A stretch of 62,662 bases of DNA, counting the filler. It is 10 parts of 10 records of this genome, joined end to end, with 100 filler letters (N's around TTAATTAATTAA, not from the genome) between each part and the next. Parts side by side here need not be neighbours in the genome. Positions count along the whole stretch, not along the records: positions 14,454 to 19,966 come from SRR15195285_5387; 9 more parts are not named here. One strand, 5' to 3'. Positions 1 through 62,662 of this stretch are shown one piece after another. The notes beneath the pieces are model-generated. The model saw nothing but the letters and a program-made list of their open reading frames with translations. It had not been told where the DNA came from and did no database searches. The position numbers were made by a program, and so were the translations under genes. Position 1 is the first letter of the stretch. Each line of letters begins with the position of its first letter.

Positions 1-200
1 ACCTGGGCACTGCAGTCTGATCGACGCGTATGGCGCATGTTCGTTGGCCCCCACACCGCGAAGTGGGCTTGAGGGGCGGCTAGGGGAGAGCTGTGGGGCT
101 AGCACTTAGAGGGACGGGCTAGGCGCCACCGTATTCGCACCAGTTCCTGTGGTGCGCGTGCGGCGGCGATTTAGCTCGGTGAAGTGGGCTGCGCTGCTCG

Positions 201-1767
201 ATGCTGCCATCCTGGAACAACACTCGCGCACGCTGCTCCCTGCTTTCAGCCCTGCTGCTCACAGCACACGGTGCGCACTTAACATTCGCCCACAGTCACC
301 GTGATGTGTGTTGACAATGCGTTCGTGGATGCGGACTGCTGTTAACCGCACTCCGACTTGACTGGTCCGTTGGTCTCACTGTCGGTCGTGCCAGTGAGCT
401 TCGCGGAGAACAGTGCGCAACCCCAGCTGTCCCAGTTGGAGGAAGAGCTAGCGGGCATGAAAGTGTCGGCGCTGAAACAGCGTGCGCGGGTGGACGGGGT
501 GGAGCAGAGTTTGATCGACGAGGCAGACGATGCTGAAAGCCCACGTGCTGCCCTGACTGCGCTGCTGCTGCAGCGCTTGCGCGAAGAGAGTGACGGTCCG
601 ACGACTCACGGGGCAGAGTCAGAGCCGCTCACTAGCGGCGCCGAACAGTATGACGTTTGGAAGGAATGGGACGGCATGTTCGGTGCCGACGACGGGATCG
701 AGAAGCTTGTCGCCAAAGATTTCAAGCCACCGGCCTTTTATTTGCGTGACTCGCCGGAGAATGTGTGGGTGGTGCTGTATTGCACGCCCAGCTCCCGAGG
801 TTGCGCGCGCACTGCCGACATGTACAAGCAACTTGCTGGACTGCTTCGGGCGGACCGCCGCGCGCGTGTCGGCTTGGTAAACCTGGGTGCTGATCTGAGG
901 CAGCCTGCACCAGAATTGACGGCTGCCACTGCGCTCGGGGCGCACCGCCCAGGTTCAATCCAGATCTTCCATTATACCCCCACAGACTACGCCGCAGGAG
1001 TGAGTGTGCCCATTTACCAAGGGCGTTACACAGCACCTGCCGTGTACCGAGAGGTGCGCAGGAGTCTGGGCGAGTCGATGTTTTGGGAAGACCTGATAGC
1101 ACTGCTGAGTCGTCCTGCGGTCGGCTTGGGCGGGGCGACACTGGTGCTGGCGTGGGTGCTATATCGTGGTGTTAGTTGGGCAGCAGCGAGCGCAGAATCT
1201 TTGGTACAAGAGAAGACTGCCCCGGAGACGGCGAAGCAGGTTCGTCTCTTGCCATCCTTGTGCGTGTACCGCGCAGTGCACTATCTGCAGGCCGTCTTTG
1301 CCCACTAATTAAACTTTCCGGTCAACAGCGCGCGGAAGTGTCAAGGATTGCAGCTGACACACTGGAGGCGCGCCGCAAGCGCCAGGCTGAGCTTACGTCG
1401 CAGAGAAAAGCGGCAGCGGCTGCGTTGCAGGCGGAGCGCACAGCGGCCATTGCTGCAAAGGAACAGAAGCAACGCCAGGCCGACGTCGAGGCGAGAAAGA
1501 TTGCTCAGGAGGAAGCGCAGGCGAAATTGGCAGAAGGTGGCGAACGATGGAAAGAGGTACAGTGTCGCACCACACTGTGAAAATAATGCTGTGGCCTGAC
1601 CACTGACATGTCAATTGGCTGAGTGTCGGCAGGCAGAGAAAGCAAAGCGCGCAAAACGCCTGGCGGATGCACAAGAGAAGCTTCGCAAAATGCGAGGAGA
1701 GCGGCCCGAGGATGCGCCGTTTGCACAAGCAGGACCGGGACAAACGCTCGGTGGACGCGAGGACTGA
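201..1767 (+). CDS. Signal peptide + SAP-like helical module + thioredoxin/PDI-like fold + TM + coiled-coil tail (probable ER membrane protein), 4 exons
   Basis: Exons 201-270, 395-1239, 1329-1556, 1633-1767 join in frame via GT-AG introns (271-394, 1240-1328, 1557-1632). N-terminus MLPSW...LLLTAHVSFA. 'VWVVLYCTPSSRGCARTADMY' and 'RVGLVN' resemble a PDI a-domain with SxxC in place of CxxC. TM 'GLGGATLVLAWVLY'. Confidence 0.65.
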
Positions 1768-1800
1768 GCAGCACTGTAAACTTGTGTCCAGCTGTTCATT

Positions 1801-2977
1801 TCAGTTCGGCACGTGCACCCACCTTCCACCACCACCACTCGCGGTACTCGCAGCTGCACCACCAGCAGTTGGAGCAGGACTAGGCGCGGGGGCCGAAGCA
1901 GGTGTGAGCCCTCGTTCCGCCCTGTCGAGCTTCTCGCCACCATGTTTCTTTTCCCGCTTCTTTCCGCTTTTCTCCTTGCCCCTCGCACCCTTGCTGTCCC
2001 GGTCTCGCTCCCGATCCTTTCCAGTGCTCCTTCGTCCACTCTTCTTCTCGGCTCCTGTGGCGTCAGGTACTGCAGCGTACGCAACCCCCTTGCTGCTGCC
2101 GGATCTGGAGCGGCGCTTTCCACCGGCCCTGGCAAATGCTACTCCATCCTCCACAAGCCCTCGCATCTCTGTCCAGAACGCTTGATGAGGCAGAAGGTCG
2201 GGGCCGCGAGAACCGAGTTTGTGGAACCGGTAGGCCCCCCCACCACCGAAGTACGCTCCAGCCGCGAGGAACGAGAACAGAAGAAACTGTGGCCCCCACT
2301 CCGACAGCATCGGACACCCGCTGGCTGGACAGCAGCGCACCGCGACCCCGAGGTGCTTGGGTGTGCCTGAGCACGGGTCGCCCTTACCGGCGCCGTCGTA
2401 CTCGTTCCCGTTGTTTGCCGGAAACGGCCCACACGCTGCCTTACCAAGACACGCCTTTTCCACGAAGTTCTGTGCGCTGGCACCACTGCAGCTGCCCTTC
2501 GTCCACGAGCAACTTGAGCACAAATCTGTGCTTACAAATCCTTTGCATGGGCACGCGCAGCCGCCCCCACCCATGCAGCCAGCTCCGTTGCAGTCTTCCT
2601 TGCTTGCTACACATTTGATGCCACCGTCGCACTCGGCTATCCAGTCGCCCCAGCTGGCAAAAATTACCTCGGCCACAGTCTCGCCAGGTGGACAGGCAAT
2701 ACTCACGTGTCCCCACCCGTCGGCATGCTGCGCAGCGAGGCCCGGTGGTTAGAGCTAGGTGGCGAAATACGTGTTGCAAGCGCACAAAGCACACGCATCG
2801 CAACGCGGACAGGCACAGCGCAGCTCAGCGCCGGGAGCGCCCGAAGAATCAGCGCACGTGATCCTCGCCGATCCCGCACGTGCCTGGCGCGGGTGGCGCC
2901 GGGTAGAACTCCGCATGCGCGACGGGCTGTCCCCACCCGCTGGCTAGCACGAGAAGAGGAGCGGTCAGCCGTAGCAT
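1801..2977 (-). CDS. Type I membrane protein: SUEL/rhamnose-binding (Gal_lectin) domain + TM with mannose-6-phosphate-receptor/ATG27-like juxtamembrane motif
   Basis: ATG 2977 (MLRLTAPLLVLASGWG), intron 2728-2857 with CTAAC branch point. SUEL signature 'IACPPGE..VIFASWG...VEKACLGKAAC...GDPCSGTPKHLGVAVRC'. TM followed by 'LLPHQAFWTEMRGLVEDGVAF'. Confidence 0.75.
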
Positions 2978-3271
2978 CTGCCGACGACGGCGGTGGAGAC
3001 ACACACGCACACCACTGATCTGAGAGTGACGCAGCCTGCCGAACGAACGCGCGATGGAATCCGCACGGAGTACACTGGGCGAATACAGCAGTACGTAGGT
3101 GTGCTACTCGATTTACTCTTGATCAACTCCCTCTGTACTGTACCCCGCGCGCGCACCGCGCTCCGCTACCGGGACCGCGCCCGGCGCGCGCCTAGGGCGC
3201 ACCGGCGCCATGCCACCCGGCGCGCGCACCGCGACCGTAGACCGTACCGCGTGCGCGCGCTCCGCGATCAC

Positions 3272-3320
3272 GGTACAGGGTACTGTACTACTAGTACTGT
3301 ACATATATACTATACTACTA
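3272..3320. promoter_or_regulatory. Palindrome-rich TAC/GTA island upstream of the SUEL-lectin gene
   Basis: ggtacagggtactgtactactagtactgtacatatatactatactacta next to a GCGC-rich tract. Same motif class recurs 5' of other genes. Confidence 0.35.
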
Positions 3321-3530
3321 TGACTCGCGTGAGGCTAGCGATTGAGACAGAAGCGGTTAGCCAAGGTAGCCAAGTCGTCATCTCCGAACTGGTTCGCGAG
3401 GCAGTTGATGGAGGCCAGGGTGGCCACCGCGCGGGGATGAATTTTGCGAGCTCAATTGCTGCCTTGGGCCCGAAGTTGCATTTCGAAGGGCCACCCCCCC
3501 ATACCTGCATACTCCCCAGGTACCCAGTGG

Positions 3531-3630
3531 NNNNNNNNNNNNNNNNNNNNNNNNNNNNNNNNNNNNNNNNNNNNTTAATTAATTAANNNNNNNNNNNNNN
3601 NNNNNNNNNNNNNNNNNNNNNNNNNNNNNN
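3531..3630. other. Artificial contig spacer
   Basis: N44-TTAATTAATTAA-N44 (stops in all six frames). Confidence 0.99.
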
Positions 3631-4012
3631 CGATTCACTCTAACCGGACTAATCCTGTCTCAACACCCTCAACAGTCACAGTCAGTCAGTCAGTCATGTG
3701 TAGATCTACCGGTACACGCTCCTCGACGACGGTCTCCGAGTCTGTGGCGGGTCAAGGAGGAGTGCCCAGTGTTGAGGGGACCACTTCAGCGCTCACACCA
3801 TCCCAGAGTGAACAGAACCGGAACGCTAATTTCAGTAGTGATGCGCGAAAAAACCTGCGATCTCGAGGCGGTCCCCTCGAGTTCTCTAGTGAGTTCTCCG
3901 CACTGTACAATTGACTGGGCGGCAGCGGTCCCGTACCTCTAGCTAGAGGTTGGGAAGAGTGGTCGGCCTGTTTTCACCACATAGAGTTGACTGGGGGGCG
4001 GACTGGGCGGGG

Positions 4013-5530
4013 ATGATGAGCGGTTGCTTTGTCTGGTTGTTGGGCGTGGTGGCGCTCGGGGGAGTGGTGCAGCTTGGTGCTGACGCTCAGCTGCAGTCGA
4101 ACGGCGTGGGGAAGGCGCAGGAGCTCTGTTCGAATGGGATGAAGAGCGTGTGCGACAGGCGGAGCCATGTGAACCACCAGCCGTCGGTGCTCCTAGACGT
4201 ACCGGATGGATGCGGCGGGGCGGTGGGTGCTAAGTTTGAGCTCATGCATCATCTCCCCGTGCAGTTTTGTGCCGCCTCTCGTGGTTGGTTTGTGGCGGTG
4301 GGACTCGTGTTTACGCGATGGGATATCGGAGTTTGGGGTGTAGACGAAATGCGATGAGCGCATCCACGGTAGAGCTTTGTGCAGTCGCTTGCATACTCAC
4401 GTGGTGCTTTTGTTGGGATGGGCAGGCGTCGGCGTGCCCGGTAGCGTTCTTTCTGCACGGGAGCGGCCCGAAGAATAAGCACGAGGGGAAGATGTTCCTG
4501 AACGGCCCGCACGCGGCGAGCTTTCTGGTGCGAATTTGATCAAGTCCACGGTGGGTACTTTTGCCAGCTCTTACGCTCGGCGTGTGTTGGTATTGAAATG
4601 TCGGTAGGTGCACAGCTACCATTTCATCGGGGTGTATCCGACCAGCGACTTCGGCTGGAACACCGACGGCGACCTGCAGGGAGACAAGTGTAGCTACAAG
4701 GACTACAACTGCACCAAGGATAACAACGACGTGCAGTTCATCTGGGACATCGCCAGTTACCTTAGCAGTAAGGGCTCGACCGGCCGTGTATACGCCTACG
4801 GTGCTACGGACGGCGCTGCGCTGGCGCAAAAGCTGGCGGCGAACTCCGGCAACGATGGTGGCACCTTGTCTGCACTGACCATCGCAGGCATTTGGGCGTC
4901 AGGAGGGCAACTGCTTAGCGCTCCCGAGCGCTCCGGGCCCCGTGGGCTGTACAACCAGCCGAGTACGGTCAAGCCCCGCAATACGTCACCTGTAGCGCAG
5001 GCTGCCTCGCATGGCGACGACGACCAGATGGTCCCGTACAAGGGAGGCAGGTCGCAGCTGCACAAGAACTGCCCAGAGTGCACGTTGATGTCTGAGGAGC
5101 AGAGCAACGCCGCGTGGGCCAAGCACAACGGTTGTGAGATGAGCGAAGGTGTCAGCAAACCTACTTGGCACGAGTGTACCTTCGGCACACCGAAGAACCA
5201 CACCAAGGGCTGGGCCGCGCGATACTTTTACCAGTGCCCGGAGACAGCCCCAGTGGAGTACTGGGAAATTCAGGGCGCGCCGCGCGGTGACGCCGAGACA
5301 TTTAGCGTCAACTTTAAGGACACGAACCACAGCAAGCTCGCCACGGTAGTCGAGTTCTTCAGCCGTGTTGAGAAGGCTTCAGCGCCCGTGCCGCCACCGC
5401 CGCCGCCAAGTATCGCCAAGCGGATCGAGGACTGGGCCCACGAGGAGTTGCCGTACTCAACGGTTACCATCGTCGCCGTTGTGGCTTGCTGTGTATGCAT
5501 GTGCATGGGTGCCGTGTGCAGCAAGGGGCG
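4013..5530 (+). CDS. Secreted/membrane-anchored alpha/beta-hydrolase of PHB-depolymerase/LpqC-LpqP type, apparently catalytically altered; 3' end may continue after an intron at 5531
   Basis: Exons 4013-4222, 4426-4527, 4608-5530 splice in frame. Signal peptide, 'VAFFLHGSG', 'DDVQF'-like 'NDVQFI', elbow 'YAYGATDGAALA', 'SHGDDDQMVPY', 'WAKHNGC', Pro linker, C-terminal TM. Confidence 0.7.
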
Positions 5531-6262
5531 GTGAGGATTAGCCGATGAGTGGAGAGAGTGCAGGCGTGACGAAGCTCACCTCGCTGTGTGACTCCATGTG
5601 AATGCACGTATGGCATGTTTACTTTTCAATCTACATGCTGCCCGTAGGACAGGACCATTTGTGGAACTGACTTTGGGGTTTCTGTTACAGTCTCTGGAAC
5701 CGCAAAGTATTAGTAGTCCCACAAATGGTCCCACCCTGCGTGGGCTCTAGATAGCATTAGCCTTAGTGGACGACAAATGATCATTTCTGCTGCTTGGCAT
5801 TTTCGAAATTTTCATGAGATTTACGTAGGAGGGCTGTACTACAATTTGCTTGTAGCGCGTCGAGCTGCCTTGACTGCCCTCCATACGCGTGAGAGCGTAG
5901 CAATCTCTCCTTAAGCTCACCCTTTGTCGCTGCCACTACGTCCGCTGCGCGCTGCATAAATGGTGAATCTGTTTTGAAAACAACCCCTCGCGAAAAAATC
6001 ATCTAAATTAGGGGGGGGACAGCAGGCAATACACGCTGACACCTAGTTTCGTCCCGGTGGCGTAAGCCGTGGGTGCGGAAATCTTGGTATAGGACATACT
6101 GGTGGCTGACGTGGTGTTAGTGACGGAGAGCTGCGTTTGTGAATCGCATCCAAAGGTTCACTGGGTTTCAGACGCACATGGAAAAATTCATTGAAAATGA
6201 AAATTGCCCCGGGATCGATCAAATCACATTGTACATACTTGATGCTACCTGAAGGTAGAGCG

Positions 6263-6311
6263 TCTAGTGTACACTACTACTAGTAGTAGATCTAGCTAGT
6301 ACCCAGGTACC
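6263..6311. promoter_or_regulatory. Palindromic CTAG/GTAC island upstream of amidohydrolase
   Basis: Perfect 16-bp palindrome CTACTACTAGTAGTAG (6274-6289) followed by AGATCT, CTAG, GGTACC and a GC-rich tract. Confidence 0.4.
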
Positions 6312-6454
6312 CGCTCTGGCCGCGGCGGGCCCTCCGGGCGGCGCGCGCGGCCGGCGGCGGCGCCCTGCACTGCCCACGCCGCGGGCGCGAGCACGCAGGT
6401 CGTCGTGCGGTGGCGGCCATCGCAGGCAACCACCGCGGCTGCGAACGAACTGTG

Positions 6455-7586
6455 ATGCTCCGCTCTGTGCTACAACATTTGCAGGGCCCCCGCAGTGATG
6501 TCGACTGCTGCGGCTGCTGCAGTGCAAGCCGTGCTACCAGCCCTAGCGCTGGGGCGGCTCCAGTTCTTGATGTATTCGACCCACACTTCCACCTATTTGA
6601 CCCGGACGCAGTGCACAGCGGAAATCGCAGCGATGGCTCGTCGTTCGTTGCATACTATCAACCAGACTACGAGGCGGACATGGCGCGGCTGCCCGACGAT
6701 TTTCGGCACGTGGGTGGGTGCTGGGTGGAAGCCATGTCTGTGTGCTTTGCTTTGCTAGACGCACCCGCGCTACAGCACCACTGCTTGATGGAGGCAGCGT
6801 TTGTAGCCGCTGAGCTGCACCGTTCTTCACAGAAGTATGTGCTGTGCGCCAGCGCTTGCCTCGAGGATCCAGCTGTCTCCGACACCCTGCGTCAGCTGGT
6901 CGACTCGCAGCCAGGGATGCGTGCTATTAGGCAGATTGCAAACGTGGACCCAGACTGGCCGCGGAACGGCCGACTTGGCGACCTTGTCCGGCAGGCACAG
7001 TGGCGTGCTGGCTACGCTCAGCTTGCACGATATGGCCTGGGGTTTGACCTGCAGTGCAATCCGTGGCAGTTGGAATCGTATGTTAGAGAAGTAGTTGCAC
7101 CAAACCCTTCAGTTCCGTGCGTGCTGAACCATCTTGGCCTCCCATTGCTTGGGGAGCTCTCGAACCCAGACCAAGCTGGCGTGTACTGGAGAGGAATGGA
7201 AGCGCTGGCCAGGTGCCCACACGGTGCGCCTCTGTCCCACACCCTCACCCGAAACGAGCTCCTAGAGAGCACTAGCTGCGGTGTTTGACCTCGATGCTGG
7301 ACTTGTGTGATTTGAGGCAGCCTTTGTTCAGATCTCTATGCTGTATTACATTGACCATGATTGGGACGAGAGTTCAAAGGTTGCTGAGACCGTCGTTCGA
7401 GTCATCAAACTGTTTGGAGCATGTCGATGCTTCTTTGCTAGCAATTATCCAGTAGACGTACAAAAGGGCTGGCCGGCACATCGCTTGTTCCCAGCGTTTC
7501 GGCGGCTGTGTGAGAAGGGCGGCATCAGCCATGAGGAGCAGAAGCAGCTATTTTCGAGCAGCGCGCGGCGTGCGTATCGTGCCTAG
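6455..7586 (+). CDS. Amidohydrolase_2 family (L-fuconolactonase-like TIM-barrel hydrolase)
   Basis: 'VFDPHFHLFD', 'GLGFDL', 'VLNHLGLP', 'RCFFASNYPVD'. Intron 7224-7320 joins ORF 6410-7288 to ORF 7338-7586 in frame. Confidence 0.85.
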
Positions 7587-7756
7587 CCTAGAAACCTGAC
7601 TGTTGGGTGAGCAAAACCTGACTGTTGATCCATGATGGTTCGCAGTTCTGCAACAGTACGATACTGCGTAATGTACCCGGTACGCGTCACAATGCGATAC
7701 GAGTGGCAGAAGTCCACAGCAACGCTAGTCGCGCTAGTCACTCCTTCGCCTTGCGG

Positions 7757-10179
7757 TCAAGCTCCAACGGATACTTGCGCTCTTGTGGGGGTGTCTGCCT
7801 CTTCGCTTCTCTTGTCGTTCTCGATCTCGAAAGTGCTGCTACTCGAGATCGGCTGTATCGGGATGAGAGCACGAGCAGTTGCTTCAGAAATGTCCTGGTC
7901 AGAGTCCAAGCGGCCGCATATTCCTGCCAAACGCTGCGTACTGCATTTGTACAGCGCGTCTCGTCGACCACGGAGGAAGGGTAGAAATGCCCAAACCAAT
8001 AGAGGCGAGCTCAACGATGTAAGCCAGACGATGCCCCTGTCAACATAATGCATTAGCAAGCAGCATCCACACATGCGTGAAAGCACTCGAGCGCATGGTG
8101 AATAATGTGGCGGCCAACCAGCAGCAGTGCAAAGGAGCAACAGTGCAAACAGTCACGATGTCACGCAGCGAAAACATCCCTCTAAGTCATCGCTTGCTCA
8201 CCACATTGTGCGAGCATCCCCAGTCCACCCTGGACACTCGCGGCATGTCTCAGGGCATATGGGCTTCGCAGTCTGATCAACCCCTTGGTCAGTCAATGAG
8301 GCAACAGCCCAGCCGTCAACTGGTTGCGGACAGAGCTCCCCGGACTGAGACGCGCAGCCGAATGCAGGGACAGTAGAAGACGCATTCTTAAGCACTTGGT
8401 CACAGAAGTGGCCGATCTCGTCTCGGCAGTCCTTGCAATTTCTGCATTCATGTCAGACCAACACCGATCATGATCAATCATGGGAGTGAACATCTAAATG
8501 AGCATGACTATCTGGTGGCATTTTTGAGCAACAATTCGAACTGAACACCAACACTGACGCCACTGATTAATTGGGAAAACGCACGGGACGAATCTCTGGT
8601 TCATATAGCCATTGAAGAGCTGTGAGGGCCACGAGATGAGCAGTGACTTGATGGAGCCAACGGCCACAAACACGCCCTCACGGCCGACGGGTGCGACTGA
8701 TGCCGCCCAAGCAGATTGTCTTGGTGACCAGGCAACCTCACCGACAGTCAATACTGCCAGCCAGAGCAGCGCACCCACTACAGTCGGAGAAAATGTTAGA
8801 AACATTGGCGCGAAGGCCATAACCCACATACCAGGAAGAATCACGACAAATGTTTCGTGTTTTCCAGTCAGTGCACCGACAATCGGCGGGAGTAGTAAAC
8901 AGCCCCACAAATTGAGCGAATGTATCGTGTATGCCGGAATGTCCTCGCCGTAGTACCGTTCCAGAAACGGTATGAGCATCGTGTCCATATCACCCCACTG
9001 CTTGGACACGAAAAACACTGAGAGCGAGAAGCACATCACCCTCCACAGCTGCCGCAGCCGCACGATTTCGACGAGGTTGTCCGCGAACCAGTTGAAAGCC
9101 GTGCGGACTGCAGCCAGTAGCCCCTGATCACGAGTAATTTCAGCTAGCTTCCCACCTGTATCGTCGGAGCGCAATGGTGTATGAACGATTCGATATCGCG
9201 CCGTCGCCTGCTTGCGTTTCTGCATCAGGTTAACCCAGCATCCACTGCGTTTGCTCCCGTCCGGCGGCGAGCCAGCTGGCACACGAGATGTTTCTTTCCC
9301 ATCAGCGTCCGCATGATCGAGCGGCAACCCGTGGATATCGAGCTCCGGCAGCTGCACTCCGCCCTCTACAAGCTCCGGATCATCTGGATCAACGACCGTG
9401 TAGTCGTGGACCAAGAGTACAACAACAAGAAGAGCAGCAATCACCGCTAGCCATGTCGTGAAGATGAAGACTCGCAAGCCACTGAATTTCATACCCCACA
9501 GTATAATATCGTCGCGCATGCGTAAATAATCGATTGCATAATCGCAGAGCGCGCCGCTGAAGTTAAAGGATGCATACTGCACTGCGAAAGCGAGTGGGCG
9601 AAGTCGTGGTGGTGTGAGCTTTTTCAACGCAACCGTGTAGATTCCGGTGCCTAGCACCGCCTCGCCGAAGGGCGAGAAAGTCAGGGATGTGATCCACAAC
9701 GCGGTCGAGCTGCGCCCAAGGACAAAAAATAGCCGGCCTATCGATGCCATACACAACGCCATCAATGCTGTTTTGCGCACACCAATTGCGTCGGTGAGCA
9801 AGCTGCCGGTTATGCCAAAGACAATGTCCATCGTGCTTTTCACGCCGAGAAGGGAGCCGGTCTCGACGTCTGTCATGTCGAACTCGTTCGAAATGTATTG
9901 GTATTGGACAAAGCGCAGGCCGAAGTTGCGGTAGGAGTTGAGAAATTCGAGGAAGAAAATGATGAACACCTGAGACGGCAGCGCGAGAAAATCTGCCACG
10001 TAGCTCGCCGCACCGCTGCCCGTAGACGCGCTGGGCTGCGGCTGGGTCTTCGTCCCAGCCTGCTGACTGGCCGCGGCCTGCGCGGGGTCCGCGCCGCTCT
10101 CGTCATCGCGAGTGAGCGGTGATTCCTCCGTGTCTGACTCGGATTCGGACTGTGTCGCTACCAATGGGGTTTGACTCAT
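7757..10179 (-). CDS. MFS transporter, POT/PTR-like, with Cys-rich exon before last TM
   Basis: Multiple TM helices, 'FLEFLNSYRNFGLR', 'GSLLTDAIGVRKT', 'LTVGEVAWSPR..APVGREG'. Introns 8442-8584 and 8037-8201 give in-frame exons ending at stop 7757. Confidence 0.8.
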
Positions 10180-10490
10180 TGTCTTTCGCGCGTAGCCAGC
10201 ACGCTGAGTTCTGAGTCGCGCGCAGTGATGCCCCACCTCAGCACTACACGTTCTCGGACGTGCACATTATCGTGTAGCCCGCGCCCAGGCTGCTCTGCTC
10301 AGCTCGTCGGCGCACTGCCCCGTGAACCAACAGCGCACCGAGCACAGCAAGGCCGCCGGCCAGGGGAAGAGCACCAGCGGATCCGATTCCGTCCAGACAG
10401 CCCACCATCAAATGCATCCGATCGGTCGGCGACGATCAGCCAGCGACGACGCGGCGCTCGCGCCAGCGCGCGCGCTCGCGCGAGCCGCCG

Positions 10491-10590
10491 NNNNNNNNNN
10501 NNNNNNNNNNNNNNNNNNNNNNNNNNNNNNNNNNTTAATTAATTAANNNNNNNNNNNNNNNNNNNNNNNNNNNNNNNNNNNNNNNNNNNN
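10491..10590. other. Artificial contig spacer
   Basis: N44-TTAATTAATTAA-N44. Confidence 0.99.
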
Positions 10591-10788
10591 CGCCGCAGAG
10601 ACGGAAGGGACGGATCGACTCGGGCGGCGGACCATCGGGAAGATCCGGGCGGGAGACGACGACCCCGGCAGTCGCCCAGATTCGTGATCCTCTGCATCAC
10701 CAGGTCAGGGTGCGCGGCCAACGACGGCTCCTGAGCCCACCAAGTTGGCTGGCGGTGGGCTCCTCCTCTGGGGTTCGACCTCCTGCCG

Positions 10789-13332
10789 ATGGAACATGTC
10801 GCCGCAGGGTAAGTAGTTCTAGCGGTGTGATGGAAGGGTGCAGAGCTGCGCAGGACGACGCCCCCTGTGCTCTCTTTGTTCAAGTGCAAGTTAGGGGTCC
10901 AATGGTGTGGATGTAGGGCGCTAGCACGCTCTGCTAGAGACCCGCCAGAGCTTCTGTCGAGCTTCATCGGGGTTCCATCTCGTAGGTGGGCGGCTGACGG
11001 TGCTGGACAGCGGACGATCGGGGTCCGTGTGTTTCGTGCGTGTGTGCTGAGGTGTACTCGTGTGCGCACAGGGATGAGGTGGAGATGGAGATGGAGGAGC
11101 AGCCGCCGTTGATAGGCGGAAGCAAGCCCAAGGAGAAGAAAAAGAAGGGTAAGGGCGGCGGTGGCGTGAAGCCCAAGCCGGGCGGGAGCGGGAAGTGGAG
11201 CGCGCCTGTGAAGGGAGACCACTCGATCGCTGTGGCTGCTCCAGAGGTGGCGGGCCCAGGAGACCACGGTGGGCGTGGGCCCGGCCATACTCGCAACTCC
11301 TCCATCGGCAGCTCGGCAGGCACTGGGCTGACGGCGGGCGGCGCGAAGCACTCGCGGTCGACACCCTCGCCGACGGCGACGCTGCGAAAAGGCACGCCGT
11401 CGCCCACCCAGAAGGGGGGCAAAGGTGGCCGCTCCGGCTCTGCGTCTCCACGAGCTGCGTCACCGGGAATGCCGCCAGGCTCTCCGAGCCCGCCCGCACC
11501 CGATGTTGGCATGGGGGAAGGGAGACGAAAGGGAAACTCGCCGACTACGGCCACAATGTGGCGAGGGGGTGTCGCTGCTGATAGCCTCGCCGGTGGCGTG
11601 AACAAGCGCCGGGGACCACGGGGTCACACGGTCTCCGGTGGTCCGTCGCGCAGTGGCGGGGGCAGCGCCAATGCTGGCCGCAAGCAACCCGCAGGGAAGT
11701 CGAAGGCTCAAATGAGCAAGTCCTTCGACGAGCGCAACATGCAGGCCATCAAGAACGCCTTCCACGCACCGGACAGCTCCGCGACCAGGGGCCAAACACA
11801 GGTCCCAGCACCAACGATGCAAAGTGCAGGCTGGGCCGTCCCTGACGGTGCGATAGACGACCGGGACGAATCCGAAGACTTCGTGCTGGATGAGGAGCTC
11901 TGCTCGCTGCACGAGGAGAGCATTCACGACGACGAGGAGGAGATGGCAGCCGTCAGTGGCGACCTCGACGCCCTATCTGGCGACCACAGCATTGGCTCCT
12001 CCTTCACGTCTGGTTCAGCGCTCGGAACCGGGGCGTTCCTGCCGGTTGGGAAGGCGCACGGCATGACGGGTCTAGAGGAGTGGGTGGCTGAGGCAGCGGA
12101 GCAGAAGATGATGCCTGTTCCCCAAGGAAAGCAGCGATTGGATGATCTGCTGTCAGAGTCGGAGCACTACCCGTCGAAGAACCCGGAAGAGATCCAGGTG
12201 TGTTCGAGTCACTCAGCTGTACCCTTGCCTTGTCGCCGCGTGCGTGTCACCATGTAATACCATCTTCACGAGCTGGCTGTATCGGTGCTGCCACGCTGCC
12301 TCTCAGATTAATCCAGACATGATTGGCAACAACATCTGGAACCGAATGAAGGCGTTGGAAAAGCTTGTTGAACTGCAGCGAAATGCACAGGCACAGCCGG
12401 CTGTGGATGGCGGCGGTGGTGCTCCCGCTCCCTTGCCTGTCCAGCCGATGACAAGCGGCAGCATTCCGGTGCACTCAATGTCGGTCAAAGACATCGAACG
12501 AGAAATTCTGTCGCTCTCCGATACGTATCCACCTCGTTCTGCGGGTAGTGTCACCGTCGCCGGCGGTATTGCACAGCAGCTCGGAGCAGGTGCAGAGGCT
12601 TGCACGCTGCAACGCCAAATGTCTGGCGGTGCTGCCGCTCCTGATGCAGAGATGATGATCCGTGGCGGTGGACGAGGGCGCGAGCATGTCGCGGCATCGC
12701 CACAGTCGAACGGTTCCAAGAACTTCACAAACAAAATGCAGGTTCCAAGGATTGACCTCGGCGCAATCAATTCCGGCGGTGGCGGTGGTGGTGGCGGTGG
12801 CAGCAGCGGGACCAGTGGAGTCGATGGCATGACCACTGCACCTACTGGTATTGCGGCGCCGATTCACGTAGAGACTGGATCAAGCTATGCTGAGTCAGAC
12901 GATGGCTACGCCGGCTCCAGGGACGATGACGTGAGTTCGCTACTGGGCTAGATTTTGTCTTTTCAGAGACATCCCCGTGACATGAATCCCGATTGACGTG
13001 TGTGCGCGGGTGACCGTGCATGCGTGCCGATGTGCGCAGGAGGAGGAGGCTTGCCTTGCAGGGCAGGTCAGTCAGCTCAAGCTGCCAGACTCGCCATCTG
13101 GGTCCATGTCAAGTGCGTGAAGTCAGCCAACGTAGCCGCATTGCGCCTTGGGGCGAGGAAATCTATGGCCTCAGCTGTTTCATATAAATCTAAGCGCTAA
13201 CACTCTTTGTACCGTACGACAGGTGGGACCGGTGCTGGGTCTGTGGGTGTTGGTGGAGATTTCCGTTCGCCTCGCTCAGCGTTCTCAACGACCTCTTCAC
13301 AGGCCGGATCTGACAGTGGCGGTGGCGCATAA
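10789..13332 (+). CDS. Low-complexity, largely disordered Gly/Ser/Pro-rich protein of unknown function, 5 exons
   Basis: Introns 10809-11071, 12198-12306, 12931-13039 and a fourth near 13113-13222 link ORFs 11040-12257 and 12142-12951 in frame to TAA at 13330-13332. Start codon uncertain. Confidence 0.55.
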
Positions 13333-13435
13333 CAGCGATGGTTTTGTTGAAAATCATTTAGATGTGGTTTGAGTACGCTGAACGTGACAGAACCATTCTT
13401 GTCGTAAGCAAGACCGCTCAAGTGCCGTGTCCGCA

Positions 13436-14353
13436 CTACCAGCTGCTCCCGCCTCTGCTGTGCTCGACACCCACGTCTGCAGTGACAAGAGCGCGCATCA
13501 ACTGTAGCTCCCCTTGCAATTGGTGCATGGCGGTATCCACTCCTGCGACAGGCTCAGTCCACTCTTCGGCCCTTCTGGTTTCATGCTGGGACGCTTGCCG
13601 GGCGTCAGCAATAAATGCAGATAGCTCAGCATCCTCTCTCAGTGTCTGTGCTCGCAATTGCTCCCACGTCGGCCCAGCATTGACCGCATCCGATGATGGC
13701 TGCTCGTTTTGTTTCCCCCTTCGTGTCCGAGCGTCAACGCGAGCCTGCACTCGACCCTGCGTATCCGTGCCATGCCGCCGTTGAACTGCCCCCTTGTTCC
13801 GCATCCCCTTCTTCCGCGACCCGGTAGCGCTGGCAGACCTTGCTGCTGGTGCCGGCCGCCGCTGTCGTTTCTTCTCAATGGCTTGCTCAATGGCCTGTTG
13901 GTCGAGAGCATCGGCTACGGCACCTTCGCCAAGTTCTCGAATATCACGATGCAAACTCTCGAGCTCGAGTTGCGCAACGGTAGTGGCAGCAGATGACAAA
14001 ATTGAAGACATACCGTCGACAGACGTGGCTGTTGAAGTCTCCGACACAGGTTCCTGCCCCCAAGCTGGGTCCGCGCCGTATGTATCTACAGCAGGGCCTA
14101 CGGCATCATGCGTCGCATGCAATGGTGCACCAGAGAGCCAATCCTCCGCCACAGCCATCACATGTTCCGCAGAAGCATCAGCAGGCGCAGCCCGCCCCTG
14201 CCCATCTGCACTCAGCTTCTGTGTCATTTGATCTGAAAGAGAGTTCAGCTGCTTCAGCCCGTTGAGCAACATCTGCATTCGGTGCCTCGCCGCCACATCT
14301 TCTTCTGTAGCCTCAAGAGCTACCTCTGGCTCTGGCTCTGGCTGTGGCTCTGG
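13436..14353 (-). CDS. Hypothetical coiled-coil protein, 5'-partial
   Basis: Frame open to the contig end, begins in PEPQPEPEPE repeat, helical Ala/Glu/Gln-rich composition. Confidence 0.55.
   Translation of the reverse strand, partial: PEPQPEPEPEVALEATEEDVAARHRMQMLLNGLKQLNSLSDQMTQKLSADGQGRAAPADASAEHVMAVAEDWLSGAPLHATHDAVGPAVDTYGADPAWGQEPVSETSTATSVDGMSSILSSAATTVAQLELESLHRDIRELGEGAVADALDQQAIEQAIEKKRQRRPAPAARSASATGSRKKGMRNKGAVQRRHGTDTQGRVQARVDARTRRGKQNEQPSSDAVNAGPTWEQLRAQTLREDAELSAFIADARQASQHETRRAEEWTEPVAGVDTAMHQLQGELQLMRALVTADVGVEHSRGGSSW
14326..14353. repeat. (CTCTGG)n hexamer repeat encoding PEPEP, at contig break
   Basis: ctctggctctggctctggctgtggctctgg running into spacer. Confidence 0.8.
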
Positions 14354-14453
14354 NNNNNNNNNNNNNNNNNNNNNNNNNNNNNNNNNNNNNNNNNNNNTTA
14401 ATTAATTAANNNNNNNNNNNNNNNNNNNNNNNNNNNNNNNNNNNNNNNNNNNN
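14354..14453. other. Artificial contig spacer
   Basis: N44-TTAATTAATTAA-N44. Confidence 0.99.
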
Positions 14454-17400
14454 TGCAAGAGGCGCTGCCAGCATATCTTCTTCTAGAGATCGTCAAGAAT
14501 AACCGGGCGTCGTGGCTGCGCTGGATCAAAAAACACGACCTCGAAAAGACAGGCAAGGACCCAACGCGCCACACTCCAGCGACGCGGCGTAAGTTCTACA
14601 AAGATCCTCATGCTAAGAAGGTTCTCCCTGGTCAGCCTGCAAAACCGGCTACGGTGGCTCCAGCCAAAAAGGAGCCGAAATCTGCGGCGAAGAAGGAGGC
14701 GAATGCTTCGATGAAGAGAACAGCAACCTCAATACCAGTCTCGCCTGCCGGCGCCCCTAGCAAGCGCAACTCGAAGATGTCGGTGATTCTTGCCAGGGCA
14801 CGTGATTACGGAGTCGAGCAAGCTGAACTTGATGCCGCCATGGATGCTGCTGATCCACGCGAAGCAGTGGTGCGTTACAGTTGCGATTGTACTTTTGCCA
14901 CACACAAAGCTATTATGCTAGACCCGATGATGAAATTTTGACAGTTTCGATTTGAATGGAGAATTTAGACACTCTATAATATGTTGCTTCAAAACACCTC
15001 TAAGAAGTTCTGAGGACTAGACAAAAACCGTTTACATACTGGCACGCCTCGCTATCGCGTCCATGAATTGAACCATGTTGTCACTGCGTGACTGTGAGCA
15101 GGTTGGTGTGATGGCACAGTTTTTGACGAAGGCACACAAGGTTTCTGCACTACTCGAGCAGGCCCGTGCGGCGGGACTCCCCCAGACATCGTTGGATGCC
15201 GCCCTGGACGAGGATGACTCCAAGACAGCAGTTGCAGCACTACTTGCCCGTGGCGGCGCCGATATCGCTGCGCCATCGGACCCACCGCCTGCTAAGAAGA
15301 GGAAGACGAGCACAGCCCGCTCAGATGGCAAGGAGGTAGAACGAGCTGAGGCTGAGGATGAAGAAGAACCTCAAGAAGAATGGAAAGTAGATCGCGACGA
15401 CACCGCCGTCTGGAAGTTCGTCAAAGATAATCGGGAAGGATGGGTCGAATGGTTGGTTTCATCTCGGATGGCGAGCATCGGTCGCGACCCTGCACGGCAC
15501 GATGCCGCTACACTTAGGCGGTTCTGGAATAGCGAGCACCCACTGCCACAAAACGCATTTGGTAAAGCAGATGAAAGTTTGTTGCGAGAGATTGTGTCTC
15601 TGGCGGCGATGCGGGATGAGTTTGTTGAATACCTCAAGATCGCACCACTGAAGCTCTCCAAGACTGTCAGGTGCGAGCCTATCAGCTGCAGCCGCTCGCG
15701 CACGCTGGTCACAACGATCAACGAAAGACGAAAACAAATTCATGCTTTTATTTCAGAGTATTCCCTGGTTGACACGAATCGATAGGACTGACATTGAACG
15801 TTGCGAACCCTATTTATACAGCCGCCATCCGAACACAACCATCCGCAATGCTAACCAATACGGCGTTTCTCTTGTGTTCGCAGGAAGCAGTTCGACGCCA
15901 AGCGGCACTCGTGGCGGACACTAGCGGCGTTTATCGCCAGCCTGACATCGGCTTCGCACAGGGAACTGGCATGGGCTTTTTACGACCGGGAACATCCAGC
16001 GCCGAAAGCTGACCCGGACGAGCTTGCAGCTGCGACTGCTGAGAAGCGGAAGTCCTCAGACAGTTCGCGGCGCAATGCTTCATCATCGTCTACAAGGAGG
16101 TCGGGCAAATATCCTCAAGGAGGCATCTGGGATTTGATCCGACGAACTGAGGAGCATCCGGACTACAAGCGGCTGTATGGCCGCTTTCCAAGCAGCGGCG
16201 ACTGGCACAAAACTCCGCGAGAAGTTCCTGCTGCTGCTCGAGTAGCAGGGTGCACGCCACCGGAATTGATGGGAATGGACTGTGAGATGGGTGAGACAGC
16301 TGAAGACGAAAATGCAGTCACTGGACTCGGTGTGGTGGATGACGAAGGCGAGACTGTCTTGGATGAGCTGATTCGCCCGCCGAGTGAACTACTTGACGTT
16401 CGAACTGAGATCACAGGTTTTAAGATCTCCGATTTTGACGGTGCGTCTATTCGACATCCAGATCGTATTGATTAGGCTACGATGATGATCCAATTGTTTT
16501 GTCACTACGTCTGATTTGATTTCCTGAAATACGGCTGATCGTGACGCATAGCATACCACGTTCTGAGTGCTCGCTTCTATGTTACCACCAATCTGTTTGT
16601 GTATCACTATGCTGCTTTTAAACAAGCGTTCAATGTCATTCTGTTGTGCGCGGTAGATGTCAAGGTCACCCTTGCTGACGCACGTCACGTACTCATGGAC
16701 GAGATTGAAGAGCGGAAGAAAGCTGTTGGAGACGAAGGCATGGTTGTCCTTGTAGGTCACGCACTTCATCACGACCTAAAAGCGATGCATATGGACTACT
16801 GGCCTGTCATTGACACCTCCTTCATCTACAGCTACGAAGGTCTACCGCGAGCTACTCCCGCCCTCGCACAACTTGCCACGATGGTGCTCAAGCGTTCGAT
16901 TCGCCAAGAGGTCGATTCGCACCATTCTCAAGTCGAGGACGCACTGGCCTCACTGCAGCTAGCACAGCATCAGCTTGAACACGGAGAGGTTCGAACGCTA
17001 CCTCCTCCCGACACAGTTGTTCCAGCGCCGGCTCGGAAACGGCTGCTTGTCCATAAGCTACCTGCGTCTACGGCGCGTCGGGACGTGGCGAAATTGTTCA
17101 AAGGCTTGGTTCCTGCCGCCGAGGGTGTAGCGGCACACATGTGCAAGGTTGTTGCAGTGATTGACGGCAACAGCATTCCCAAAGACGACAACGATGAAAT
17201 TCCAAAAGAGGCAAAAGCTATGACAGTGAGTCCATTTGCTTAACCCGCACCCTCCCAAGCCAGATCATGGCTTGGGTACTTAGACATACACATTGTACTG
17301 CGAATCAATTGGACGATGAAAATCAATTCATGCTAACCTATACTGAAAGGCCCCACTCTGCAAAGAGAGGGATAGCTGACTGACACGAATCGATAGGACT

Positions 17401-18607
17401 GACGTTGCTTCGCACCTGCATATACTAGTTTTCATAACGTGATGCTCGGCCACATATTCACAACTTTTCATGTGCATTTTGGCAGGCTGCGCTGAAGTCG
17501 AAGTCGGTAACAGTGTGCTTCAAATCAGAGGCTGATTGCAACTGGGCATTCAAACAGCTCACAGGAGACGAGCACGCAGACAACCTTGGCCGGCCAGAGA
17601 AGCGCAACGCAGGTTCACTCGGGGTGACGGTGCGCATGTCTTGTTCGGAAGGAGGGCGGCAGTTTGCCTCGAGCAAGGTCAGTGCCCTGAAGTCTGTAGC
17701 GGCGGCGAAGAAAGACAAGAAACGAGCTGCGAAGTCCTCAGCGAAGGTACAGAAGCCGACGGTGGCGAAGGCCCAAGAATCTGACGATGAGGACGATGAT
17801 GACGATGAAGATGCGGCAACCCTAGTTGCCGCAAACAGCGAGAGTGATGAAGACAACCAAGACGATGAGGAGGACGGTGAAGAGGAGGATGCTGACGACG
17901 ATGGCGACGATGGTGATGATGAGTCGGATGAGGATACCGAGAATGCAGCTGGTGCTGTCAAAATGGCTACTGAGGAAGCGCTCCACGCAGCTTCGGAGGC
18001 AGAAGACGAGGATGATGAAGACTTGTCAGTTGACGAGGATAGCGGCAGCGATAGTGGTAGCGACGATGACGATGACGAAGACAGTATTAGTGACACTGAC
18101 GATGAACTGACTACTCGCACAAGTACGGCATCGAAAAAGAGCACCACTGCAAAACGGAAGGTACCTTCACCGAGCTCTGGTGCCAATGGCGTGGCTGGCC
18201 GTGCCCAGACTAAACTTACCGCTGCGGCGATCGCGAACATGAAAGTTGCGGAGCTGAGGCAGGCTTGTGCAGATCGTAAGCTTAAAAAGACAGGCAACAA
18301 AGAGGAGCTGCGACAGCGCCTCGCAGCGCAGATAATCCTCGAGCTGCGCGAGAGGAAGGCGGCGAAGGAGTCGATGGCTGCAACAGCAGAGGCACTCCCG
18401 AAGAAACGAAAAAGGCAACGAATTTCAGGAGGAACTAGTACGGAGGCGGTGCTAGACACGGAGGAGCTTGTGGCATTCGCGAAACAGCAGCGGCCCGCAT
18501 GGCTTGCCTGGCTGACCAAGCACGCGAAGAAAGGCAAGACAGCCGCAAAGGACCCGGCACGGCATACTGAGGATGATCTCCGGTCATTCTGGCAGTCGCT
18601 GCAGTGA
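14454..18607 (+). CDS. DEDDh 3'-5' RNA exonuclease, SDN (small RNA degrading nuclease)/REXO1-like, with RRM, acidic tract and SAP domain; 5'-partial; snoRNA host gene
   Basis: Introns 14870-15101, 15671-15883, 16441-16656, 17226-17485 all splice in frame. Catalytic motifs 'GMDCEM', 'LVGHALHHDL', 'VIDTS', 'HSQVEDA'. 'LIRRTEEHPDY' precedes the nuclease as in plant SDN1. RRM 'RLLVHKLP...VCFKSEADCNWAF'. SAP 'MKVAELRQACADRKLKKTGNKEELRQRL'. Confidence 0.85.
14918..15020 (+). ncRNA. Intronic box C/D snoRNA (U61/SNORD61-like; 18S rRNA 2'-O-methylation guide)
   Basis: C box ATGATGA 14927-14933, D box CTGA 15010-15013, terminal stem CTAG(a)CC/GG(a)CTAG. The 13-nt guide CCTCTAAGAAGTT is the reverse complement of the conserved eukaryotic SSU sequence AACUUCUUAGAGG. 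Confidence 0.8.
15712..15803 (+). ncRNA. Intronic box C/D-like snoRNA, paralog A (target unresolved)
   Basis: Closing stem CAACG-a-TCAA/TTGA-a-CGTTG, degenerate C box AAGACGA (15725-15731), D box CTGA 15788-15791. Shares AATTCATGCT and a 23-nt identical block with the intron-4 copy. Confidence 0.6.
16476..16571 (+). ncRNA. Intronic box C/D snoRNA with 18S rRNA antisense at D'
   Basis: C box ATGATGA 16482-16488, D' CTGA 16511-16514, D CTGA 16563-16566. TTGTCACTAC upstream of D' is complementary to conserved SSU GUAGUGACAA. Confidence 0.7.
17299..17414 (+). ncRNA. Intronic box C/D snoRNA, paralog B (target unresolved)
   Basis: Closing stem TGCGAA-t-CAAT/GTTG-c-TTCGCA, C box ACGATGA 17313-17319, D' CTGA 17343-17346, internal CTCT-GCAA-AGAG GNRA hairpin, D box CTGA 17399-17402. 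Confidence 0.7.
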
Positions 18608-19362
18608 TGTTGGTCCGAACGATTATGTGCTGCACTGCGTGGATTGGTGGGCTCCAAATTGTTTTCAGGTGCGTACGATGCCCTTTCAGGTGTTTAGAGA
18701 GACAGAGAGAGAGGCAATGTGCACTTTGCAAGTGACGAAAACATCATCAGCTTTGCCGTGAAGCGTTAAGGCAGGGCCACTTGCTGCAGCCACGAGCCGC
18801 TGGCTGGGCTGTGGAGAGGGGTCCGCGCAGTAGATCCCCAGCTTTTGCTCCGGGTTGTGCTCTGTTGGTATCCGACTGGGCATAATCCAGAACACATGAG
18901 GCTGGCGAGAAACTGCACCTTGCGCGAACAAAAACATGACGACCAAGAGTCGCGAGATAGTACTTGATGCAAAACAGCGCGTAGCTGCCGTCTAGTATGG
19001 CGGGGAAGCACACGGACGCTGCCTTGCGTGCCAGTAGAGCTCACTGTGTGTGTTGGTGTGCTGGTGGTGTAGGTGGTGTACTCTAATTTCTCTCAAGTGC
19101 TTGGTTGAGTCCCCATTGAGCAAAGGATAGCTGGGCATCACCCACAGTTACAGCGGCTTCCGGGGTATGCGTAAATGCAATCGGCCGTTCGGATGATCAA
19201 TTCATGCTATATTTATTGACGATTTACTGGGTCGGCACTGCACCGCAGCCGCAGCCACGCCACCAGCACCGACCCTGCCAGCACAGTGCAGACCCCTAAG
19301 TGGTGCCAGCCAGCGCGTGAACAAAAAGCCCATGTGCATACACGCCGCACGCCGAGCTCCAT

Positions 19363-19815
19363 TCAGACCTTCGGAGCCCACGATGGAGCGCGCGTGCCCG
19401 CAGCCGCCTGCTGTATCCGTGCGGCGTCAAGCCGACTAACCTCGCCCTCCTTCTCTGGCATCTTGACCAGAGACTCAGGGTTGCCTAAGCGCTCCTCGAG
19501 CTCCTCGTCGTAGCGGCAGCCCAAGTAAACCATGTTGTACCACATCGCAGACAGCCGGTCGACCTCCTCGGCTTCTTCCTGCGTGTCCGTGCCCAGACCC
19601 TCGTCGCGCATCTTATCCACCCAGCCGCAGCGCGCGACGAACGAAGTGCCCGACTCCCACGGCTTCCGCTCCAGCGTGTACGTGCCTGAGCCGTCGGCGA
19701 ACTCGAGCTTGTACTCCGTTTGCGACACATCCATCCTCCCGCCCGCCCTCTCCGCATCCGCTGTACCACCCGAGGAACCGAGCTGCGCCTCCTCCGCGCT
19801 TCGCTTCTGCGCCAT
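19363..19815 (-). CDS. XRN2-binding domain (XTBD) protein, CDKN2AIPNL/PAXT-1-like
   Basis: 'ERKPWESGTSFVARCGW...RLSAMWYNMVYLGCRYDEELEERL' matches the XTBD pattern R..ES...W..R / LS..w.N...LGC.Y. Single exon. Confidence 0.75.
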   Translation of the reverse strand: MAQKRSAEEAQLGSSGGTADAERAGGRMDVSQTEYKLEFADGSGTYTLERKPWESGTSFVARCGWVDKMRDEGLGTDTQEEAEEVDRLSAMWYNMVYLGCRYDEELEERLGNPESLVKMPEKEGEVSRLDAARIQQAAAGTRAPSWAPKV

Positions 19816-19966
19816 CACAGCGCCGCGCTGACAACAGCGCCGTCAAAGTTCAGCCCCTGCACTCTCTCGCAGCCCCTCCACGTCCTCTCGCCCAGCGTGC
19901 AGCCAGCGGGATAGGCAGTGCGCTGCGCTGCCCAGTCAGTTGTATGGGGGAAGAAACGGGGCGACC

Positions 19967-20066
19967 NNNNNNNNNNNNNNNNNNNNNNNNNNNNNNNNNN
20001 NNNNNNNNNNTTAATTAATTAANNNNNNNNNNNNNNNNNNNNNNNNNNNNNNNNNNNNNNNNNNNN
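19967..20066. other. Artificial contig spacer
   Basis: N44-TTAATTAATTAA-N44. Confidence 0.99.
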
Positions 20067-20216
20067 GGAATGGATTTTGCATGATCGGAATTCTGAGCGG
20101 TTCTGAGAATTCTCGAATCGACTGCATGCAGAATTCTGAATTCCGATTATGACTGACTGGATTTCTGACTGAAATCGATCCGTCCAAGCTTTCATATACG
20201 AATATTGCACGGAGCA

Positions 20217-20265
20217 GGTATTCGAATAGTACTAGAATACAGTACTATGATAATAAGTATATCGA
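20217..20265. promoter_or_regulatory. Palindrome-rich island upstream of TPK channel
   Basis: TATTCGAATA, TAGTACTA, AGTACT clustered in an AT-rich patch. Confidence 0.3.
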
Positions 20266-20629
20266 GCACGATGGGCGGCAGGGCTGATGGCTGAGGGGCT
20301 GGGCGCCTAACCACGCTGCTGCTCTACCTCTGAGTACCTTCTCTGCCCGCTTGGAAGCGCCCCCCCCTGCGCCCTGCCCGCCTGGGGGGGTCGTTCAAGA
20401 GCGTGGCGGCTGTATCTGAGGGTTGGGGGGAGGGAGTGCTGTGTGCACTAGCTGCGTTGCGAAGGCGCGCGAGACGTGAACGGGAACACACGCACGGCGT
20501 GCTGGACTGTGTGCACTGGGGTCTATCGGCGCAGGGGCCCCGGAGCCCCCCCGGAGCGCGGAGGAGAGGCGTGAGGCGAGAGAGGAGCAGCAATCTGGTA
20601 GGAGCTGGTCCTGCATAGCTTTGGGCGAG

Positions 20630-22123
20630 ATGGCGGAGCGTCCTGGGGCTCCCTTGGCGACGCCTGCGCCTGCGCCTGCGCCTGCGCCCCCCCCCCCCTC
20701 GCTGGCAAGAAGTAGTCCGAGGGCAGACGGGCCCGCCCGTCGACTTAGCGAGCGGATATCATGGAACTCTCCCCAATGCGCCATGACCGTGATGATTCTG
20801 TATTGGCCGGTCGTTGGGTGGCTCTTCATGAAAGTCGAGGGCGACTGGACCGTGCAGGACGCGATCTACTTCATGGTCCTGACTCTCACGACCGTTGGGT
20901 ATGGCGACGTCACGCCCAGCTCGACGGAGGGGCGCCTGCTCGCGGTCGGCTACATGCTCTTCAACTTGTGCTGCCTTAGTTTCTGCTTTTACAAGACTGT
21001 GGAATACTTACATGCAAGAGCCGAGGCACGTATTATCCGTGAGCTGGATTTGGCGCAGAAGGCTGAGGGCGCGGCGGCGGGCATCGCAGAAACGAGTAGA
21101 GACGAAGAAGCGTCGGAGCAGGATGCGTTGGTGGAGGTGTTGTCGTCCATCACGAAGGACTTCAGCAGATTCGCGGATAGTGCTTCGCGGGGTTTGGCCA
21201 CTGTGATTGCAGACGCGCATGAACAGGGGCGGCGCACGTCCGTGAGCCGAAACCTTGTCGCCGCTATCGCGTTCTTTCTGCTGGGCACTGCAGGCTTCCG
21301 GTACATGGGATTTGGTGGCTGCGAGGAGCCCAAGTGCGATTTAGACAAGAGTACGGACGACACAGCTGTTTGCCTCCCCGGATGCCGCTTCACCTGCCTG
21401 TGCACACCAGATGCAGCCGCTGAAGCAGCAACATTGACGACGACGTTGAACTACTCGCCAGGTGAGCCTCCCCAAGGCGAACCCAGCTGGTCCGAAGCAC
21501 TGCAGGTGAGATCCGAGCTCGAGCTGGTAACACTACAGGTGGCGGACTTCGATGAGTGCCCAGCATCCTGTTTAAGAACGTCGCAGTGTGAAGGGTCTGC
21601 AACGCCTGTTCCAAGAAAAAAGGGCATGTGCCCAACGGCGGCTTTCCTTGCAGGCACCTGCGGCAATCATACTATCACAGGCAGCTGCACGGAGTATCAG
21701 GAGTGGGCTGACGCCCTGTATGTAGCGACGTACACGATGACCACTGTCGGCTACGGCGATATCGCGGCCCCAAAACACTGGCATGGGAGAATTTTTACGA
21801 TGCTTTTCTCTATCGTAAGCACAATACTGATGACATCTGCGGTGGCGAACGCTGTGAACTATCTGCTCAACAAAAGTCGGCGAGAACAGATGCGCAGCAT
21901 GTTCAGAAAGCCAAATTACTTGCACGTGCTGCTTACGCGCATGGACAAAGATGGCGACCAGGAGATCACTGAACTAGAGTTCGTCCATTACATGCTTGTC
22001 CTGCAGGGCAAGGCGACGTCGGAGGATTTCGACGTCTTGGCTAAACAGTTCAAAGAGCTGGACACGGATGGCAGTGGCACGCTCTCAAAGGACGATATTA
22101 AGCCAGGGCAGCACTCTGACTGA
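20630..22123 (+). CDS. Two-pore (4TM/2P) K+ channel with C-terminal EF hands (TPK/KCO-like), Cys-rich insertion in second extracytosolic loop
   Basis: Two selectivity filters TTVGYGD. EF-hands DKDGDQEITELEF and DTDGSGTLSKDD. Intronless. Confidence 0.9.
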   Translation: MAERPGAPLATPAPAPAPAPPPPSLARSSPRADGPARRLSERISWNSPQCAMTVMILYWPVVGWLFMKVEGDWTVQDAIYFMVLTLTTVGYGDVTPSSTEGRLLAVGYMLFNLCCLSFCFYKTVEYLHARAEARIIRELDLAQKAEGAAAGIAETSRDEEASEQDALVEVLSSITKDFSRFADSASRGLATVIADAHEQGRRTSVSRNLVAAIAFFLLGTAGFRYMGFGGCEEPKCDLDKSTDDTAVCLPGCRFTCLCTPDAAAEAATLTTTLNYSPGEPPQGEPSWSEALQVRSELELVTLQVADFDECPASCLRTSQCEGSATPVPRKKGMCPTAAFLAGTCGNHTITGSCTEYQEWADALYVATYTMTTVGYGDIAAPKHWHGRIFTMLFSIVSTILMTSAVANAVNYLLNKSRREQMRSMFRKPNYLHVLLTRMDKDGDQEITELEFVHYMLVLQGKATSEDFDVLAKQFKELDTDGSGTLSKDDIKPGQHSD

Positions 22124-22323
22124 GCCAACGGACTTTGAACGTGGGTTCTGGTGCCAAATGAATATACTTGAGTCGATCCGGGCACTCCCCGCTGTGTCAC
22201 ACAGCGCCAGCAGCTGCCAAGCCCTCAATCCAGGTTGTGTTAGCATGATACTAACTTGCGGCACACTGTACTCGTCTACCTCTGGTCCGAATTATACCAC
22301 TAGTAGTCTACCTCTTGTCCGAA

Positions 22324-23418
22324 TTAAATTTCTTCTCCATCTTGTTGCAATCTAGATGCTGCGACACGCCGAGGCGGCGTCGGTGGGCGATTGCGCTGCT
22401 CACTGCCAGTCGCCGGCGGCGAAGCTGCACCGTCGTTTCCAGCGGCCCCATGAATAACTTCCTCTGCGCCGCCTCCCCGCTGCGCTGCAGCGACTCGGGC
22501 GACGTCAGGTCGCAGCACCTTGAAAGAGCACACGAGATCAGCGCTCACTTCCATCATCGCGCCCGCGTTGTCAAACTCGCCGCAGTAATTTGGGGCTGAG
22601 AAAACAGTGACAAGCTGCCGCCGTGCGAAGAACTCGTAGCCATCCTCAACAACCTGGTGTGCACGGCAGACAAGATCAAGGTCGTGCTCTGCCAGGAACT
22701 TTGTGACCACATCTGCACCAAAGGTGTAGCTCACACCGCGATCATTCTCTCCCCAGCCGAGGCCGTGATTTTCTGATTCCGGGTCTGCCCAGAGCAAATC
22801 GCACAGGAGGCCGGCGTCTGGCACATCACACGGCCGCTCGATCGCACGGATATCATCCAGGGAGTGCATCGTCGGGCTGAGGCCGCCATGCATGCAGAGA
22901 ATTTTCCCGCCGACCAGCGCTGCGACTGGCATGCAGTTGAAGAGATCGATGAAACGCTTCCACATCTTCGTGTTGTACCGCGTCTTGCACTCGTCGTAGA
23001 AGCCGTACAGCCGATTGATTGACGCCGCCTCATGATTACCCCGCAAGAGGTGGCAGTACTGCGGATACTTAACCGAGAGAGCGAGCAATAAGCAGATCGT
23101 CTCAATGTTCAGCTTCCCACGGTCGACGTAGTCTCCGAGAAACAGGTAGGAGGACGCGGGCGGCAGCTGGCCGTAGTCAAACATTCGCAGCAAATCGTTG
23201 TACTGACCGTGGACGTCGCCGCATATCTTGACCGGCGGTGATACTTCCAGCAGCATCGGCAAGGCAAGAAAGTGCGCGCGACTCGCAGCGATGAGCTGCA
23301 AGATGTCTTCGGCCGCCATCGGGATCCGCCCGGGGTCGCGCACGCCTCGTACAGACAGCAGCTGGCCGAGAAGCCGGTCGACACAAGCCGTGATCGGCGA
23401 GGCGCCCTGCTCGGGCAT
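22324..23418 (-). CDS. PP1: Serine/threonine protein phosphatase PP1 catalytic subunit
   Basis: [56 protein letters not shown]. Intronless, ATG at 23418. Confidence 0.95.
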
Positions 23419-23451
23419 CTCGCCGCCGCACGGGGCTGCGCGCCGAAACAC

Positions 23452-23688
23452 TCAGTCCTGCTTCGGCTCCTGGATAAAGTTCACCCAGTACGCGTAGACG
23501 CCGAACGCCACCAGAACCAGCTGGACCGCCGCGACAGCTGCGATGGCCGCGGCGTTGTCCGAGAGCCCAAAGTGCGAGCGGGACACGAAGAAGGCACCGA
23601 GCGGCAGACCAAAGAACGCCACCGTCCAGCCCAGCAGCGTCCAGAGCAGCGAGAAGACGCCTGGCTTCGCCGAGAGTTGCTGGCTCAT
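23452..23688 (-). CDS. VMA21: V-ATPase assembly factor VMA21-like
   Basis: 78 aa, two TMs 'LLGWTVAFFGLPLGAFF' and 'AAIAAVAAVQLVLVAFGVYAY', C-terminal KQD as in animal VMA21. Confidence 0.8.
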   Translation of the reverse strand: MSQQLSAKPGVFSLLWTLLGWTVAFFGLPLGAFFVSRSHFGLSDNAAAIAAVAAVQLVLVAFGVYAYWVNFIQEPKQD

Positions 23689-23780
23689 CAGAGGGCAACC
23701 GAGAACACAACAACCACCATGCACCCGGACAGCCTAGCCAGCCCCTGCCCGCCAGTGATGCGGCAGAGCGCCCTGCCTCA

Positions 23781-23847
23781 GACCCCAGCAGCAGCCCCAG
23801 CACCAGCACCAGCAGCCCCAGCACCAGCACCACCACCAGCAGCAGCA
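23781..23847. repeat. CCAGCA/GCAGCC-type microsatellite at contig end
   Basis: accccagcagcagccccagcaccagcaccagcagccccagcaccagcaccaccaccagcagcagca. Confidence 0.7.
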
Positions 23848-23947
23848 NNNNNNNNNNNNNNNNNNNNNNNNNNNNNNNNNNNNNNNNNNNNTTAATTAAT
23901 TAANNNNNNNNNNNNNNNNNNNNNNNNNNNNNNNNNNNNNNNNNNNN
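23848..23947. other. Artificial contig spacer
   Basis: N44-TTAATTAATTAA-N44. Confidence 0.99.
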
Positions 23948-24072
23948 GGCATAAGGCCCTTATGCCCGGTGTCATCACACCGAGCAGCACCTATCGCGAG
24001 CATTTTTGGTGTCACTCACCGGTCACCGCTCAATTTCAGTGATTTCAATCTGGGCACTGCATGCCCGGTCCC

Positions 24073-24139
24073 GGTACACGTACTATGCGCTACGGCTCTA
24101 GATGTAGATCTAGTATTCGAATACGTACAGACGTACACG
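24073..24139. promoter_or_regulatory. Palindrome-rich island upstream of thaumatin-fusion gene
   Basis: TCTAGA, TAGATCTA, GTATTCGAATAC (24113-24124), GTAC repeats. Confidence 0.35.
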
Positions 24140-24272
24140 GCGCTGTTGGACGCCGCGGTTGGCACGACGATTGAAGTTCCACTCGCTGCCCCCGGGCGCG
24201 GGGCGATCTATGCGAGCCACTGCAGTGGTCAGCTGGCTGAGCTGTTGAGCGCGTGATCGCTGAAATCGACCG

Positions 24273-27200
24273 ATGCCGCGCGCTGATCCCCCACTGCTCG
24301 GCGTTGGACGCGATGCCACTGCGCCGGCAGCGAAAAGCGGCGGCTTGGTCTCTGCCTTCCGTGAGATTGGGGGCGGGAGCAGCCACAGGCTGAGAGAACG
24401 AGGCTGCCCGTGCACACGGTGGGACGCTGCCGCGGGCATGGCCAGCGTGCTCGCCGCCTGTGGGCTAGTTGTAGGTCTCGTCTACGTGCTCTACCCGCAC
24501 GGTTTCGCGTGCCAGACTGAGGAACGCGCCAGGTACTCCGGTGGCACTGACGCAGCTCTGGCAACCCTGATCGCGTGCGCGCCAGTGTGGGGTCGCGCGA
24601 CTGTGCTCGTCGGTGTCGCGCTACGCTCGTGGCCAGCATCGTCCAGTAGTTACGCATTCAGCGGCCGCGTACGTGGCGCCCACATAGCGGTCAAACAGTC
24701 CCTGCTGGAGCGACGGCACTCAGGGTGGACCTCTATCGTGAGCGGCGAATCAACGTGGTCCCAAGCATGCGAGTCTCTGCGACTGGCTAAGCCTGCGGCA
24801 ATCAGCGCCGCATTCTGGAACTTGCTGCTTTGGCACTGGTCTCAGCCAGTCTCATACTACCTCGTCCTCGAGCACTACAAGTGCTACCCGAGATTCATGG
24901 ACTACGATTCCATCGGTATACCCTTCGTTTTTGCTCGCTCTTTCGAACTTTGGGTCTGACGGTCAGCATCACGGCGTGCTCTGCAATTGAATATGCACTT
25001 TTTCCAACTAGCAAGTTTGTCTGCGCAGGATATGAAGGTTTGCTAGCGGTTATCGTGGCGGGCCGCGAGGTCCTGTATATCTTCTCAACCGTGCTTGCGC
25101 TGCTTATCTGCCCTGCGTTCCTACTGGTCGACCCAGTCACGACGTGGAACGAAGCGCGTGGCGCAGGTCAGGGTGTACTGCGGCTCGGGTGTTACTTGCT
25201 CGCCCCGCATAGCTTTGTGCTGGTGTGCATTACCAACCGCTTCCGCGCGTGGCAGCGAACATTTGTGGCGACCGTCGTGCTCCAGGTCGTCGCCGACTTC
25301 GCCAGCTGCTTGCTGCTTGGCAGCCTGATACTCGACAAGATTTGGGCAGGTGACGATGTCCCATCCGCTCTGCTCGTCGGGTGCGTGGCCGCCCTGTCTG
25401 TTCCTGAGAGAGAATTGCAGTGGCGTTGCTCTCTGCTGATCCAAGTCTGCTTTGGATGGCACTTGCTGGCCGGCTGCTCCAGTTATGCGAGTACAGCATT
25501 TGGTTTTGTGCTGTGCTTTGGGCCGTACGTGTGTTTTCACAACCTGAAGCTAGCATTTTCCCTCACTAGTACACGGTCGCACAAGTGCCACCGTGCTGGG
25601 CATGGCATCCTCGGAGGTCTGGTGATGTTGGGACTGTGCTATCTCTGCGCTGGGGTCGCCCTGCTCATTGCCAAGATTGACATCGTGAGCCAGCTGGCTT
25701 CTCATCCTCCTTGTTGTGCAACCATGAGATATCGTGGTCGGTGACTCTTATTGGATACAGTGCTCATCACAGCGTCTCATGTTGCTGTCGAGCTCTCAGG
25801 TGTGCCTTGGATACACGGGACATTTTTTCGACGATCTACCGGAGTGCAGCCATACGCACGAAGGGCCCTACCTTGGTCTAACGACAACCGTCCAGAACAA
25901 CTCTACGAAGACACTTTTCCTCATCGGTAAGTGTCTGCGCATCGTCAACGGCACGCAGTGTATCTGATCTCCCGTGTACATAAAGTCCGCTCAGTTCAGA
26001 GTCCTGATGTCGTGCGTATCGTGACGTACGCGTCGTTATCTTGCCAGGTGACCAGAAGACGACTATCTCTGCGTACAGAACGGACATGGCCAAGTTTGGT
26101 GCCAGCAATCACCCCTTTGTAGCCATCAAACCTGGCGATACGGTGGCCTTTCGTTCGAGTGGCAACTTCATGACGCAAAGCAAAAATGCCGGAGTGACAT
26201 TCTGGGTGGCGACGGGCTGCGACGAGTACGGAAAGTGCAGCTGGAACGAGGACAGGACTGAGGGCGCAGTGTTGGAGTGGAATATGTGAGTCACCTCATA
26301 GCCCATGCACTTGCCCTTCGCACCATTCTAGACATTCGAGACCATTACTGGTGCGTTCTTGTCAGAGACACGGCGCCAACAATCATCAGCTGTTGCCCGC
26401 TTTTTCGAACAGGTTCCAAAACACATTGTACTACGACATCTCCGCAGTTGAAGCTATGGACTCGTTCCGTACGCGAGAATTGCGTCACTGATGATCATTT
26501 TGCTCTGCATTCGTTCGCCATGTTCCTGTGAACCTAAGATACCATTTTTCTGTGAAACTAAGTAATGCCACAATCAATCGGAAACAAAGCGGACGCAAAA
26601 ACGGAACAGGCTATAGTATGAAGAGCAGCTGTCACGCGGAAGCCTCTGTCTGTAGTTTTGACATGCGGAAGGGTTGTGTACCGGCGCCACATGCAAAAGT
26701 GAAGACAGCGGATGGTGTAGAGTACTGCAATGCGCCGAAGCGTGTCTGCTTGCAGGTTTGACTCATCAGACAAATACCGTGTTTTCACAGAAATCCAGTT
26801 TGGGACAGTCATAATACAGTCTGACCACGACTCGACCAGGCTGCTTCCACAGAACACTGACGCTTCTGCATTGTGACAGGATGATCTTGGTGGCTCGGAG
26901 ACCAATACCTGTACAAACAACGAGAAAGCGATGTGCGATGTCTGGACCATGGCCGGCCGCTCGAAAATAGCCCCCAAGCAGGTCTACTACCAAGAATATG
27001 CACAGACAGCCGCGTGTGGTTGTGTTGGCTGTGGGGCTGGTACACCCGATCCAAATGCACATTGCCAGACATGGCCCCAGCGGAACCCAGCCCATCAGCT
27101 CGACGGCTGCCACCCAAGGGCGGTTAACGCAACGCCATACGTGCAGGAGATGCGTCGCAGCTGCAGCTGGGGCTACGCGTATCCGTTCGACGACAACCGG

Positions 27201-27307
27201 GGAGGCCTTGTCTGCGAGGGTGCAAAGTCACTCACGATGACAGTTGCAGACGCTAGTGGTGGCCCGAGATCTGACGACGGTGGCGATGATGTGTCGAGTG
27301 GGTGGGA
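24273..27307 (+). CDS. Multi-pass membrane protein fused to a C-terminal thaumatin (PR-5)-like domain; 3'-partial, ~8 exons
   Basis: In-frame splicing at 24916-25028, 25381-25482, 25685-25799, 25927-26047, 26286-26412 and further introns. Thaumatin-like motifs 'TVQNNS', 'WVATGC', 'VLEWN', 'YYDISAVE', 'YCNAP', 'GYAYPFDD'. Confidence 0.7.
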
Positions 27308-27407
27308 NNNNNNNNNNNNNNNNNNNNNNNNNNNNNNNNNNNNNNNNNNNNTTAATTAATTAANNNNNNNNNNNNNNNNNNNNNNNNNNNNNNNNNNNNN
27401 NNNNNNN
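27308..27407. other. Artificial contig spacer
   Basis: N44-TTAATTAATTAA-N44. Confidence 0.99.
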
Positions 27408-27700
27408 TGTGTTTCTTCTATATCGTAGTTGCGCCGGCGCGAGCTCCGCGTCCCGCCACCGCGGGCGCGCCGCGGCACGGCGCAGCGCGCGCAGGCTGCC
27501 AGTGTGGGTGGACGCTGGCGTGGCGTGCGGCTTCACGAGATTCCTTTGTCAGCAGAGGGCGCGCATCCAGGTGCTCGGGAGCTCGCTAGCTTCAATATGT
27601 GGTTAGGGTGCACGCAGCGCGAGGACGAGACGGAGAAAGAGCAGTGAAGGAGAGTGGGTTCGGAAACGGCAACTGAACTCTCTGACACAGATCTTCACGC

Positions 27701-29276
27701 ATGGCAACGTTGAGCAACACGCTGTTGGCCTCGACCGAGGATGGGCTTGATGTCGCCGGTGGGCATGAAGAGGCCAGCAACCTTGCAAGCCACGTTGACT
27801 CAGGTGTCGCGACTCGAGAGGTGAAGGTCTTGCTGGATCCTCGCGCTAGGCGCCTGGTTGCACTTGGCGTGCACGGGCCCGTTCGTGGACCTGCTGGCAA
27901 TGCATCCTTTGTATCGACTGCCGTTTGGGATGCAACATATGTCGTTGGAATGCTGTGTGGCATCTGGATTGGGGGCTGGCTGAGTCCATATCTTGCCGCG
28001 GACTTCGAGATGCTGGGTGGCTGGGTGATAGTAGTATGTTTGCTGGCATTGCAGTTCGTTGTGGCCTGCCGCACGCTAAATTGCGAGCTTTGCGAAGGTG
28101 GGTTTCTGCACGTAAAGTTGAGCAAGACAGAAGTGTCGCAGGCTGCAGACAGCGCTGTGCAGAGCGCGATATGTGTGCTGCGCACGGTACAGTTGATTTG
28201 CGTTGCGGCAATTGTACTGTTCTTCTCTCTAGTCATCGGTGTGTATTGGGATGAATGGGCAAGCCTCGGCTACTGGTACTTCGTCTTGATGATTGTAGGC
28301 TTCTTGCAAGGATTTGTCGCTGGATCCGCCAGGATAGTGTGCTTACTGCTAGCAATTCTCGCAACGACTGAAATTCTGCGCGACAATGCAATCGACATTG
28401 CGCGGCAGACCCGCGCTATTCTGGACTCGGTCTTGCGCGACCCGGATGGTACAACGACGACAAGTGGAGTGGCGACACGTCAGCTCTACACAGAGGCAGA
28501 TACAGTGTTTTGCAACGCACGCAAACTCGGAACGGACCTTGCAAAGGCTCGGAAAATTCTTCACCCAGCGCTGGTCGGATCGCTGACATGGAGCGTGGCC
28601 TGCTCTAGTATGTTTGCCGTGTCAGCGATCACGGAAGCTCCAAGCTGTACAACAATGGTGTGTCAGTGGCCAGCAAGCTTCTGGTTTGCGCTCTCAGGTA
28701 TACTGGGTAGGTGATTTGTCAGTGACACACTCATTACTTTGTGCAAGTTTTAGCGCAACGCATAATGTTGCCAGCCAATCTAGCCAAGTCGCCGCGACAT
28801 TCCAAGCGCTGGATCGTCCTGCTCTGTTGATTTTGTTTAGGTGAGAAGCCTGACTAGCACTGGTCTGCGTAAATTGACTCGTTCTGTTCGCAGCATTCTT
28901 GACGATTTACACCACACTACGTGGCCCCTTTCGGCTGACTGACCAAGTTGATGCTCTGAATCAGCTACTAGAAGAGCTACGTGAGGAACAGCGGACATGC
29001 TTCGCGATCTATGCTACCGCAGGAGGGCAGGGAGAACCGTATGCAAGTAGTGGCCATTGCGTTCATGTTAGTAGCCGTTTGCCAGACCGTCCACTATCCA
29101 ATGACCCGGAGCAACTGATGGTGCATCGGCCGTCGCGCGTACAATGGCTGCTCTCGCACGATGAGGAAGAAATGGCCGAGGTGGTCGACGAAATGATCAC
29201 AGCATCTACACAGCGCAAGCAGATGCAGACCCAGATTCAAGAGCAGCAGCAAGATAATACGGAGGAACCACCGTAG
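27701..29276 (+). CDS. Hypothetical multi-pass (~6 TM) membrane protein
   Basis: ORFs 27701-28714 and 28899-29276 join in frame through intron 28707-28893. Several hydrophobic helices, no family recognised with confidence. Confidence 0.55.
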
Positions 29277-29973
29277 AGAATGCATTGATATGTTTGCGAA
29301 AATAACTAACTTTTACCTGGCCCAAAGATTTGAACACCGTATTTGCGTTGCCAACCTAGGATGGCGTCGAGCAACAGCCTAGTATGCCTAGGCACTAGCC
29401 CTAGGGCAGGGTGGATCTACTATTGTGAATTTCGACATCGCTGTCTATGCGATGGAGAGTTGCATGGTAGCTGGAGGTGGCTAGCCATGCAGTATGAAGT
29501 ATGTTGCTTGTTCACAAGCGCTCAAGTGTCGTCGCTAGTGAGTCATGAACATTATATTTGTTTTGACAAATACAATGGATTCGGATGATTACGATGATCC
29601 AGGTGAAGTCGCACCAAAATTCTCCGCCCAAGGAAGCTCTTGAAAATCCTACGGTTCACAGTATCACTCTATCAAATGAAGCCAACGCAATTGAGACGGA
29701 GGAATACATGCACCACCTGGGTGCTTGCATGCGAGGTTTAGCAAAGGGGCTGATAGGCACAATAATGCTGCGCACACGCATAGTGCCAAAGGGCATAAAG
29801 CGCCTTATGCCCGGTGTCAACGCGGGACTCGGGGTGGAGCACATTTTGAGAAACAGCATAATCATTTTGTGAAATGGTTTATGCCTCTACAACTAGTAGT
29901 AGATACCCGGTACTCGTAAACGATAAACACCATGTGACCCCAGGCGTCGACAGCTCTTCCTTCATGATTAGCC

Positions 29974-31116
29974 TCATTCCCACAACGTCGAGATCTCACC
30001 ACTGATGGTGTTGATGGCAGGTATTTGCCCCTTTCGCCCCGTCCTAAAATACGCGAGGGCCTGCATATAGTGATGGCCCAGCGTGGCACTCCCAGTCGCT
30101 TTTGCAATCTCTAAAAAGGTGAAGCCTGACCAATCGACGATCCCGTGATCGCACGCAATATCCGCACGTGTGTACAGCTGTTCCATGGTGAGATCGGTCG
30201 CCGAGTTATTTCCAGTGGGTGCAGTGCAGTCAGGACAGATTGCGGGAGAGAGTCGCTTCAGGTTCTTCGGGAATCGCCCGCTCGCCGTGATGTCCGCAAT
30301 CTCTTGCTCCAAAAGCCGTTCAAACCCACCGAATTGACCGCTGGAGATGGTGTCGTCGCGGTAGGTGTTGCTGGCTTGTATTGTGACACCCGGCGCGGCA
30401 TTCGCAAATTCCGCACAGGATTCGGTCCAGGCACCGGGAAAGCCGAACGTTGGAGAGGTACTCTTGCTGTAATTGCCACAGCACACGTAGGCGAACGTCG
30501 GTAGGACCGACTGCATGGCCTCGTGGGCCGCGTTGATGCCACGCAGCATCTCACAGCGCGTCGTCCGGCTGGTCGGCGTGCAGGGATGCATGTGCAAGTC
30601 CGACGCGTTCGGTGCGAGCAGGCCCGTCCCCTGCCAGCTGGGCTCGAAGTCGGTCCACAGCTCATCTATTAGCCCGTCGCGCGACTGCACCCAAGCTCGG
30701 ACGGTCTCGCCGAACTCTTTTGGGTGGCGCGAGATATTGATGAACTGGTCGTCCGGCCCACCGCCCGCCAGCCCGATGGAGATGCGAGGAAACTCGCGCT
30801 TAATCTGACGAATGCACGGCCAAAAGCCCGAGTCCTTCATGCCATCGTCCGTGATCGTCCCGTTGCGCACGCCGTAGGCAAAGATGCCAAGGGAGTCTAC
30901 GGCGTGCTGGTATCGCGTGATGTTGGCGATGAGGTAGGGCTTGCAGTGGCCTGCGGTGGCCGTGCCGTTCCACGGTGGCGCGCTGGGCGCCACGTGGTTC
31001 CCGCTGAGCCAGAACCTGACCTTGCGCGGTGGCAAATGGCGATCGCTGCACCGAGAGAGTGCCACCTGGGCGTGCAACACCAGCGTGAGCGCAAACAGCG
31101 CATGACATCGCGCCAT
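29974..31116 (-). CDS. Secreted GH18 (chitinase-like) TIM-barrel protein with degenerate catalytic motif
   Basis: Signal peptide, 'ISIGLAGG', 'IDELWTDFEP' resembling DGxDxDxE. Intronless. Confidence 0.5.
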   Translation of the reverse strand: MARCHALFALTLVLHAQVALSRCSDRHLPPRKVRFWLSGNHVAPSAPPWNGTATAGHCKPYLIANITRYQHAVDSLGIFAYGVRNGTITDDGMKDSGFWPCIRQIKREFPRISIGLAGGGPDDQFINISRHPKEFGETVRAWVQSRDGLIDELWTDFEPSWQGTGLLAPNASDLHMHPCTPTSRTTRCEMLRGINAAHEAMQSVLPTFAYVCCGNYSKSTSPTFGFPGAWTESCAEFANAAPGVTIQASNTYRDDTISSGQFGGFERLLEQEIADITASGRFPKNLKRLSPAICPDCTAPTGNNSATDLTMEQLYTRADIACDHGIVDWSGFTFLEIAKATGSATLGHHYMQALAYFRTGRKGQIPAINTISGEISTLWE

Positions 31117-31222
31117 CGTCGCGTCCGGTAGGCGGGAATCCTCATTGCATGCTCTATAGCGGTCATCATATCATGGGCGAACGGGGCATTCTATTTCTGT
31201 CCTCTAATTTACATGTACCCGT

Positions 31223-31322
31223 NNNNNNNNNNNNNNNNNNNNNNNNNNNNNNNNNNNNNNNNNNNNTTAATTAATTAANNNNNNNNNNNNNNNNNNNNNN
31301 NNNNNNNNNNNNNNNNNNNNNN
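31223..31322. other. Artificial contig spacer
   Basis: N44-TTAATTAATTAA-N44. Confidence 0.99.
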
Positions 31323-34300
31323 TCGCATACCGGGAGAGGCACTGGGGTGCCCGTGCAGACAGCGGGCTGGCTTGGGACGCGCGTAGCTGTGCCTGTGCAG
31401 CTGTTGCAAGCAGGTGCTGGCGTTGCCATTCCGGTGCACGTGGCCAGCTTAGCTGGAATTGTATCTGCAGTGCCTGTGCACGTATCGCATGGCTCGCCTG
31501 CTTCATCTACAGGCAAAGGGGTTGAGGTGCCTCCGCACATCGCCGGAGTCTCGCTGAATCGAGTTGCTCTGCCCGTGCAATGGTCTTCTCGGGAGCAGTC
31601 GTGCCATGTGCCAGGAGGGTCGGAGCGCTGGCCCGTGGCACCATGTGCCTCGACACTTGGCGCTGCTTCCGGATAATTCGCAGCCCATGACTTGTAATCC
31701 ACGCTCTCTCCTGTAACCCAGGTCCAACTGTGCTTGCACACAGAATTTGCAGACGGTACACAATCATCGCCACAGCCTTCAACCCATCCGTAACCCAACG
31801 CTTCGCACCTCCCTCCGCTCGGCGGTGGGCAACATGGATGCGAATAGTTCAACCCAATCCACGCTGAATCTGCGATTCCCAATCCAACCACACAATCAGT
31901 TTCTTCGTCGTTCGTAATGCTCGCCAAATGCCCCCCCATCGAGATGGCAAGCTCTACAGCTTCGTCCCAGGTGAGTGGAGTACCGGTCGAGACCAGCTCG
32001 TATCTGTTGCCCGTGGCTAAGCACTCCGTACCCGGTGGTGGTGGGGGATTGCAAGTCGGGATTTCGCATCGTTCCCATTCGGTGATTCCATCTCCGTAGT
32101 AACACCAAGTCGATGTGTCGCCGTATGGATTTCCCTCTGGTACCCTGCAGTAGTTCCTGGCAGTGCTATCGAACCCCTCGCGCCCATCCCAGTCAACACA
32201 GGATCGACCAGATCTCGTCTTGTTCAGGGTGCCTTCATAGCTCCAGAACGGACCATCGTAACAAACCAGGTCGTGTTCGACAGCATTCGGCCATGACGAA
32301 TCGTCAAATTCGGGGCTGTACCACTCTACGTCAACATTATCGCGACTGTCAACGCTCACACACTTCCAGTCTTCCAAGTTGCTGGAGTACTGCTCCTCGC
32401 ACATTTGAAAAGACGCAGAGAATCCACCAACGCCGTAATTGTTGTCAGGAGGGTAAATGTCTGTATCAGCCGCGTACACACTGAAAACCGTTGGCTCATC
32501 GCATGCAGCCGTGACATCGTGGTAGTTCGACTCTGGCCAAGGATATTGCCCCCCGTTCAGCGCCCCGGTGTAGGAAGCTTCCTTGGCAATCCAACCGTCG
32601 AGGCGGAGCTCGTAGTAATCGTTTGCGATGATCTCGGCCCGATGAGACCGGTCCATGGCAGTCAGATTCTTTCTAATTGCCACAGCGGGGGAGTCATTGT
32701 CAGCAATATCGACGCTGACAACCCACTCAAGCGGCATGCTGCTGTAAACAAAATCGTCCCCAACAATTGTGTGTCTGATGAACCCGTGGTGTGGCCCCCT
32801 ACCTACAGTTGCGTCAGGCTCAGCCACGCCGACAGGAACGCAATCGTCCGCGCAATTCAGCATTCCCACAGCCCCGCAGGCACCATCGTACGCATCACAA
32901 ACAGGCAGGGCGACCTCGCCGAGCTCTGCCACATGGTCATCATTTGCAATTATGGTGAAGATCATCGGCTCACTCCAGTTCGAGGGAGTGAACACGCCGA
33001 AGGCTGGTTCCACAGAGACTTGCGTGCCATCTGGTACTACTACGATATCGCCTTGCGGTGGGGAGTTCAACTCGATCACATATGTGTCAAATCTAGCGCC
33101 TCCTTCCGTGGCAGACTGTCTCGCATCAGTATTATCCCACATGTCACACCGAGCGCAGGCGTTGTTGCATTCAACCCACCCCTCACCAAGGAACGAGCAG
33201 TACCCTCCGGTTGCCGTTGCACAACAAGGATAGCCACACTTGAAGGAGGCCGAAATCCGCGCAGACTCTGGATCGTATCCGTCCGATCTGAACGTCATGT
33301 CAATGGACTCGCCAGACGAAATGAAGTTCCTGGCCGCCGGTAAAATATTACCATGAAGGTCAGACAGAAGCTGATCCATGCGCACGTCACCGTCCCAGAT
33401 TTTAAAGATATCTTGCTGAATCTCTGTATCCAGACCAGTCATCAACAGGTTGACTTGCTTTCCAGCGGGGCACACAATGCGCCATGAGCAGTCGTATGGG
33501 GATTCTGATCCGTCGCTTTCGAATTCAATGAAGCCTGTTGGCATCCTGATGGTTTGTCCACCTTGACACGGCTGGCCGACAGGGCCGCCATACATACGGA
33601 CTGAGGCCACGTCGTTGTCGGTCAGAACCACCCCAAGCGATGTTTCCACGCCTTGTGTAAAGTCACACGCTGCTGCTGATTTGCACGCATTTCGTGCCCC
33701 AGAATCTGCTGCGGCAGAGACAACGTCCACAGACGCGCACGCCGCCAAATCCGTAGCGGCGCATGCTTCCGCAATCGGCAACACCTTGGGGTAGTGGGCG
33801 CAGTCTCCGAGCGACGTGCAGCGAGTGGCTGTACCGTTCAGTTCAGCTGCCTCACATGCCATCAAATCAGTCGCCTCGCACATCTCCACTACTTCCTCCA
33901 CAGGTGGCGCAAAAGAGCAGTTCCCTGCACCCATGCACGCTTCTTCGAGAAATGCAAGCGTCAAGTTTGTCTGGTTCACAATAGACGAGACACAGTTGGC
34001 GGCATCAGCCGCCACGCAAGTCGCCGCCAATCCAGCCGCAGCATCCGCTGCTGTGTACACACAGTCTCCGGCGCCGGCGCACGCCTCTTCCCCCTGCTCG
34101 GTCGCATTGACCGCTGAACAGTGTGCAGCGGCCACTGCAACGCAAGACATGTTGGCCGGCTCCACACCTGGCGTGTACGAGCAGCTGGCTAGCGGATGCT
34201 CGGTGCAAACAGAGGCCGTGCCGTTCAGTTCAATCGACCAACACAGCACTTTATCGATCGCCGTGCAACTCTCTTCTCGCGCCAAGACTTGCGCCGTGTG

Positions 34301-34999
34301 AGTGCACTTGCCCGCCGCTCGGCAGGCAGTCCCGTTCCCATCCAGGAACGCCGATGCGCAGTCGTCTGCATCGCTCGCAGCGCAGGATGCTTGGTACGCA
34401 CCGCGTGGACTCGAGCTCGAGACCCTGTGGTGGACTGCCGTCCGAGGCCGTTCGCCCCAATCGACGGCGTCTTCCACAGCCGAGACAGTCACCTGCTGCG
34501 GCCGGTCCCAATCTGTCGCGTCGAAGCACAACTCGGGCACAGACACCACCAGCGCGGCCGAGAAGGCAGGCTCCGGGCTGATGCAGATCGGCGCAGCGGG
34601 AGCCTCTGACAAGACCACGCTGTAGGTCGCAGATGACTCGGTCTGCTCGACAACCGCCACATTCGCCGGCTCAATCAGGATCACCAGCGGGCAGTCCTCC
34701 CAGAACGGGATGCACTCGCCGCTCACGCAGCCGTAAAAGGATCCAGCCGGCGCCAGCTGCCCGCAGCCGACCTCCTCCCCGCAGCTCCGCCGCGGGACGC
34801 AACCCCCTCCCCCGCAGCTGCTGAACTCACCGAGCGCAGCGCACCCCAGCTCGACCTCCAGCAAGCGCCGATGCCATAATCCTCCCGTAGCCGCTCCAAC
34901 CTTCGCGCTTCCGCCCGCAACCGCCGCAGTCACTCCGATGCCGATCAGCAGCGCCAGCCCCGCCCAGAGCAGCAGCAGCCAGCCCCGCACCCTCCGCAT
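31323..34999 (-). CDS. Large mosaic cell-surface protein: Calx-beta/cadherin-like repeats, Cys-rich repeats, CUB, kringle, C-type lectin; 3'-partial
   Basis: Signal peptide from ATG 34999. 'TYSVVLSEAP..LCFDATDWDRPQQVTVSAVED' module twice, CUB 'CSWRI..VNL..LDTE..D..KIWDG', kringle 'YEGT..KTRSGRSCVDW..RNYCR..WCY..WERCEIPTC', CTLD 'LTWDEA..GGHLASI..AWIGL..WTWVTGE', terminal CTGTA repeats. Confidence 0.8.
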
Positions 35000-35289
35000 C
35001 TCCCTCCGCCCCCAGCCCCGCACCCAGTCCGTTCCTTAGGTGGTGGGGGGGCAGCAAGGTCAGCCAAGGCAAGCCAAAGGAAGGGGGGCGTTCAGCTCTT
35101 CATCTCAGGCGCCATCGCTGCCATCCCCTGCTGAGCGATTGGACTCTCTGACTCTGTTGCCGAAATCATTCCGATTCCAAGGACACCGGGCAGGCAGAGT
35201 CGATTCCATGAATTGCTGCTATTCATAGCACTATTTTCAGAATTCACAATACTGTGTACACAATAAAGCGCCGGAATGCATTAAAAGTC

Positions 35290-35545
35290 AAGTAGTGTAC
35301 AGCGGTACAGTACCCGGAGCATGTTTCAATTTGTGTTACACTTGATTCAAATCGATCAAAACATGTACAGCTGTAGATGTACGTATCTCTAATCTCAGTC
35401 ACTACTACTAGATCTAGTACGGTACCAGAATGGTACTATTTTCCAGTTCAGCCTGCATCAAAATTCAAAAGAAAATTACCCCGGCGCTTGATCTTGAATG
35501 AGAACTATTATACCGAGTACTATGAATAGTAGTACTGACCTGGAG
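35290..35545. promoter_or_regulatory. AT-rich palindrome-rich island upstream of the mosaic surface-protein gene
   Basis: Perfect 14-bp palindrome TACTAGATCTAGTA (35406-35419), GGTACC, AGTACT, TGTACA clusters. Confidence 0.4.
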
Positions 35546-35868
35546 TTCTAAATTCGGACACGGATGAGCTCCACTGGACATTTTCTACATGTAATTTTCC
35601 TCACTGCAACCAGCGAAATTGAATATCATTCAATATCGAATATATCACGCGTGTTCGTCAACGCTACTATGAGAGATTCTCAGGCTTCGCGCCCGCCGTG
35701 AGCAGCCGGGCAACGCGGTGACTGGGCGATCTACAGCCAAACACAAGAGAGGGCTATGAGCGGCGAGCTAGCAATAAGGTCGAAAGAGATATGATTGTAG
35801 GAACCATCCTAATGTGCGAGTGGAAAGAAGTTTCGACAGGCCTCACATTCAGTAGGTGCCATCCGCGG

Positions 35869-37611
35869 CTACGTGCCGGGGTCCCGTGGCGACTTCTCTG
35901 AGGCAGATGGCAGAGTTCGCCTCGACATGCGCAACTCGGACCGACTCTCCCCCTGATCACTGATGTCATCCTCCTCCTCATCATCATCGCCCGTCATGGG
36001 ATTGTCGTACTTTCTGGTCGCATCATCGCCAGCAGGCTTCAAGCAACAGCACAAGCCGGCGAGCGAGGAACCGGCCCTCCGGGACTTTACCGCATCTTTT
36101 TTTGTGTGAAACTTCAGTCCAAACATGGGCGTCACGCCCACGATTCTGACAATCTCATCCATAGCCGCATCATCAAATTCCAGGTCGAGCTTTACCATAC
36201 ATGCGTTGGCCAGCTTAGACTGCGTCAGCTGCATTGCGATCGGGTCTTGTTCGGCGACGTCCGGGTCCATGAAGTATCTGCAAAACTCGCGCATGAACAG
36301 CGAGTGGCCAACTACGATGGTCGGCTTATTGGATAACCCTGAGCGGTGGGAATAACGCAGGCTCGAAACGAAGCTGTAGAACCTGGCCTGCATATCCTGA
36401 TCGGTGTCTCTGTCGTCACCTCCGGTCCACCAAGTATCCATCGCATCGTACGGGTCGGCCACAACGTGGCCCATGATCTTATCTACCTCGTCTTGCCCAA
36501 GAACCCTGGAAGTTTGGGCCTTGACGTTGTCTAGGATACCGTCTCCGACGTGGCCACCCACTGTGTCCATGCCGCCCACTTTCTTGAGCTCGCGAGCCGA
36601 TGACAGCATCGTCACTTGCGGCTTCGCTGCATCTGCTCTCAGTGCCGGGTGCCCGTCCAGCCCAATCAAGCACGTCTGCGTGGCTCGACACAGCGGTGAT
36701 GCGTAGATCGCGTCGGCGGACAGAAAATCGTCTAGGTCAGCTGCTTGTACACCCGCTTCGTCATCTGCGGGGGCGCCATCGTCACGGCGCTTTACTTCAT
36801 CTCGCCACTTTTGGTTAAACTCCTTGCACTGTGTGATCCCTGTCTCGTCCAGTGGATGGTCGACATCGCTCAACATTCCTATCGCGTCCATGTTCGCCTG
36901 GGCTTTATTCCACTCGCTCTCGCCATGGCGCAGAAAATACATCGAAGTTCTGGATACGAACGGATTTTCTGTGCCCGGTGTCTCCACCGAACCGCTCCCC
37001 CGTCTACTGCACCGACGTAATTCCACCCACGCGGTGGTACTACCGTCCTTTATCGATCTACCGCTGCGGGTTTCCTCTAGGGTTTGGCGTGTACTGCCCA
37101 TGTCGACAGAAAGTTCGGCCTCCTTGCTCAGCCAGTCCGGCTTGAAGGCCTTCGGGGGTGAGCCTCCACCGTTCTCCACCTTGCCGCCAAACAGCTGAAA
37201 GAGCTTCGGCGACTCCAGGAGATCGCCGATACGCACGATTGCGACGCCCAGAAAATCGTCTGCGGAAAAGGTGTCGTAGTCCCACACCTCCACAACCAGG
37301 ACCTGGTCGTCACTTGCCTCCACCCCCAAATCAGCATGGAACCGGAAGGCTGGCGCAACCGTATCGGTCTTGCTCTCGCAGCGACGAGTCACCCCAATCT
37401 GATCCATCACTAGGTCGCCCGCTCCGTTCCGCTTGTCTCTCGTCAGCTTCACAACGGTATAGGGATCCGGTTTTCCGTCGGCGAACACCGATGTTTTACC
37501 TCGTAGATCTGCGCTGCTACTCAAAAATGTCGAGTCGACTCCGGTAAGATTGGGCATGCACGCACTGCATATTTCTACGACGGTGAGGTTCCGCTCCGCT
37601 TCCGACTCCAT
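35869..37611 (-). CDS. C2-domain + histidine phosphatase (phosphoglycerate mutase family) protein
   Basis: C2 'DPYTVV...LVVEVWDYDTFSADDFLG'. His-phosphatase 'FLRHGESEWN', 'ASPLCRATQT', 'VVGHSLF'. C-terminal LCCCL. Intronless. Confidence 0.85.
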   Translation of the reverse strand: MESEAERNLTVVEICSACMPNLTGVDSTFLSSSADLRGKTSVFADGKPDPYTVVKLTRDKRNGAGDLVMDQIGVTRRCESKTDTVAPAFRFHADLGVEASDDQVLVVEVWDYDTFSADDFLGVAIVRIGDLLESPKLFQLFGGKVENGGGSPPKAFKPDWLSKEAELSVDMGSTRQTLEETRSGRSIKDGSTTAWVELRRCSRRGSGSVETPGTENPFVSRTSMYFLRHGESEWNKAQANMDAIGMLSDVDHPLDETGITQCKEFNQKWRDEVKRRDDGAPADDEAGVQAADLDDFLSADAIYASPLCRATQTCLIGLDGHPALRADAAKPQVTMLSSARELKKVGGMDTVGGHVGDGILDNVKAQTSRVLGQDEVDKIMGHVVADPYDAMDTWWTGGDDRDTDQDMQARFYSFVSSLRYSHRSGLSNKPTIVVGHSLFMREFCRYFMDPDVAEQDPIAMQLTQSKLANACMVKLDLEFDDAAMDEIVRIVGVTPMFGLKFHTKKDAVKSRRAGSSLAGLCCCLKPAGDDATRKYDNPMTGDDDEEEDDISDQGESRSELRMSRRTLPSASEKSPRDPGT

Positions 37612-38744
37612 GGCCACTGCTGCTGGGGTCCTGACAGCGCCAGCGGCTCCTGCAGCGACCCTTGGCGTGCAGTTTTATCCCTGCGACGCAGCCGCTGGCG
37701 AACGCCACCGCAGGCTCGTGTGCGGCACCAGCTCAGCACGGCCTGCAGCTCGCCCTGCAGCACCACTCTCGCGCTCGCCGCCCGCAAGCCCTGCGCCTCG
37801 CGCTGCGCACACCTCCGCGCGCAAGCCGCCCCGAGCCGCCACCTTCAATCCCGTGCCATCTCCGCCTCTCTCGGCATCTGGCGGCACACCACACCAATCC
37901 CTCTCTCCCCCCAGAGTCACACTCCACAGCCAAACTCCCCTCCGCCTCGATCTCTCCCTTCCCTCCCGCACTCCTAACGCCTGCTGCCGTACCAGCGCTG
38001 CCCCCGCTGCAGCAACAGGGACAGATAGATATGGCGCCACCGCGCCCTTGCCTTGTCACGCGTACTCACGAACACTCTGAGTACTAGTACGCGTGAGCGG
38101 CCGTGTAAACCGATATCTAGGATAGGCACGGCTACTTCCTCGACGAGTTCCCTGTGCACACTCCTACCGGTACTGGGGACGCATGCTGACGATTGAAGCG
38201 GAGTCAGAACCCGATGCAACAAAATATAGTAGGAATTCCTAGTGCTGGGCGATGATCTTTGTAGTTTGTGGTCTCACAATCCTTGCGTTTGAGTTGATTA
38301 GAAAGTGCTTGGAGAGGATGCGAGTCAGGTATCAACGTGTCACTTGCATTTCCATTTGCTGAACCGGGCACTCCTCAACCGGGTTGGCCAGTAAATTGTT
38401 GGTGGCCACTTTCATTCGATTCATTGACGGGAATCATTGAGAACTCGAATCAATTCACTCCGGCGCGAGGGCGCGTTGAAGGAACTCGAACCGGAGGAAG
38501 CGCTTGCCGGAACGCACGCGCTGACGCGCACGCACCGCGTCGCACCCGCGGCGGGGCGCCGCGGCCGCTGCACCGGTGGCATGCCATTTTGCCATGGCTG
38601 CTGCATGCGTCCGTGGTGCTGCTGGTCCCGTGAGCCGACAGTCGGAGCGAGAAGTAAACTCTGAACTGTGTACACACAGACGGCGGAGCGCAGGCAGCCC
38701 ATGCCGCAGTACTGATCGATGGGCAGGCGGCTACAATAGTGCAC

Positions 38745-39981
38745 ATGCTCGCCAGCCGCTTGGTAGCGCCGGCCACTGGAAGCTGCGGCATGCATCAGGT
38801 GTTGCGCCGCCCCGCCGCGACAGCCATCAGCCGCCGCCGCGTGTGCTCAGGCCGTTCGATTCGTCTAGATCTAGTTCGTGGCGACGGAGCAGTCAGTCTT
38901 GCAGGGTCACGCGGCCATGGCGCAGTGTTCGCGAGCCGTGCAACCCGTACGGTGCATTGCGACGCAGCCCGCCCTGCGGCCGGCGCGATTGGTGGCGGCG
39001 GCGGCGGCGGCTGCTGCGGCGACGACGACGACGACACGTCGCCGCCGCCGTCGGAAGGCGAAAGCGGGCTGGTGTCCGGCATCAACAAAGCCATGCGCGA
39101 GCAGCCCTTGAGTTGCATCGGCTACGTCATGGCCTGCCGCTACGCGGTGTTCTTTCCGGTGGTTTACTGCGTGCGTCACTTCGAGCTCGTGGTGCCGACG
39201 GAGCTGGCGCTGGCCTACGTGCTGACCCGGCCGCTGGTGAAGCTTCGGTTCCCCGTCGAGCTCGGTTTTGCAGCGCTGCTCGCTTGGGCATTCCCGGCTC
39301 TGACCAAGGTCAAGGTGTCGGCCCTGCTGGGGCTCTTGCCGTCCGCAAGCGAGTCAGCGGCTGCTCGTCGGAAGCTGCCATTCCACAGCGTTGCCGACTA
39401 CGTACAGGCTTCTTATCCCAGTCGCGCTGAGGTAGATCCAGTCTCTTCAGCAATGGCTAGGCTAGCTGGACCTGCTGACCGCTACGGGGCTGCATATTAC
39501 GTACGTGTTGCCGCCTACAGTTTCTGGCTAGCCACGCGCTGGTGTGGGTCGTACGCCAACTGAACACCGGTCGCTTTTGTTGTGCTAGTGCTCACGAGAC
39601 TTGGTGGGCGTCACGACAATGCTCGGGCTGACTGCGGGGCTGCGCTGCGGCCTCGATGTGCAAGGCATGCTCGAAGGGTGGGGTTTTGGCGCTGCGCTGG
39701 CAGGCGAGACCGCGGCATCTCTTGCTGCTGGGTGCGTTCAGCTGTCGGACTACCGGCGTGGGTTGACCTCCTGGCCGTTTACGTTTGCTGTGTTGTGTAA
39801 TTATCGCAGGGCGCTGGTAGCCTCGGCATCGTCACCACTGTACTTACTTTCGTGTGGTTACGCCGTGCCGATCTTCGCGAGTAGTGCGCAAGCGATAAAG
39901 GACGAGGTGATCCCAAAGCATGTAGTGCCTAGCAGACCTAGAACTAAGAAGAATGCAAGTTCTAGCAATGCAATACGATAA
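38745..39981 (+). CDS. Probable mitochondrial membrane protein, DUF1279/FAM210-like
   Basis: Arg-rich presequence-like N-terminus, 'ELALAYVLTRPLVKLRFPVEL'. Introns 39501-39588 and 39732-39809 splice in frame. Confidence 0.5.
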
Positions 39982-40078
39982 CATAGAATTTTCAAAAATG
40001 AAGCATTAATGTGGCATTCAGTTGATCACGGAAGGCCTGGACTGGAAGCAAACAGCTCAGAGCCGTGCCAGCTGTGGG

Positions 40079-42023
40079 TCAGGGAAGGCCCTTTTGAACC
40101 CTTCCTCGGTGTGCATCCAACCTACCCCGACGCCTGCCGTACCAGCACGGATAAACTCTCAGAATTGCAGCGTGCAGCGGAATACGAAGTGTTGTTGCTG
40201 GCGTACTGAAAGATGGCCTGATCGTTTCCTCCGCCTCCGGCGTATTAAGCCCTTCACAGATGCGTTGCCCGACGTTGGATAGGGATCTATACACCTCGTG
40301 CGGTATAGCCGCAGATTGTCTCGGCTTGATGGCGTTCCGATCAGCGACCCCCCGGGATGGGCATGAGTATGACGAACTGGGGATCGCTCGAATATAGGTT
40401 GAGAGATTCGGACAGCCTCCTGCGTGACATCAATGTGAGCAATATCGCAGCTCAACAAGAGATGGACTGTCTGATGTCATATATGTTAGTCTCGGAGGTG
40501 CACGTCTTACCGTGCCAAGCACGATTGTCACGAATGAGGGCCGCGCCTAAGGGATTCGCAAACACGCACACCACCAGAACGACGGTACGCATAAGAGTCC
40601 ACAAAAAAAGAAGCTTACTCCCCGCAACCCCCAAAAGAAAGATGCAATCGTTGCACACCAGCGGGACATGGTGCTACCGCAGAAAGCTTCATCGCAAGCG
40701 GTTCCTCCGAATATCTGACTATCGGCTCGTGCGTGGAATGTGTCCCCCTAATCTGCCGTGTTGCCCCGTTGTCAGCAGCCTGCCCTCCTGGATCAGGCCC
40801 GCCGATTTCCATGGGGAAGTTTACTGTGATGCCGGTGTGTGACACATCCAAGTCACGGTAGTTCACCACTTCTACAGCAGCAAACACTGTTAAGAATGGC
40901 ACAGACGTCTGAATCCAGGTCACTGAACGCACGATGGGTCGGGTAGATTCGGGCTCCCACACGCACCGTACGTACAGCCGTCGACTTCGGGCGCATCGAG
41001 GTTGTGGTGATGAAACATCGAGCCATCCGCTCGCACACCGAGCTTGACGTCACCATAGCGCCCATCCTGCTGCGCCGCTCCGTCCGAGTGCAGGTGCTGA
41101 AAATCTAATGCGCCAGGGAGGCAGAAGTCGCCGCCGCCGCACCCGCCGCACACGAAATCCTCTCCGCCGAAAATATGCGCCAGGACCTCCATCAGTGCTG
41201 GCGGATCTACAAGTGGAGCCCACGCTGCCTCCTCGCCAAACGCAGCGACGGCGTTGGCGAAGGTGTACCGGTGTGAGCCTCGATTGCCGAGGCGATCTGG
41301 GTCGCGCGCAACGATCTGGCGGACGACGCGCTCAACGCCTTCTCTCACAGTTCGGAGTCTAACCTCGTCTAGTACGTCTTTGATGACAACAAAGCCGTCT
41401 CGCCGAAGCAACTGCGCCGCCCGTGCCCCAAAGCCAGGCACCGCGGGGTCTACGATCTCGAGCGGCGCAACGGCCCCGCACTGGTCGGCAATCATCCCAC
41501 AATCACCATGTGTCCGCAGTTGGTCGCGCAAAACCACAACGTCAGGGTCATCGTAGCGATACGGTAAGCGCGGGTGCCAACCAAGTGCGTCGTACTCGAT
41601 AGACCACGGGTCCTCGACGGGCTCCTCCGTGTCTTTATCGGCCAACTCGGATGCGTCGGTGCCCATGTAGCTCGCGAAGTCGTCGCGCAGGTCGCTGAGC
41701 TCAAGGTCAAGGTAAATGGTCTTGACGGCGTCGAAGCTGATACCGAGCTCCGGGTCGCTGTCGGTCAGACGCAGCACCGCATCGAACGAAGCTTTGTCAA
41801 AACCTGGCAGCACCCGTCGAAAGTGGCGCAGCTGCAGGTGCTCAGTCGGCTGAGGGTCCGCCTCAAGCAGTGATGCAAACATCTGCTGCACCATCTCCTC
41901 CCGCGTCAGCTTCGCGCCGACCTCAGCCCGCGGGTTTGCGAACAGACGCTTGGCCCGCGCCCACCCTCGCAGCAGTTGTGCCATCAAGCGCACCAGCCAG
42001 CGCTGGCTCATCACCGCCTCCAT
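40079..42023 (-). CDS. Phytanoyl-CoA dioxygenase (PhyH) family Fe(II)/2OG oxygenase with N-terminal EF-hand-like extension
   Basis: 'RDGFVVIKDVL', HxD motif 'QHLHSD', 'NGATRQIRGTH', spliced 'AGAALIRDNRAWHGGCPN..R'. Four exons, first intron 40872-40966. Confidence 0.85.
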
Positions 42024-42133
42024 CGCAGCGCACGGCACCGGCACGCGCACGCACCGCGGCGCGCGTGTGACGGCGACGACGCGCGCGCAACACACACGAA
42101 CACACGTGCCAGGCGCGCAGGCGGCGGTATTGA

Positions 42134-42162
42134 GATACTAGATCTACTAGTACCTGGTAGTG
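42134..42162. promoter_or_regulatory. Palindrome-rich island upstream of PhyH gene
   Basis: tactagatctactagtacctggtag next to GCGC-rich tract. Confidence 0.35.
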
Positions 42163-42189
42163 TCGATGAGACTGCAGCAGTGCCCAGGT

Positions 42190-42289
42190 NNNNNNNNNNN
42201 NNNNNNNNNNNNNNNNNNNNNNNNNNNNNNNNNTTAATTAATTAANNNNNNNNNNNNNNNNNNNNNNNNNNNNNNNNNNNNNNNNNNNN
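42190..42289. other. Artificial contig spacer
   Basis: N44-TTAATTAATTAA-N44. Confidence 0.99.
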
Positions 42290-42343
42290 AATGGAGAGGA
42301 GGGCGCGGTGCCCGCGCGCGTGCGGTATCACGGTGGGTGGGCG

Positions 42344-42929
42344 ATGGCTCTGCTCGCGCTGCTGCTGCTGCCGCTGCTGCTGCTGGGCTTGCTGGGTCTG
42401 GCAGCTGCAGGCAGTACTGTCAAGCTCTGCGGCGGCCGTTCCGTCAGCGTCCCCGTGCTCGGCACGTACTCGTTTCAAGTAACAGCTGTCTACCAGGATG
42501 AGAAGTTCGGCTTCCGCTGCGTACGTCTGACTGTAGACAGCGAGGGCGCTAGTCGAGTTCTTGAACAGAGTGGCAAGATTCATGCTCCGTCAGCCATCCG
42601 CTCGTTTGCCTGCCAGTTGTTCCACGCTCGGTCCGGTTCTCGCGAAATAGCTAAGCGAGTCACTGCGGGGATGGACTGCGCAGGATGGAGACCTGCACGT
42701 GGCGAATTGTTTCGGCAACCGCGTCGCGCCAGCAACAGGGGAAATTTTACAGGCGGCGCCATGCCTTACTGAGCTGCTGGAGAAGTACAGCCTGACCGAC
42801 TTTTCGATGGACGTCTCGAACATGCCGGAAAGGGTGGGACTGAGCGCGACAGCCTCACCAATGGGCTATGCCTTTGGTACCATGGGGCTCGAGCTGTCAC
42901 AAGCAGCATGCCAGAAGGACGAGTTATGA
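42344..42929 (+). CDS. Small ER-lumenal protein with signal peptide and C-terminal KDEL, unknown function
   Basis: Exons 42344-42520 and 42684-42929 (phase-0 intron GTACGT..GCAG) give ~140 aa from a Leu-rich signal peptide to QKDEL-stop. Confidence 0.75.
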
Positions 42930-43896
42930 TGCGAACGAATGCAGGCGAAACGTCAACCAACTCAACCAACTCAACGAAAACAGAGGAAGAGATCACTATG
43001 CGCACAACACGATAACCGTCGCAGTCGCTCGGCTTGCTTGGTGGCGCTGGCCTGCGTGCTGGCTGAGCTCCACCGCATTGCTGCATCGCGCAATGCATGG
43101 GGTACGATCGTGCGTACGAACGAAGACTCCCACAAGTAGACCTGTCGCTTGGTTCTAGCGGTAGGTGTGGACTATCGAATGTAATGCTGATTTTGGTTTC
43201 TGCTCCGGAAAATGTCGGTGCATCCCTTGAGCTTCTGCTGCTTTCCGCGGGCGCTGTACGCATCCCGACTGGACACACAGCTACGAATGCTGGCTCGTCC
43301 AACAGCAAGCCCTTGTTGTCGAAACAAAATTAATGCTCGTGCGTAGAACGTTGCAACTGAATGTGGGAATGAACATGCTTGTCTACTGTGCTCCAACCTA
43401 AGATGTCTAGTAGTGCCCCATGAAGGAACGAGAGGGCTGAGCCCTTTCGGTCACTGCTAATGTATGGCTCTCACATGCGTAAACTGTACTATACGCCGCT
43501 GGATCTGGAAGCTTACAGGAAAGCGTGCATATGTACGTAGATCGGAGAAGCCCGAGCACAACGGAAAGTTTTCTGGTGAACGCTGGTGCAACAACAAGAA
43601 CGACTCCCGCTTAGCAAAGGACAAAGATGGAGTGTACATCACAAAAGTAACTCAGAACACGAGTAAGGGCCTCTACCTATGGTGTGGAAAGAAATGGCAC
43701 GCCGCACACAATACTTCGAAAGTGGCTAGGTCGAATGTCGGAAACTTTGGTGAATGCAAGAGTTGCAAGGCTGAGCAGAGCTGAGTGGTAAGGTCTAAAG
43801 TTAAACTTGCAATCATTTTTGGACATTGCCCAGCCAGAATGTGAATGAAATCGCAATCACCAAGATCCAGTGCGCATTCGACCCAATGGCACCTGA

Positions 43897-46523
43897 TTAA
43901 AAGCGTTGCTCCATTCGCTCGAGCAAACGATGCACCCGAGAAAGTTCTTCCCCTACGCTCGCGCAGGCACACCGCCACGTGTCAGAACCAAGTTGAACAG
44001 ATCTCCAAGTCGATAGTTTTGATGCGAGCAGCACTGTCGTGTCACTGCAAGAAAGCTACAGGCATGTGCTGCACCTTGCGCAAGTATGCGCGCGTTTGCC
44101 TCTCGCTGGGCACGGCGCATGTCTGCCACCATATCCATCAACTCGGCAATCGCAGGCCCATACACTGCGCAGGTACGCGTTCAGAAACATAGATTCGTGC
44201 TAGCAGGATGGTGTGGAGCGGAAGCAAGGAAACGTGCAACACACCGTTCAGACCCCCGGCTCCTGCTCCTGGCGTAGAAGACGCTGAATCGTTTCCAAAT
44301 GTCCAGAAAGAGGTGTCTGGTTCTGGCTGTGGCTGTGTATCTGGCTTCCGTCGTGCACCAGGGACCAATGTATCGCCCACCGAGGCTGCGATCGCATCTT
44401 GCAGCGTCTTAGTGTCCACTACGTCTGATCTGAGTGCATCCATGATCTGCTGGTACGCTTTGGGCATCGGGCTTTTCGGATTTATACCGCCATCCCATTT
44501 ATCGGGATCAGAAGTCTCGTCCGAGTCATGATTCGAAATGGCGGTCATCTCCGCGACCTTCTGCCGAAGTTCTTCTGCAATCGTTTTCAGGCCTGCACTA
44601 CAATCACTTGCATTGAACCCCGTGGTCCCGTTCCCGTGTACACGTTCGAAACACTTGTCGAAAACAGCGCCAAAGCTGCCCTTCCCTTCTCTGGCTTGGA
44701 CAGGATCAATGCGGCGCACACAGTGAGACCAACCAACGCCTGATTCCGAGTCCACCACTCGTACGAGCTTGCCATTAGACCCATCCGGCCGCTTTGCAGG
44801 CACCGGTATCTCAGCCTTGCCGTTTAGCATATTGCGGACGCTATCCGGGTTCTTGAAGACAACCAAGGCCCAGCTATTGTGTACCTGCTCCTTTGTGGAT
44901 GGGCGCCGGCGTTTTACTACTGTTAGTACCTCGCCAAATTCTGAGAAGCGCTGTTTCAAGCATTCCTCTGTCATCTCGTCACGATGCGGTGCCTCAACCG
45001 AGGGAATTTGCCCGACATGAACTGTGTCATTCGCAAGGTCGTATTTGGCTTGCTTCTGTTGCTCGCGCAGCCGAACTTTTCCCACCATGCTGTTGAATTG
45101 GGACGTATATCTGCGGGTCGGAGAGTTTGTACAACACAGGGTGCTGTGGTGAGAATCGTTCAGTCATCACATACCTAGCACACTAGCACCTGCAGCATCT
45201 ATGTATTCGTAGATGTACTGTACATCTGGCTGTGCGGGGAGAAGAGTGCAACAAGCTTTGAAACGTACAGCTTAATGATGTCTTTTTCGGTCTGCGACAC
45301 GTTCTTTTTAGACAGGAGTTTCTCCCCAACGGTCGCAAATCGATTCAGACGAGCCCTGAGCTCCGGGTATTGCGACGCCAACATCCATATTTCGTCCTTT
45401 GTAAGAAAGCACAGGTCGGAGTCAACGACGGCAGCAACTGTGCGCGTTCGGACCTCCGATCCACCCGCAAAGATCTGCGCAACATGAGACTAACGGATCA
45501 GCTTCGTTGCTCGTCAAGGCAACCGAGGGGACAACGAAACAACCCTCAACACACAGTGGTACTGGTCGTGATGGTGTGAGAAGTAGCATACAGCGGCCTC
45601 TCCAAAGAATGCTCCTGGATTCAGGAACCCTAGACGAGTACGGGTTTCTGGGTCGCCCTGATGTTCGCAGTGCAGGTTCACAGTGAACAGCCAGTGAGAC
45701 ATAGGTAACATAATTATGGTAACTGACAAACTCAGCGTTTCACCGCAGGTTTCTGACTGTTCTATAGGGAGGTACTTCGGGTATAAAGAGAATGGCACCC
45801 ACCTTCAAAACCTCAAGCTCTCCTGCCATGAGCATATAGAATTCATTGCCTGGAGAGCCCTCTGTAATGACCTCCTGGCCTCGAAGTACATAAATCGGAT
45901 GGACCATGGAACAGATCGCACTAATCACAGAATTTCCCAGATTCCGAAACATCGGAATGTTGGAGACGTGCTTGCTGTAGCTGTTGTATACAAGCAGCAC
46001 GAGAAACAGGTTAGATGAGTGTCACTACCTCGATCAGCGTAGTCGCGCTGAACGTCTACGATCGGTATCGGACACAAAACTGCCTTTTCTGCGTGTACGT
46101 ACAGAAAGCTTGTCAGCGTCCGGCGCATGGTCGGCGGCATATCTTCAAACATTTGATTTTTATCGATCTCTGTCCGATTGTTCCAGAGCTCATTGAAGTA
46201 AGTCAAAACCGTATCGCTGCAGGCATGTGGGCGCCACTGAGTTAGACCATCAGATGGTGGTTGTGCTGGCCATGCCGCACACAACAGAGAGATTGTTGTG
46301 CTCAGCATTGTGTGACGCACCGGAAAGACTTAGGTACTTCTCTGTCCACCATCCAAGATTTCATATCACGCAGCTTGAACAGCTGCTCCTGGTCATTGTC
46401 TCCTGCCGCCAACGAAATCGTTGCCATCAAGCCTGCAACCAGCCCGAGAATGAAGTCTCGCATCAGCTCAGCGAACAGTGCGAACAGCATCTCCGCGTTG
46501 GTTGCTGCGTGCTCGAGCGCGTT
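43897..46523 (-). CDS. Cyclic-nucleotide-binding (HCN/EAG/CNG-like) cation channel, C-terminal half, fused to RRM-like domain; 5'-partial
   Basis: S6 'EMLFALFAEL..LGLVAGLMATI', C-linker 'MFEDMPPTMRR', CNBD 'IPMFRNL..EGSPGNEFYML..GAFFGE..RTRTVAAVVDSDL'. Intron 45111-45268 joins in frame to the RRM exon. Last exons end 'LERMEQRF*' at 43897. Confidence 0.8.
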
Positions 46524-46623
46524 NNNNNNNNNNNNNNNNNNNNNNNNNNNNNNNNNNNNNNNNNNNNTTAATTAATTAANNNNNNNNNNNNNNNNNNNNN
46601 NNNNNNNNNNNNNNNNNNNNNNN
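46524..46623. other. Artificial contig spacer
   Basis: N44-TTAATTAATTAA-N44. Confidence 0.99.
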
Positions 46624-46718
46624 GCTGCTGCTGCTGCTGCTGCTGCTGCTTTTCAGAAGGCCTACCGCTATAGCTGGGAGGCGTGACTGCTTTTATAGCT
46701 GGGAGGCGTGACTGCTTT
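46624..46718. repeat. (GCT)n microsatellite plus 25-bp perfect tandem duplication
   Basis: TATAGCTGGGAGGCGTGACTGCTTT at 46669-46693 and 46694-46718. Confidence 0.85.
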
Positions 46719-46776
46719 CAGCGAGCAGCGGAATCGGGTCTCGGAAGGCTGGTTGTCCCGGGCGTGTTCGGCAGCC

Positions 46777-48086
46777 ATGGGCCGGCGAGGAGGACCAAGC
46801 AAACTGCGGCTGAAGAAGACGTCAGAGAGGATGGGCCAGGCATCGCCGAACTCCGTGCGACCCGCCTGCCTCCCCATCGCGACCGCGCGAGCTGCAATGA
46901 CTCCCCCCATGGGCTTTTTCGTGCGGAGCAGGACGACGACTTCCAGGCTAGTGCGCCGCCTCGGAGCACGCGTGCGCGTCGCAGCGTCACTATGTTATCT
47001 CAGGAAGAGCAGGAGGAGCAGGAGCTGGCGCTCGCAATCGCGGCGTCGCTGTCGGACAGTCAGTCCTCATCGGATGAGCCCGGTGAGGCAGCTGCAGGCG
47101 CCCAGCCGGCCTCGACGGCAGACGGCTCGGACACCGTGGAAATCTTGTCTGAGTCGGATGCGGACACGGCGCCAAACGATGCGTCGGAAGAGAGTGACTT
47201 CGACGGCGCCAGCGACGAAGATGAGTACGAGGAGGACGCTGCCGCCGAAGAGGAAGAGGAAGAGGAGGAGAGTGAGGGAGAGGACGAAGGAGACTGGCAG
47301 GCAGACGAGGAAGCGGACAACCCGACCGGATTTGGCAAGCCCAAGCCGCAAAAATCGTCACAAAAACCGACAGGCAAAGCTCTCGCTCCGCCAAAGCGCA
47401 AGGCTGCGCCAACTGACGTGCCTCACAAAAAGAAGGCCCGAGGGCAACAGAAGGCGCCCCTGCCGGAGGCGACAGAGCAAACCGCGGCAACTGCTTGCAC
47501 AGGTAATCAAGGGGGCAGCCTACAACTGCCGCCGCCTCCCGCGGCTAGCATTAATGAGCCGATTTCGCCTGTGATCTCACAGCTCCGGTCACCTGCAGAC
47601 CCTGCCGCTGCCTGCCCCATTGTGGGTACCATCCACCCCGCCGGCACCGCCGCCGCCGCTGCTGCTGAGCTTGAGGCCTTCGAGGACATCGGTACTGCAG
47701 CACTGGACAAACCCTATCGCCCCACCTCGTTGCCAGTGCAGAACACTTCTACCGAAGCTGCCGCCTCAAGTGCTGCCAAGAAGGTGGCGTCACCGGGACC
47801 AAACCAAAAAACAGATGGTAAAAGCGTGCTGATGCCAATGAAGCAAGCGCCGCGACACACTGGGCTGCCCTCTGGTTACAAGGAGCAGGCAGCTTGGACA
47901 GTGCAGGGCGCCGGGCTGAAACGATCCAGTACTGGCCAGAGGCTGCAAGGAGGCGCCAAAATTCCAGTCGGCGGCGGCCGGGGGATTAAAGGACTCGGCA
48001 AGAGCCGGGCCCCAACCGCCGGGCTCAAACGTGGCGTCAAGGGTCGCACGGGGTTTGTAGCGCCCAAACCAATGGCACAGAGGTGA
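46777..48086 (+). CDS. Disordered probable nuclear protein with UIM-like motif, acidic tract and basic tail
   Basis: ATG 46777, phase-0 intron 46855-46931. 'EEQELALAIAASL' (UIM), D/E tract, NLS-like PKRK/HKKKAR. Confidence 0.6.
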
Positions 48087-48447
48087 TACTCCACACACCT
48101 CAAACGATGCGTGCCAGTACCTCTAGGATACCTGCCGGTAGAAACTTCCTGTCCGGAGACGCAGGAACCTCATGGATTAAAAGCAGTTTGAGCCTCTGCG
48201 ACTCCTGATTGGCTGCCCAACTAGATCGAGAGCTGCTTCGTGCAACGGTACACAGTCTGCAGTGCAGTCAGGCAGCACCAAATGAAGTGGCGCGTGAGAA
48301 CTGACGAAGCCTGACGCAGTATCTACACAGCCAAATGCGTGCGCAGCGTACTGGGAAACATAACACAGGCGAAGTGCTGCGCGATTTGTATTGAAGTACG
48401 TGCAGGCACGTGCCACGCAATACAACACTGTGATGCGTGTGTTGCTT

Positions 48448-51400
48448 CTATCCAACAGATAGTGCACGGATAAGGTCTGCTTTTGCGTGCGCAACCGCAA
48501 TTTCGTGCTCGTCTCCGACTAGAAGCATTTCGCCGCCTGATCTCAATCCGCATTCCGCTAGAGCGCGGGTCTCATCCTCCAGCGGGAGGTTTAATGGCCC
48601 ATTCTTTCTCTCCGCCACGAGCAGCTCCTGCTGCTCAACCGGAAACTCAGTACACTCAGCTAGGAGGGACTTGAGGAACCCGACGGTCTTCGCGGGTGCA
48701 ACATGCACGCGATGCGTCGCACCACTCAGTTCGCGCACTGTAATTTCGACGGGTTGGCTCTCGTCCACCTGCGGTTCTGGCTCTGGCGCTGGCTCAGGCT
48801 CAGGCTCGGGTGGTTTCTCCTCTCTGTTCACCTGAAACAAAGCCTTCAGGCCCTTCTCTGTGACCTTGCTCACCCAACCAGTTTCCCCTTCAGCGCCGAT
48901 GTTGTGTGCATCCAGTGAGAAGTGCACTCGAACGACGTCGCCAAACGAGCTTTCTTCAAGCGCGTCAACGCACGCTCCAGCCAAAATGAACCCGAGCTTC
49001 TTACTCTCGAGCTCCTTGCCACTGCTCACCGGCATGTCACGCCGACACTCATACCGTTTTCCAAGCTTCGGTTTCGGTTTGTCAAAATTGTTCGCAGGGA
49101 GATGGGAGAGATCTTCGCCTTGATCGAGGACGACGATTGACTGGCCTGGAAGCCGCATATGGACAGCGTCTTGAAGCATGACTTTCCCGGTATCTGTCAG
49201 CGGGTTTGCGGAGACGTCCAGCAGCTGCAGCATGCGGAATTTCTGGTCGCCGCCTTCTCGCGAGTCGAGGAGCTGCACACACGACATCGTAGCTTCAAAG
49301 CCCATCCCGATGTTCGCCATCCGTAGCTCTTTGATGTTTGAGTTGGCTAGCAGCTCAATGAACGGAATGAATGCTGCAATGTGCTCGTCTGGTCGCCAGG
49401 CTTGCCCAATCAATGGGTTCTTCGACAAATTGATGGAACTGAGCGTTGGCAGCACCTCTGGCTTGAACAGCCACCTGGTTAGTATTTGCAGATCATATGG
49501 CCCAAAATTGATCCCAGACAAATCTAGACGGTCCATCACTGGCGTGCCTTCGCCGCCGAAAGCCTCTACGACCTTATCGTTCTTGTCCAGCTTCTCTCGA
49601 GGGTAATCAGAAGATCCAGGCGCGTTTAGAGTGTACGCTTGACTGTGCCAACGATCAACACGAAGACCGAGGCCTGTTGTCTGCGATGAGAATGTACAAA
49701 GGCGATCCAGCCTGCCGATCGCAGCTGCAAGGACGGCCGCTTCACCTGGGCCAATGCCCTTTGCATCATTGATTTGGAATTGTGGCGACTGCCCGCCTTC
49801 TCCGTGCTGTGCGGGAGCCTGTGGCAACTGATTCTCATCATGTTGGACGACGGCTGAAGACATGTTCGACATACTGGTCGAATGCAACAGCTGCGAACTA
49901 GAAGAAGTGCGTGCGAATTCGGCAGCCAAAGATGGCGACAGTGAGGTGCTGGATCGTTGGAGTTCTTCCTTCACGCCGGCTCGAACAGAGTCGGAGCGAG
50001 ACATCCCACGAGGAGTAGCCGTTGATGTACCACTTCTGGTTCGCATGAGGCCACTGCTCGTTCCGCTTAACGTCAAACCTGATTCAGACTGACCAGCTGG
50101 TGCCAGGACAGGACTCCCAAGGGAAAGGCGTACAGTAGATGAGCCGGTCTCGAGCAGCTCAAAGCGCCGTCTCAGCATGTCTGGTCCCCGCCTTGGCCAC
50201 CTGTCTGTGTGCAGCAAGTGTTCACCACCTTTCGGAAATTCCTGAGCGATACGTTCCCAACGCTCCCTCGCAGTGCTAATTTGTTCACCCTCTTTGTAAA
50301 TACCTGCCAACCTACGCAGCTCGTTGTCCTCTGCTAAAGTCCAGGTTGTGAAGTCTAAGGCCGATATGGAGCTCTCTGTGTCCTGAACAGGTATAGTCAT
50401 ATCATTTGCCAAGACTACCTCTTCGAGGTTATCCATGCCCTGACCTTCCGGAAGTTCGATGACGTACGCAATCTTCTTGCCTCCTAGCGTACCAATGCCG
50501 CTGTCAGTGCCATTTCTCGGTAGGAGAAGTTGACGAATGCCACTTGAAAACTCAGACTTCTCGCCGACAACGTTGCAAAACACTTCGCATCCAACGCTAC
50601 CCATGCCAATGTTGCCTAGATTCAGTTCACAGATGGCGGTTGTCTCCAGGCCTCGCACTGTGGCAGTCGGTTGATCTTTTCGCCTGCCATTACACAGCAC
50701 ACGAAATGCTTCGACACCATCTTCGTCATCTGGCTGCTTCAGAGAGCCATGGAAACTCTCGTCATCAGCGTCGTCGTCGCCATCCCCGCCTTCGCAGTCA
50801 GCCGGCTGCTCAGCCCAGGCAGGTGTACGGTTGCTCCAGACCTTTCCCATCAGAGATGGGTTGTTGGAGAGATCAAGGGATGATGCCAAAGCATGGACAT
50901 CGGGCTTGGAAAGCCAACACGACAGAAGTTCGGCATCTGCAGGACCAAGCGACTTATCGGACAGATCTATGTGCTCATCTAGACTGTCTAGCGTGTACAC
51001 CTGTGGGTATCCCACAATGCCTGTAGAATCCACAGTGAGCCGTGTGAGTCTACCAGTTGCGCCGTCGGCCCTGTACCTCCAATCAAACTGCAACTGTTGC
51101 TCAATATCTGCATGCTCAGCGTGTTTGTCTGGGCGTCCATCCAAGCAACTCCACTGAACATCCGGCTCAAGACTAACTGACACACCAGGAGCAAGGAACT
51201 CAGATGCCCCAGGGGTGTTTTCAGTTCTGATGAGCACTCTTGGCGACCAGCCTTCCAGCTTTAGACCAGCGCCTGGCTTTGCCCGCTCTTCTTGTCCAGT
51301 CTGCCAGTTCAACTCGTTTGTAAAAAACCCAACTTCCTTGGCTTCGTTAGGGTGAGCTTTCGATACATCTTTCTTAGTCATCACTGCACCGCAAAATGCA

Positions 51401-54400
51401 AGGACGCCAAACGCTCCGACGTGGCACGAGCTTATGTCCAGCTCACGAATACATGACTCAGCATTTGGCTTGCCGCAAAGCGACTTCGCAAGAGCCTCGA
51501 TCCCTCTTGTGTCAACGTCATACTGCATTCGACACTTGCACCACGGCTGACACCGAGTCTGACAATCTGTCCAGTCCGCTTCACGTTGTTGGAAATGTTG
51601 CTCAACAACTGCTTCCTTGTCTACCAGATTTCGTTTTTTCAATTTCTGGCGCCACTGAAGTAGCTGTGATCGTAGCGCAGAGGACATGCAAACAGTACTG
51701 GTAGGGGTGTCGAATGTCAGATTGTCATCTCTCGCCAAGTCCAGTACAGCCTTCACATCCATGTCAACTGACCCGGGTGGACGAGAAGAAAACTTGAGAC
51801 TCCAAGGCCGTTTTGTTGCTTTGATCAAATTTCGTAGCACGTTCCACTTTGTGCCAGGTTTTACTGGGTTGCGCTGGAAAGAAATCAGGTACATCCCTAT
51901 CGTAACACCGGCAGTATCCAGAATGTAGTTTCCCGTCAAGTCACTCTTCGGGTCCAGCTTTCTCACAGACAGGTCCTCGCTCAACTCAAACGTACCGGAC
52001 ACTACAGTCACGTCGACGGTTGCGGCTGTTACTTCAATCGGCCTTGCGACCCACACTGCCATGTCCTTCTGAAGCCTGGCATACAAGCCAGGGTCGTTTA
52101 ACTTGAAGTCGTCATCGGCTTCTTCCTTGGCGAGAATGATCCGTCGCAGATCTTCGATACTTTTGGCGCGCTTGTCATTTCGGGCATTGGCACAGGCTAG
52201 GCAGAAAAATCGGCGTCGGGCCCGAGCAGTTCCACACACTGCAACTTTATCTTTGCAAGCACTGCATTTGCGTTGGCACCGGCTGCTGCAGATGCAACAC
52301 CAGCCGGGGTCCTTTTCCCAGAAAGACCCTGTCAGTGGATTTCCGACCACGTTCAACTTGTTAAGTGTCGGGAGGATGGTGCTCTCTTTATCACTCAACG
52401 CTTGGGCAATGGACTTGATGTTCAGTGGTCCCAGCCCACAATTTCCGAGGTCCAGGTCAGTAATGTGCGTCTGTGACAATGCTACTTTGACGTTCGCAAG
52501 CGAGTCTGGAACACCTGCATTCGAGGGTGGCGGAGCCGTCCACCATAAAGAGCCATCTGACAGTTCATCTATGGCGATACCACCGAGGTAGTTGCCAGCC
52601 AGTCGCAAAGTGTTAAGATTTTGCTGGATACCGGCACCACGTAAGGCTTCTGCCATTGCTTCAGCACTCCTCGCACCCAGCCCGCAGTACGAAAGATCCA
52701 GCTCCGTTACACATATTCCAGGGTGGCTGAGCGCCATGAACAGTGCTGCGGTGCCAGTAAAATCTTCTTCGCTGGCCGGGTTCGTGTGCAGCGGTGCAAC
52801 TGGATCGTTCGAACAAATCAGCGACGTTCCCGTGCCGCAATTGCCATTGGTCAACGGATTGCCATCTAGAAGTAAGGTATGAATCAATGAGTTTGCCCAG
52901 GCTTCTGCCGGCGAAGCCAATTTATACAGTGCGTCTGCATCCAGCTCACACCTGCTGAGATCAAGCACGCGCAAAAACCGAGAAGCCTGGATGAGGTCAC
53001 GCAGCGCAGTCATTGCACACAGGTGGTCCACACGGACACCGGCGCCAGCCGCGGCATCGACCAGATCCACGCCCGTAATAGGATTCCCCTGTACATCCAG
53101 AACACGTAGATTTGCGGAGCTTTCGAACAACAGTCTTGCTGGCGTCGGGCTGAGGCGAGTCTCACCGACTCGCATCTCAGTTACAGCACTGGTTTTAAGG
53201 GATTCACAAAAGTCAGTCCAGGACTCAAATGATTTCATGCGTAGCTGTTTTCGCTCCTCTTTGGTCGTCTCGAAGTTAAACAAATAACAATTATCTGAAA
53301 TATCTATGGACGTCAGCTGCTTGCGCGTGTCTTCTTTCGCAAGCCACGCAGCCAACAGACCAGAATCGGCCGGACCAAGATTTTTGTTGCGTAATATCTC
53401 TTGTTTGTTGAAACTGAGCTCGTCATCTGTGTCGTAAGGAGATCCAAGTGAATACTTTACCGCCCCATACTCACTGACTTCTCTGCTGCCTGCACCAGTA
53501 GAATACACTTCTAGCCGTCTCAAGTTGAGCCTGACGCTAGAGTTTCGAATCCACCCAGTCAGAAAAACCACGTCGGCGACACCCATACCACTCAGGTCAC
53601 GTAGTTCCCACTTGATTCCAGGGATGGACGACTGGTTGCTTTGCAGTTTCAGCACACGATCGCTGATATCGATCTGCACAGTCTCGACAAGTGTTGGTCC
53701 AGTAGTGTAGTCCCACATTGCTGCTCGCTGAGCGCGAATAGCTTCGGTGTGCCCTCCAAGCACGCGCGCGAGCTGAAACTTGCCACGAATTCCTATCGAG
53801 CTGGATGTGATGTCGCTATCCGCGTGACCCATAAACACCCGCTTGATCTGGCTCCTAACTCGCTTCAAGGTCAGCCACGTGCACACCAGGATAGCGTCGT
53901 TGGGGCCAAGTTGCGAATGTTGGAGATCAAGTTGATGCGGACCTGGATGGTCGCGCGAGCTTTCGTCGCGCCAGGCACGAATCGCATCGTAAGTTGCCTT
54001 AACTGTTGTGCGATCTAGACTATCCATTTCGTCCCAAGTACAAGGCGCATTAGAAATGTCCCATTCTCGATCAATTGACTCGTACCGAAAGTCTGCTGAC
54101 AGCGTGTAGTGTACGGGGTCATCGGGCTTACTGGTGTTGTCAATCGTAAGAATCGATATCGCGCAGCCTTCCGAGTGTTTCTCTGCTTTCACCAACGCAT
54201 CTGCAAAGATTTTCAAGAATTGGCGCGGCAAGTCAACAGCTTGACAATTTTTGTTGAGGTGCCGTGGATCCAGCGATGCCATACCACAGTCTGATATATC
54301 CAACCCAGAAAACCTCGTTCTGGACAGACAGTCGCAAGATTCTTCCCAGATGTTCAACCATGCCAATGGGCTGCCAGTCACTTTGACGCACGCCTGTTCA

Positions 54401-57400
54401 GTAAAGTGGTCGTCGATCCCTACAAGCTTGAATGGAAATTCATCAGTCTTACTAGACTCCCGTTCTGCAGCAGTCGCAGCGTCAGAATGATCGTCGGCTG
54501 CTACTCTGTGCAACGAAACAGCCGAATTTCTAATCCCAGTACTCGAGTCGACTTCTGGAACATTGGCTACTTTTGCGTACGACTTCTGCCGAAACTCTTT
54601 CATGGGAAAGATTGCGACCAAGTCACGTTCCGATGGCCGAGATCCTGAGATCGTCCACAAAAGCGGGTTACGCTTCGCAATCACTGACACTCCGTTGCCC
54701 ATGTGGTTCATCGGAATATCACCTTGAGAACATAGGATCAAGAAGTCTCGCCAGCCCTGGGCATCAATCCGATTGTCGCTAATATCTAAAACACGGAAAA
54801 TTCCTTGCTTGACCGACAACCCTCCGGACAGCGGGCTGCCGCCCTCCACTGGGGCCGCGAACGCTAAGAGCGCGTTGCCACCAAGTAGGTTGCTGCTTAG
54901 ATCGACCTCTTCCAGATTTTCGAGCTTGTGAACGACAGACCCCAGTGCTTCAATGCCGGAAACATCAACGTCAATCATATCCCATTTGTGTGGCATAGAT
55001 CCAGACAAGAAGTTCCCATTTAGCTTCAGCTTTGTGTATTTACAGCAGATGTTGTCAAGCCACACGGCAATGAGTTTGCAGTCTGCTGCACCAAGATACT
55101 TGTCACTCACCACGAGCTCTGTATCCTCAACATCAAGTGTGTAGCAGTATGGATCAAGAAACTGAGGCTGCGGATGAGACGGAAAGCCTGAAACTTGAGG
55201 CTCAGCTTGCTTAACAAACTCTTTGAGTCTACAGCTGGGGCAATTCTTATCGCCTTTTGCACCTGTACAAATATTGTCTTGGAAGCATTTATCCGTGGAC
55301 CTGGAGCGTCGTCCACGCAGACCTGTTGACCGCAGAGATAGGCGCTTGATCCTTTTTGAAACATTGTTTTTGCCAATCCATGCACCAATCAGCAGGAAGT
55401 CAGCTGTAAGCATATTTGAATACTTTTCGGCTGTAAAATCCAGAAAATCCCATTCAACATCAAGCTCATACTTCGAGTGCGGTGTCGGGTTGTCGACGGT
55501 CCTTTCCTCTCCAATACTTAGCGACTTGAGGTTTGGCAATGTAGGAATGGCAGCTGCGACGATTAGTATTTCTCCTGGTTCTAGAAATGCTCCTGAAAGG
55601 TGTAGTTCTTCACAACGTGAATCGTTGACAGCTATGACAGCAGGCTTATGACCGCTGATCAGACCACCGACGACGAGTTTCTTCAGCCTGACGTCCACAT
55701 CCGTCATCAAATTTGCTACAGCTTCACCTCCATCAAGTCCAAGAGGGTTTAGTTCTAGACGCAACGCACTCAAACCTTCATGGACAATCATCTTGGTCGG
55801 GTCATGAGGATCAGGCACTAGTTGTTTTTTGGTTCGCAAACCATGTTCGACTAGAATTTGGGCAGCGGGGCCATGCAAACCAGTGTCATAAGCTTCGAAC
55901 TCCCTCAGACCACACGCAAGTCGATCGCCACTTTCTTTAAATGCCTTGCATATGTACTGCCACTGCATCTTCTCGTGGTCAACAAGGATATCGTTGTCCG
56001 CCTCTTTGCCGATTTCTGACTCCTCATACTCTTTCAGATAAGGAAAGAGCAGGTTCTTGCTCAGGCTGACAGCAGCGACTTTCCTTGCAGCGCGTGCCAC
56101 TTTGATGTCAGCCGCCAGAAGCATGCAGTCCACAAGCGTTTTCTTTCGTGGGTCCTGGTCTGTCGGACTCCAATTCACGACAGTTTGAGATGGTGTCAGA
56201 CCACACAGTGTTTGCAAAGAAGGACTGTCTTCCAAAATATGGATCATGTCTTGACATGAGCTTCCAAGTGGGTTGCCAACTATGTTCAGGCTGGTCAGGC
56301 TCTGGATATTGCGACCAAGTTTCCATTTGGTGTGCAGCTTTTTCTCATGCCAGGTTTCTTTCTGCGAGTCAGACTTGTGCCGATTCCGTTCTGAAACCGT
56401 CTTGATCAACTTCATGCTTGGGGACATCGGGAGTCCACAATACGCGCACACGTGGTTGCTCTTCTGGTCAGGCCAGTCCATTGCAAGCTCGCGGCGATTT
56501 TTGAAGGCCATCTGGACAAGCAAACCGTTCGGGGTCCTCCATCGCAACATCAGCGGCCGCTGCATGTTCTTTCGGCCCATTAGCAAACCCCCCTTGGTTG
56601 ACAATAAACCGGCTCGATTGGCTTTGGGATTCCAAAACGTGGCGCCTACTGTTCTCCTGACGTCCGTCCATCTCCATTCTACCTCCTGTACCAGTGCAAG
56701 TTCCTTGGCCACATGCCGCTTATGCTGGTCCCATCTAACTCGACGGGCAGTGTGTGTCTGAACCAAATCTTCAAACTGCACTGCCTCAGCATCTAATGAG
56801 TACGAGCGAAAGGAAGGCCTCCCACTGTGACCCAGAATTCCTCGTACGTAACACGGCTGTCTCGATTCGTCCGAGTTCTCCATGTCTGGCGTCCGATTCA
56901 AAGTCGCGTTTGATTCTGAACCTTCACTGTCTTTGTCGGCATCAAGATCGCTACCGTCCGAATCTGACAGTACATCGTGTATTGTCCGCAGCCACTCATT
57001 TGACTCGCACAATTCAGTGCCTCGGGCAATCTGTCGTGTCGTGTTGCAGCGCTGGAAGATCTCGTTGCAATCAATTCCTGTAGCTTTTGATGCTTCCTGT
57101 AGCGATGGCCACGGACCCAGACTGTTCGTGCTTCCTTCGAAATCCACATGCACAAAGGTAACTTCAACAATCATGCGACGGGTCAACCGTGCATGTTCGA
57201 CACCCGTGTCGCTCCAACCTGTGAGCTCGATGCAATACACGTCACCGCTTTCAGCATCCAAACCGTCAACATCAATAGATGTAATCCACTTGGTGCATTC
57301 AAGCGGTGGGTGCCAACGGCTTAGCTTCTCGACCTCTGCTTCAATCGTTGTGCACAGCGCACGAGTAAGGTTTGCGAATTGCCCAGTGTCCCTAGTCTCC

Positions 57401-60400
57401 ACCGACCATTGCCTACTTGGGCCCATGACGTCATCGACGAGACACAGACTGCAGCAAGAACGCTCAGATGATATTTCAACCAGCACATTGTCGTTTTTCC
57501 CAAACTCTTCGGACTGAGTTTCATCTTGATAGCTAGGGGATAAGGCTGCGGGTGAAGTAGACGCATCCGCAGGCTGAAGTACAAGTTTTTCTGCAAATGA
57601 TCGCATGAAGGATGAAGTGATACCGCAGTAGCTCAAGTCTAAAGTTCGAATGCCCGAATTGGGTAAAGACTCAACAAGGACATTGAAGTGTCGCCTCATC
57701 TCTACGCCACTCAGATCAACACTCTCAATCCGAAGGAATCGACTGAAAATGACTGGCGCAAAGTTTTTCAAGTCATCTACGGCCATTCGTTTGATGCGTA
57801 TTTTCTCGATGATAGCAGGGTCTAAATGTTTAGTCTTGCACAGTGTCTTGAGCCTAGCTTTGCAGCCGTTCGTCAACGTAAGCTCAATGTGGGAATGAAT
57901 TTTCTTGAGTGTCTTCATCAAGAGCAGCCCACCGGCCGTAGAAAGATCGACGTCGCGTATTTCAAGCCTCACACGCCAGAACGGGGTATGAGGGTCCGGT
58001 GGGCGAACTACATCGTCTACGAGATACGTCACAGCGCCAAATGCCTCGACGCTTGTGCGTCGAAGTCGCTCTACCGCTTCAACACTTCCCCGTCGCATTT
58101 TGGCAGTGACTTTCTCTTTGCTTCTCTTGTTAACAACAATGCGACGTTTTCTTTCACCCTGTGCTCGCAAAATCATCTTCAGCGACGCTCCTTCAATTTG
58201 CTGCCCGTTCGCACGGTTCGCTGTTGCTAGGGTTTCGTCTCCTAGATCTTTCGCCAAACCAGCAAAACGAGAGATCATATTGACGTCATCCATGCGTTTG
58301 CCGGCCATTTCAGAGGTAGTACTCGTAAGACCTCTGAAACTATTTGACTGGAGATGAGTAACACTTGATTTAGCAGCAGAGACGGTCTTGTCCAAATGCT
58401 TCATGCCCATCCTGGTCACCTCCTGTGCCGCACCAGACGCCATCTTCGAACCATCCTGAACTAAATTCATAGCTCCGGTGAACACATTGCTGCCAACACG
58501 AGCGAGTCCTTTCCCTGACAAAGACCTGGACCGGTTCAAATGACCCCCATCGCCCTGCTTGTCATCAATGTTGACTTTGTCGGCCTCGTCTGCGCCGTCA
58601 GTGCTATTGAGTGCTGCACTGCGCCGTGCAGCTTCGAGACGCGCAAGTTCGCTTCTCTGCAGCTCATTCTCGTCCTGGGTAGTGCTGTATTCGCTGACAT
58701 AAAGCCAAAAGTTCTTACTCTTAGACCACGCTTGCTCGCTTGCTGTCTCCTTCCAGTAGCTGATAGGCTCCTTGGAATCATTCATGCTCCAGTCAGTGTC
58801 AACATCCAGCCAATTCAGCCCCTGGCGTAGCCCTGCCAGAAAGTCCTTTCGGTTTTCTAGCATCATCACAGCGTCCTGAACGTGCTGTTCGTGGTGAGCC
58901 AATGCGCGTGCTTGATAGCCTAGTGCCTTCCCAGCATTGTCTGTCGGTTTCTTTGCAGGCTCAGCGTCCCCAGCACCAAGTGGAATCACATCCAGTGGTG
59001 CAATGCGTGCAGCGCCACCAAACATTCCAAGTTTGCTAGTCGCTAGTGCTGCCGCCTCCACTGTGCGACCTGCTTCGCGGATATAGTCCATTTCATCCGG
59101 GGTATCTTCCACGCCCACCGCGTTCTTGTTGGCTTCTTTGATGGATGCCTCCATCTCATTTGAAAGCAATTCTACCAGTTTCTTCTCCCTTCTCGAGTCG
59201 GCTGGTATTTTGCTTGGCATGAGACCTTTACTGTGTTTGAGTGCATAGAACCAACCTCGCACCTCACAAGCCTCACAAATGCCATATTTCTCGCGATGTT
59301 TTCGCAACGGGATTCCTAGCGGCACATCACGCTTGGGCCCAGGAACTGCGGAGCTGTAGCAGATGCACCCCTTAGACTTCGCAGAATTGCAGAATTTTTG
59401 CTTGGGTCGATTGTGCTCATCCACTGCATCACTTCGTTGCGCTCGTTCAAGGACGGCAAAGAAGTGTGCTTCCGTTATTTTGACCGCATTGTCTGCCGCA
59501 CGAGCATCCAGGTCAAACGTGTTTTTGATCCGGTCGAAGTCGAGGCCAGGAGCAGCTTTGCAAAGTGTGTGCAACTCCGATAAGTCTAGGGTTCCTCGTC
59601 CATCCCTGTCTACCCATTCCCAGACAGCTTGCGCTTGGGCGTACAAGAGACCACGATCAAATCCCAATTTGAATCTGTCGTACGAACTCCAGGAAAATTC
59701 ACTGCCGTGACTGTCACTCAACTTTTCCTGCACCATCTCTAGTCGGCGTTTCAAGACAGGGTAGTCCACCTGGCGGACATTTGATGAGCTCTTGCTGATA
59801 ATTTCATGTGCCTCCCAGCCAACTATCTTCTTCTTGTACCAATAGAATGCAAGCAGAACTGCAACCACATTCGACGCCAGCAGGCCGATAAAGATCGAGT
59901 AGGACTGGATAGGTTGTTCGCTACAGGTTTCGCAGTCGGTACAATCGGATTGCTCGGAACAGGCACCGGAAACGGCATCGCAAACCCCATTGAGACCCAT
60001 CGCTAGGCCATTGTGTATACATGAATCGTCAGCCGAAGAGTCTGGCAGTGCAGTAAAGTTCGGGGCCGTCTCAGATACCACGCATGCCCCGGTGCTTGAC
60101 CCCGGGCTGGCTCCGTAATAATATACCACAAACGAAGCATAGAAGCCGTTGATGCTAGCCATGGCTAGACCTCCTACACGTACAGCGTTGAGCGTGAGCA
60201 CACTGGTGTAGTCGCGATCGTAGGTCGTCAGAGTTAGCTGAAACAGCACCGAAATTTCGATACTGGCGACCATAATCCACGGGTAGCAGTCGCCCACTGC
60301 ACTGGCAATGAATGCTAAAATGAATTTGAACTGAAAGCTCACGATCCCACACACACGATCGATGATGACGATCGACTGTTTCGCTTGGGAACTGGATTGA

Positions 60401-62662
60401 AAGTCGATGCAGGCGATGTAGTACGGGGCAAGAAATATCATGACCGGTGCAACATATAGCAGCAGATGCTCTTCCTCCCAGCACAAAACATTTGGAGCTT
60501 CGTCCATGCATTGACTCCCGGGTTCAATGTAATCGTAATGTTCCAGCTGGCAGGAGCGCAGTGCACCCTTGCGCGTGAAAGCCCATTTGAACATGCTGGT
60601 GCATGTCAGCGCACCTGTCAGCTTCTTGATGATGGGAAACGCAGCCATTTCGAAGAACAACTGGATAACAAGCAGGTTCTTGGCCACGTCGTTCCTAGTC
60701 TTGTGAAACGCATAGAACGCCAAGAGGATCATCCCGCAAGATATCCAGAACGTAAGCTTGTGCACGGAAATGTCCCCAAACTGGAAAAAACCAAGCATCA
60801 TCACCGTCTGCGGATGCGGCACGTTGTCCGGCACTTTCATTGATGACCATGGCACAGACGGGAAAAACGAAAAGCCCATATAGTTGTAACACTCTAGCAT
60901 TACCGTCACCATCTTCATTCGTATGACAGGGTCCGCTGGCATGCTATGTAGACGCTGGTTAGGTTCGATCGTGTCCAGAGCGTCAGCATGAAACCACATG
61001 TAGACCCAGCCGATGCACCACAATAGCACCACATAAATGAGAATTCCAAGTGCAGCTGCCTCGCCAGTGTGAGCAGTTGATACAACAAGCGAGGCCGGAA
61101 CAAGCATCAGAAGTGCCGTGTAAATCCACACTGAGCCCCAAACTCTGCCGACACTAGCAATGGCCTCTTTTGTCACATCTTCGGTTGCTCGCACCTTTGC
61201 CAGACGCAGTTCTTCCTGATACTCACGAGCTTGGTCATCATCCATTTCATCCACTGACAGGGAAGGTTGCGTATCCTCGTCATCTGTCTTGTATCGATTC
61301 TTGCGTTTCTTTTGCAGGTTCCTGCTTTTGTATTCTGCGGGTAGTAGGCAGAAGATGTTGACGAACATAAATATTGACACCACTGTCAATATCGAATTCG
61401 GACCAGCGGCGTAGATTACTGTGCAGCACACCGCTTGGAACAGATACGGTGAGGACAGAAAAGCCAGCATTCCAGCACCTGAGCCTGTCCCAGGCCAGTT
61501 TGCCTTTCCCTTCACAAGAGTCTGGAGGCTGTCTCTGAGCCGACTTCGAAACTCTGGCAAGCAGCCATTTAGACATGGTGTGCAAAATCCCCGAGCCCTC
61601 GCCTCCTTGTTCGCAGCCGCAGCCGCAAGGTCCTCGATCCCTTGTGGCTTACCTTTCCTATGCCGAGTACAGCAGCAACACTTTCGTCGCTGAAGCTCCT
61701 CGTTCGCGGCCGTGACGGTGCTCGCAGACAGCTTGCCCCAGATCTTCGAAGAGCCCTCTTTCAGCTTCTTCTTGGACGCCAGCACGTGATCTGGTGATTC
61801 GTGCTGTGTGTTACCTTCGATATGCATCAGCTGTTCGCAGAGCTCATCGTACCATGTATCAGCTGGCGAAACGAGCTGGAGCGCGGCTTCGTCTACCCAG
61901 TTTTGTGTCTGATCTCCGCGCTCGAATCTAAGGCGAGCCTTTGCACTCTTCAGCCGCGGCCTTCCTCGCCCACCGAACACGATCCGCCTCTCCAGCCCAA
62001 GGATCTCATCGCCCTGTTGCAGCCCGTGCAACTCTTCTACTGCTGCTGAGTCCAGTGCGGCGCTGCTATGGACTGGGGTTGCTGTGCCGGTCGTATTTGT
62101 GTAGCGTCGTGGGAGGGCGTCGAATAGACCGTCTGGAATTTTCTCCAGCAACAGCCGGCCCGCCTCGTCGTCCTGCCCCTTCACGCGTCGGCTAGCGGAT
62201 GGCTGAGGCGGAGCCGCAGCACTTTTTTGCCGTGACTTCGGTGTGTTGCTCTGCCTCGCATGGGGCGCCACATCATCCGCGTCGGTGGTGAAATCACCCG
62301 GGTCCGTTGAGCGCACTGGCACCCACTCGAGCTGCGGCCCGCCGCGATCGATCGCAACCCACTGTTCGCCGCCAGCCTTACGCTCCTCGCAAGCCACGAT
62401 AATATCGCCCAGTCCGAGCCGGTCCCCCACTTGCGGCTGGTCGCAGCCGATGGACTCGCGGGGCGCCGCTGAGCCCAACACGAGGTATCGGTTCGTTGCA
62501 GTAAGCGGCACGCCGTTGCTCGCTACCAGCGCCCTGACCTCAGCGGGTGTCTTGCCCTGCGCAGGGTACTTCTCGTAGAACGCATTCAGCGCGGCTTCCC
62601 GGTGCTCACGCCGTACGATGTGGCTCGGTTTCGAAGGCTCCGGCTCCGGCTCCGGCTCCGGC
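48448..62662 (-). CDS. Giant (>4,700 aa) intronless multi-TM protein with EF-hand, long RI-like LRR array, Myb-like and NUMOD1-like inserts, SH3-like and C-terminal ubiquitin-like domains; 5'-partial
   Basis: 14-kb stop-free frame open to window end (PEPEPEP...). TM block ~59835-61470, EF 'DRDGRGTLDLSEL', many LxxLDLSxNxL repeats, UBL 'ITVRELSG..TVGFLK..FPVEQQELL..LEDE..LAECGLRSG'. Confidence 0.85.
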   Translation of the reverse strand, partial: PEPEPEPEPSKPSHIVRREHREAALNAFYEKYPAQGKTPAEVRALVASNGVPLTATNRYLVLGSAAPRESIGCDQPQVGDRLGLGDIIVACEERKAGGEQWVAIDRGGPQLEWVPVRSTDPGDFTTDADDVAPHARQSNTPKSRQKSAAAPPQPSASRRVKGQDDEAGRLLLEKIPDGLFDALPRRYTNTTGTATPVHSSAALDSAAVEELHGLQQGDEILGLERRIVFGGRGRPRLKSAKARLRFERGDQTQNWVDEAALQLVSPADTWYDELCEQLMHIEGNTQHESPDHVLASKKKLKEGSSKIWGKLSASTVTAANEELQRRKCCCCTRHRKGKPQGIEDLAAAAANKEARARGFCTPCLNGCLPEFRSRLRDSLQTLVKGKANWPGTGSGAGMLAFLSSPYLFQAVCCTVIYAAGPNSILTVVSIFMFVNIFCLLPAEYKSRNLQKKRKNRYKTDDEDTQPSLSVDEMDDDQAREYQEELRLAKVRATEDVTKEAIASVGRVWGSVWIYTALLMLVPASLVVSTAHTGEAAALGILIYVVLLWCIGWVYMWFHADALDTIEPNQRLHSMPADPVIRMKMVTVMLECYNYMGFSFFPSVPWSSMKVPDNVPHPQTVMMLGFFQFGDISVHKLTFWISCGMILLAFYAFHKTRNDVAKNLLVIQLFFEMAAFPIIKKLTGALTCTSMFKWAFTRKGALRSCQLEHYDYIEPGSQCMDEAPNVLCWEEEHLLLYVAPVMIFLAPYYIACIDFQSSSQAKQSIVIIDRVCGIVSFQFKFILAFIASAVGDCYPWIMVASIEISVLFQLTLTTYDRDYTSVLTLNAVRVGGLAMASINGFYASFVVYYYGASPGSSTGACVVSETAPNFTALPDSSADDSCIHNGLAMGLNGVCDAVSGACSEQSDCTDCETCSEQPIQSYSIFIGLLASNVVAVLLAFYWYKKKIVGWEAHEIISKSSSNVRQVDYPVLKRRLEMVQEKLSDSHGSEFSWSSYDRFKLGFDRGLLYAQAQAVWEWVDRDGRGTLDLSELHTLCKAAPGLDFDRIKNTFDLDARAADNAVKITEAHFFAVLERAQRSDAVDEHNRPKQKFCNSAKSKGCICYSSAVPGPKRDVPLGIPLRKHREKYGICEACEVRGWFYALKHSKGLMPSKIPADSRREKKLVELLSNEMEASIKEANKNAVGVEDTPDEMDYIREAGRTVEAAALATSKLGMFGGAARIAPLDVIPLGAGDAEPAKKPTDNAGKALGYQARALAHHEQHVQDAVMMLENRKDFLAGLRQGLNWLDVDTDWSMNDSKEPISYWKETASEQAWSKSKNFWLYVSEYSTTQDENELQRSELARLEAARRSAALNSTDGADEADKVNIDDKQGDGGHLNRSRSLSGKGLARVGSNVFTGAMNLVQDGSKMASGAAQEVTRMGMKHLDKTVSAAKSSVTHLQSNSFRGLTSTTSEMAGKRMDDVNMISRFAGLAKDLGDETLATANRANGQQIEGASLKMILRAQGERKRRIVVNKRSKEKVTAKMRRGSVEAVERLRRTSVEAFGAVTYLVDDVVRPPDPHTPFWRVRLEIRDVDLSTAGGLLLMKTLKKIHSHIELTLTNGCKARLKTLCKTKHLDPAIIEKIRIKRMAVDDLKNFAPVIFSRFLRIESVDLSGVEMRRHFNVLVESLPNSGIRTLDLSYCGITSSFMRSFAEKLVLQPADASTSPAALSPSYQDETQSEEFGKNDNVLVEISSERSCCSLCLVDDVMGPSRQWSVETRDTGQFANLTRALCTTIEAEVEKLSRWHPPLECTKWITSIDVDGLDAESGDVYCIELTGWSDTGVEHARLTRRMIVEVTFVHVDFEGSTNSLGPWPSLQEASKATGIDCNEIFQRCNTTRQIARGTELCESNEWLRTIHDVLSDSDGSDLDADKDSEGSESNATLNRTPDMENSDESRQPCYVRGILGHSGRPSFRSYSLDAEAVQFEDLVQTHTARRVRWDQHKRHVAKELALVQEVEWRWTDVRRTVGATFWNPKANRAGLLSTKGGLLMGRKNMQRPLMLRWRTPNGLLVQMAFKNRRELAMDWPDQKSNHVCAYCGLPMSPSMKLIKTVSERNRHKSDSQKETWHEKKLHTKWKLGRNIQSLTSLNIVGNPLGSSCQDMIHILEDSPSLQTLCGLTPSQTVVNWSPTDQDPRKKTLVDCMLLAADIKVARAARKVAAVSLSKNLLFPYLKEYEESEIGKEADNDILVDHEKMQWQYICKAFKESGDRLACGLREFEAYDTGLHGPAAQILVEHGLRTKKQLVPDPHDPTKMIVHEGLSALRLELNPLGLDGGEAVANLMTDVDVRLKKLVVGGLISGHKPAVIAVNDSRCEELHLSGAFLEPGEILIVAAAIPTLPNLKSLSIGEERTVDNPTPHSKYELDVEWDFLDFTAEKYSNMLTADFLLIGAWIGKNNVSKRIKRLSLRSTGLRGRRSRSTDKCFQDNICTGAKGDKNCPSCRLKEFVKQAEPQVSGFPSHPQPQFLDPYCYTLDVEDTELVVSDKYLGAADCKLIAVWLDNICCKYTKLKLNGNFLSGSMPHKWDMIDVDVSGIEALGSVVHKLENLEEVDLSSNLLGGNALLAFAAPVEGGSPLSGGLSVKQGIFRVLDISDNRIDAQGWRDFLILCSQGDIPMNHMGNGVSVIAKRNPLLWTISGSRPSERDLVAIFPMKEFRQKSYAKVANVPEVDSSTGIRNSAVSLHRVAADDHSDAATAAERESSKTDEFPFKLVGIDDHFTEQACVKVTGSPLAWLNIWEESCDCLSRTRFSGLDISDCGMASLDPRHLNKNCQAVDLPRQFLKIFADALVKAEKHSEGCAISILTIDNTSKPDDPVHYTLSADFRYESIDREWDISNAPCTWDEMDSLDRTTVKATYDAIRAWRDESSRDHPGPHQLDLQHSQLGPNDAILVCTWLTLKRVRSQIKRVFMGHADSDITSSSIGIRGKFQLARVLGGHTEAIRAQRAAMWDYTTGPTLVETVQIDISDRVLKLQSNQSSIPGIKWELRDLSGMGVADVVFLTGWIRNSSVRLNLRRLEVYSTGAGSREVSEYGAVKYSLGSPYDTDDELSFNKQEILRNKNLGPADSGLLAAWLAKEDTRKQLTSIDISDNCYLFNFETTKEERKQLRMKSFESWTDFCESLKTSAVTEMRVGETRLSPTPARLLFESSANLRVLDVQGNPITGVDLVDAAAGAGVRVDHLCAMTALRDLIQASRFLRVLDLSRCELDADALYKLASPAEAWANSLIHTLLLDGNPLTNGNCGTGTSLICSNDPVAPLHTNPASEEDFTGTAALFMALSHPGICVTELDLSYCGLGARSAEAMAEALRGAGIQQNLNTLRLAGNYLGGIAIDELSDGSLWWTAPPPSNAGVPDSLANVKVALSQTHITDLDLGNCGLGPLNIKSIAQALSDKESTILPTLNKLNVVGNPLTGSFWEKDPGWCCICSSRCQRKCSACKDKVAVCGTARARRRFFCLACANARNDKRAKSIEDLRRIILAKEEADDDFKLNDPGLYARLQKDMAVWVARPIEVTAATVDVTVVSGTFELSEDLSVRKLDPKSDLTGNYILDTAGVTIGMYLISFQRNPVKPGTKWNVLRNLIKATKRPWSLKFSSRPPGSVDMDVKAVLDLARDDNLTFDTPTSTVCMSSALRSQLLQWRQKLKKRNLVDKEAVVEQHFQQREADWTDCQTRCQPWCKCRMQYDVDTRGIEALAKSLCGKPNAESCIRELDISSCHVGAFGVLAFCGAVMTKKDVSKAHPNEAKEVGFFTNELNWQTGQEERAKPGAGLKLEGWSPRVLIRTENTPGASEFLAPGVSVSLEPDVQWSCLDGRPDKHAEHADIEQQLQFDWRYRADGATGRLTRLTVDSTGIVGYPQVYTLDSLDEHIDLSDKSLGPADAELLSCWLSKPDVHALASSLDLSNNPSLMGKVWSNRTPAWAEQPADCEGGDGDDDADDESFHGSLKQPDDEDGVEAFRVLCNGRRKDQPTATVRGLETTAICELNLGNIGMGSVGCEVFCNVVGEKSEFSSGIRQLLLPRNGTDSGIGTLGGKKIAYVIELPEGQGMDNLEEVVLANDMTIPVQDTESSISALDFTTWTLAEDNELRRLAGIYKEGEQISTARERWERIAQEFPKGGEHLLHTDRWPRRGPDMLRRRFELLETGSSTVRLSLGSPVLAPAGQSESGLTLSGTSSGLMRTRSGTSTATPRGMSRSDSVRAGVKEELQRSSTSLSPSLAAEFARTSSSSQLLHSTSMSNMSSAVVQHDENQLPQAPAQHGEGGQSPQFQINDAKGIGPGEAAVLAAAIGRLDRLCTFSSQTTGLGLRVDRWHSQAYTLNAPGSSDYPREKLDKNDKVVEAFGGEGTPVMDRLDLSGINFGPYDLQILTRWLFKPEVLPTLSSINLSKNPLIGQAWRPDEHIAAFIPFIELLANSNIKELRMANIGMGFEATMSCVQLLDSREGGDQKFRMLQLLDVSANPLTDTGKVMLQDAVHMRLPGQSIVVLDQGEDLSHLPANNFDKPKPKLGKRYECRRDMPVSSGKELESKKLGFILAGACVDALEESSFGDVVRVHFSLDAHNIGAEGETGWVSKVTEKGLKALFQVNREEKPPEPEPEPAPEPEPQVDESQPVEITVRELSGATHRVHVAPAKTVGFLKSLLAECTEFPVEQQELLVAERKNGPLNLPLEDETRALAECGLRSGGEMLLVGDEHEIAVAHAKADLIRALSVG
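62636..62662. repeat. (GGCTCC)n repeat encoding PEPEP
   Basis: ggctccggctccggctccggctccggc at window end. Confidence 0.8.

Follow-up and report, generated by a model that had tools for sequence, protein, structure and literature searches.

An SDN1-like exonuclease gene as a probable intronic host of box C/D snoRNAs in an uncultured marine eukaryote

Encoding within the introns of a host gene is a well-known arrangement for box C/D guide RNAs, and the locus described here is, in this respect, tidy but ordinary. In Ostreococcus tauri, 72 of 131 snoRNAs are reported to be intronic, and two or three of them may occupy consecutive introns of one host (PMC7671301). The target uridine of U61 is listed as Um1381 in Arabidopsis and as Um1442 in human in a table of PMC3511168. 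Among the DEDDh exonucleases, Rexo5 is described as a known snoRNA 3'-trimming enzyme and as a member of the Rex1/Rexo5/Sdn5 clade (PMC10557570, PMC12129344), whose DEDDh domain is reported to be inserted in a discontinuous alkaline-phosphatase-like domain (PMC12129344).

The window, that is, the whole stretch of DNA that was analysed (62,662 nt), very probably contains a protein-coding snoRNA host gene of an uncultured marine eukaryote. The pre-mRNA of this gene, which encodes an SDN1-like DEDDh exonuclease, would carry, in four successive introns of its coding region, one sense-strand box C/D snoRNA each. A multi-snoRNA host had been proposed at this place by a first-pass annotation, and the candidate box C/D units located in consecutive spliced introns agree with that proposal.

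Structure and product of the host gene

The 5' end of the host gene is truncated by a contig joint at 14454, preceded by the spacer N44-TTAATTAATTAA-N44 at 14354-14453. The visible part of the gene is organised as follows:

14454..14869, + strand: host exon 1, the first visible coding exon; open frame ending in phase 0 at a GTGCGT donor; joint 14869/15102 in RNA contigs
14870..15101, + strand: intron 1, 232 nt; GT..AG joint in RNA runs X14 and X17
15102..15670, + strand: host exon 2; open frame and RNA contigs
15671..15883, + strand: intron 2, 213 nt; joint in RNA runs X14 and X16
15884..16440, + strand: host exon 3; SDN1-like N-terminal region with Exo I motif DCEM; match to 5z9x residues 99-196, E 1.6e-9
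16441..16656, + strand: intron 3, 216 nt; joint in RNA runs X14, X16 and X17
16657..17225, + strand: host exon 4; Exo II GHALHHDL, Exo III HHSQVEDA and SDN1-like C-terminal region; match to 5z9x residues 216-337, E 5.6e-10
17226..17485, + strand: intron 4, 260 nt; joint in RNA runs X14 and X17
17486..18668, + strand: host exon 5; acidic region, SAP domain, stop TGA at 18605-18607, then 61 nt of 3'UTR; frame 17438-18607
18669..19072, + strand: intron 5, in the 3'UTR, 404 nt; joint in RNA runs X14 and X17; without a recognisable snoRNA

Introns 1 to 4 had been placed at these coordinates from the letters of the DNA, and the GT..AG joints confirm them: spliced metatranscriptome contigs skip exactly 232, 213, 216 and 260 nt, in two, two, three and two of the four RNA runs, respectively. 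The RNA evidence consists of contigs assembled from these runs, which neither show nor exclude the accumulation of discrete small RNAs, the form in which box C/D snoRNAs occur in complex with Snu13, Nop56, Nop58 and fibrillarin.

The assignment of the host to the SDN/REXO-type exonucleases is borne out as well. Exons 3 and 4 each match Arabidopsis SDN1 (5z9x), and the host motifs DCEM, GHALHHDL and HHSQVEDA align to its Exo I (D.E), Exo II (D) and Exo III (H....D) motifs, as in a DEDDh exonuclease. The small-RNA substrates of SDN1, a small RNA degrading nuclease by its depositors' name, are miRNAs. The Pfam SAP domain (PF02037) is found in exon 5 with an E of 5e-10. The Pfam RNase_T domain (PF00929), which is split by intron 3, gave no match when the exon translations were searched separately, the sole weak match to them being DEDDh_C (E 0.025); a homologue (P0003, 47% identical) bears PF00929.

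Box C/D units, guides and conservation

The candidate units and their elements are listed below, together with a partial copy located downstream of intron 5:

14916..15023, + strand: snoRNA 1, U61-type box C/D candidate; C box ATGATGA 14927-14933, guide 14997-15009, D box CTGA 15010-15013
14916-14924 and 15014-15023, + strand: stem arms of snoRNA 1; flank duplex of -6.7 kcal/mol
15712..15803, + strand: snoRNA 2, putative paralogue of snoRNA 4 with degenerate boxes; C-like AAGACGA 15725-15731, D box CTGA 15788-15791
15737-15746 (AATTCATGCT), 15771-15792 (22-mer), 15712-15721 and 15794-15803 (stem arms), + strand: elements of snoRNA 2
16469..16568, + strand: snoRNA 3, box C/D candidate; C box ATGATGA 16482-16488, D' box CTGA 16511-16514, D box 16563-16566
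16497-16510 (D' guide) and about 16543-16562 (D guide), + strand: guides of snoRNA 3
17299..17414, + strand: snoRNA 4, box C/D candidate; C box ACGATGA 17313-17319 (one mismatch), D' box CTGA 17343-17346, D box 17399-17402
17299-17309 and 17404-17414 (stem arms), 17325-17334 (AATTCATGCT), about 17351-17371 (internal hairpin), 17382-17403 (22-mer), + strand: elements of snoRNA 4
19189..19220, + strand: partial third copy, 5' half of the snoRNA 2/4 family; CGGATGA and TCAATTCATGCTA ... TTGA, without the 3' half

A box unit was defined as a C box (RUGAUGA) with at most one mismatch, followed by CTGA 50-140 nt downstream. The first-pass annotation had seen a C box...CTGA unit in each of the four introns, and with it a snoRNA candidate in every visible intron. 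This stands for the coding introns 1, 3 and 4 and fails for the C box of intron 2 and for intron 5. Intron 2 lacks a C box at up to one mismatch; at the homologous position stands AAGACGA, which has two mismatches and retains both GA dinucleotides, and a canonical D' box is absent too. A box unit arises by chance with a probability of 0.040-0.052 per random window piece of the same size and of 0.016-0.024 per shuffled intron. Since the per-intron probability is just 0.040-0.052, units in three of the four introns are far above chance.

The C-to-D spans are 87, 67, 85 and 90 nt in introns 1 to 4, all within the 60-130 nt expected of a box C/D snoRNA, and the D boxes end 88, 92, 90 and 83 nt from the 3' splice site, the usual distance of a snoRNA from that site being 70-80 nt. 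Assembly of the C/D snoRNP is position-dependent and coupled to splicing, as reportedly found by Hirose et al. in 2006, and the uniform spacing of 83-92 nt fits such an assembly. Closing stems, also claimed at the outset, are clear in introns 2 (-10.9 kcal/mol, 0.003 of shuffles as good) and 4 (-10.6 kcal/mol, 0.038) and moderate in intron 1 (-6.7 kcal/mol, 0.075). The stem of intron 3 (-3.8 kcal/mol, 0.61) is as weak as had been claimed.

Intron 5 contains neither CTGA nor GATGA, shows no hairpin-H-hairpin-ACA layout in a crude scan and has no Rfam match at E values up to 10. It folds better than its shuffles (z -2.8).

The guides were compared with 5381 nt of foreign rRNA, taken from unrelated eukaryotes (contaminant contigs in prokaryote assemblies) and not from the organism itself, against a background of 575 CTGA-preceding 18-mers. 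The Rfam covariance models, which had been put forward as a check, went against the proposal, since no family reaches its gathering score in the 62,662-nt window. Judged by its sequence, the unit of intron 1 is a U61-type snoRNA, at an Rfam score below gathering: snoU61 (RF01170) matches 14922-15017 with 22.1 bits (gathering score 55; E 0.13), and the 17 nt of guide and D box, CCUCUAAGAAGUUCUGA, equal the RF01170 consensus exactly, in the same register. The guide CCTCTAAGAAGTT, immediately 5' of the D box, pairs with AACTTCTTAGAGG over 13 bp in a single foreign 18S and over 12 bp in most of the remaining ones. The second U of the target lies opposite the fifth position of the guide, and the pairing ranks first among the 575 CTGA sites. 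Complementarity to the 18S around ACUUCUUAGAGG in the family register, as in the D guide of snoU61, was found in several eukaryotes (12-13 bp). Both the pairing with 18S, with the fifth nucleotide on the second U, and the U61-type target region stand, on the foreign rRNA, as first annotated.

The pairing of the intron-3 guide with 18S also held, at 10-12 bp and for the D' guide. TTGTCACTAC forms 10 Watson-Crick bp with GTAGTGACAA (8 of the 575 sites are as good). Against an 18S with GACAAGA, the pairing extends to 12 bp, one of them a G-U (3 of 575). Both values are near the top of the background. The D guide of snoRNA 3 forms 7 bp (384 of 575 as good) and is, on the foreign rRNA, a putative orphan. 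The D' guide of intron 4 forms 7 Watson-Crick bp, as do 384 of the 575 sites; when one G-U is allowed, it reaches 10 bp, as do 45 of them. Altogether, half of the six guide regions gave nothing above background against the foreign rRNA. With an antisense element of at least 10 nt next to D or D' expected of a box C/D snoRNA, the intron-1 D guide and the intron-3 D' guide are long enough, and the D guide common to introns 2 and 4 is marginal at 9 bp.

The units of introns 2 and 4 are, to judge from their shared elements, paralogues. They have in common an exact 22-mer ending in CTGAC, for which no occurrence is expected by chance and of which the window holds two copies at up to three mismatches, as well as AATTCATGCT. 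Their terminal stems differ in sequence and both pair as 5 bp, a mismatch and 4 bp (CAACG-A-UCAA / UUGA-A-CGUUG in intron 2). The partial copy at 19189-19220 has 14 nt in common with snoRNA 4.

Conservation was examined in one related metagenome contig (L051, 93% at the amino acid level), which covers introns 3 and 4. In intron 3, 99 of 100 positions are identical over the unit and 84 of 85 from C to D, against 75% and 66% in the intron flanks. In intron 4, the block 17297-17414 is identical at 115 of 118 positions (89 of 90 from C to D), with flanks at 72% and 58.5%, and it stops exactly at the ends of the 5+4 bp terminal stem. The third positions of the host exons are 74-79% identical. The expected retention of boxes and guides in orthologous introns is thus seen in introns 3 and 4 and, for this one relative, points to purifying selection on these elements relative to the rest of the intron.

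Proposed maturation and alternative readings

In the proposed model, the spliced lariats would be debranched, and exonucleases would then shorten them from either end until they meet the snoRNP formed on the C/D kink-turn and the terminal stem. The predicted mature RNAs are about 90-115 nt long. SnoRNA 1, the putative orthologue of U61/AtU61, would guide 2'-O-methylation at the second U of 18S AACUUCUUAGAGG, and the D' guide of snoRNA 3 would be directed to the A of 18S GGUAGUGACAA. SnoRNAs 2 and 4 would derive from a duplication inside the gene. SnoRNA 4 appears intact and strongly constrained. SnoRNA 2 retains the guide, the D box and the terminal stem but has a weakened C box, so its expression may be poor or it may be in decay.

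Broad expression most likely accounts for the choice of host, with no functional tie to the exonuclease. In comparative work, the location of snoRNAs is reported to drift among broadly expressed genes (PMC3511168), and this instability of position, attributed to how broadly the hosts are expressed, weighs against a functional choice. According to the latter, the exonuclease would trim the snoRNAs of its own introns, or further small stable RNAs, in the coupling of enzyme and substrates that the first-pass annotation had put forward, and the co-encoding and the 3'UTR intron, which could direct the mRNA to nonsense-mediated decay, would form a regulatory loop. The last exon junction follows 61 nt downstream of the stop codon, Rexo5, also a DEDDh exonuclease, is reported as needed for snoRNA 3' end maturation in Drosophila (PMC10557570), and 18% of the O. 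tauri hosts of intronic snoRNAs are given as RNA-processing genes (PMC7671301). However, the best sequence match of the host is SDN1, known by its depositors' name for small-RNA substrates, and not the Rex1/Rexo5/Sdn5 clade with its alkaline-phosphatase-like domain, and a functional choice is decidedly unlikely. It is highly improbable that the units yield no stable RNA and represent fortuitous box-like motifs or the remains of a mobile element bounded by terminal inverted repeats. The near-perfect conservation is limited to the box-bounded cores, the 18S guide matches rank at the upper extreme of the background and the units keep a uniform distance from the 3' splice site, against which stands the lack of an Rfam match at gathering score. 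The repeat in introns 2 and 4, with its inverted-repeat flanks and the partial copy at 19189-19220, would suit a mobile element, but the inverted repeats differ between the copies and yet remain complementary, so they behave as RNA stems, unlike transposon ends.

It is possible, although on balance doubtful, that the elements of introns 2 and 4 are orphan box C/D or C/D-like RNAs, whose invariant elements of 17 nt and 10 nt pair with a target other than rRNA methylation sites (pre-rRNA spacer, snRNA or mRNA). The 17 nt that precede the D box are the same in snoRNAs 2 and 4 despite the divergence elsewhere. As for AATTCATGCT, the second invariant element, its distance of 8-17 nt from the D' box puts the position given by the fifth-nucleotide rule outside it. 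The common D guide, GACACGAATCGATAGGA, forms just 9 bp with the foreign LSU CCUAUCGAU (35 of 575 sites as good), and the conserved LSU consensus beside this site does not lengthen the match. On the other hand, the rRNA compared was foreign and not the organism's own, the flank of the site can vary, as one foreign LSU (L054) reads TATCGATTC there, and guides of nine bp can function given additional pairing. A broader version of the same idea is unlikely: snoRNAs 2 and 4 and the copy at 19189-19220 would form a lineage-specific C/D family, in which GACACGAAUCGAUAGGA and AAUUCAUGCU pair with an RNA outside rRNA methylation (pre-rRNA spacer, snRNA or mRNA) and which is co-regulated with the exonuclease host and its 3'UTR intron.

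Relation to known guides, exonucleases and hosts

Read as a host of intronic box C/D snoRNAs, the gene adds, for an uncultured marine eukaryote, four unannotated candidate snoRNA genes and two predicted 18S methylation sites that can be tested. It presents the layout of one snoRNA per intron, together with duplication within the gene, in a lineage known from metagenomes alone. Such genes are missed by ORF-based annotation and are exposed by islands of conservation within introns. The knowledge of snoRNA biology is unchanged, since intronic multi-snoRNA hosts, RNA-processing genes included, have already been described in animals and Ostreococcus.

SnoRNA 1 shares with U61/AtU61 (RF01170 snoU61 and RF00270 SNORD61, clan CL00067) the canonical C and D boxes, the guide register and the predicted 18S uridine, whereas it has a 17-nt insertion, an unrelated 5' two-thirds and another host gene. 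The host protein shares with Arabidopsis SDN1 the DEDDh motifs and the flanking N- and C-terminal regions (residues 99-196 and 216-337 of 5z9x). It differs from SDN1 in sequence (about 30-40% identity, by eye), in an added long acidic stretch and SAP domain and in a W..W...DP.RH motif that occurs three times. No SDN1-like exonuclease is named as a snoRNA host among the matches listed by a full-text search, taken at the level of titles and abstracts.

Similarly to the intronic hosts of the animal and Ostreococcus type, the gene is a protein-coding gene of RNA metabolism whose consecutive introns each contain one sense-strand C/D unit, set at a constant distance from the 3' splice site. In contrast to the two or three units reported for O. 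tauri hosts (PMC7671301), four are present here. Moreover, two of these four units are putative paralogues, and the host is an SDN1-like exonuclease.

The host gene and its introns

The host gene lies on the + strand of a single 5.5-kb contig (14454-19966), and its 5' end is cut off by the contig joint. The window (62.6 kb) consists of separate contigs chained by N44-TTAATTAATTAA-N44 spacers (3531-3630, 10491-10590, 14354-14453, 19967-20066 and five more), so that genes on either side of a spacer are not linked. The contig DNA is present in marine and seawater metagenomes from 16 studies and also in six metatranscriptome runs. Introns 1-4 follow from the reading frames and the GTGCGT/GTGAGT...AG borders, and they are skipped exactly by assembled metatranscriptome contigs, each in two or three of the four runs compared. 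Intron 5, spliced in the same RNA contigs, begins 61 nt past the stop codon (TGA, 18605-18607) and is therefore a 3'UTR intron.

Introns of the host gene (+ strand), RNA support and box motifs
Intron 1: 14870-15101, 232 nt; RNA joint in 2 of 4 runs; C box ATGATGA at 14927, CTGA at 15010
Intron 2: 15671-15883, 213 nt; RNA joint in 2 of 4 runs; no C box within one mismatch, CTGA at 15788
Intron 3: 16441-16656, 216 nt; RNA joint in 3 of 4 runs; C box ATGATGA at 16482, CTGA at 16511 and 16563
Intron 4: 17226-17485, 260 nt; RNA joint in 2 of 4 runs; C box ACGATGA at 17313, CTGA at 17343 and 17399
Intron 5: 18669-19072, 404 nt; spliced in the same RNA contigs

A stop codon upstream of a spliced 3'UTR intron, a layout that some snoRNA hosts share, can expose the transcript to nonsense-mediated decay. 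Intron 5 folds better than its shuffles (z -2.8). An E-value scan of 18600-19400 gave no Rfam match, and a crude hairpin-ANANNA-hairpin-ACA scan found no H/ACA snoRNA in intron 5, which is weak evidence of absence. The intron interiors are mostly devoid of RNA-contig cover, and the assembled contigs are uninformative on small-RNA accumulation, either way. One RNA contig of metatranscriptome run X15 (record 8; 15220-15792) crosses from exon 2 into intron 2 without splicing, departs from the window exactly past the intron-2 D box (15792) and continues with 68 letters unrelated to it; a strain variant and a chimeric contig are the two candidate explanations.

The encoded protein was described in the first-pass annotation as an SDN/REXO-type exonuclease, and this is right, since exons 3 and 4 match Arabidopsis SDN1 (PDB 5z9x) with the Exo motifs aligned: DCEM of Exo I in exon 3 (E 1.6e-9), GHALHHDL and HHSQVEDA in exon 4 (E 5.6e-10). 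The exon 4 match extends into the C-terminal region of SDN1. The exonuclease domain is interrupted by intron 3; Pfam searches of single-exon translations returned no convincing exonuclease domain, only DEDDh_C (E 0.025), and placed a SAP domain in exon 5 (E 5e-10). Only 8 longer homologues reach E <= 0.001: the top one shares 60% identity, another (47%) carries PF00929, and among the named ones a green-alga protein is closest (41%). In a protein atlas the 60% homologue is nearest to plant exonuclease clusters and also near a mostly Chlorophyta RNase_T + SAP cluster (score 0.87), a clue to affinity that serves as a lead only. The motif W..W(L)....DP.RH.....(R)(K/R)FW occurs three times in the host protein (window 14490-14590, 15420-15540 and 18480-18600) and once, near the N terminus, in the homologues P0002-P0004.

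Box C/D units and their conservation

The first-pass annotation had placed a C-box...CTGA unit in every visible intron. The units are real in introns 1, 3 and 4; the claim stands only in part for intron 2, which has CTGA without a C box at up to one mismatch, and fails for intron 5, which contains neither CTGA nor GATGA. Combinations of a C box (at most one mismatch) with CTGA 50-140 nt downstream number 50 in the window, both strands (0.40 per kb), and random intron-sized pieces of the window contain one with P 0.040-0.052. Their presence in three of the four coding-region introns is well beyond chance. A scanner for C/D-like units with an ungapped stem of at least 4 bp returned 14 in the window; seven inspected outside the host gene resemble GC-rich coding sequence and were not counted as snoRNAs.

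The terminal stem of intron 1 comprises 2+4+2 bp (-6.7 kcal/mol, shuffle fraction 0.075), whereas that of intron 3, already noted as weak, is essentially absent (-3.8 kcal/mol, shuffle fraction 0.61). In mammals the D box lies about 70-80 nt from the 3' splice site. The distance from the D-box end is 88, 92, 90 and 83 nt in introns 1, 2, 3 and 4, a uniform spacing as expected for the splicing-coupled assembly of intronic C/D snoRNPs that Hirose et al. reportedly described in 2006.

Conservation was assessed by one metagenome scan, in which 125 candidate stretches yielded one relative, the contig L051 (1866 nt; 93% amino acid identity over exon 4), which spans introns 3 and 4 and stops short of introns 1 and 2.

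Identity between the host locus and L051
Exon sequence as a whole: 87-91%
Third codon positions of the exons: 74-79%
Core from C box to D box, intron 3: 84/85
Sequence on either side of the intron-3 core: 75% and 66%
Core from C box to D box, intron 4: 89/90
Sequence on either side of the intron-4 core: 72% and 58.5%

The conservation of the boxes, which the first-pass annotation had proposed to check, is thus borne out for introns 3 and 4 in this one relative, with near-identical cores against flanks of 58.5-75%. Conservation in intron 4 extends over 17297-17414 (115/118 identical) and gives out where the terminal stem of 5 bp, a mismatch and 4 bp ends. The two cores are islands constrained more strongly than the neighbouring coding sequence, and the comparison provides the strongest evidence for the snoRNA units.

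Introns 2 and 4 share an exact 22-mer, GACACGAATCGATAGGACTGAC, which has just these two copies in the window even when 3 mismatches are allowed (0 expected), as well as AATTCATGCT after the C box; on these shared segments the two units are paralogues. Their flanking stems differ in sequence and keep the same pairing layout: GCGAA-U-CAAU/GUUG-C-UUCGC in intron 4 (-10.6 kcal/mol, shuffle fraction 0.038) and CAACG-A-UCAA/UUGA-A-CGUUG in intron 2 (-10.9 kcal/mol, fraction 0.003). Stems that have diverged and still pair point to selection on an RNA stem, unlike transposon ends, and the transposon-end reading is very unlikely. Within this paralogous pair, intron 2 has AAGACGA at the C-box position, with both GA pairs retained and the U at position 5 gone, and CAGA at the D' position; its unit is taken to be weakened or in decay. 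The 5' half of the family recurs once more, as a third and partial copy at 19189-19220, in or just past the last exon: CGGATGA is followed by TCAATTCATGCTA and TTGA, and the 3' half has no counterpart. RNA contigs stop right there, at 19186 and 19201.

Guides and rRNA targets

The guides were compared with foreign eukaryotic rDNA that contaminates prokaryote assemblies, used in place of the organism's own: complete 18S and 5.8S (contig L042) plus a complete LSU split between L045 and L052, together 5381 nt. Every CTGA site of the window (575 over both strands) served as background.

Guide pairing with foreign rRNA, and CTGA sites as good
Intron 1, D guide: 12 bp (13 in some 18S); 1/575
Intron 3, D' guide: 10 Watson-Crick bp; 8/575
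Intron 3, D' guide: 12 bp with one G-U; 3/575
Introns 2 and 4, shared D guide: 9 bp to LSU CCUAUCGAU; 35/575
Intron 3, D guide: 7 bp; 384/575
Intron 4, D' guide: 7 Watson-Crick bp; 384/575
Intron 4, D' guide: 10 bp with one G-U; 45/575

Both pairings with 18S that had been proposed earlier, of the intron-1 guide and of an intron-3 guide, were recovered in foreign 18S, the former as the best of the 575 sites. The methyl group directed by the intron-3 D' guide is predicted on the A before the asterisk in GGUA*GUG, which we take to lie four nt 5' of Am438/Am484, as counted on the human sequence. Arabidopsis Am438 and human Am484 are listed as a conserved 18S site (PMC3511168).

No Rfam family reached its gathering score in the whole window, and the covariance-model check suggested for the introns came out negative at that level. 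Reporting by E-value instead brings up snoU61 (RF01170) in intron 1 at 22.1 bits (E 0.13), and the last 17 nt of the match, CCUCUAAGAAGUUCUGA, are identical to the consensus; Dictyostelium DdR1 is matched more weakly through the same guide. AtU61 (RF01170, Arabidopsis 18S Um1381) is tabulated with human U61 (Um1442) (PMC3511168).

The guide shared by introns 2 and 4 (GACACGAAUCGAUAGGA) and the intron-3 D guide are candidate orphan guides with respect to foreign rRNA. The 9-bp LSU site of the former stops at position 2771 of the Rfam model; GAUCCU, the conserved consensus next to it, adds no further pairs, and one foreign LSU has GAUUC at the site. Within the window, matches of at least 13 bp to these guides were only trivial antisense self-matches. 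The 18S stretch TTAGAGTGTTTCAGG, found in three foreign 18S sequences, has 10-bp matches from intron 1 (AGACACTCTA, 14967-14976) and intron 3 (CCTGAAATAC, 16523-16532), to adjoining 18S parts and with one G-U each. As guides these were rejected, having no usable box register and only background length, and the double match is probably chance.

The contaminating rDNA yielded observations of its own. Plain eukaryotic rDNA contigs occur as contamination in many other prokaryote assemblies. The contigs L026, L041 and L046 hold shortened 18S-like stretches (750-1180 nt) that span the whole 1831-position model and are embedded in long contigs (27 and 58 kb) filed as bacterial. Eukaryotic rDNA in viral contigs was rejected: a 15-nt 18S motif gave 18 matches there, each of them by chance, and none came with even one of five further rRNA motifs.

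An exonuclease gene as snoRNA host

The boxes, the conservation in L051 and the guide matches support the reading of the exonuclease gene as a multi-snoRNA host. One intron-encoded snoRNA per intron, with several introns per host gene, is the rule in animals. After splicing of the pre-mRNA, each lariat would be debranched and trimmed, and the snoRNP on the C/D motif would shield the mature RNA. The intron-1 snoRNA and the D' half of the intron-3 snoRNA would then direct 2'-O-methylation of 18S.

The further proposal that the exonuclease is functionally coupled to its own intronic snoRNAs is speculation. Maturation of snoRNA 3' ends in flies depends on Rexo5, a DEDDh enzyme (PMC10557570); however, Rexo5 is a member of the Rex1/Rexo5/Sdn5 clade, whose defining feature is an alkaline-phosphatase-like domain (PMC12129344), whereas the best match of the host is SDN1, outside that clade. 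A full-text literature search, at the level of titles and abstracts, found no case of an exonuclease gene as snoRNA host among the papers listed. The host location of snoRNAs is described as unstable in evolution and as following broad expression (PMC3511168). Ostreococcus tauri, a marine green alga, offers a counterpart to the multi-snoRNA host reading: 72 of its 131 snoRNAs are intronic, 33% of these lying in genes for ribosome biogenesis and 18% in genes for RNA processing, and a single host can carry two or three snoRNAs in successive introns (PMC7671301).

What the first reader, a model, noticed from the sequence alone, without database searches (positions are those of the whole stretch)
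15712..17414. Duplicated orphan C/D RNA pair with an identical 23-nt guide+D box and a second conserved element
Seen: TGACACGAATCGATAGGACTGAC is identical at 15770-15792 and 17381-17403, and AATTCATGCT follows the C box in both, while flanks and closing stems have diverged. That pattern points to selection on two separate pairing elements. The C boxes are non-canonical (AAGACGA, ACGATGA) and copy B has a GNRA hairpin. I could not assign a clean target. Partial candidates are LSU UCCUAUC(AUUGUG) with bulges, 5.8S AUCGAU plus UGAAUUG (collinear bipartite pairing), or U6 UUAGCAUG. Bipartite pairing would resemble processing or acetylation guides rather than a plain methylation guide (inference).
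Basis: partly seen in the sequence, partly recalled or inferred. Interest (0 to 1): 0.72.

Follow-up and report, generated by a model that had tools for sequence, protein, structure and literature searches.

The report
Paralogous intronic box C/D snoRNA pair
Two related small nucleolar RNA genes sit in two introns of one gene of a marine microbial eukaryote and share a guide sequence plus a second short element, a layout already known from ribosomal RNA methylation guides, so the finding is real but fairly ordinary.

Summary
The 23-mer is exact at 15770-15792 and 17381-17403 and occurs nowhere else in the window. AATTCATGCT lies 5 nt after the C box in both copies.

Both copies have box C/D anatomy: C, D', C', a 15-nt guide, CUGA, and terminal stems of different sequence. 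Each lies in an intron that spliced RNA contigs confirm. The host is a DEDDh exoribonuclease gene whose two other confirmed introns also carry C/D snoRNAs.

Two metagenome relatives keep both elements in different flanks. No Rfam family matches.

"Orphan" is only partly right. I could not get the organism's own rRNA. In rDNA of other eukaryotes, guide positions 2-10 pair perfectly with a conserved LSU domain V sequence, in 8 of 11 variants. That puts the methylation on the A equivalent to yeast 25S A2758. The second element can pair 19 nt upstream of that site. Only 2 of 20000 shuffles give both matches, under criteria chosen after seeing the site.

This is the known "extra base-pairing" design.

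Verdict: new members of a known kind, target provisional.

The parts
15712..15803 (+). Copy A, whole box C/D snoRNA: 5' stem 15712-15721, C box AAGACGA 15725-15731, second conserved element 15737-15746, D'-like CAGA 15754-15757, C'-like CTGGTTGA 15765-15772, guide 15773-15787, D box CTGA 15788-15791, 3' stem 15794-15803
   Evidence: Sequence. Terminal stem predicted in the MFE and the centroid. An ortholog in L001 keeps the body, with a different stem (GGAGG/CCTCC) and a different host gene.
17299..17414 (+). Copy B, whole box C/D snoRNA: 5' stem 17299-17309, C box ACGATGA 17313-17319, second conserved element 17325-17334, D' CTGA 17343-17346, internal hairpin with GCAA loop 17352-17371, C'-like CTGACTGA 17376-17383, guide 17384-17398, D box CTGA 17399-17402, 3' stem 17404-17414
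   Evidence: Sequence and fold. It is 98.3% identical to its ortholog in L002 over 116 nt. The intron flanks are 71.2% and 76.1% identical and the neighbouring exons 86.8-91.0%.
15773..15787 (+). D guide of copy A (CACGAATCGATAGGA); identical in copy B at 17384-17398
   Evidence: Positions 2-10 counted from the D box are Watson-Crick complementary to CCUAUCGAU of eukaryotic LSU domain V in 8 of 11 distinct variants. Duplex energy is -13.5 kcal/mol.
15737..15746 (+). Second conserved element (AATTCATGCT), 5 nt after box C; identical in copy B at 17325-17334
   Evidence: Also kept in L001 and L002, although the search pattern did not demand it. It can form 9 pairs (7 Watson-Crick, 2 G-U) with AGUGUGAAU, which ends 19 nt upstream of the guide's LSU site, in 3 of 11 LSU variants. 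In 7 variants it forms 8 pairs with one A-C mismatch.
15671..15883 (+). Intron 2 of the host gene; holds copy A
   Evidence: GT..AG joint in one spliced RNA contig of run X12.
17226..17485 (+). Intron 4 of the host gene; holds copy B
   Evidence: GT..AG joint in spliced RNA contigs of runs X12 and X16.
14456..18668 (+). Host gene, 5' end cut by an assembly gap. Exons are about 14456-14869, 15102-15670, 15884-16440, 16657-17225 and 17486-18668. It encodes a DEDDh-type 3'-5' exoribonuclease with an acidic region and a SAP domain
   Evidence: Frames and joints. Exon 4 matches Small RNA degrading nuclease 1 (5z9x, E 5.6e-10), ISG20L2 and ISG20. SAP domain E 5e-10.
14922..15017 (+). Another C/D snoRNA, in intron 1 (14870-15101); resembles U61
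   Evidence: Rfam snoU61, 22.1 bits, below the gathering score of 55. Its D guide has 11 nt of exact complementarity and a 13-bp duplex to SSU rRNA of L079. Intron joint seen in X12 and X16.
16475..16570 (+). Another C/D snoRNA, in intron 3 (16441-16656)
   Evidence: Boxes read. Its D' guide pairs with GUAGUGACAA of SSU rRNA. It is 96.9% identical in L002 against 73-79% for its intron flanks. Joint seen in X12, X16 and X19.
19185..19240 (+). Third copy of the 10-mer (19199-19208), preceded by GGATGATC, with no D guide and no CTGA; probably a decayed relative

Best explanation
Copies A and B are paralogous, intron-encoded box C/D snoRNAs of a marine microbial eukaryote. They would be released from introns 2 and 4 of a DEDDh exoribonuclease gene that also hosts two other C/D snoRNAs.

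Each copy has one working guide, the 15 nt before box D. That guide most likely directs fibrillarin-type 2'-O-methylation of the adenosine in the LSU rRNA sequence GGCCUAUCGAU. This adenosine is equivalent to yeast 25S A2758, in domain V, between the known sites Um2729 and Gm2791.

The guide duplex there is short (9 bp, guide positions 2-10). The second conserved element lies in the otherwise unused C-to-D' guide region, 5 nt from box C. It supplies 'extra base-pairing' to the LSU stretch AG(N3)GAAU. That stretch lies 19 nt upstream of the guide site, on the other side of a small rRNA hairpin.

Shown: the snoRNA anatomy, the intronic position, the conservation, and the complementarity to other eukaryotes' LSU. 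Inferred: the target in this organism, the methylation, and the helper role of the second element.
For: Anatomy:
- C box, D', C', a 15-nt guide, CUGA, and 23 nt from C to D' in both copies.
- Terminal stems are predicted in all 4 sequences, with 3 different stem sequences.

Setting:
- All four introns are confirmed by GT..AG joints in RNA contigs.
- The neighbouring introns carry C/D snoRNAs whose guides match SSU rRNA.

Selection:
- Copy B is 98.3% identical to L002, against 71-76% for its intron flanks.
- Copy A is kept in L001 inside a different host, a WD40 gene.
- The 10-mer is kept in both relatives although the search did not demand it.

Target:
- In the composite rRNA, the site GCCTATCGATCC was the only one with guide positions 2-10 all Watson-Crick.
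- The same site recurs in 9 rDNA loci and in 8 of 11 distinct LSU variants.
- Of 20000 shuffles of guide and second element, 302 found such a core anywhere. Only 2 also had at least 9 pairs for the second element within 70 nt.
- Duplex energies are -13.5 and -8.4 kcal/mol.
- The site numbering fits six anchors taken from the table in PMC11542601.

Precedent (PMC3116282): extra pairing elements lie in the second guide region of single-guide snoRNAs, pair upstream or downstream of the methylation site, and go with the shortest guides.
Against: - The organism's own rRNA was never seen.
- Guide positions 11-15 are identical in A and B, yet do not pair at this site in any of the 11 LSU variants. 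Their conservation is unexplained.
- 3 of 11 variants have a mismatch at guide position 6. In 7 of 11 the second element has an internal A-C mismatch.
- The criteria of the shuffle test were fixed after seeing the site, so 2 of 20000 overstates the support.
- The equivalent position (yeast 2758, Arabidopsis 2759, human 4335 by my count) does not appear in the one table passage I read from PMC11542601, which lists plant, human and yeast sites.
- The two predicted target halves (AUUCGUG and CAUGAAU) are complementary to each other. This model does not explain that.
- All four C boxes lack the U at position 2, and copy A also has C at position 5.
- There is no direct evidence of a stable small RNA.
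Confidence: 0.42

Rival explanations
1. These are real C/D methylation guides, but the true target is a lineage-specific sequence absent from the reference rRNAs (an expansion segment, a spacer, or another RNA). It would have the form UCCUAUCGAUUCGUG, a loop, then AGCAUGAAUU. This is a hairpin whose two strands are both bound by the snoRNA, with the methylated A just 5' of the stem.
For: - All 15 guide nt and all 10 nt of the second element are invariant in four genes. That fits a target pairing with all of them.
- The two predicted target halves form a 7-bp stem with one G-U, whereas the snoRNA elements themselves pair less well (an A-C mismatch). This is read from the sequence. My rough estimate puts the chance of it at about 1%.
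- No full-length match exists in the complete rDNA unit L079 or in the partial rDNAs of the other contaminant genomes scanned.
- PMC3116282 proposes that extra pairing helps to open structured targets.
Against: - No such sequence was found in the window or in viral contigs. It could not be sought in the organism's own genome.
- The guide is kept between the window's organism and the more distant L001 organism, which argues for a conserved rather than fast-evolving target.
- The conserved-LSU match of the best explanation would then be a coincidence at roughly the 1e-3 to 1e-4 level.
Confidence: 0.25
2. The target is the first reader's LSU site, the 5' flank and loop of the helix that follows GAUGUCGGCUCUUCCUAUC. 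The methylated A would be equivalent to yeast 25S A2887. The guide would pair with UCCUAUC-AUU-GUG, and the second element with the directly adjacent AGCA-GAAUU.
For: - 22 of 23 consecutive LSU nucleotides are matched in order by the two elements.
- It is the best joint site in the complete rDNA unit L079, with score 35. 43 of 2277 shuffles reach that score.
- The two duplexes would be collinear and only 1 nt apart.
Against: - It needs three bulged snoRNA nucleotides, two of them inside the guide duplex, and only 7 bp are contiguous next to box D.
- Five different full-length versions of this helix, plus one more with Ns, were seen in the rDNA loci. All have the same length and none has the extra bases.
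- The duplex energy is weaker, -10.2 against -13.5 kcal/mol.
- The site is not listed as methylated in the table passage I read.
Confidence: 0.1
3. These are C/D RNPs that do not methylate. They would act as a folding chaperone, processing factor or acetylation-type guide that clamps two rRNA segments.
For: - Two antisense elements are present.
- The C boxes are degenerate in all four genes.
- No Rfam family matches.
- No perfect target was found.
Against: - The guide abuts a perfect CUGA, and the best rRNA match starts at position 2 in the methylation register.
- The best SSU joint site, where the known acetylation guides act (recalled), scores 27, below the shuffle mean of 30.
- Bipartite pairing is already explained by extra base-pairing in methylation guides.
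Confidence: 0.1
4. These are not functional RNAs: either a recent local duplication or a dispersed repeat that happens to look like a C/D RNA.
For: - The C boxes are non-canonical.
- A third partial copy at 19199 looks decayed.
- No small-RNA evidence exists.
Against: - There are only 2 copies in 62.7 kb and 2 loci in 241 million metagenome records, so it is not a dispersed repeat.
- Between A and B, everything outside the boxes and the two elements has diverged while the stems keep pairing.
- Copy B is far better conserved than its intron, and better than the coding exons.
Confidence: 0.05

Closest known systems
Single-guide box C/D methylation snoRNAs with 'extra base-pairing' (for example yeast snR75 and snR76; van Nues et al. 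2011, PMC3116282)
   Same: One guide next to box D. A second conserved antisense element sits in the unused guide region and is complementary to rRNA close to the methylation site. The guide duplex is short. The C'/D' motifs are divergent.
   Different: There is no sequence relation to those snoRNAs. The predicted site is not a known methylation site in yeast, human or plants. The two rRNA segments are separated by a small hairpin (19 nt) instead of being directly adjacent. The target in this organism is not verified.
Intron-encoded snoRNA clusters in ribosome-biogenesis or RNA-processing host genes (one snoRNA per intron)
   Same: All four confirmed introns of the host gene carry a C/D snoRNA. 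The ortholog of copy A sits in an intron of a WD40-repeat gene that carries further C/D-like RNAs.
   Different: The host genes differ between relatives, so the snoRNA moved or was retained independently of its host.
Bipartite non-methylating C/D snoRNAs (acetylation guides snR4/snR45/U13; processing snoRNAs U3, U8, U14).
   Same: Two antisense elements in one C/D RNA, and no perfect single target.
   Different: No Rfam match to any of them. The best SSU pairing is at chance level. The guide sits in methylation register next to a perfect D box.

Membership tests
Box C/D snoRNA | Box D (CUGA) near the 3' end | tested here: met
   CTGA at 15788-15791 and 17399-17402, and in both relatives.
Box C/D snoRNA | Box C (RUGAUGA) near the 5' end | tested here: inconclusive
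   AAGACGA, GAGATGA and ACGATGA (the last twice). Both GA dinucleotides are kept in all 4 genes. Position 2 is never U, and copy A also has C at position 5.
Box C/D snoRNA | Terminal stem that brings C and D together | tested here: met
   Predicted in the MFE and centroid of 4 of 4 sequences. The stem sequences differ: CAACGATCAA/TTGAACGTTG, GGAGG/CCTCC and TGCGAATCAAT/GTTGCTTCGCA.
Box C/D snoRNA | Internal D' and C' boxes | tested here: inconclusive
   CAGA or CTGA lies exactly 23 nt after box C in both copies. C'-like CTGGTTGA or CTGACTGA lies directly before the guide. Both motifs are divergent.
Box C/D snoRNA | Guide complementary to rRNA or snRNA, with the target paired to the 5th nt upstream of D | tested here: inconclusive
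   A 9-bp Watson-Crick core at positions 2-10 on a conserved LSU site in 8 of 11 variants from other eukaryotes. The organism's own rRNA was not available.
Box C/D snoRNA | Stable small RNA bound by Snu13, Nop56, Nop58 and fibrillarin | not testable with these tools
   Only assembled contigs of metatranscriptomes could be laid. They cannot show a small RNA.
Any Rfam snoRNA family | Covariance-model match | tested here: not met
   0 matches at gathering score in the whole window. None of the 9 sub-threshold matches in 14500-18500 overlaps A or B. 0 matches at E up to 10 for copy A alone.
C/D snoRNAs with extra base-pairing (PMC3116282) | Conserved non-box, non-guide element in the second guide region, complementary to rRNA next to the methylation site | tested here: inconclusive
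   The element is conserved in 4 of 4 genes. It forms 9 pairs with the LSU stretch that ends 19 nt upstream of the guide site in 3 of 11 variants, and 8 pairs in 7 of 11. The organism's own sequence is unknown.
Acetylation-guide C/D snoRNAs (snR4, snR45, U13) | Two antisense elements flanking a target cytidine in SSU rRNA (feature recalled) | tested here: not met
   The best SSU joint score is 27, against a shuffle mean of 30.0 for the whole rRNA. No Rfam match.

The most novel reading that the evidence does not exclude
The two invariant elements are built to invade both strands of one RNA hairpin (predicted stem AUUCGUG/CAUGAAU). That hairpin would be specific to this lineage of marine protists. 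The snoRNP would then act as a strand-opening clamp, with or without methylation, on a target that no reference rRNA shows.
Probability: 0.15. Interest if true: 0.55.

Novelty: new member of a known kind. Interest (0 to 1): 0.3.

Why it matters
If the assignment is right, it adds a lineage-specific 2'-O-methylation in LSU domain V, between known sites and not far from the peptidyl-transferase region, in an abundant marine protist. It would also give a clean natural example, outside fungi and animals, of a short guide backed by extra base-pairing across an rRNA hairpin. It also shows that snoRNA paralogs can be read for function from what stays invariant. Beyond that it is routine snoRNA annotation.

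Tried and rejected
- Whole-genome search: no genome is held for this window.
- Rfam: nothing matches A or B, and nothing in 18600-19320.
- The genome search with the eukaryotic LSU family failed twice, the machine giving no answer. I used patterns instead.
- Ungapped scans of the first 62 rDNA loci found no site with 12 or more of 15 pairs in a usable register.
- Duplex folding with the whole region between the two elements was dominated by unspecific pairing of the middle part and was dropped.
- The D' guides of A and B have no canonical rRNA site. The best cores are 8-9 of 10, at different places for A and B.
- There is no complement of the guide inside the window. The only other match has 3 mismatches, and 17 of 100 shuffles do as well.
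- The viral-contig scan for the hairpin-type target gave 0 hits.
- A scan of the window, L001 and L002 for CTGA preceded by at least 11 nt complementary to rRNA recovered only the U61-like snoRNA convincingly. The other 4 hits lie in coding sequence without boxes.
- The protein Atlas search on a phosphatase gave no useful taxonomy.
- RNA contigs leave the bin 17300-17441 (copy B) uncovered in all 4 runs, and the bin 15738-15879 (copy A) uncovered in 3 of 4. Contigs cannot show small RNAs, so this says nothing either way.
- U6 and other snRNA candidates could not be tested, because no such sequence was available from a tool.
- Supplementary figures of PMC3116282, which show where the extra pairing sits in each snoRNA, were not seen.
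Full report
**1. The observation.**
The 23-mer is present exactly twice in the window, at 15770-15792 and 17381-17403 on the + strand. No further match appears even with 3 mismatches allowed, and none in 100 shuffles. The 10-mer AATTCATGCT occurs at 15737 and 17325, and a third time at 19199, against 0.13 expected. In both copies it begins 5 nt after a C-box-like heptamer, AAGACGA or ACGATGA. A pairwise alignment shows identity confined to the boxes, the 10-mer and the 23-mer.

**2. What the two copies are.**
Both have the full layout of a box C/D snoRNA:
- a terminal stem and a C box;
- a 23-nt spacer ending in CAGA (A) or CTGA (B) as D';
- a C'-like octamer (CTGGTTGA or CTGACTGA);
- a 15-nt guide, a perfect CTGA, and the 3' half of the stem.

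Folding predicts the terminal stem in all four sequences studied, although the stem sequences differ between A, its relative in L001, and B. That is the pattern expected if the pairing rather than the sequence is selected.

No Rfam family matches. There were 0 hits at gathering score in the window. None of 9 weak hits in 14500-18500 overlaps A or B. Copy A alone gave 0 hits at E up to 10.

**3. Setting.**
The window is eukaryotic. The stretch is held, with half or more of its sampled words, by 14 public runs; 13 are labelled marine or seawater metagenome and one rhizosphere metagenome.

Spliced RNA contigs confirm four GT..AG introns in one + strand gene:

| Intron | Coordinates | Runs with the joint |
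|---|---|---|
| 1 | 14870-15101 | X12, X16 |
| 2 | 15671-15883 | X12 |
| 3 | 16441-16656 | X12, X16, X19 |
| 4 | 17226-17485 | X12, X16 |

Loose ends in three runs indicate a fifth intron at 18669-19072.

Copy A lies in intron 2 and copy B in intron 4. Intron 1 holds a U61-like C/D snoRNA, with a sub-threshold Rfam hit and a guide that pairs with SSU rRNA. Intron 3 holds another C/D snoRNA whose D' guide pairs with SSU rRNA.

The host protein is a DEDDh 3'-5' exoribonuclease. Exon 4 matches Small RNA degrading nuclease 1 (E 5.6e-10), ISG20L2 and ISG20. The protein also has a SAP domain.

**4. Relatives.**
A scan of 241 million metagenome records with a 19-mer (guide plus D box) found only two loci.

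L002 is a close relative with the same host gene. There copy B is 98.3% identical over 116 nt, while its intron flanks are 71.2% and 76.1% identical and the exons 86.8-91.0%.

L001 is a more distant, G+C-richer organism. An ortholog of copy A lies in an intron of a WD40-repeat gene. The body from C box to D box is nearly identical, the C box is closer to consensus (GAGATGA), and the terminal stem is different (GGAGG/CCTCC).

The search demanded the guide, so its presence in these loci is not independent evidence. The 10-mer was not demanded, and it is kept in both. This is not a dispersed repeat, and selection acts on the whole RNA.

**5. Search for the target.**
The organism's genome is not held, and the window has no rRNA. 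I therefore collected eukaryotic rDNA that contaminates prokaryote assemblies:
- 62 contigs found through a published rDNA primer;
- a complete unit, L079, with SSU, 5.8S and LSU confirmed by Rfam;
- 16 more LSU 3' pieces from 13 of 45 genomes.

No rDNA has a full 15-nt complement of the guide. One site recurs where guide positions 2-10 are all Watson-Crick: GCCUAUCGAUCC, in LSU domain V. Of 11 distinct variants of this region, from 16 loci, 8 have the perfect core and 3 have A in place of U opposite guide position 6.

The fifth-nucleotide rule puts the methylation on the A of CCUAUC. I counted on L083, L090 and L079 against six sites listed in the table of PMC11542601: Um2729, Um2735-equivalent, Gm2791, Gm2793, Gm2815 and Um2921/Gm2922. 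That makes this A equivalent to yeast 25S A2758. It is not among the plant, human or yeast sites in the passage I read.

**6. The second element.**
The LSU reads AGUGUGAAU (3 variants), AGUACGAAU (7) or AGUACUAAU (1) at a stretch that starts 27 nt upstream of the guide's 15-nt site. Its last paired base lies 19 nt before the first paired base of the guide core.
- The 10-mer forms 9 pairs (2 of them G-U) with the first form.
- It forms 8 pairs with one A-C mismatch with the second form.
- The six flanking positions are constant and all match. The three middle positions vary between eukaryotes, so a perfect match in this organism is possible but unknown.

Between the two paired stretches lies a small hairpin (for example CCAUG-AAAG-UGUGG) that covaries among the variants.

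In a composite rRNA of 5634 nt, 302 of 20000 shuffles of guide and element gave a 9-bp core in register anywhere. Only 2 also gave at least 9 pairs for the element within 70 nt. I set these criteria after seeing the site, so the true significance is weaker, but it stays well below the guide-only figure. Duplex energies are -13.5 and -8.4 kcal/mol.

The geometry is sensible. The element starts 5 nt from box C and the guide ends 1 nt from box D. Both duplexes therefore leave the C/D motif, and the rRNA hairpin loops out between them (inference).

**7. Comparison with what is known.**
This is the design described by van Nues et al. 2011 (PMC3116282; passages read). Conserved elements that are neither boxes nor guides are complementary to rRNA upstream or downstream of the methylation site. 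[quoted passage not shown] They go with the shortest guide duplexes and raise methylation up to five-fold. Bipartite pairing is therefore no argument for a processing or acetylation role.

**8. What does not fit.**
- Guide positions 11-15 are invariant in all four genes but unpaired at the proposed site in every variant.
- The complements of the guide's 5' half and of the 10-mer (AUUCGUG and CAUGAAU) could pair with each other, which the proposed site does not explain.
- Both points fit a rival in which the real target is a lineage-specific hairpin bound on both strands. I could not search for it in the organism. It is absent from the window and from viral contigs.
It reaches a joint score that 43 of 2277 shuffles also reach. 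Five different full-length versions of that helix, plus one more with Ns, all have the standard length.
- The 5.8S idea scores below the shuffle mean.
- The U6 idea remains untested.

**9. Verdict.**
These are genuine, selected, paralogous intronic box C/D snoRNAs (about 0.9). They are most likely rRNA methylation guides with an accessory pairing element (about 0.7). The specific LSU domain V site is the best candidate but is provisional (about 0.4). They are new members of a known kind, and interest is modest.

Noticed in passing
window 14922-15017 (+): U61-like box C/D snoRNA in intron 1 of the same host gene. Its D guide has 11 nt of exact complementarity (a 13-bp duplex) to SSU rRNA of L079. 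The Rfam snoU61 score is 22.1 bits, below the gathering score of 55.
   Followed up: partly
window 16475-16570 (+): Box C/D snoRNA in intron 3. Its D' guide pairs with GUAGUGACAA of SSU rRNA. Its D guide has no match in the rDNA examined. It is 96.9% identical in L002.
   Followed up: partly
window 19185-19240 (+): A third AATTCATGCT, preceded by GGATGATC and sharing TCAATTCATGCTA with copy B. It has no D guide and no CTGA. It is probably a decayed member of the family, lying downstream of the fifth intron.
   Followed up: partly
window 18669-19072 (+): A fifth intron of 404 nt, inferred from identical loose ends of RNA contigs in three runs. No Rfam match inside it, and I did not look for an H/ACA RNA by eye.
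   Followed up: partly
window 14355-14454 and 19968-20066: Runs of N with TTAATTAATTAA in the middle, so the window is a scaffold joined from pieces. The first gap cuts the 5' end of the host gene.
   Followed up: no
window 17726-17867 (+): The acidic low-complexity coding stretch of the host gene attracts RNA contigs of other organisms (summed depth 119-189, against 3-15 next to it). It also gives several odd joints, which look like artefacts of the repeat.
   Followed up: no
window 48448-62661 (-): An open frame of at least 4737 aa that runs off the window. Only leucine-rich repeats are recognised in it.
   Followed up: no
L001 about 2790-2690, 1975-1860 and 1100-985 (- strand): Other introns of the WD40 host gene in the distant relative also hold box C/D-like RNAs, with UGAUGA and CUGA and guides resembling rRNA complements.
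   Followed up: no
L003-L064, L073-L095: More than 62 contigs in prokaryote species-representative genomes carry eukaryotic rDNA, which is contamination. One holds a complete SSU-5.8S-LSU unit (L079) in an isolate assembly.
   Followed up: partly
window 15220-15792, run X15: One metatranscriptome contig runs unspliced from exon 2 into intron 2. It stops matching exactly after the D box of copy A and then continues with 68 unrelated letters. It may be an allele of a related strain whose flank has diverged.
   Followed up: no
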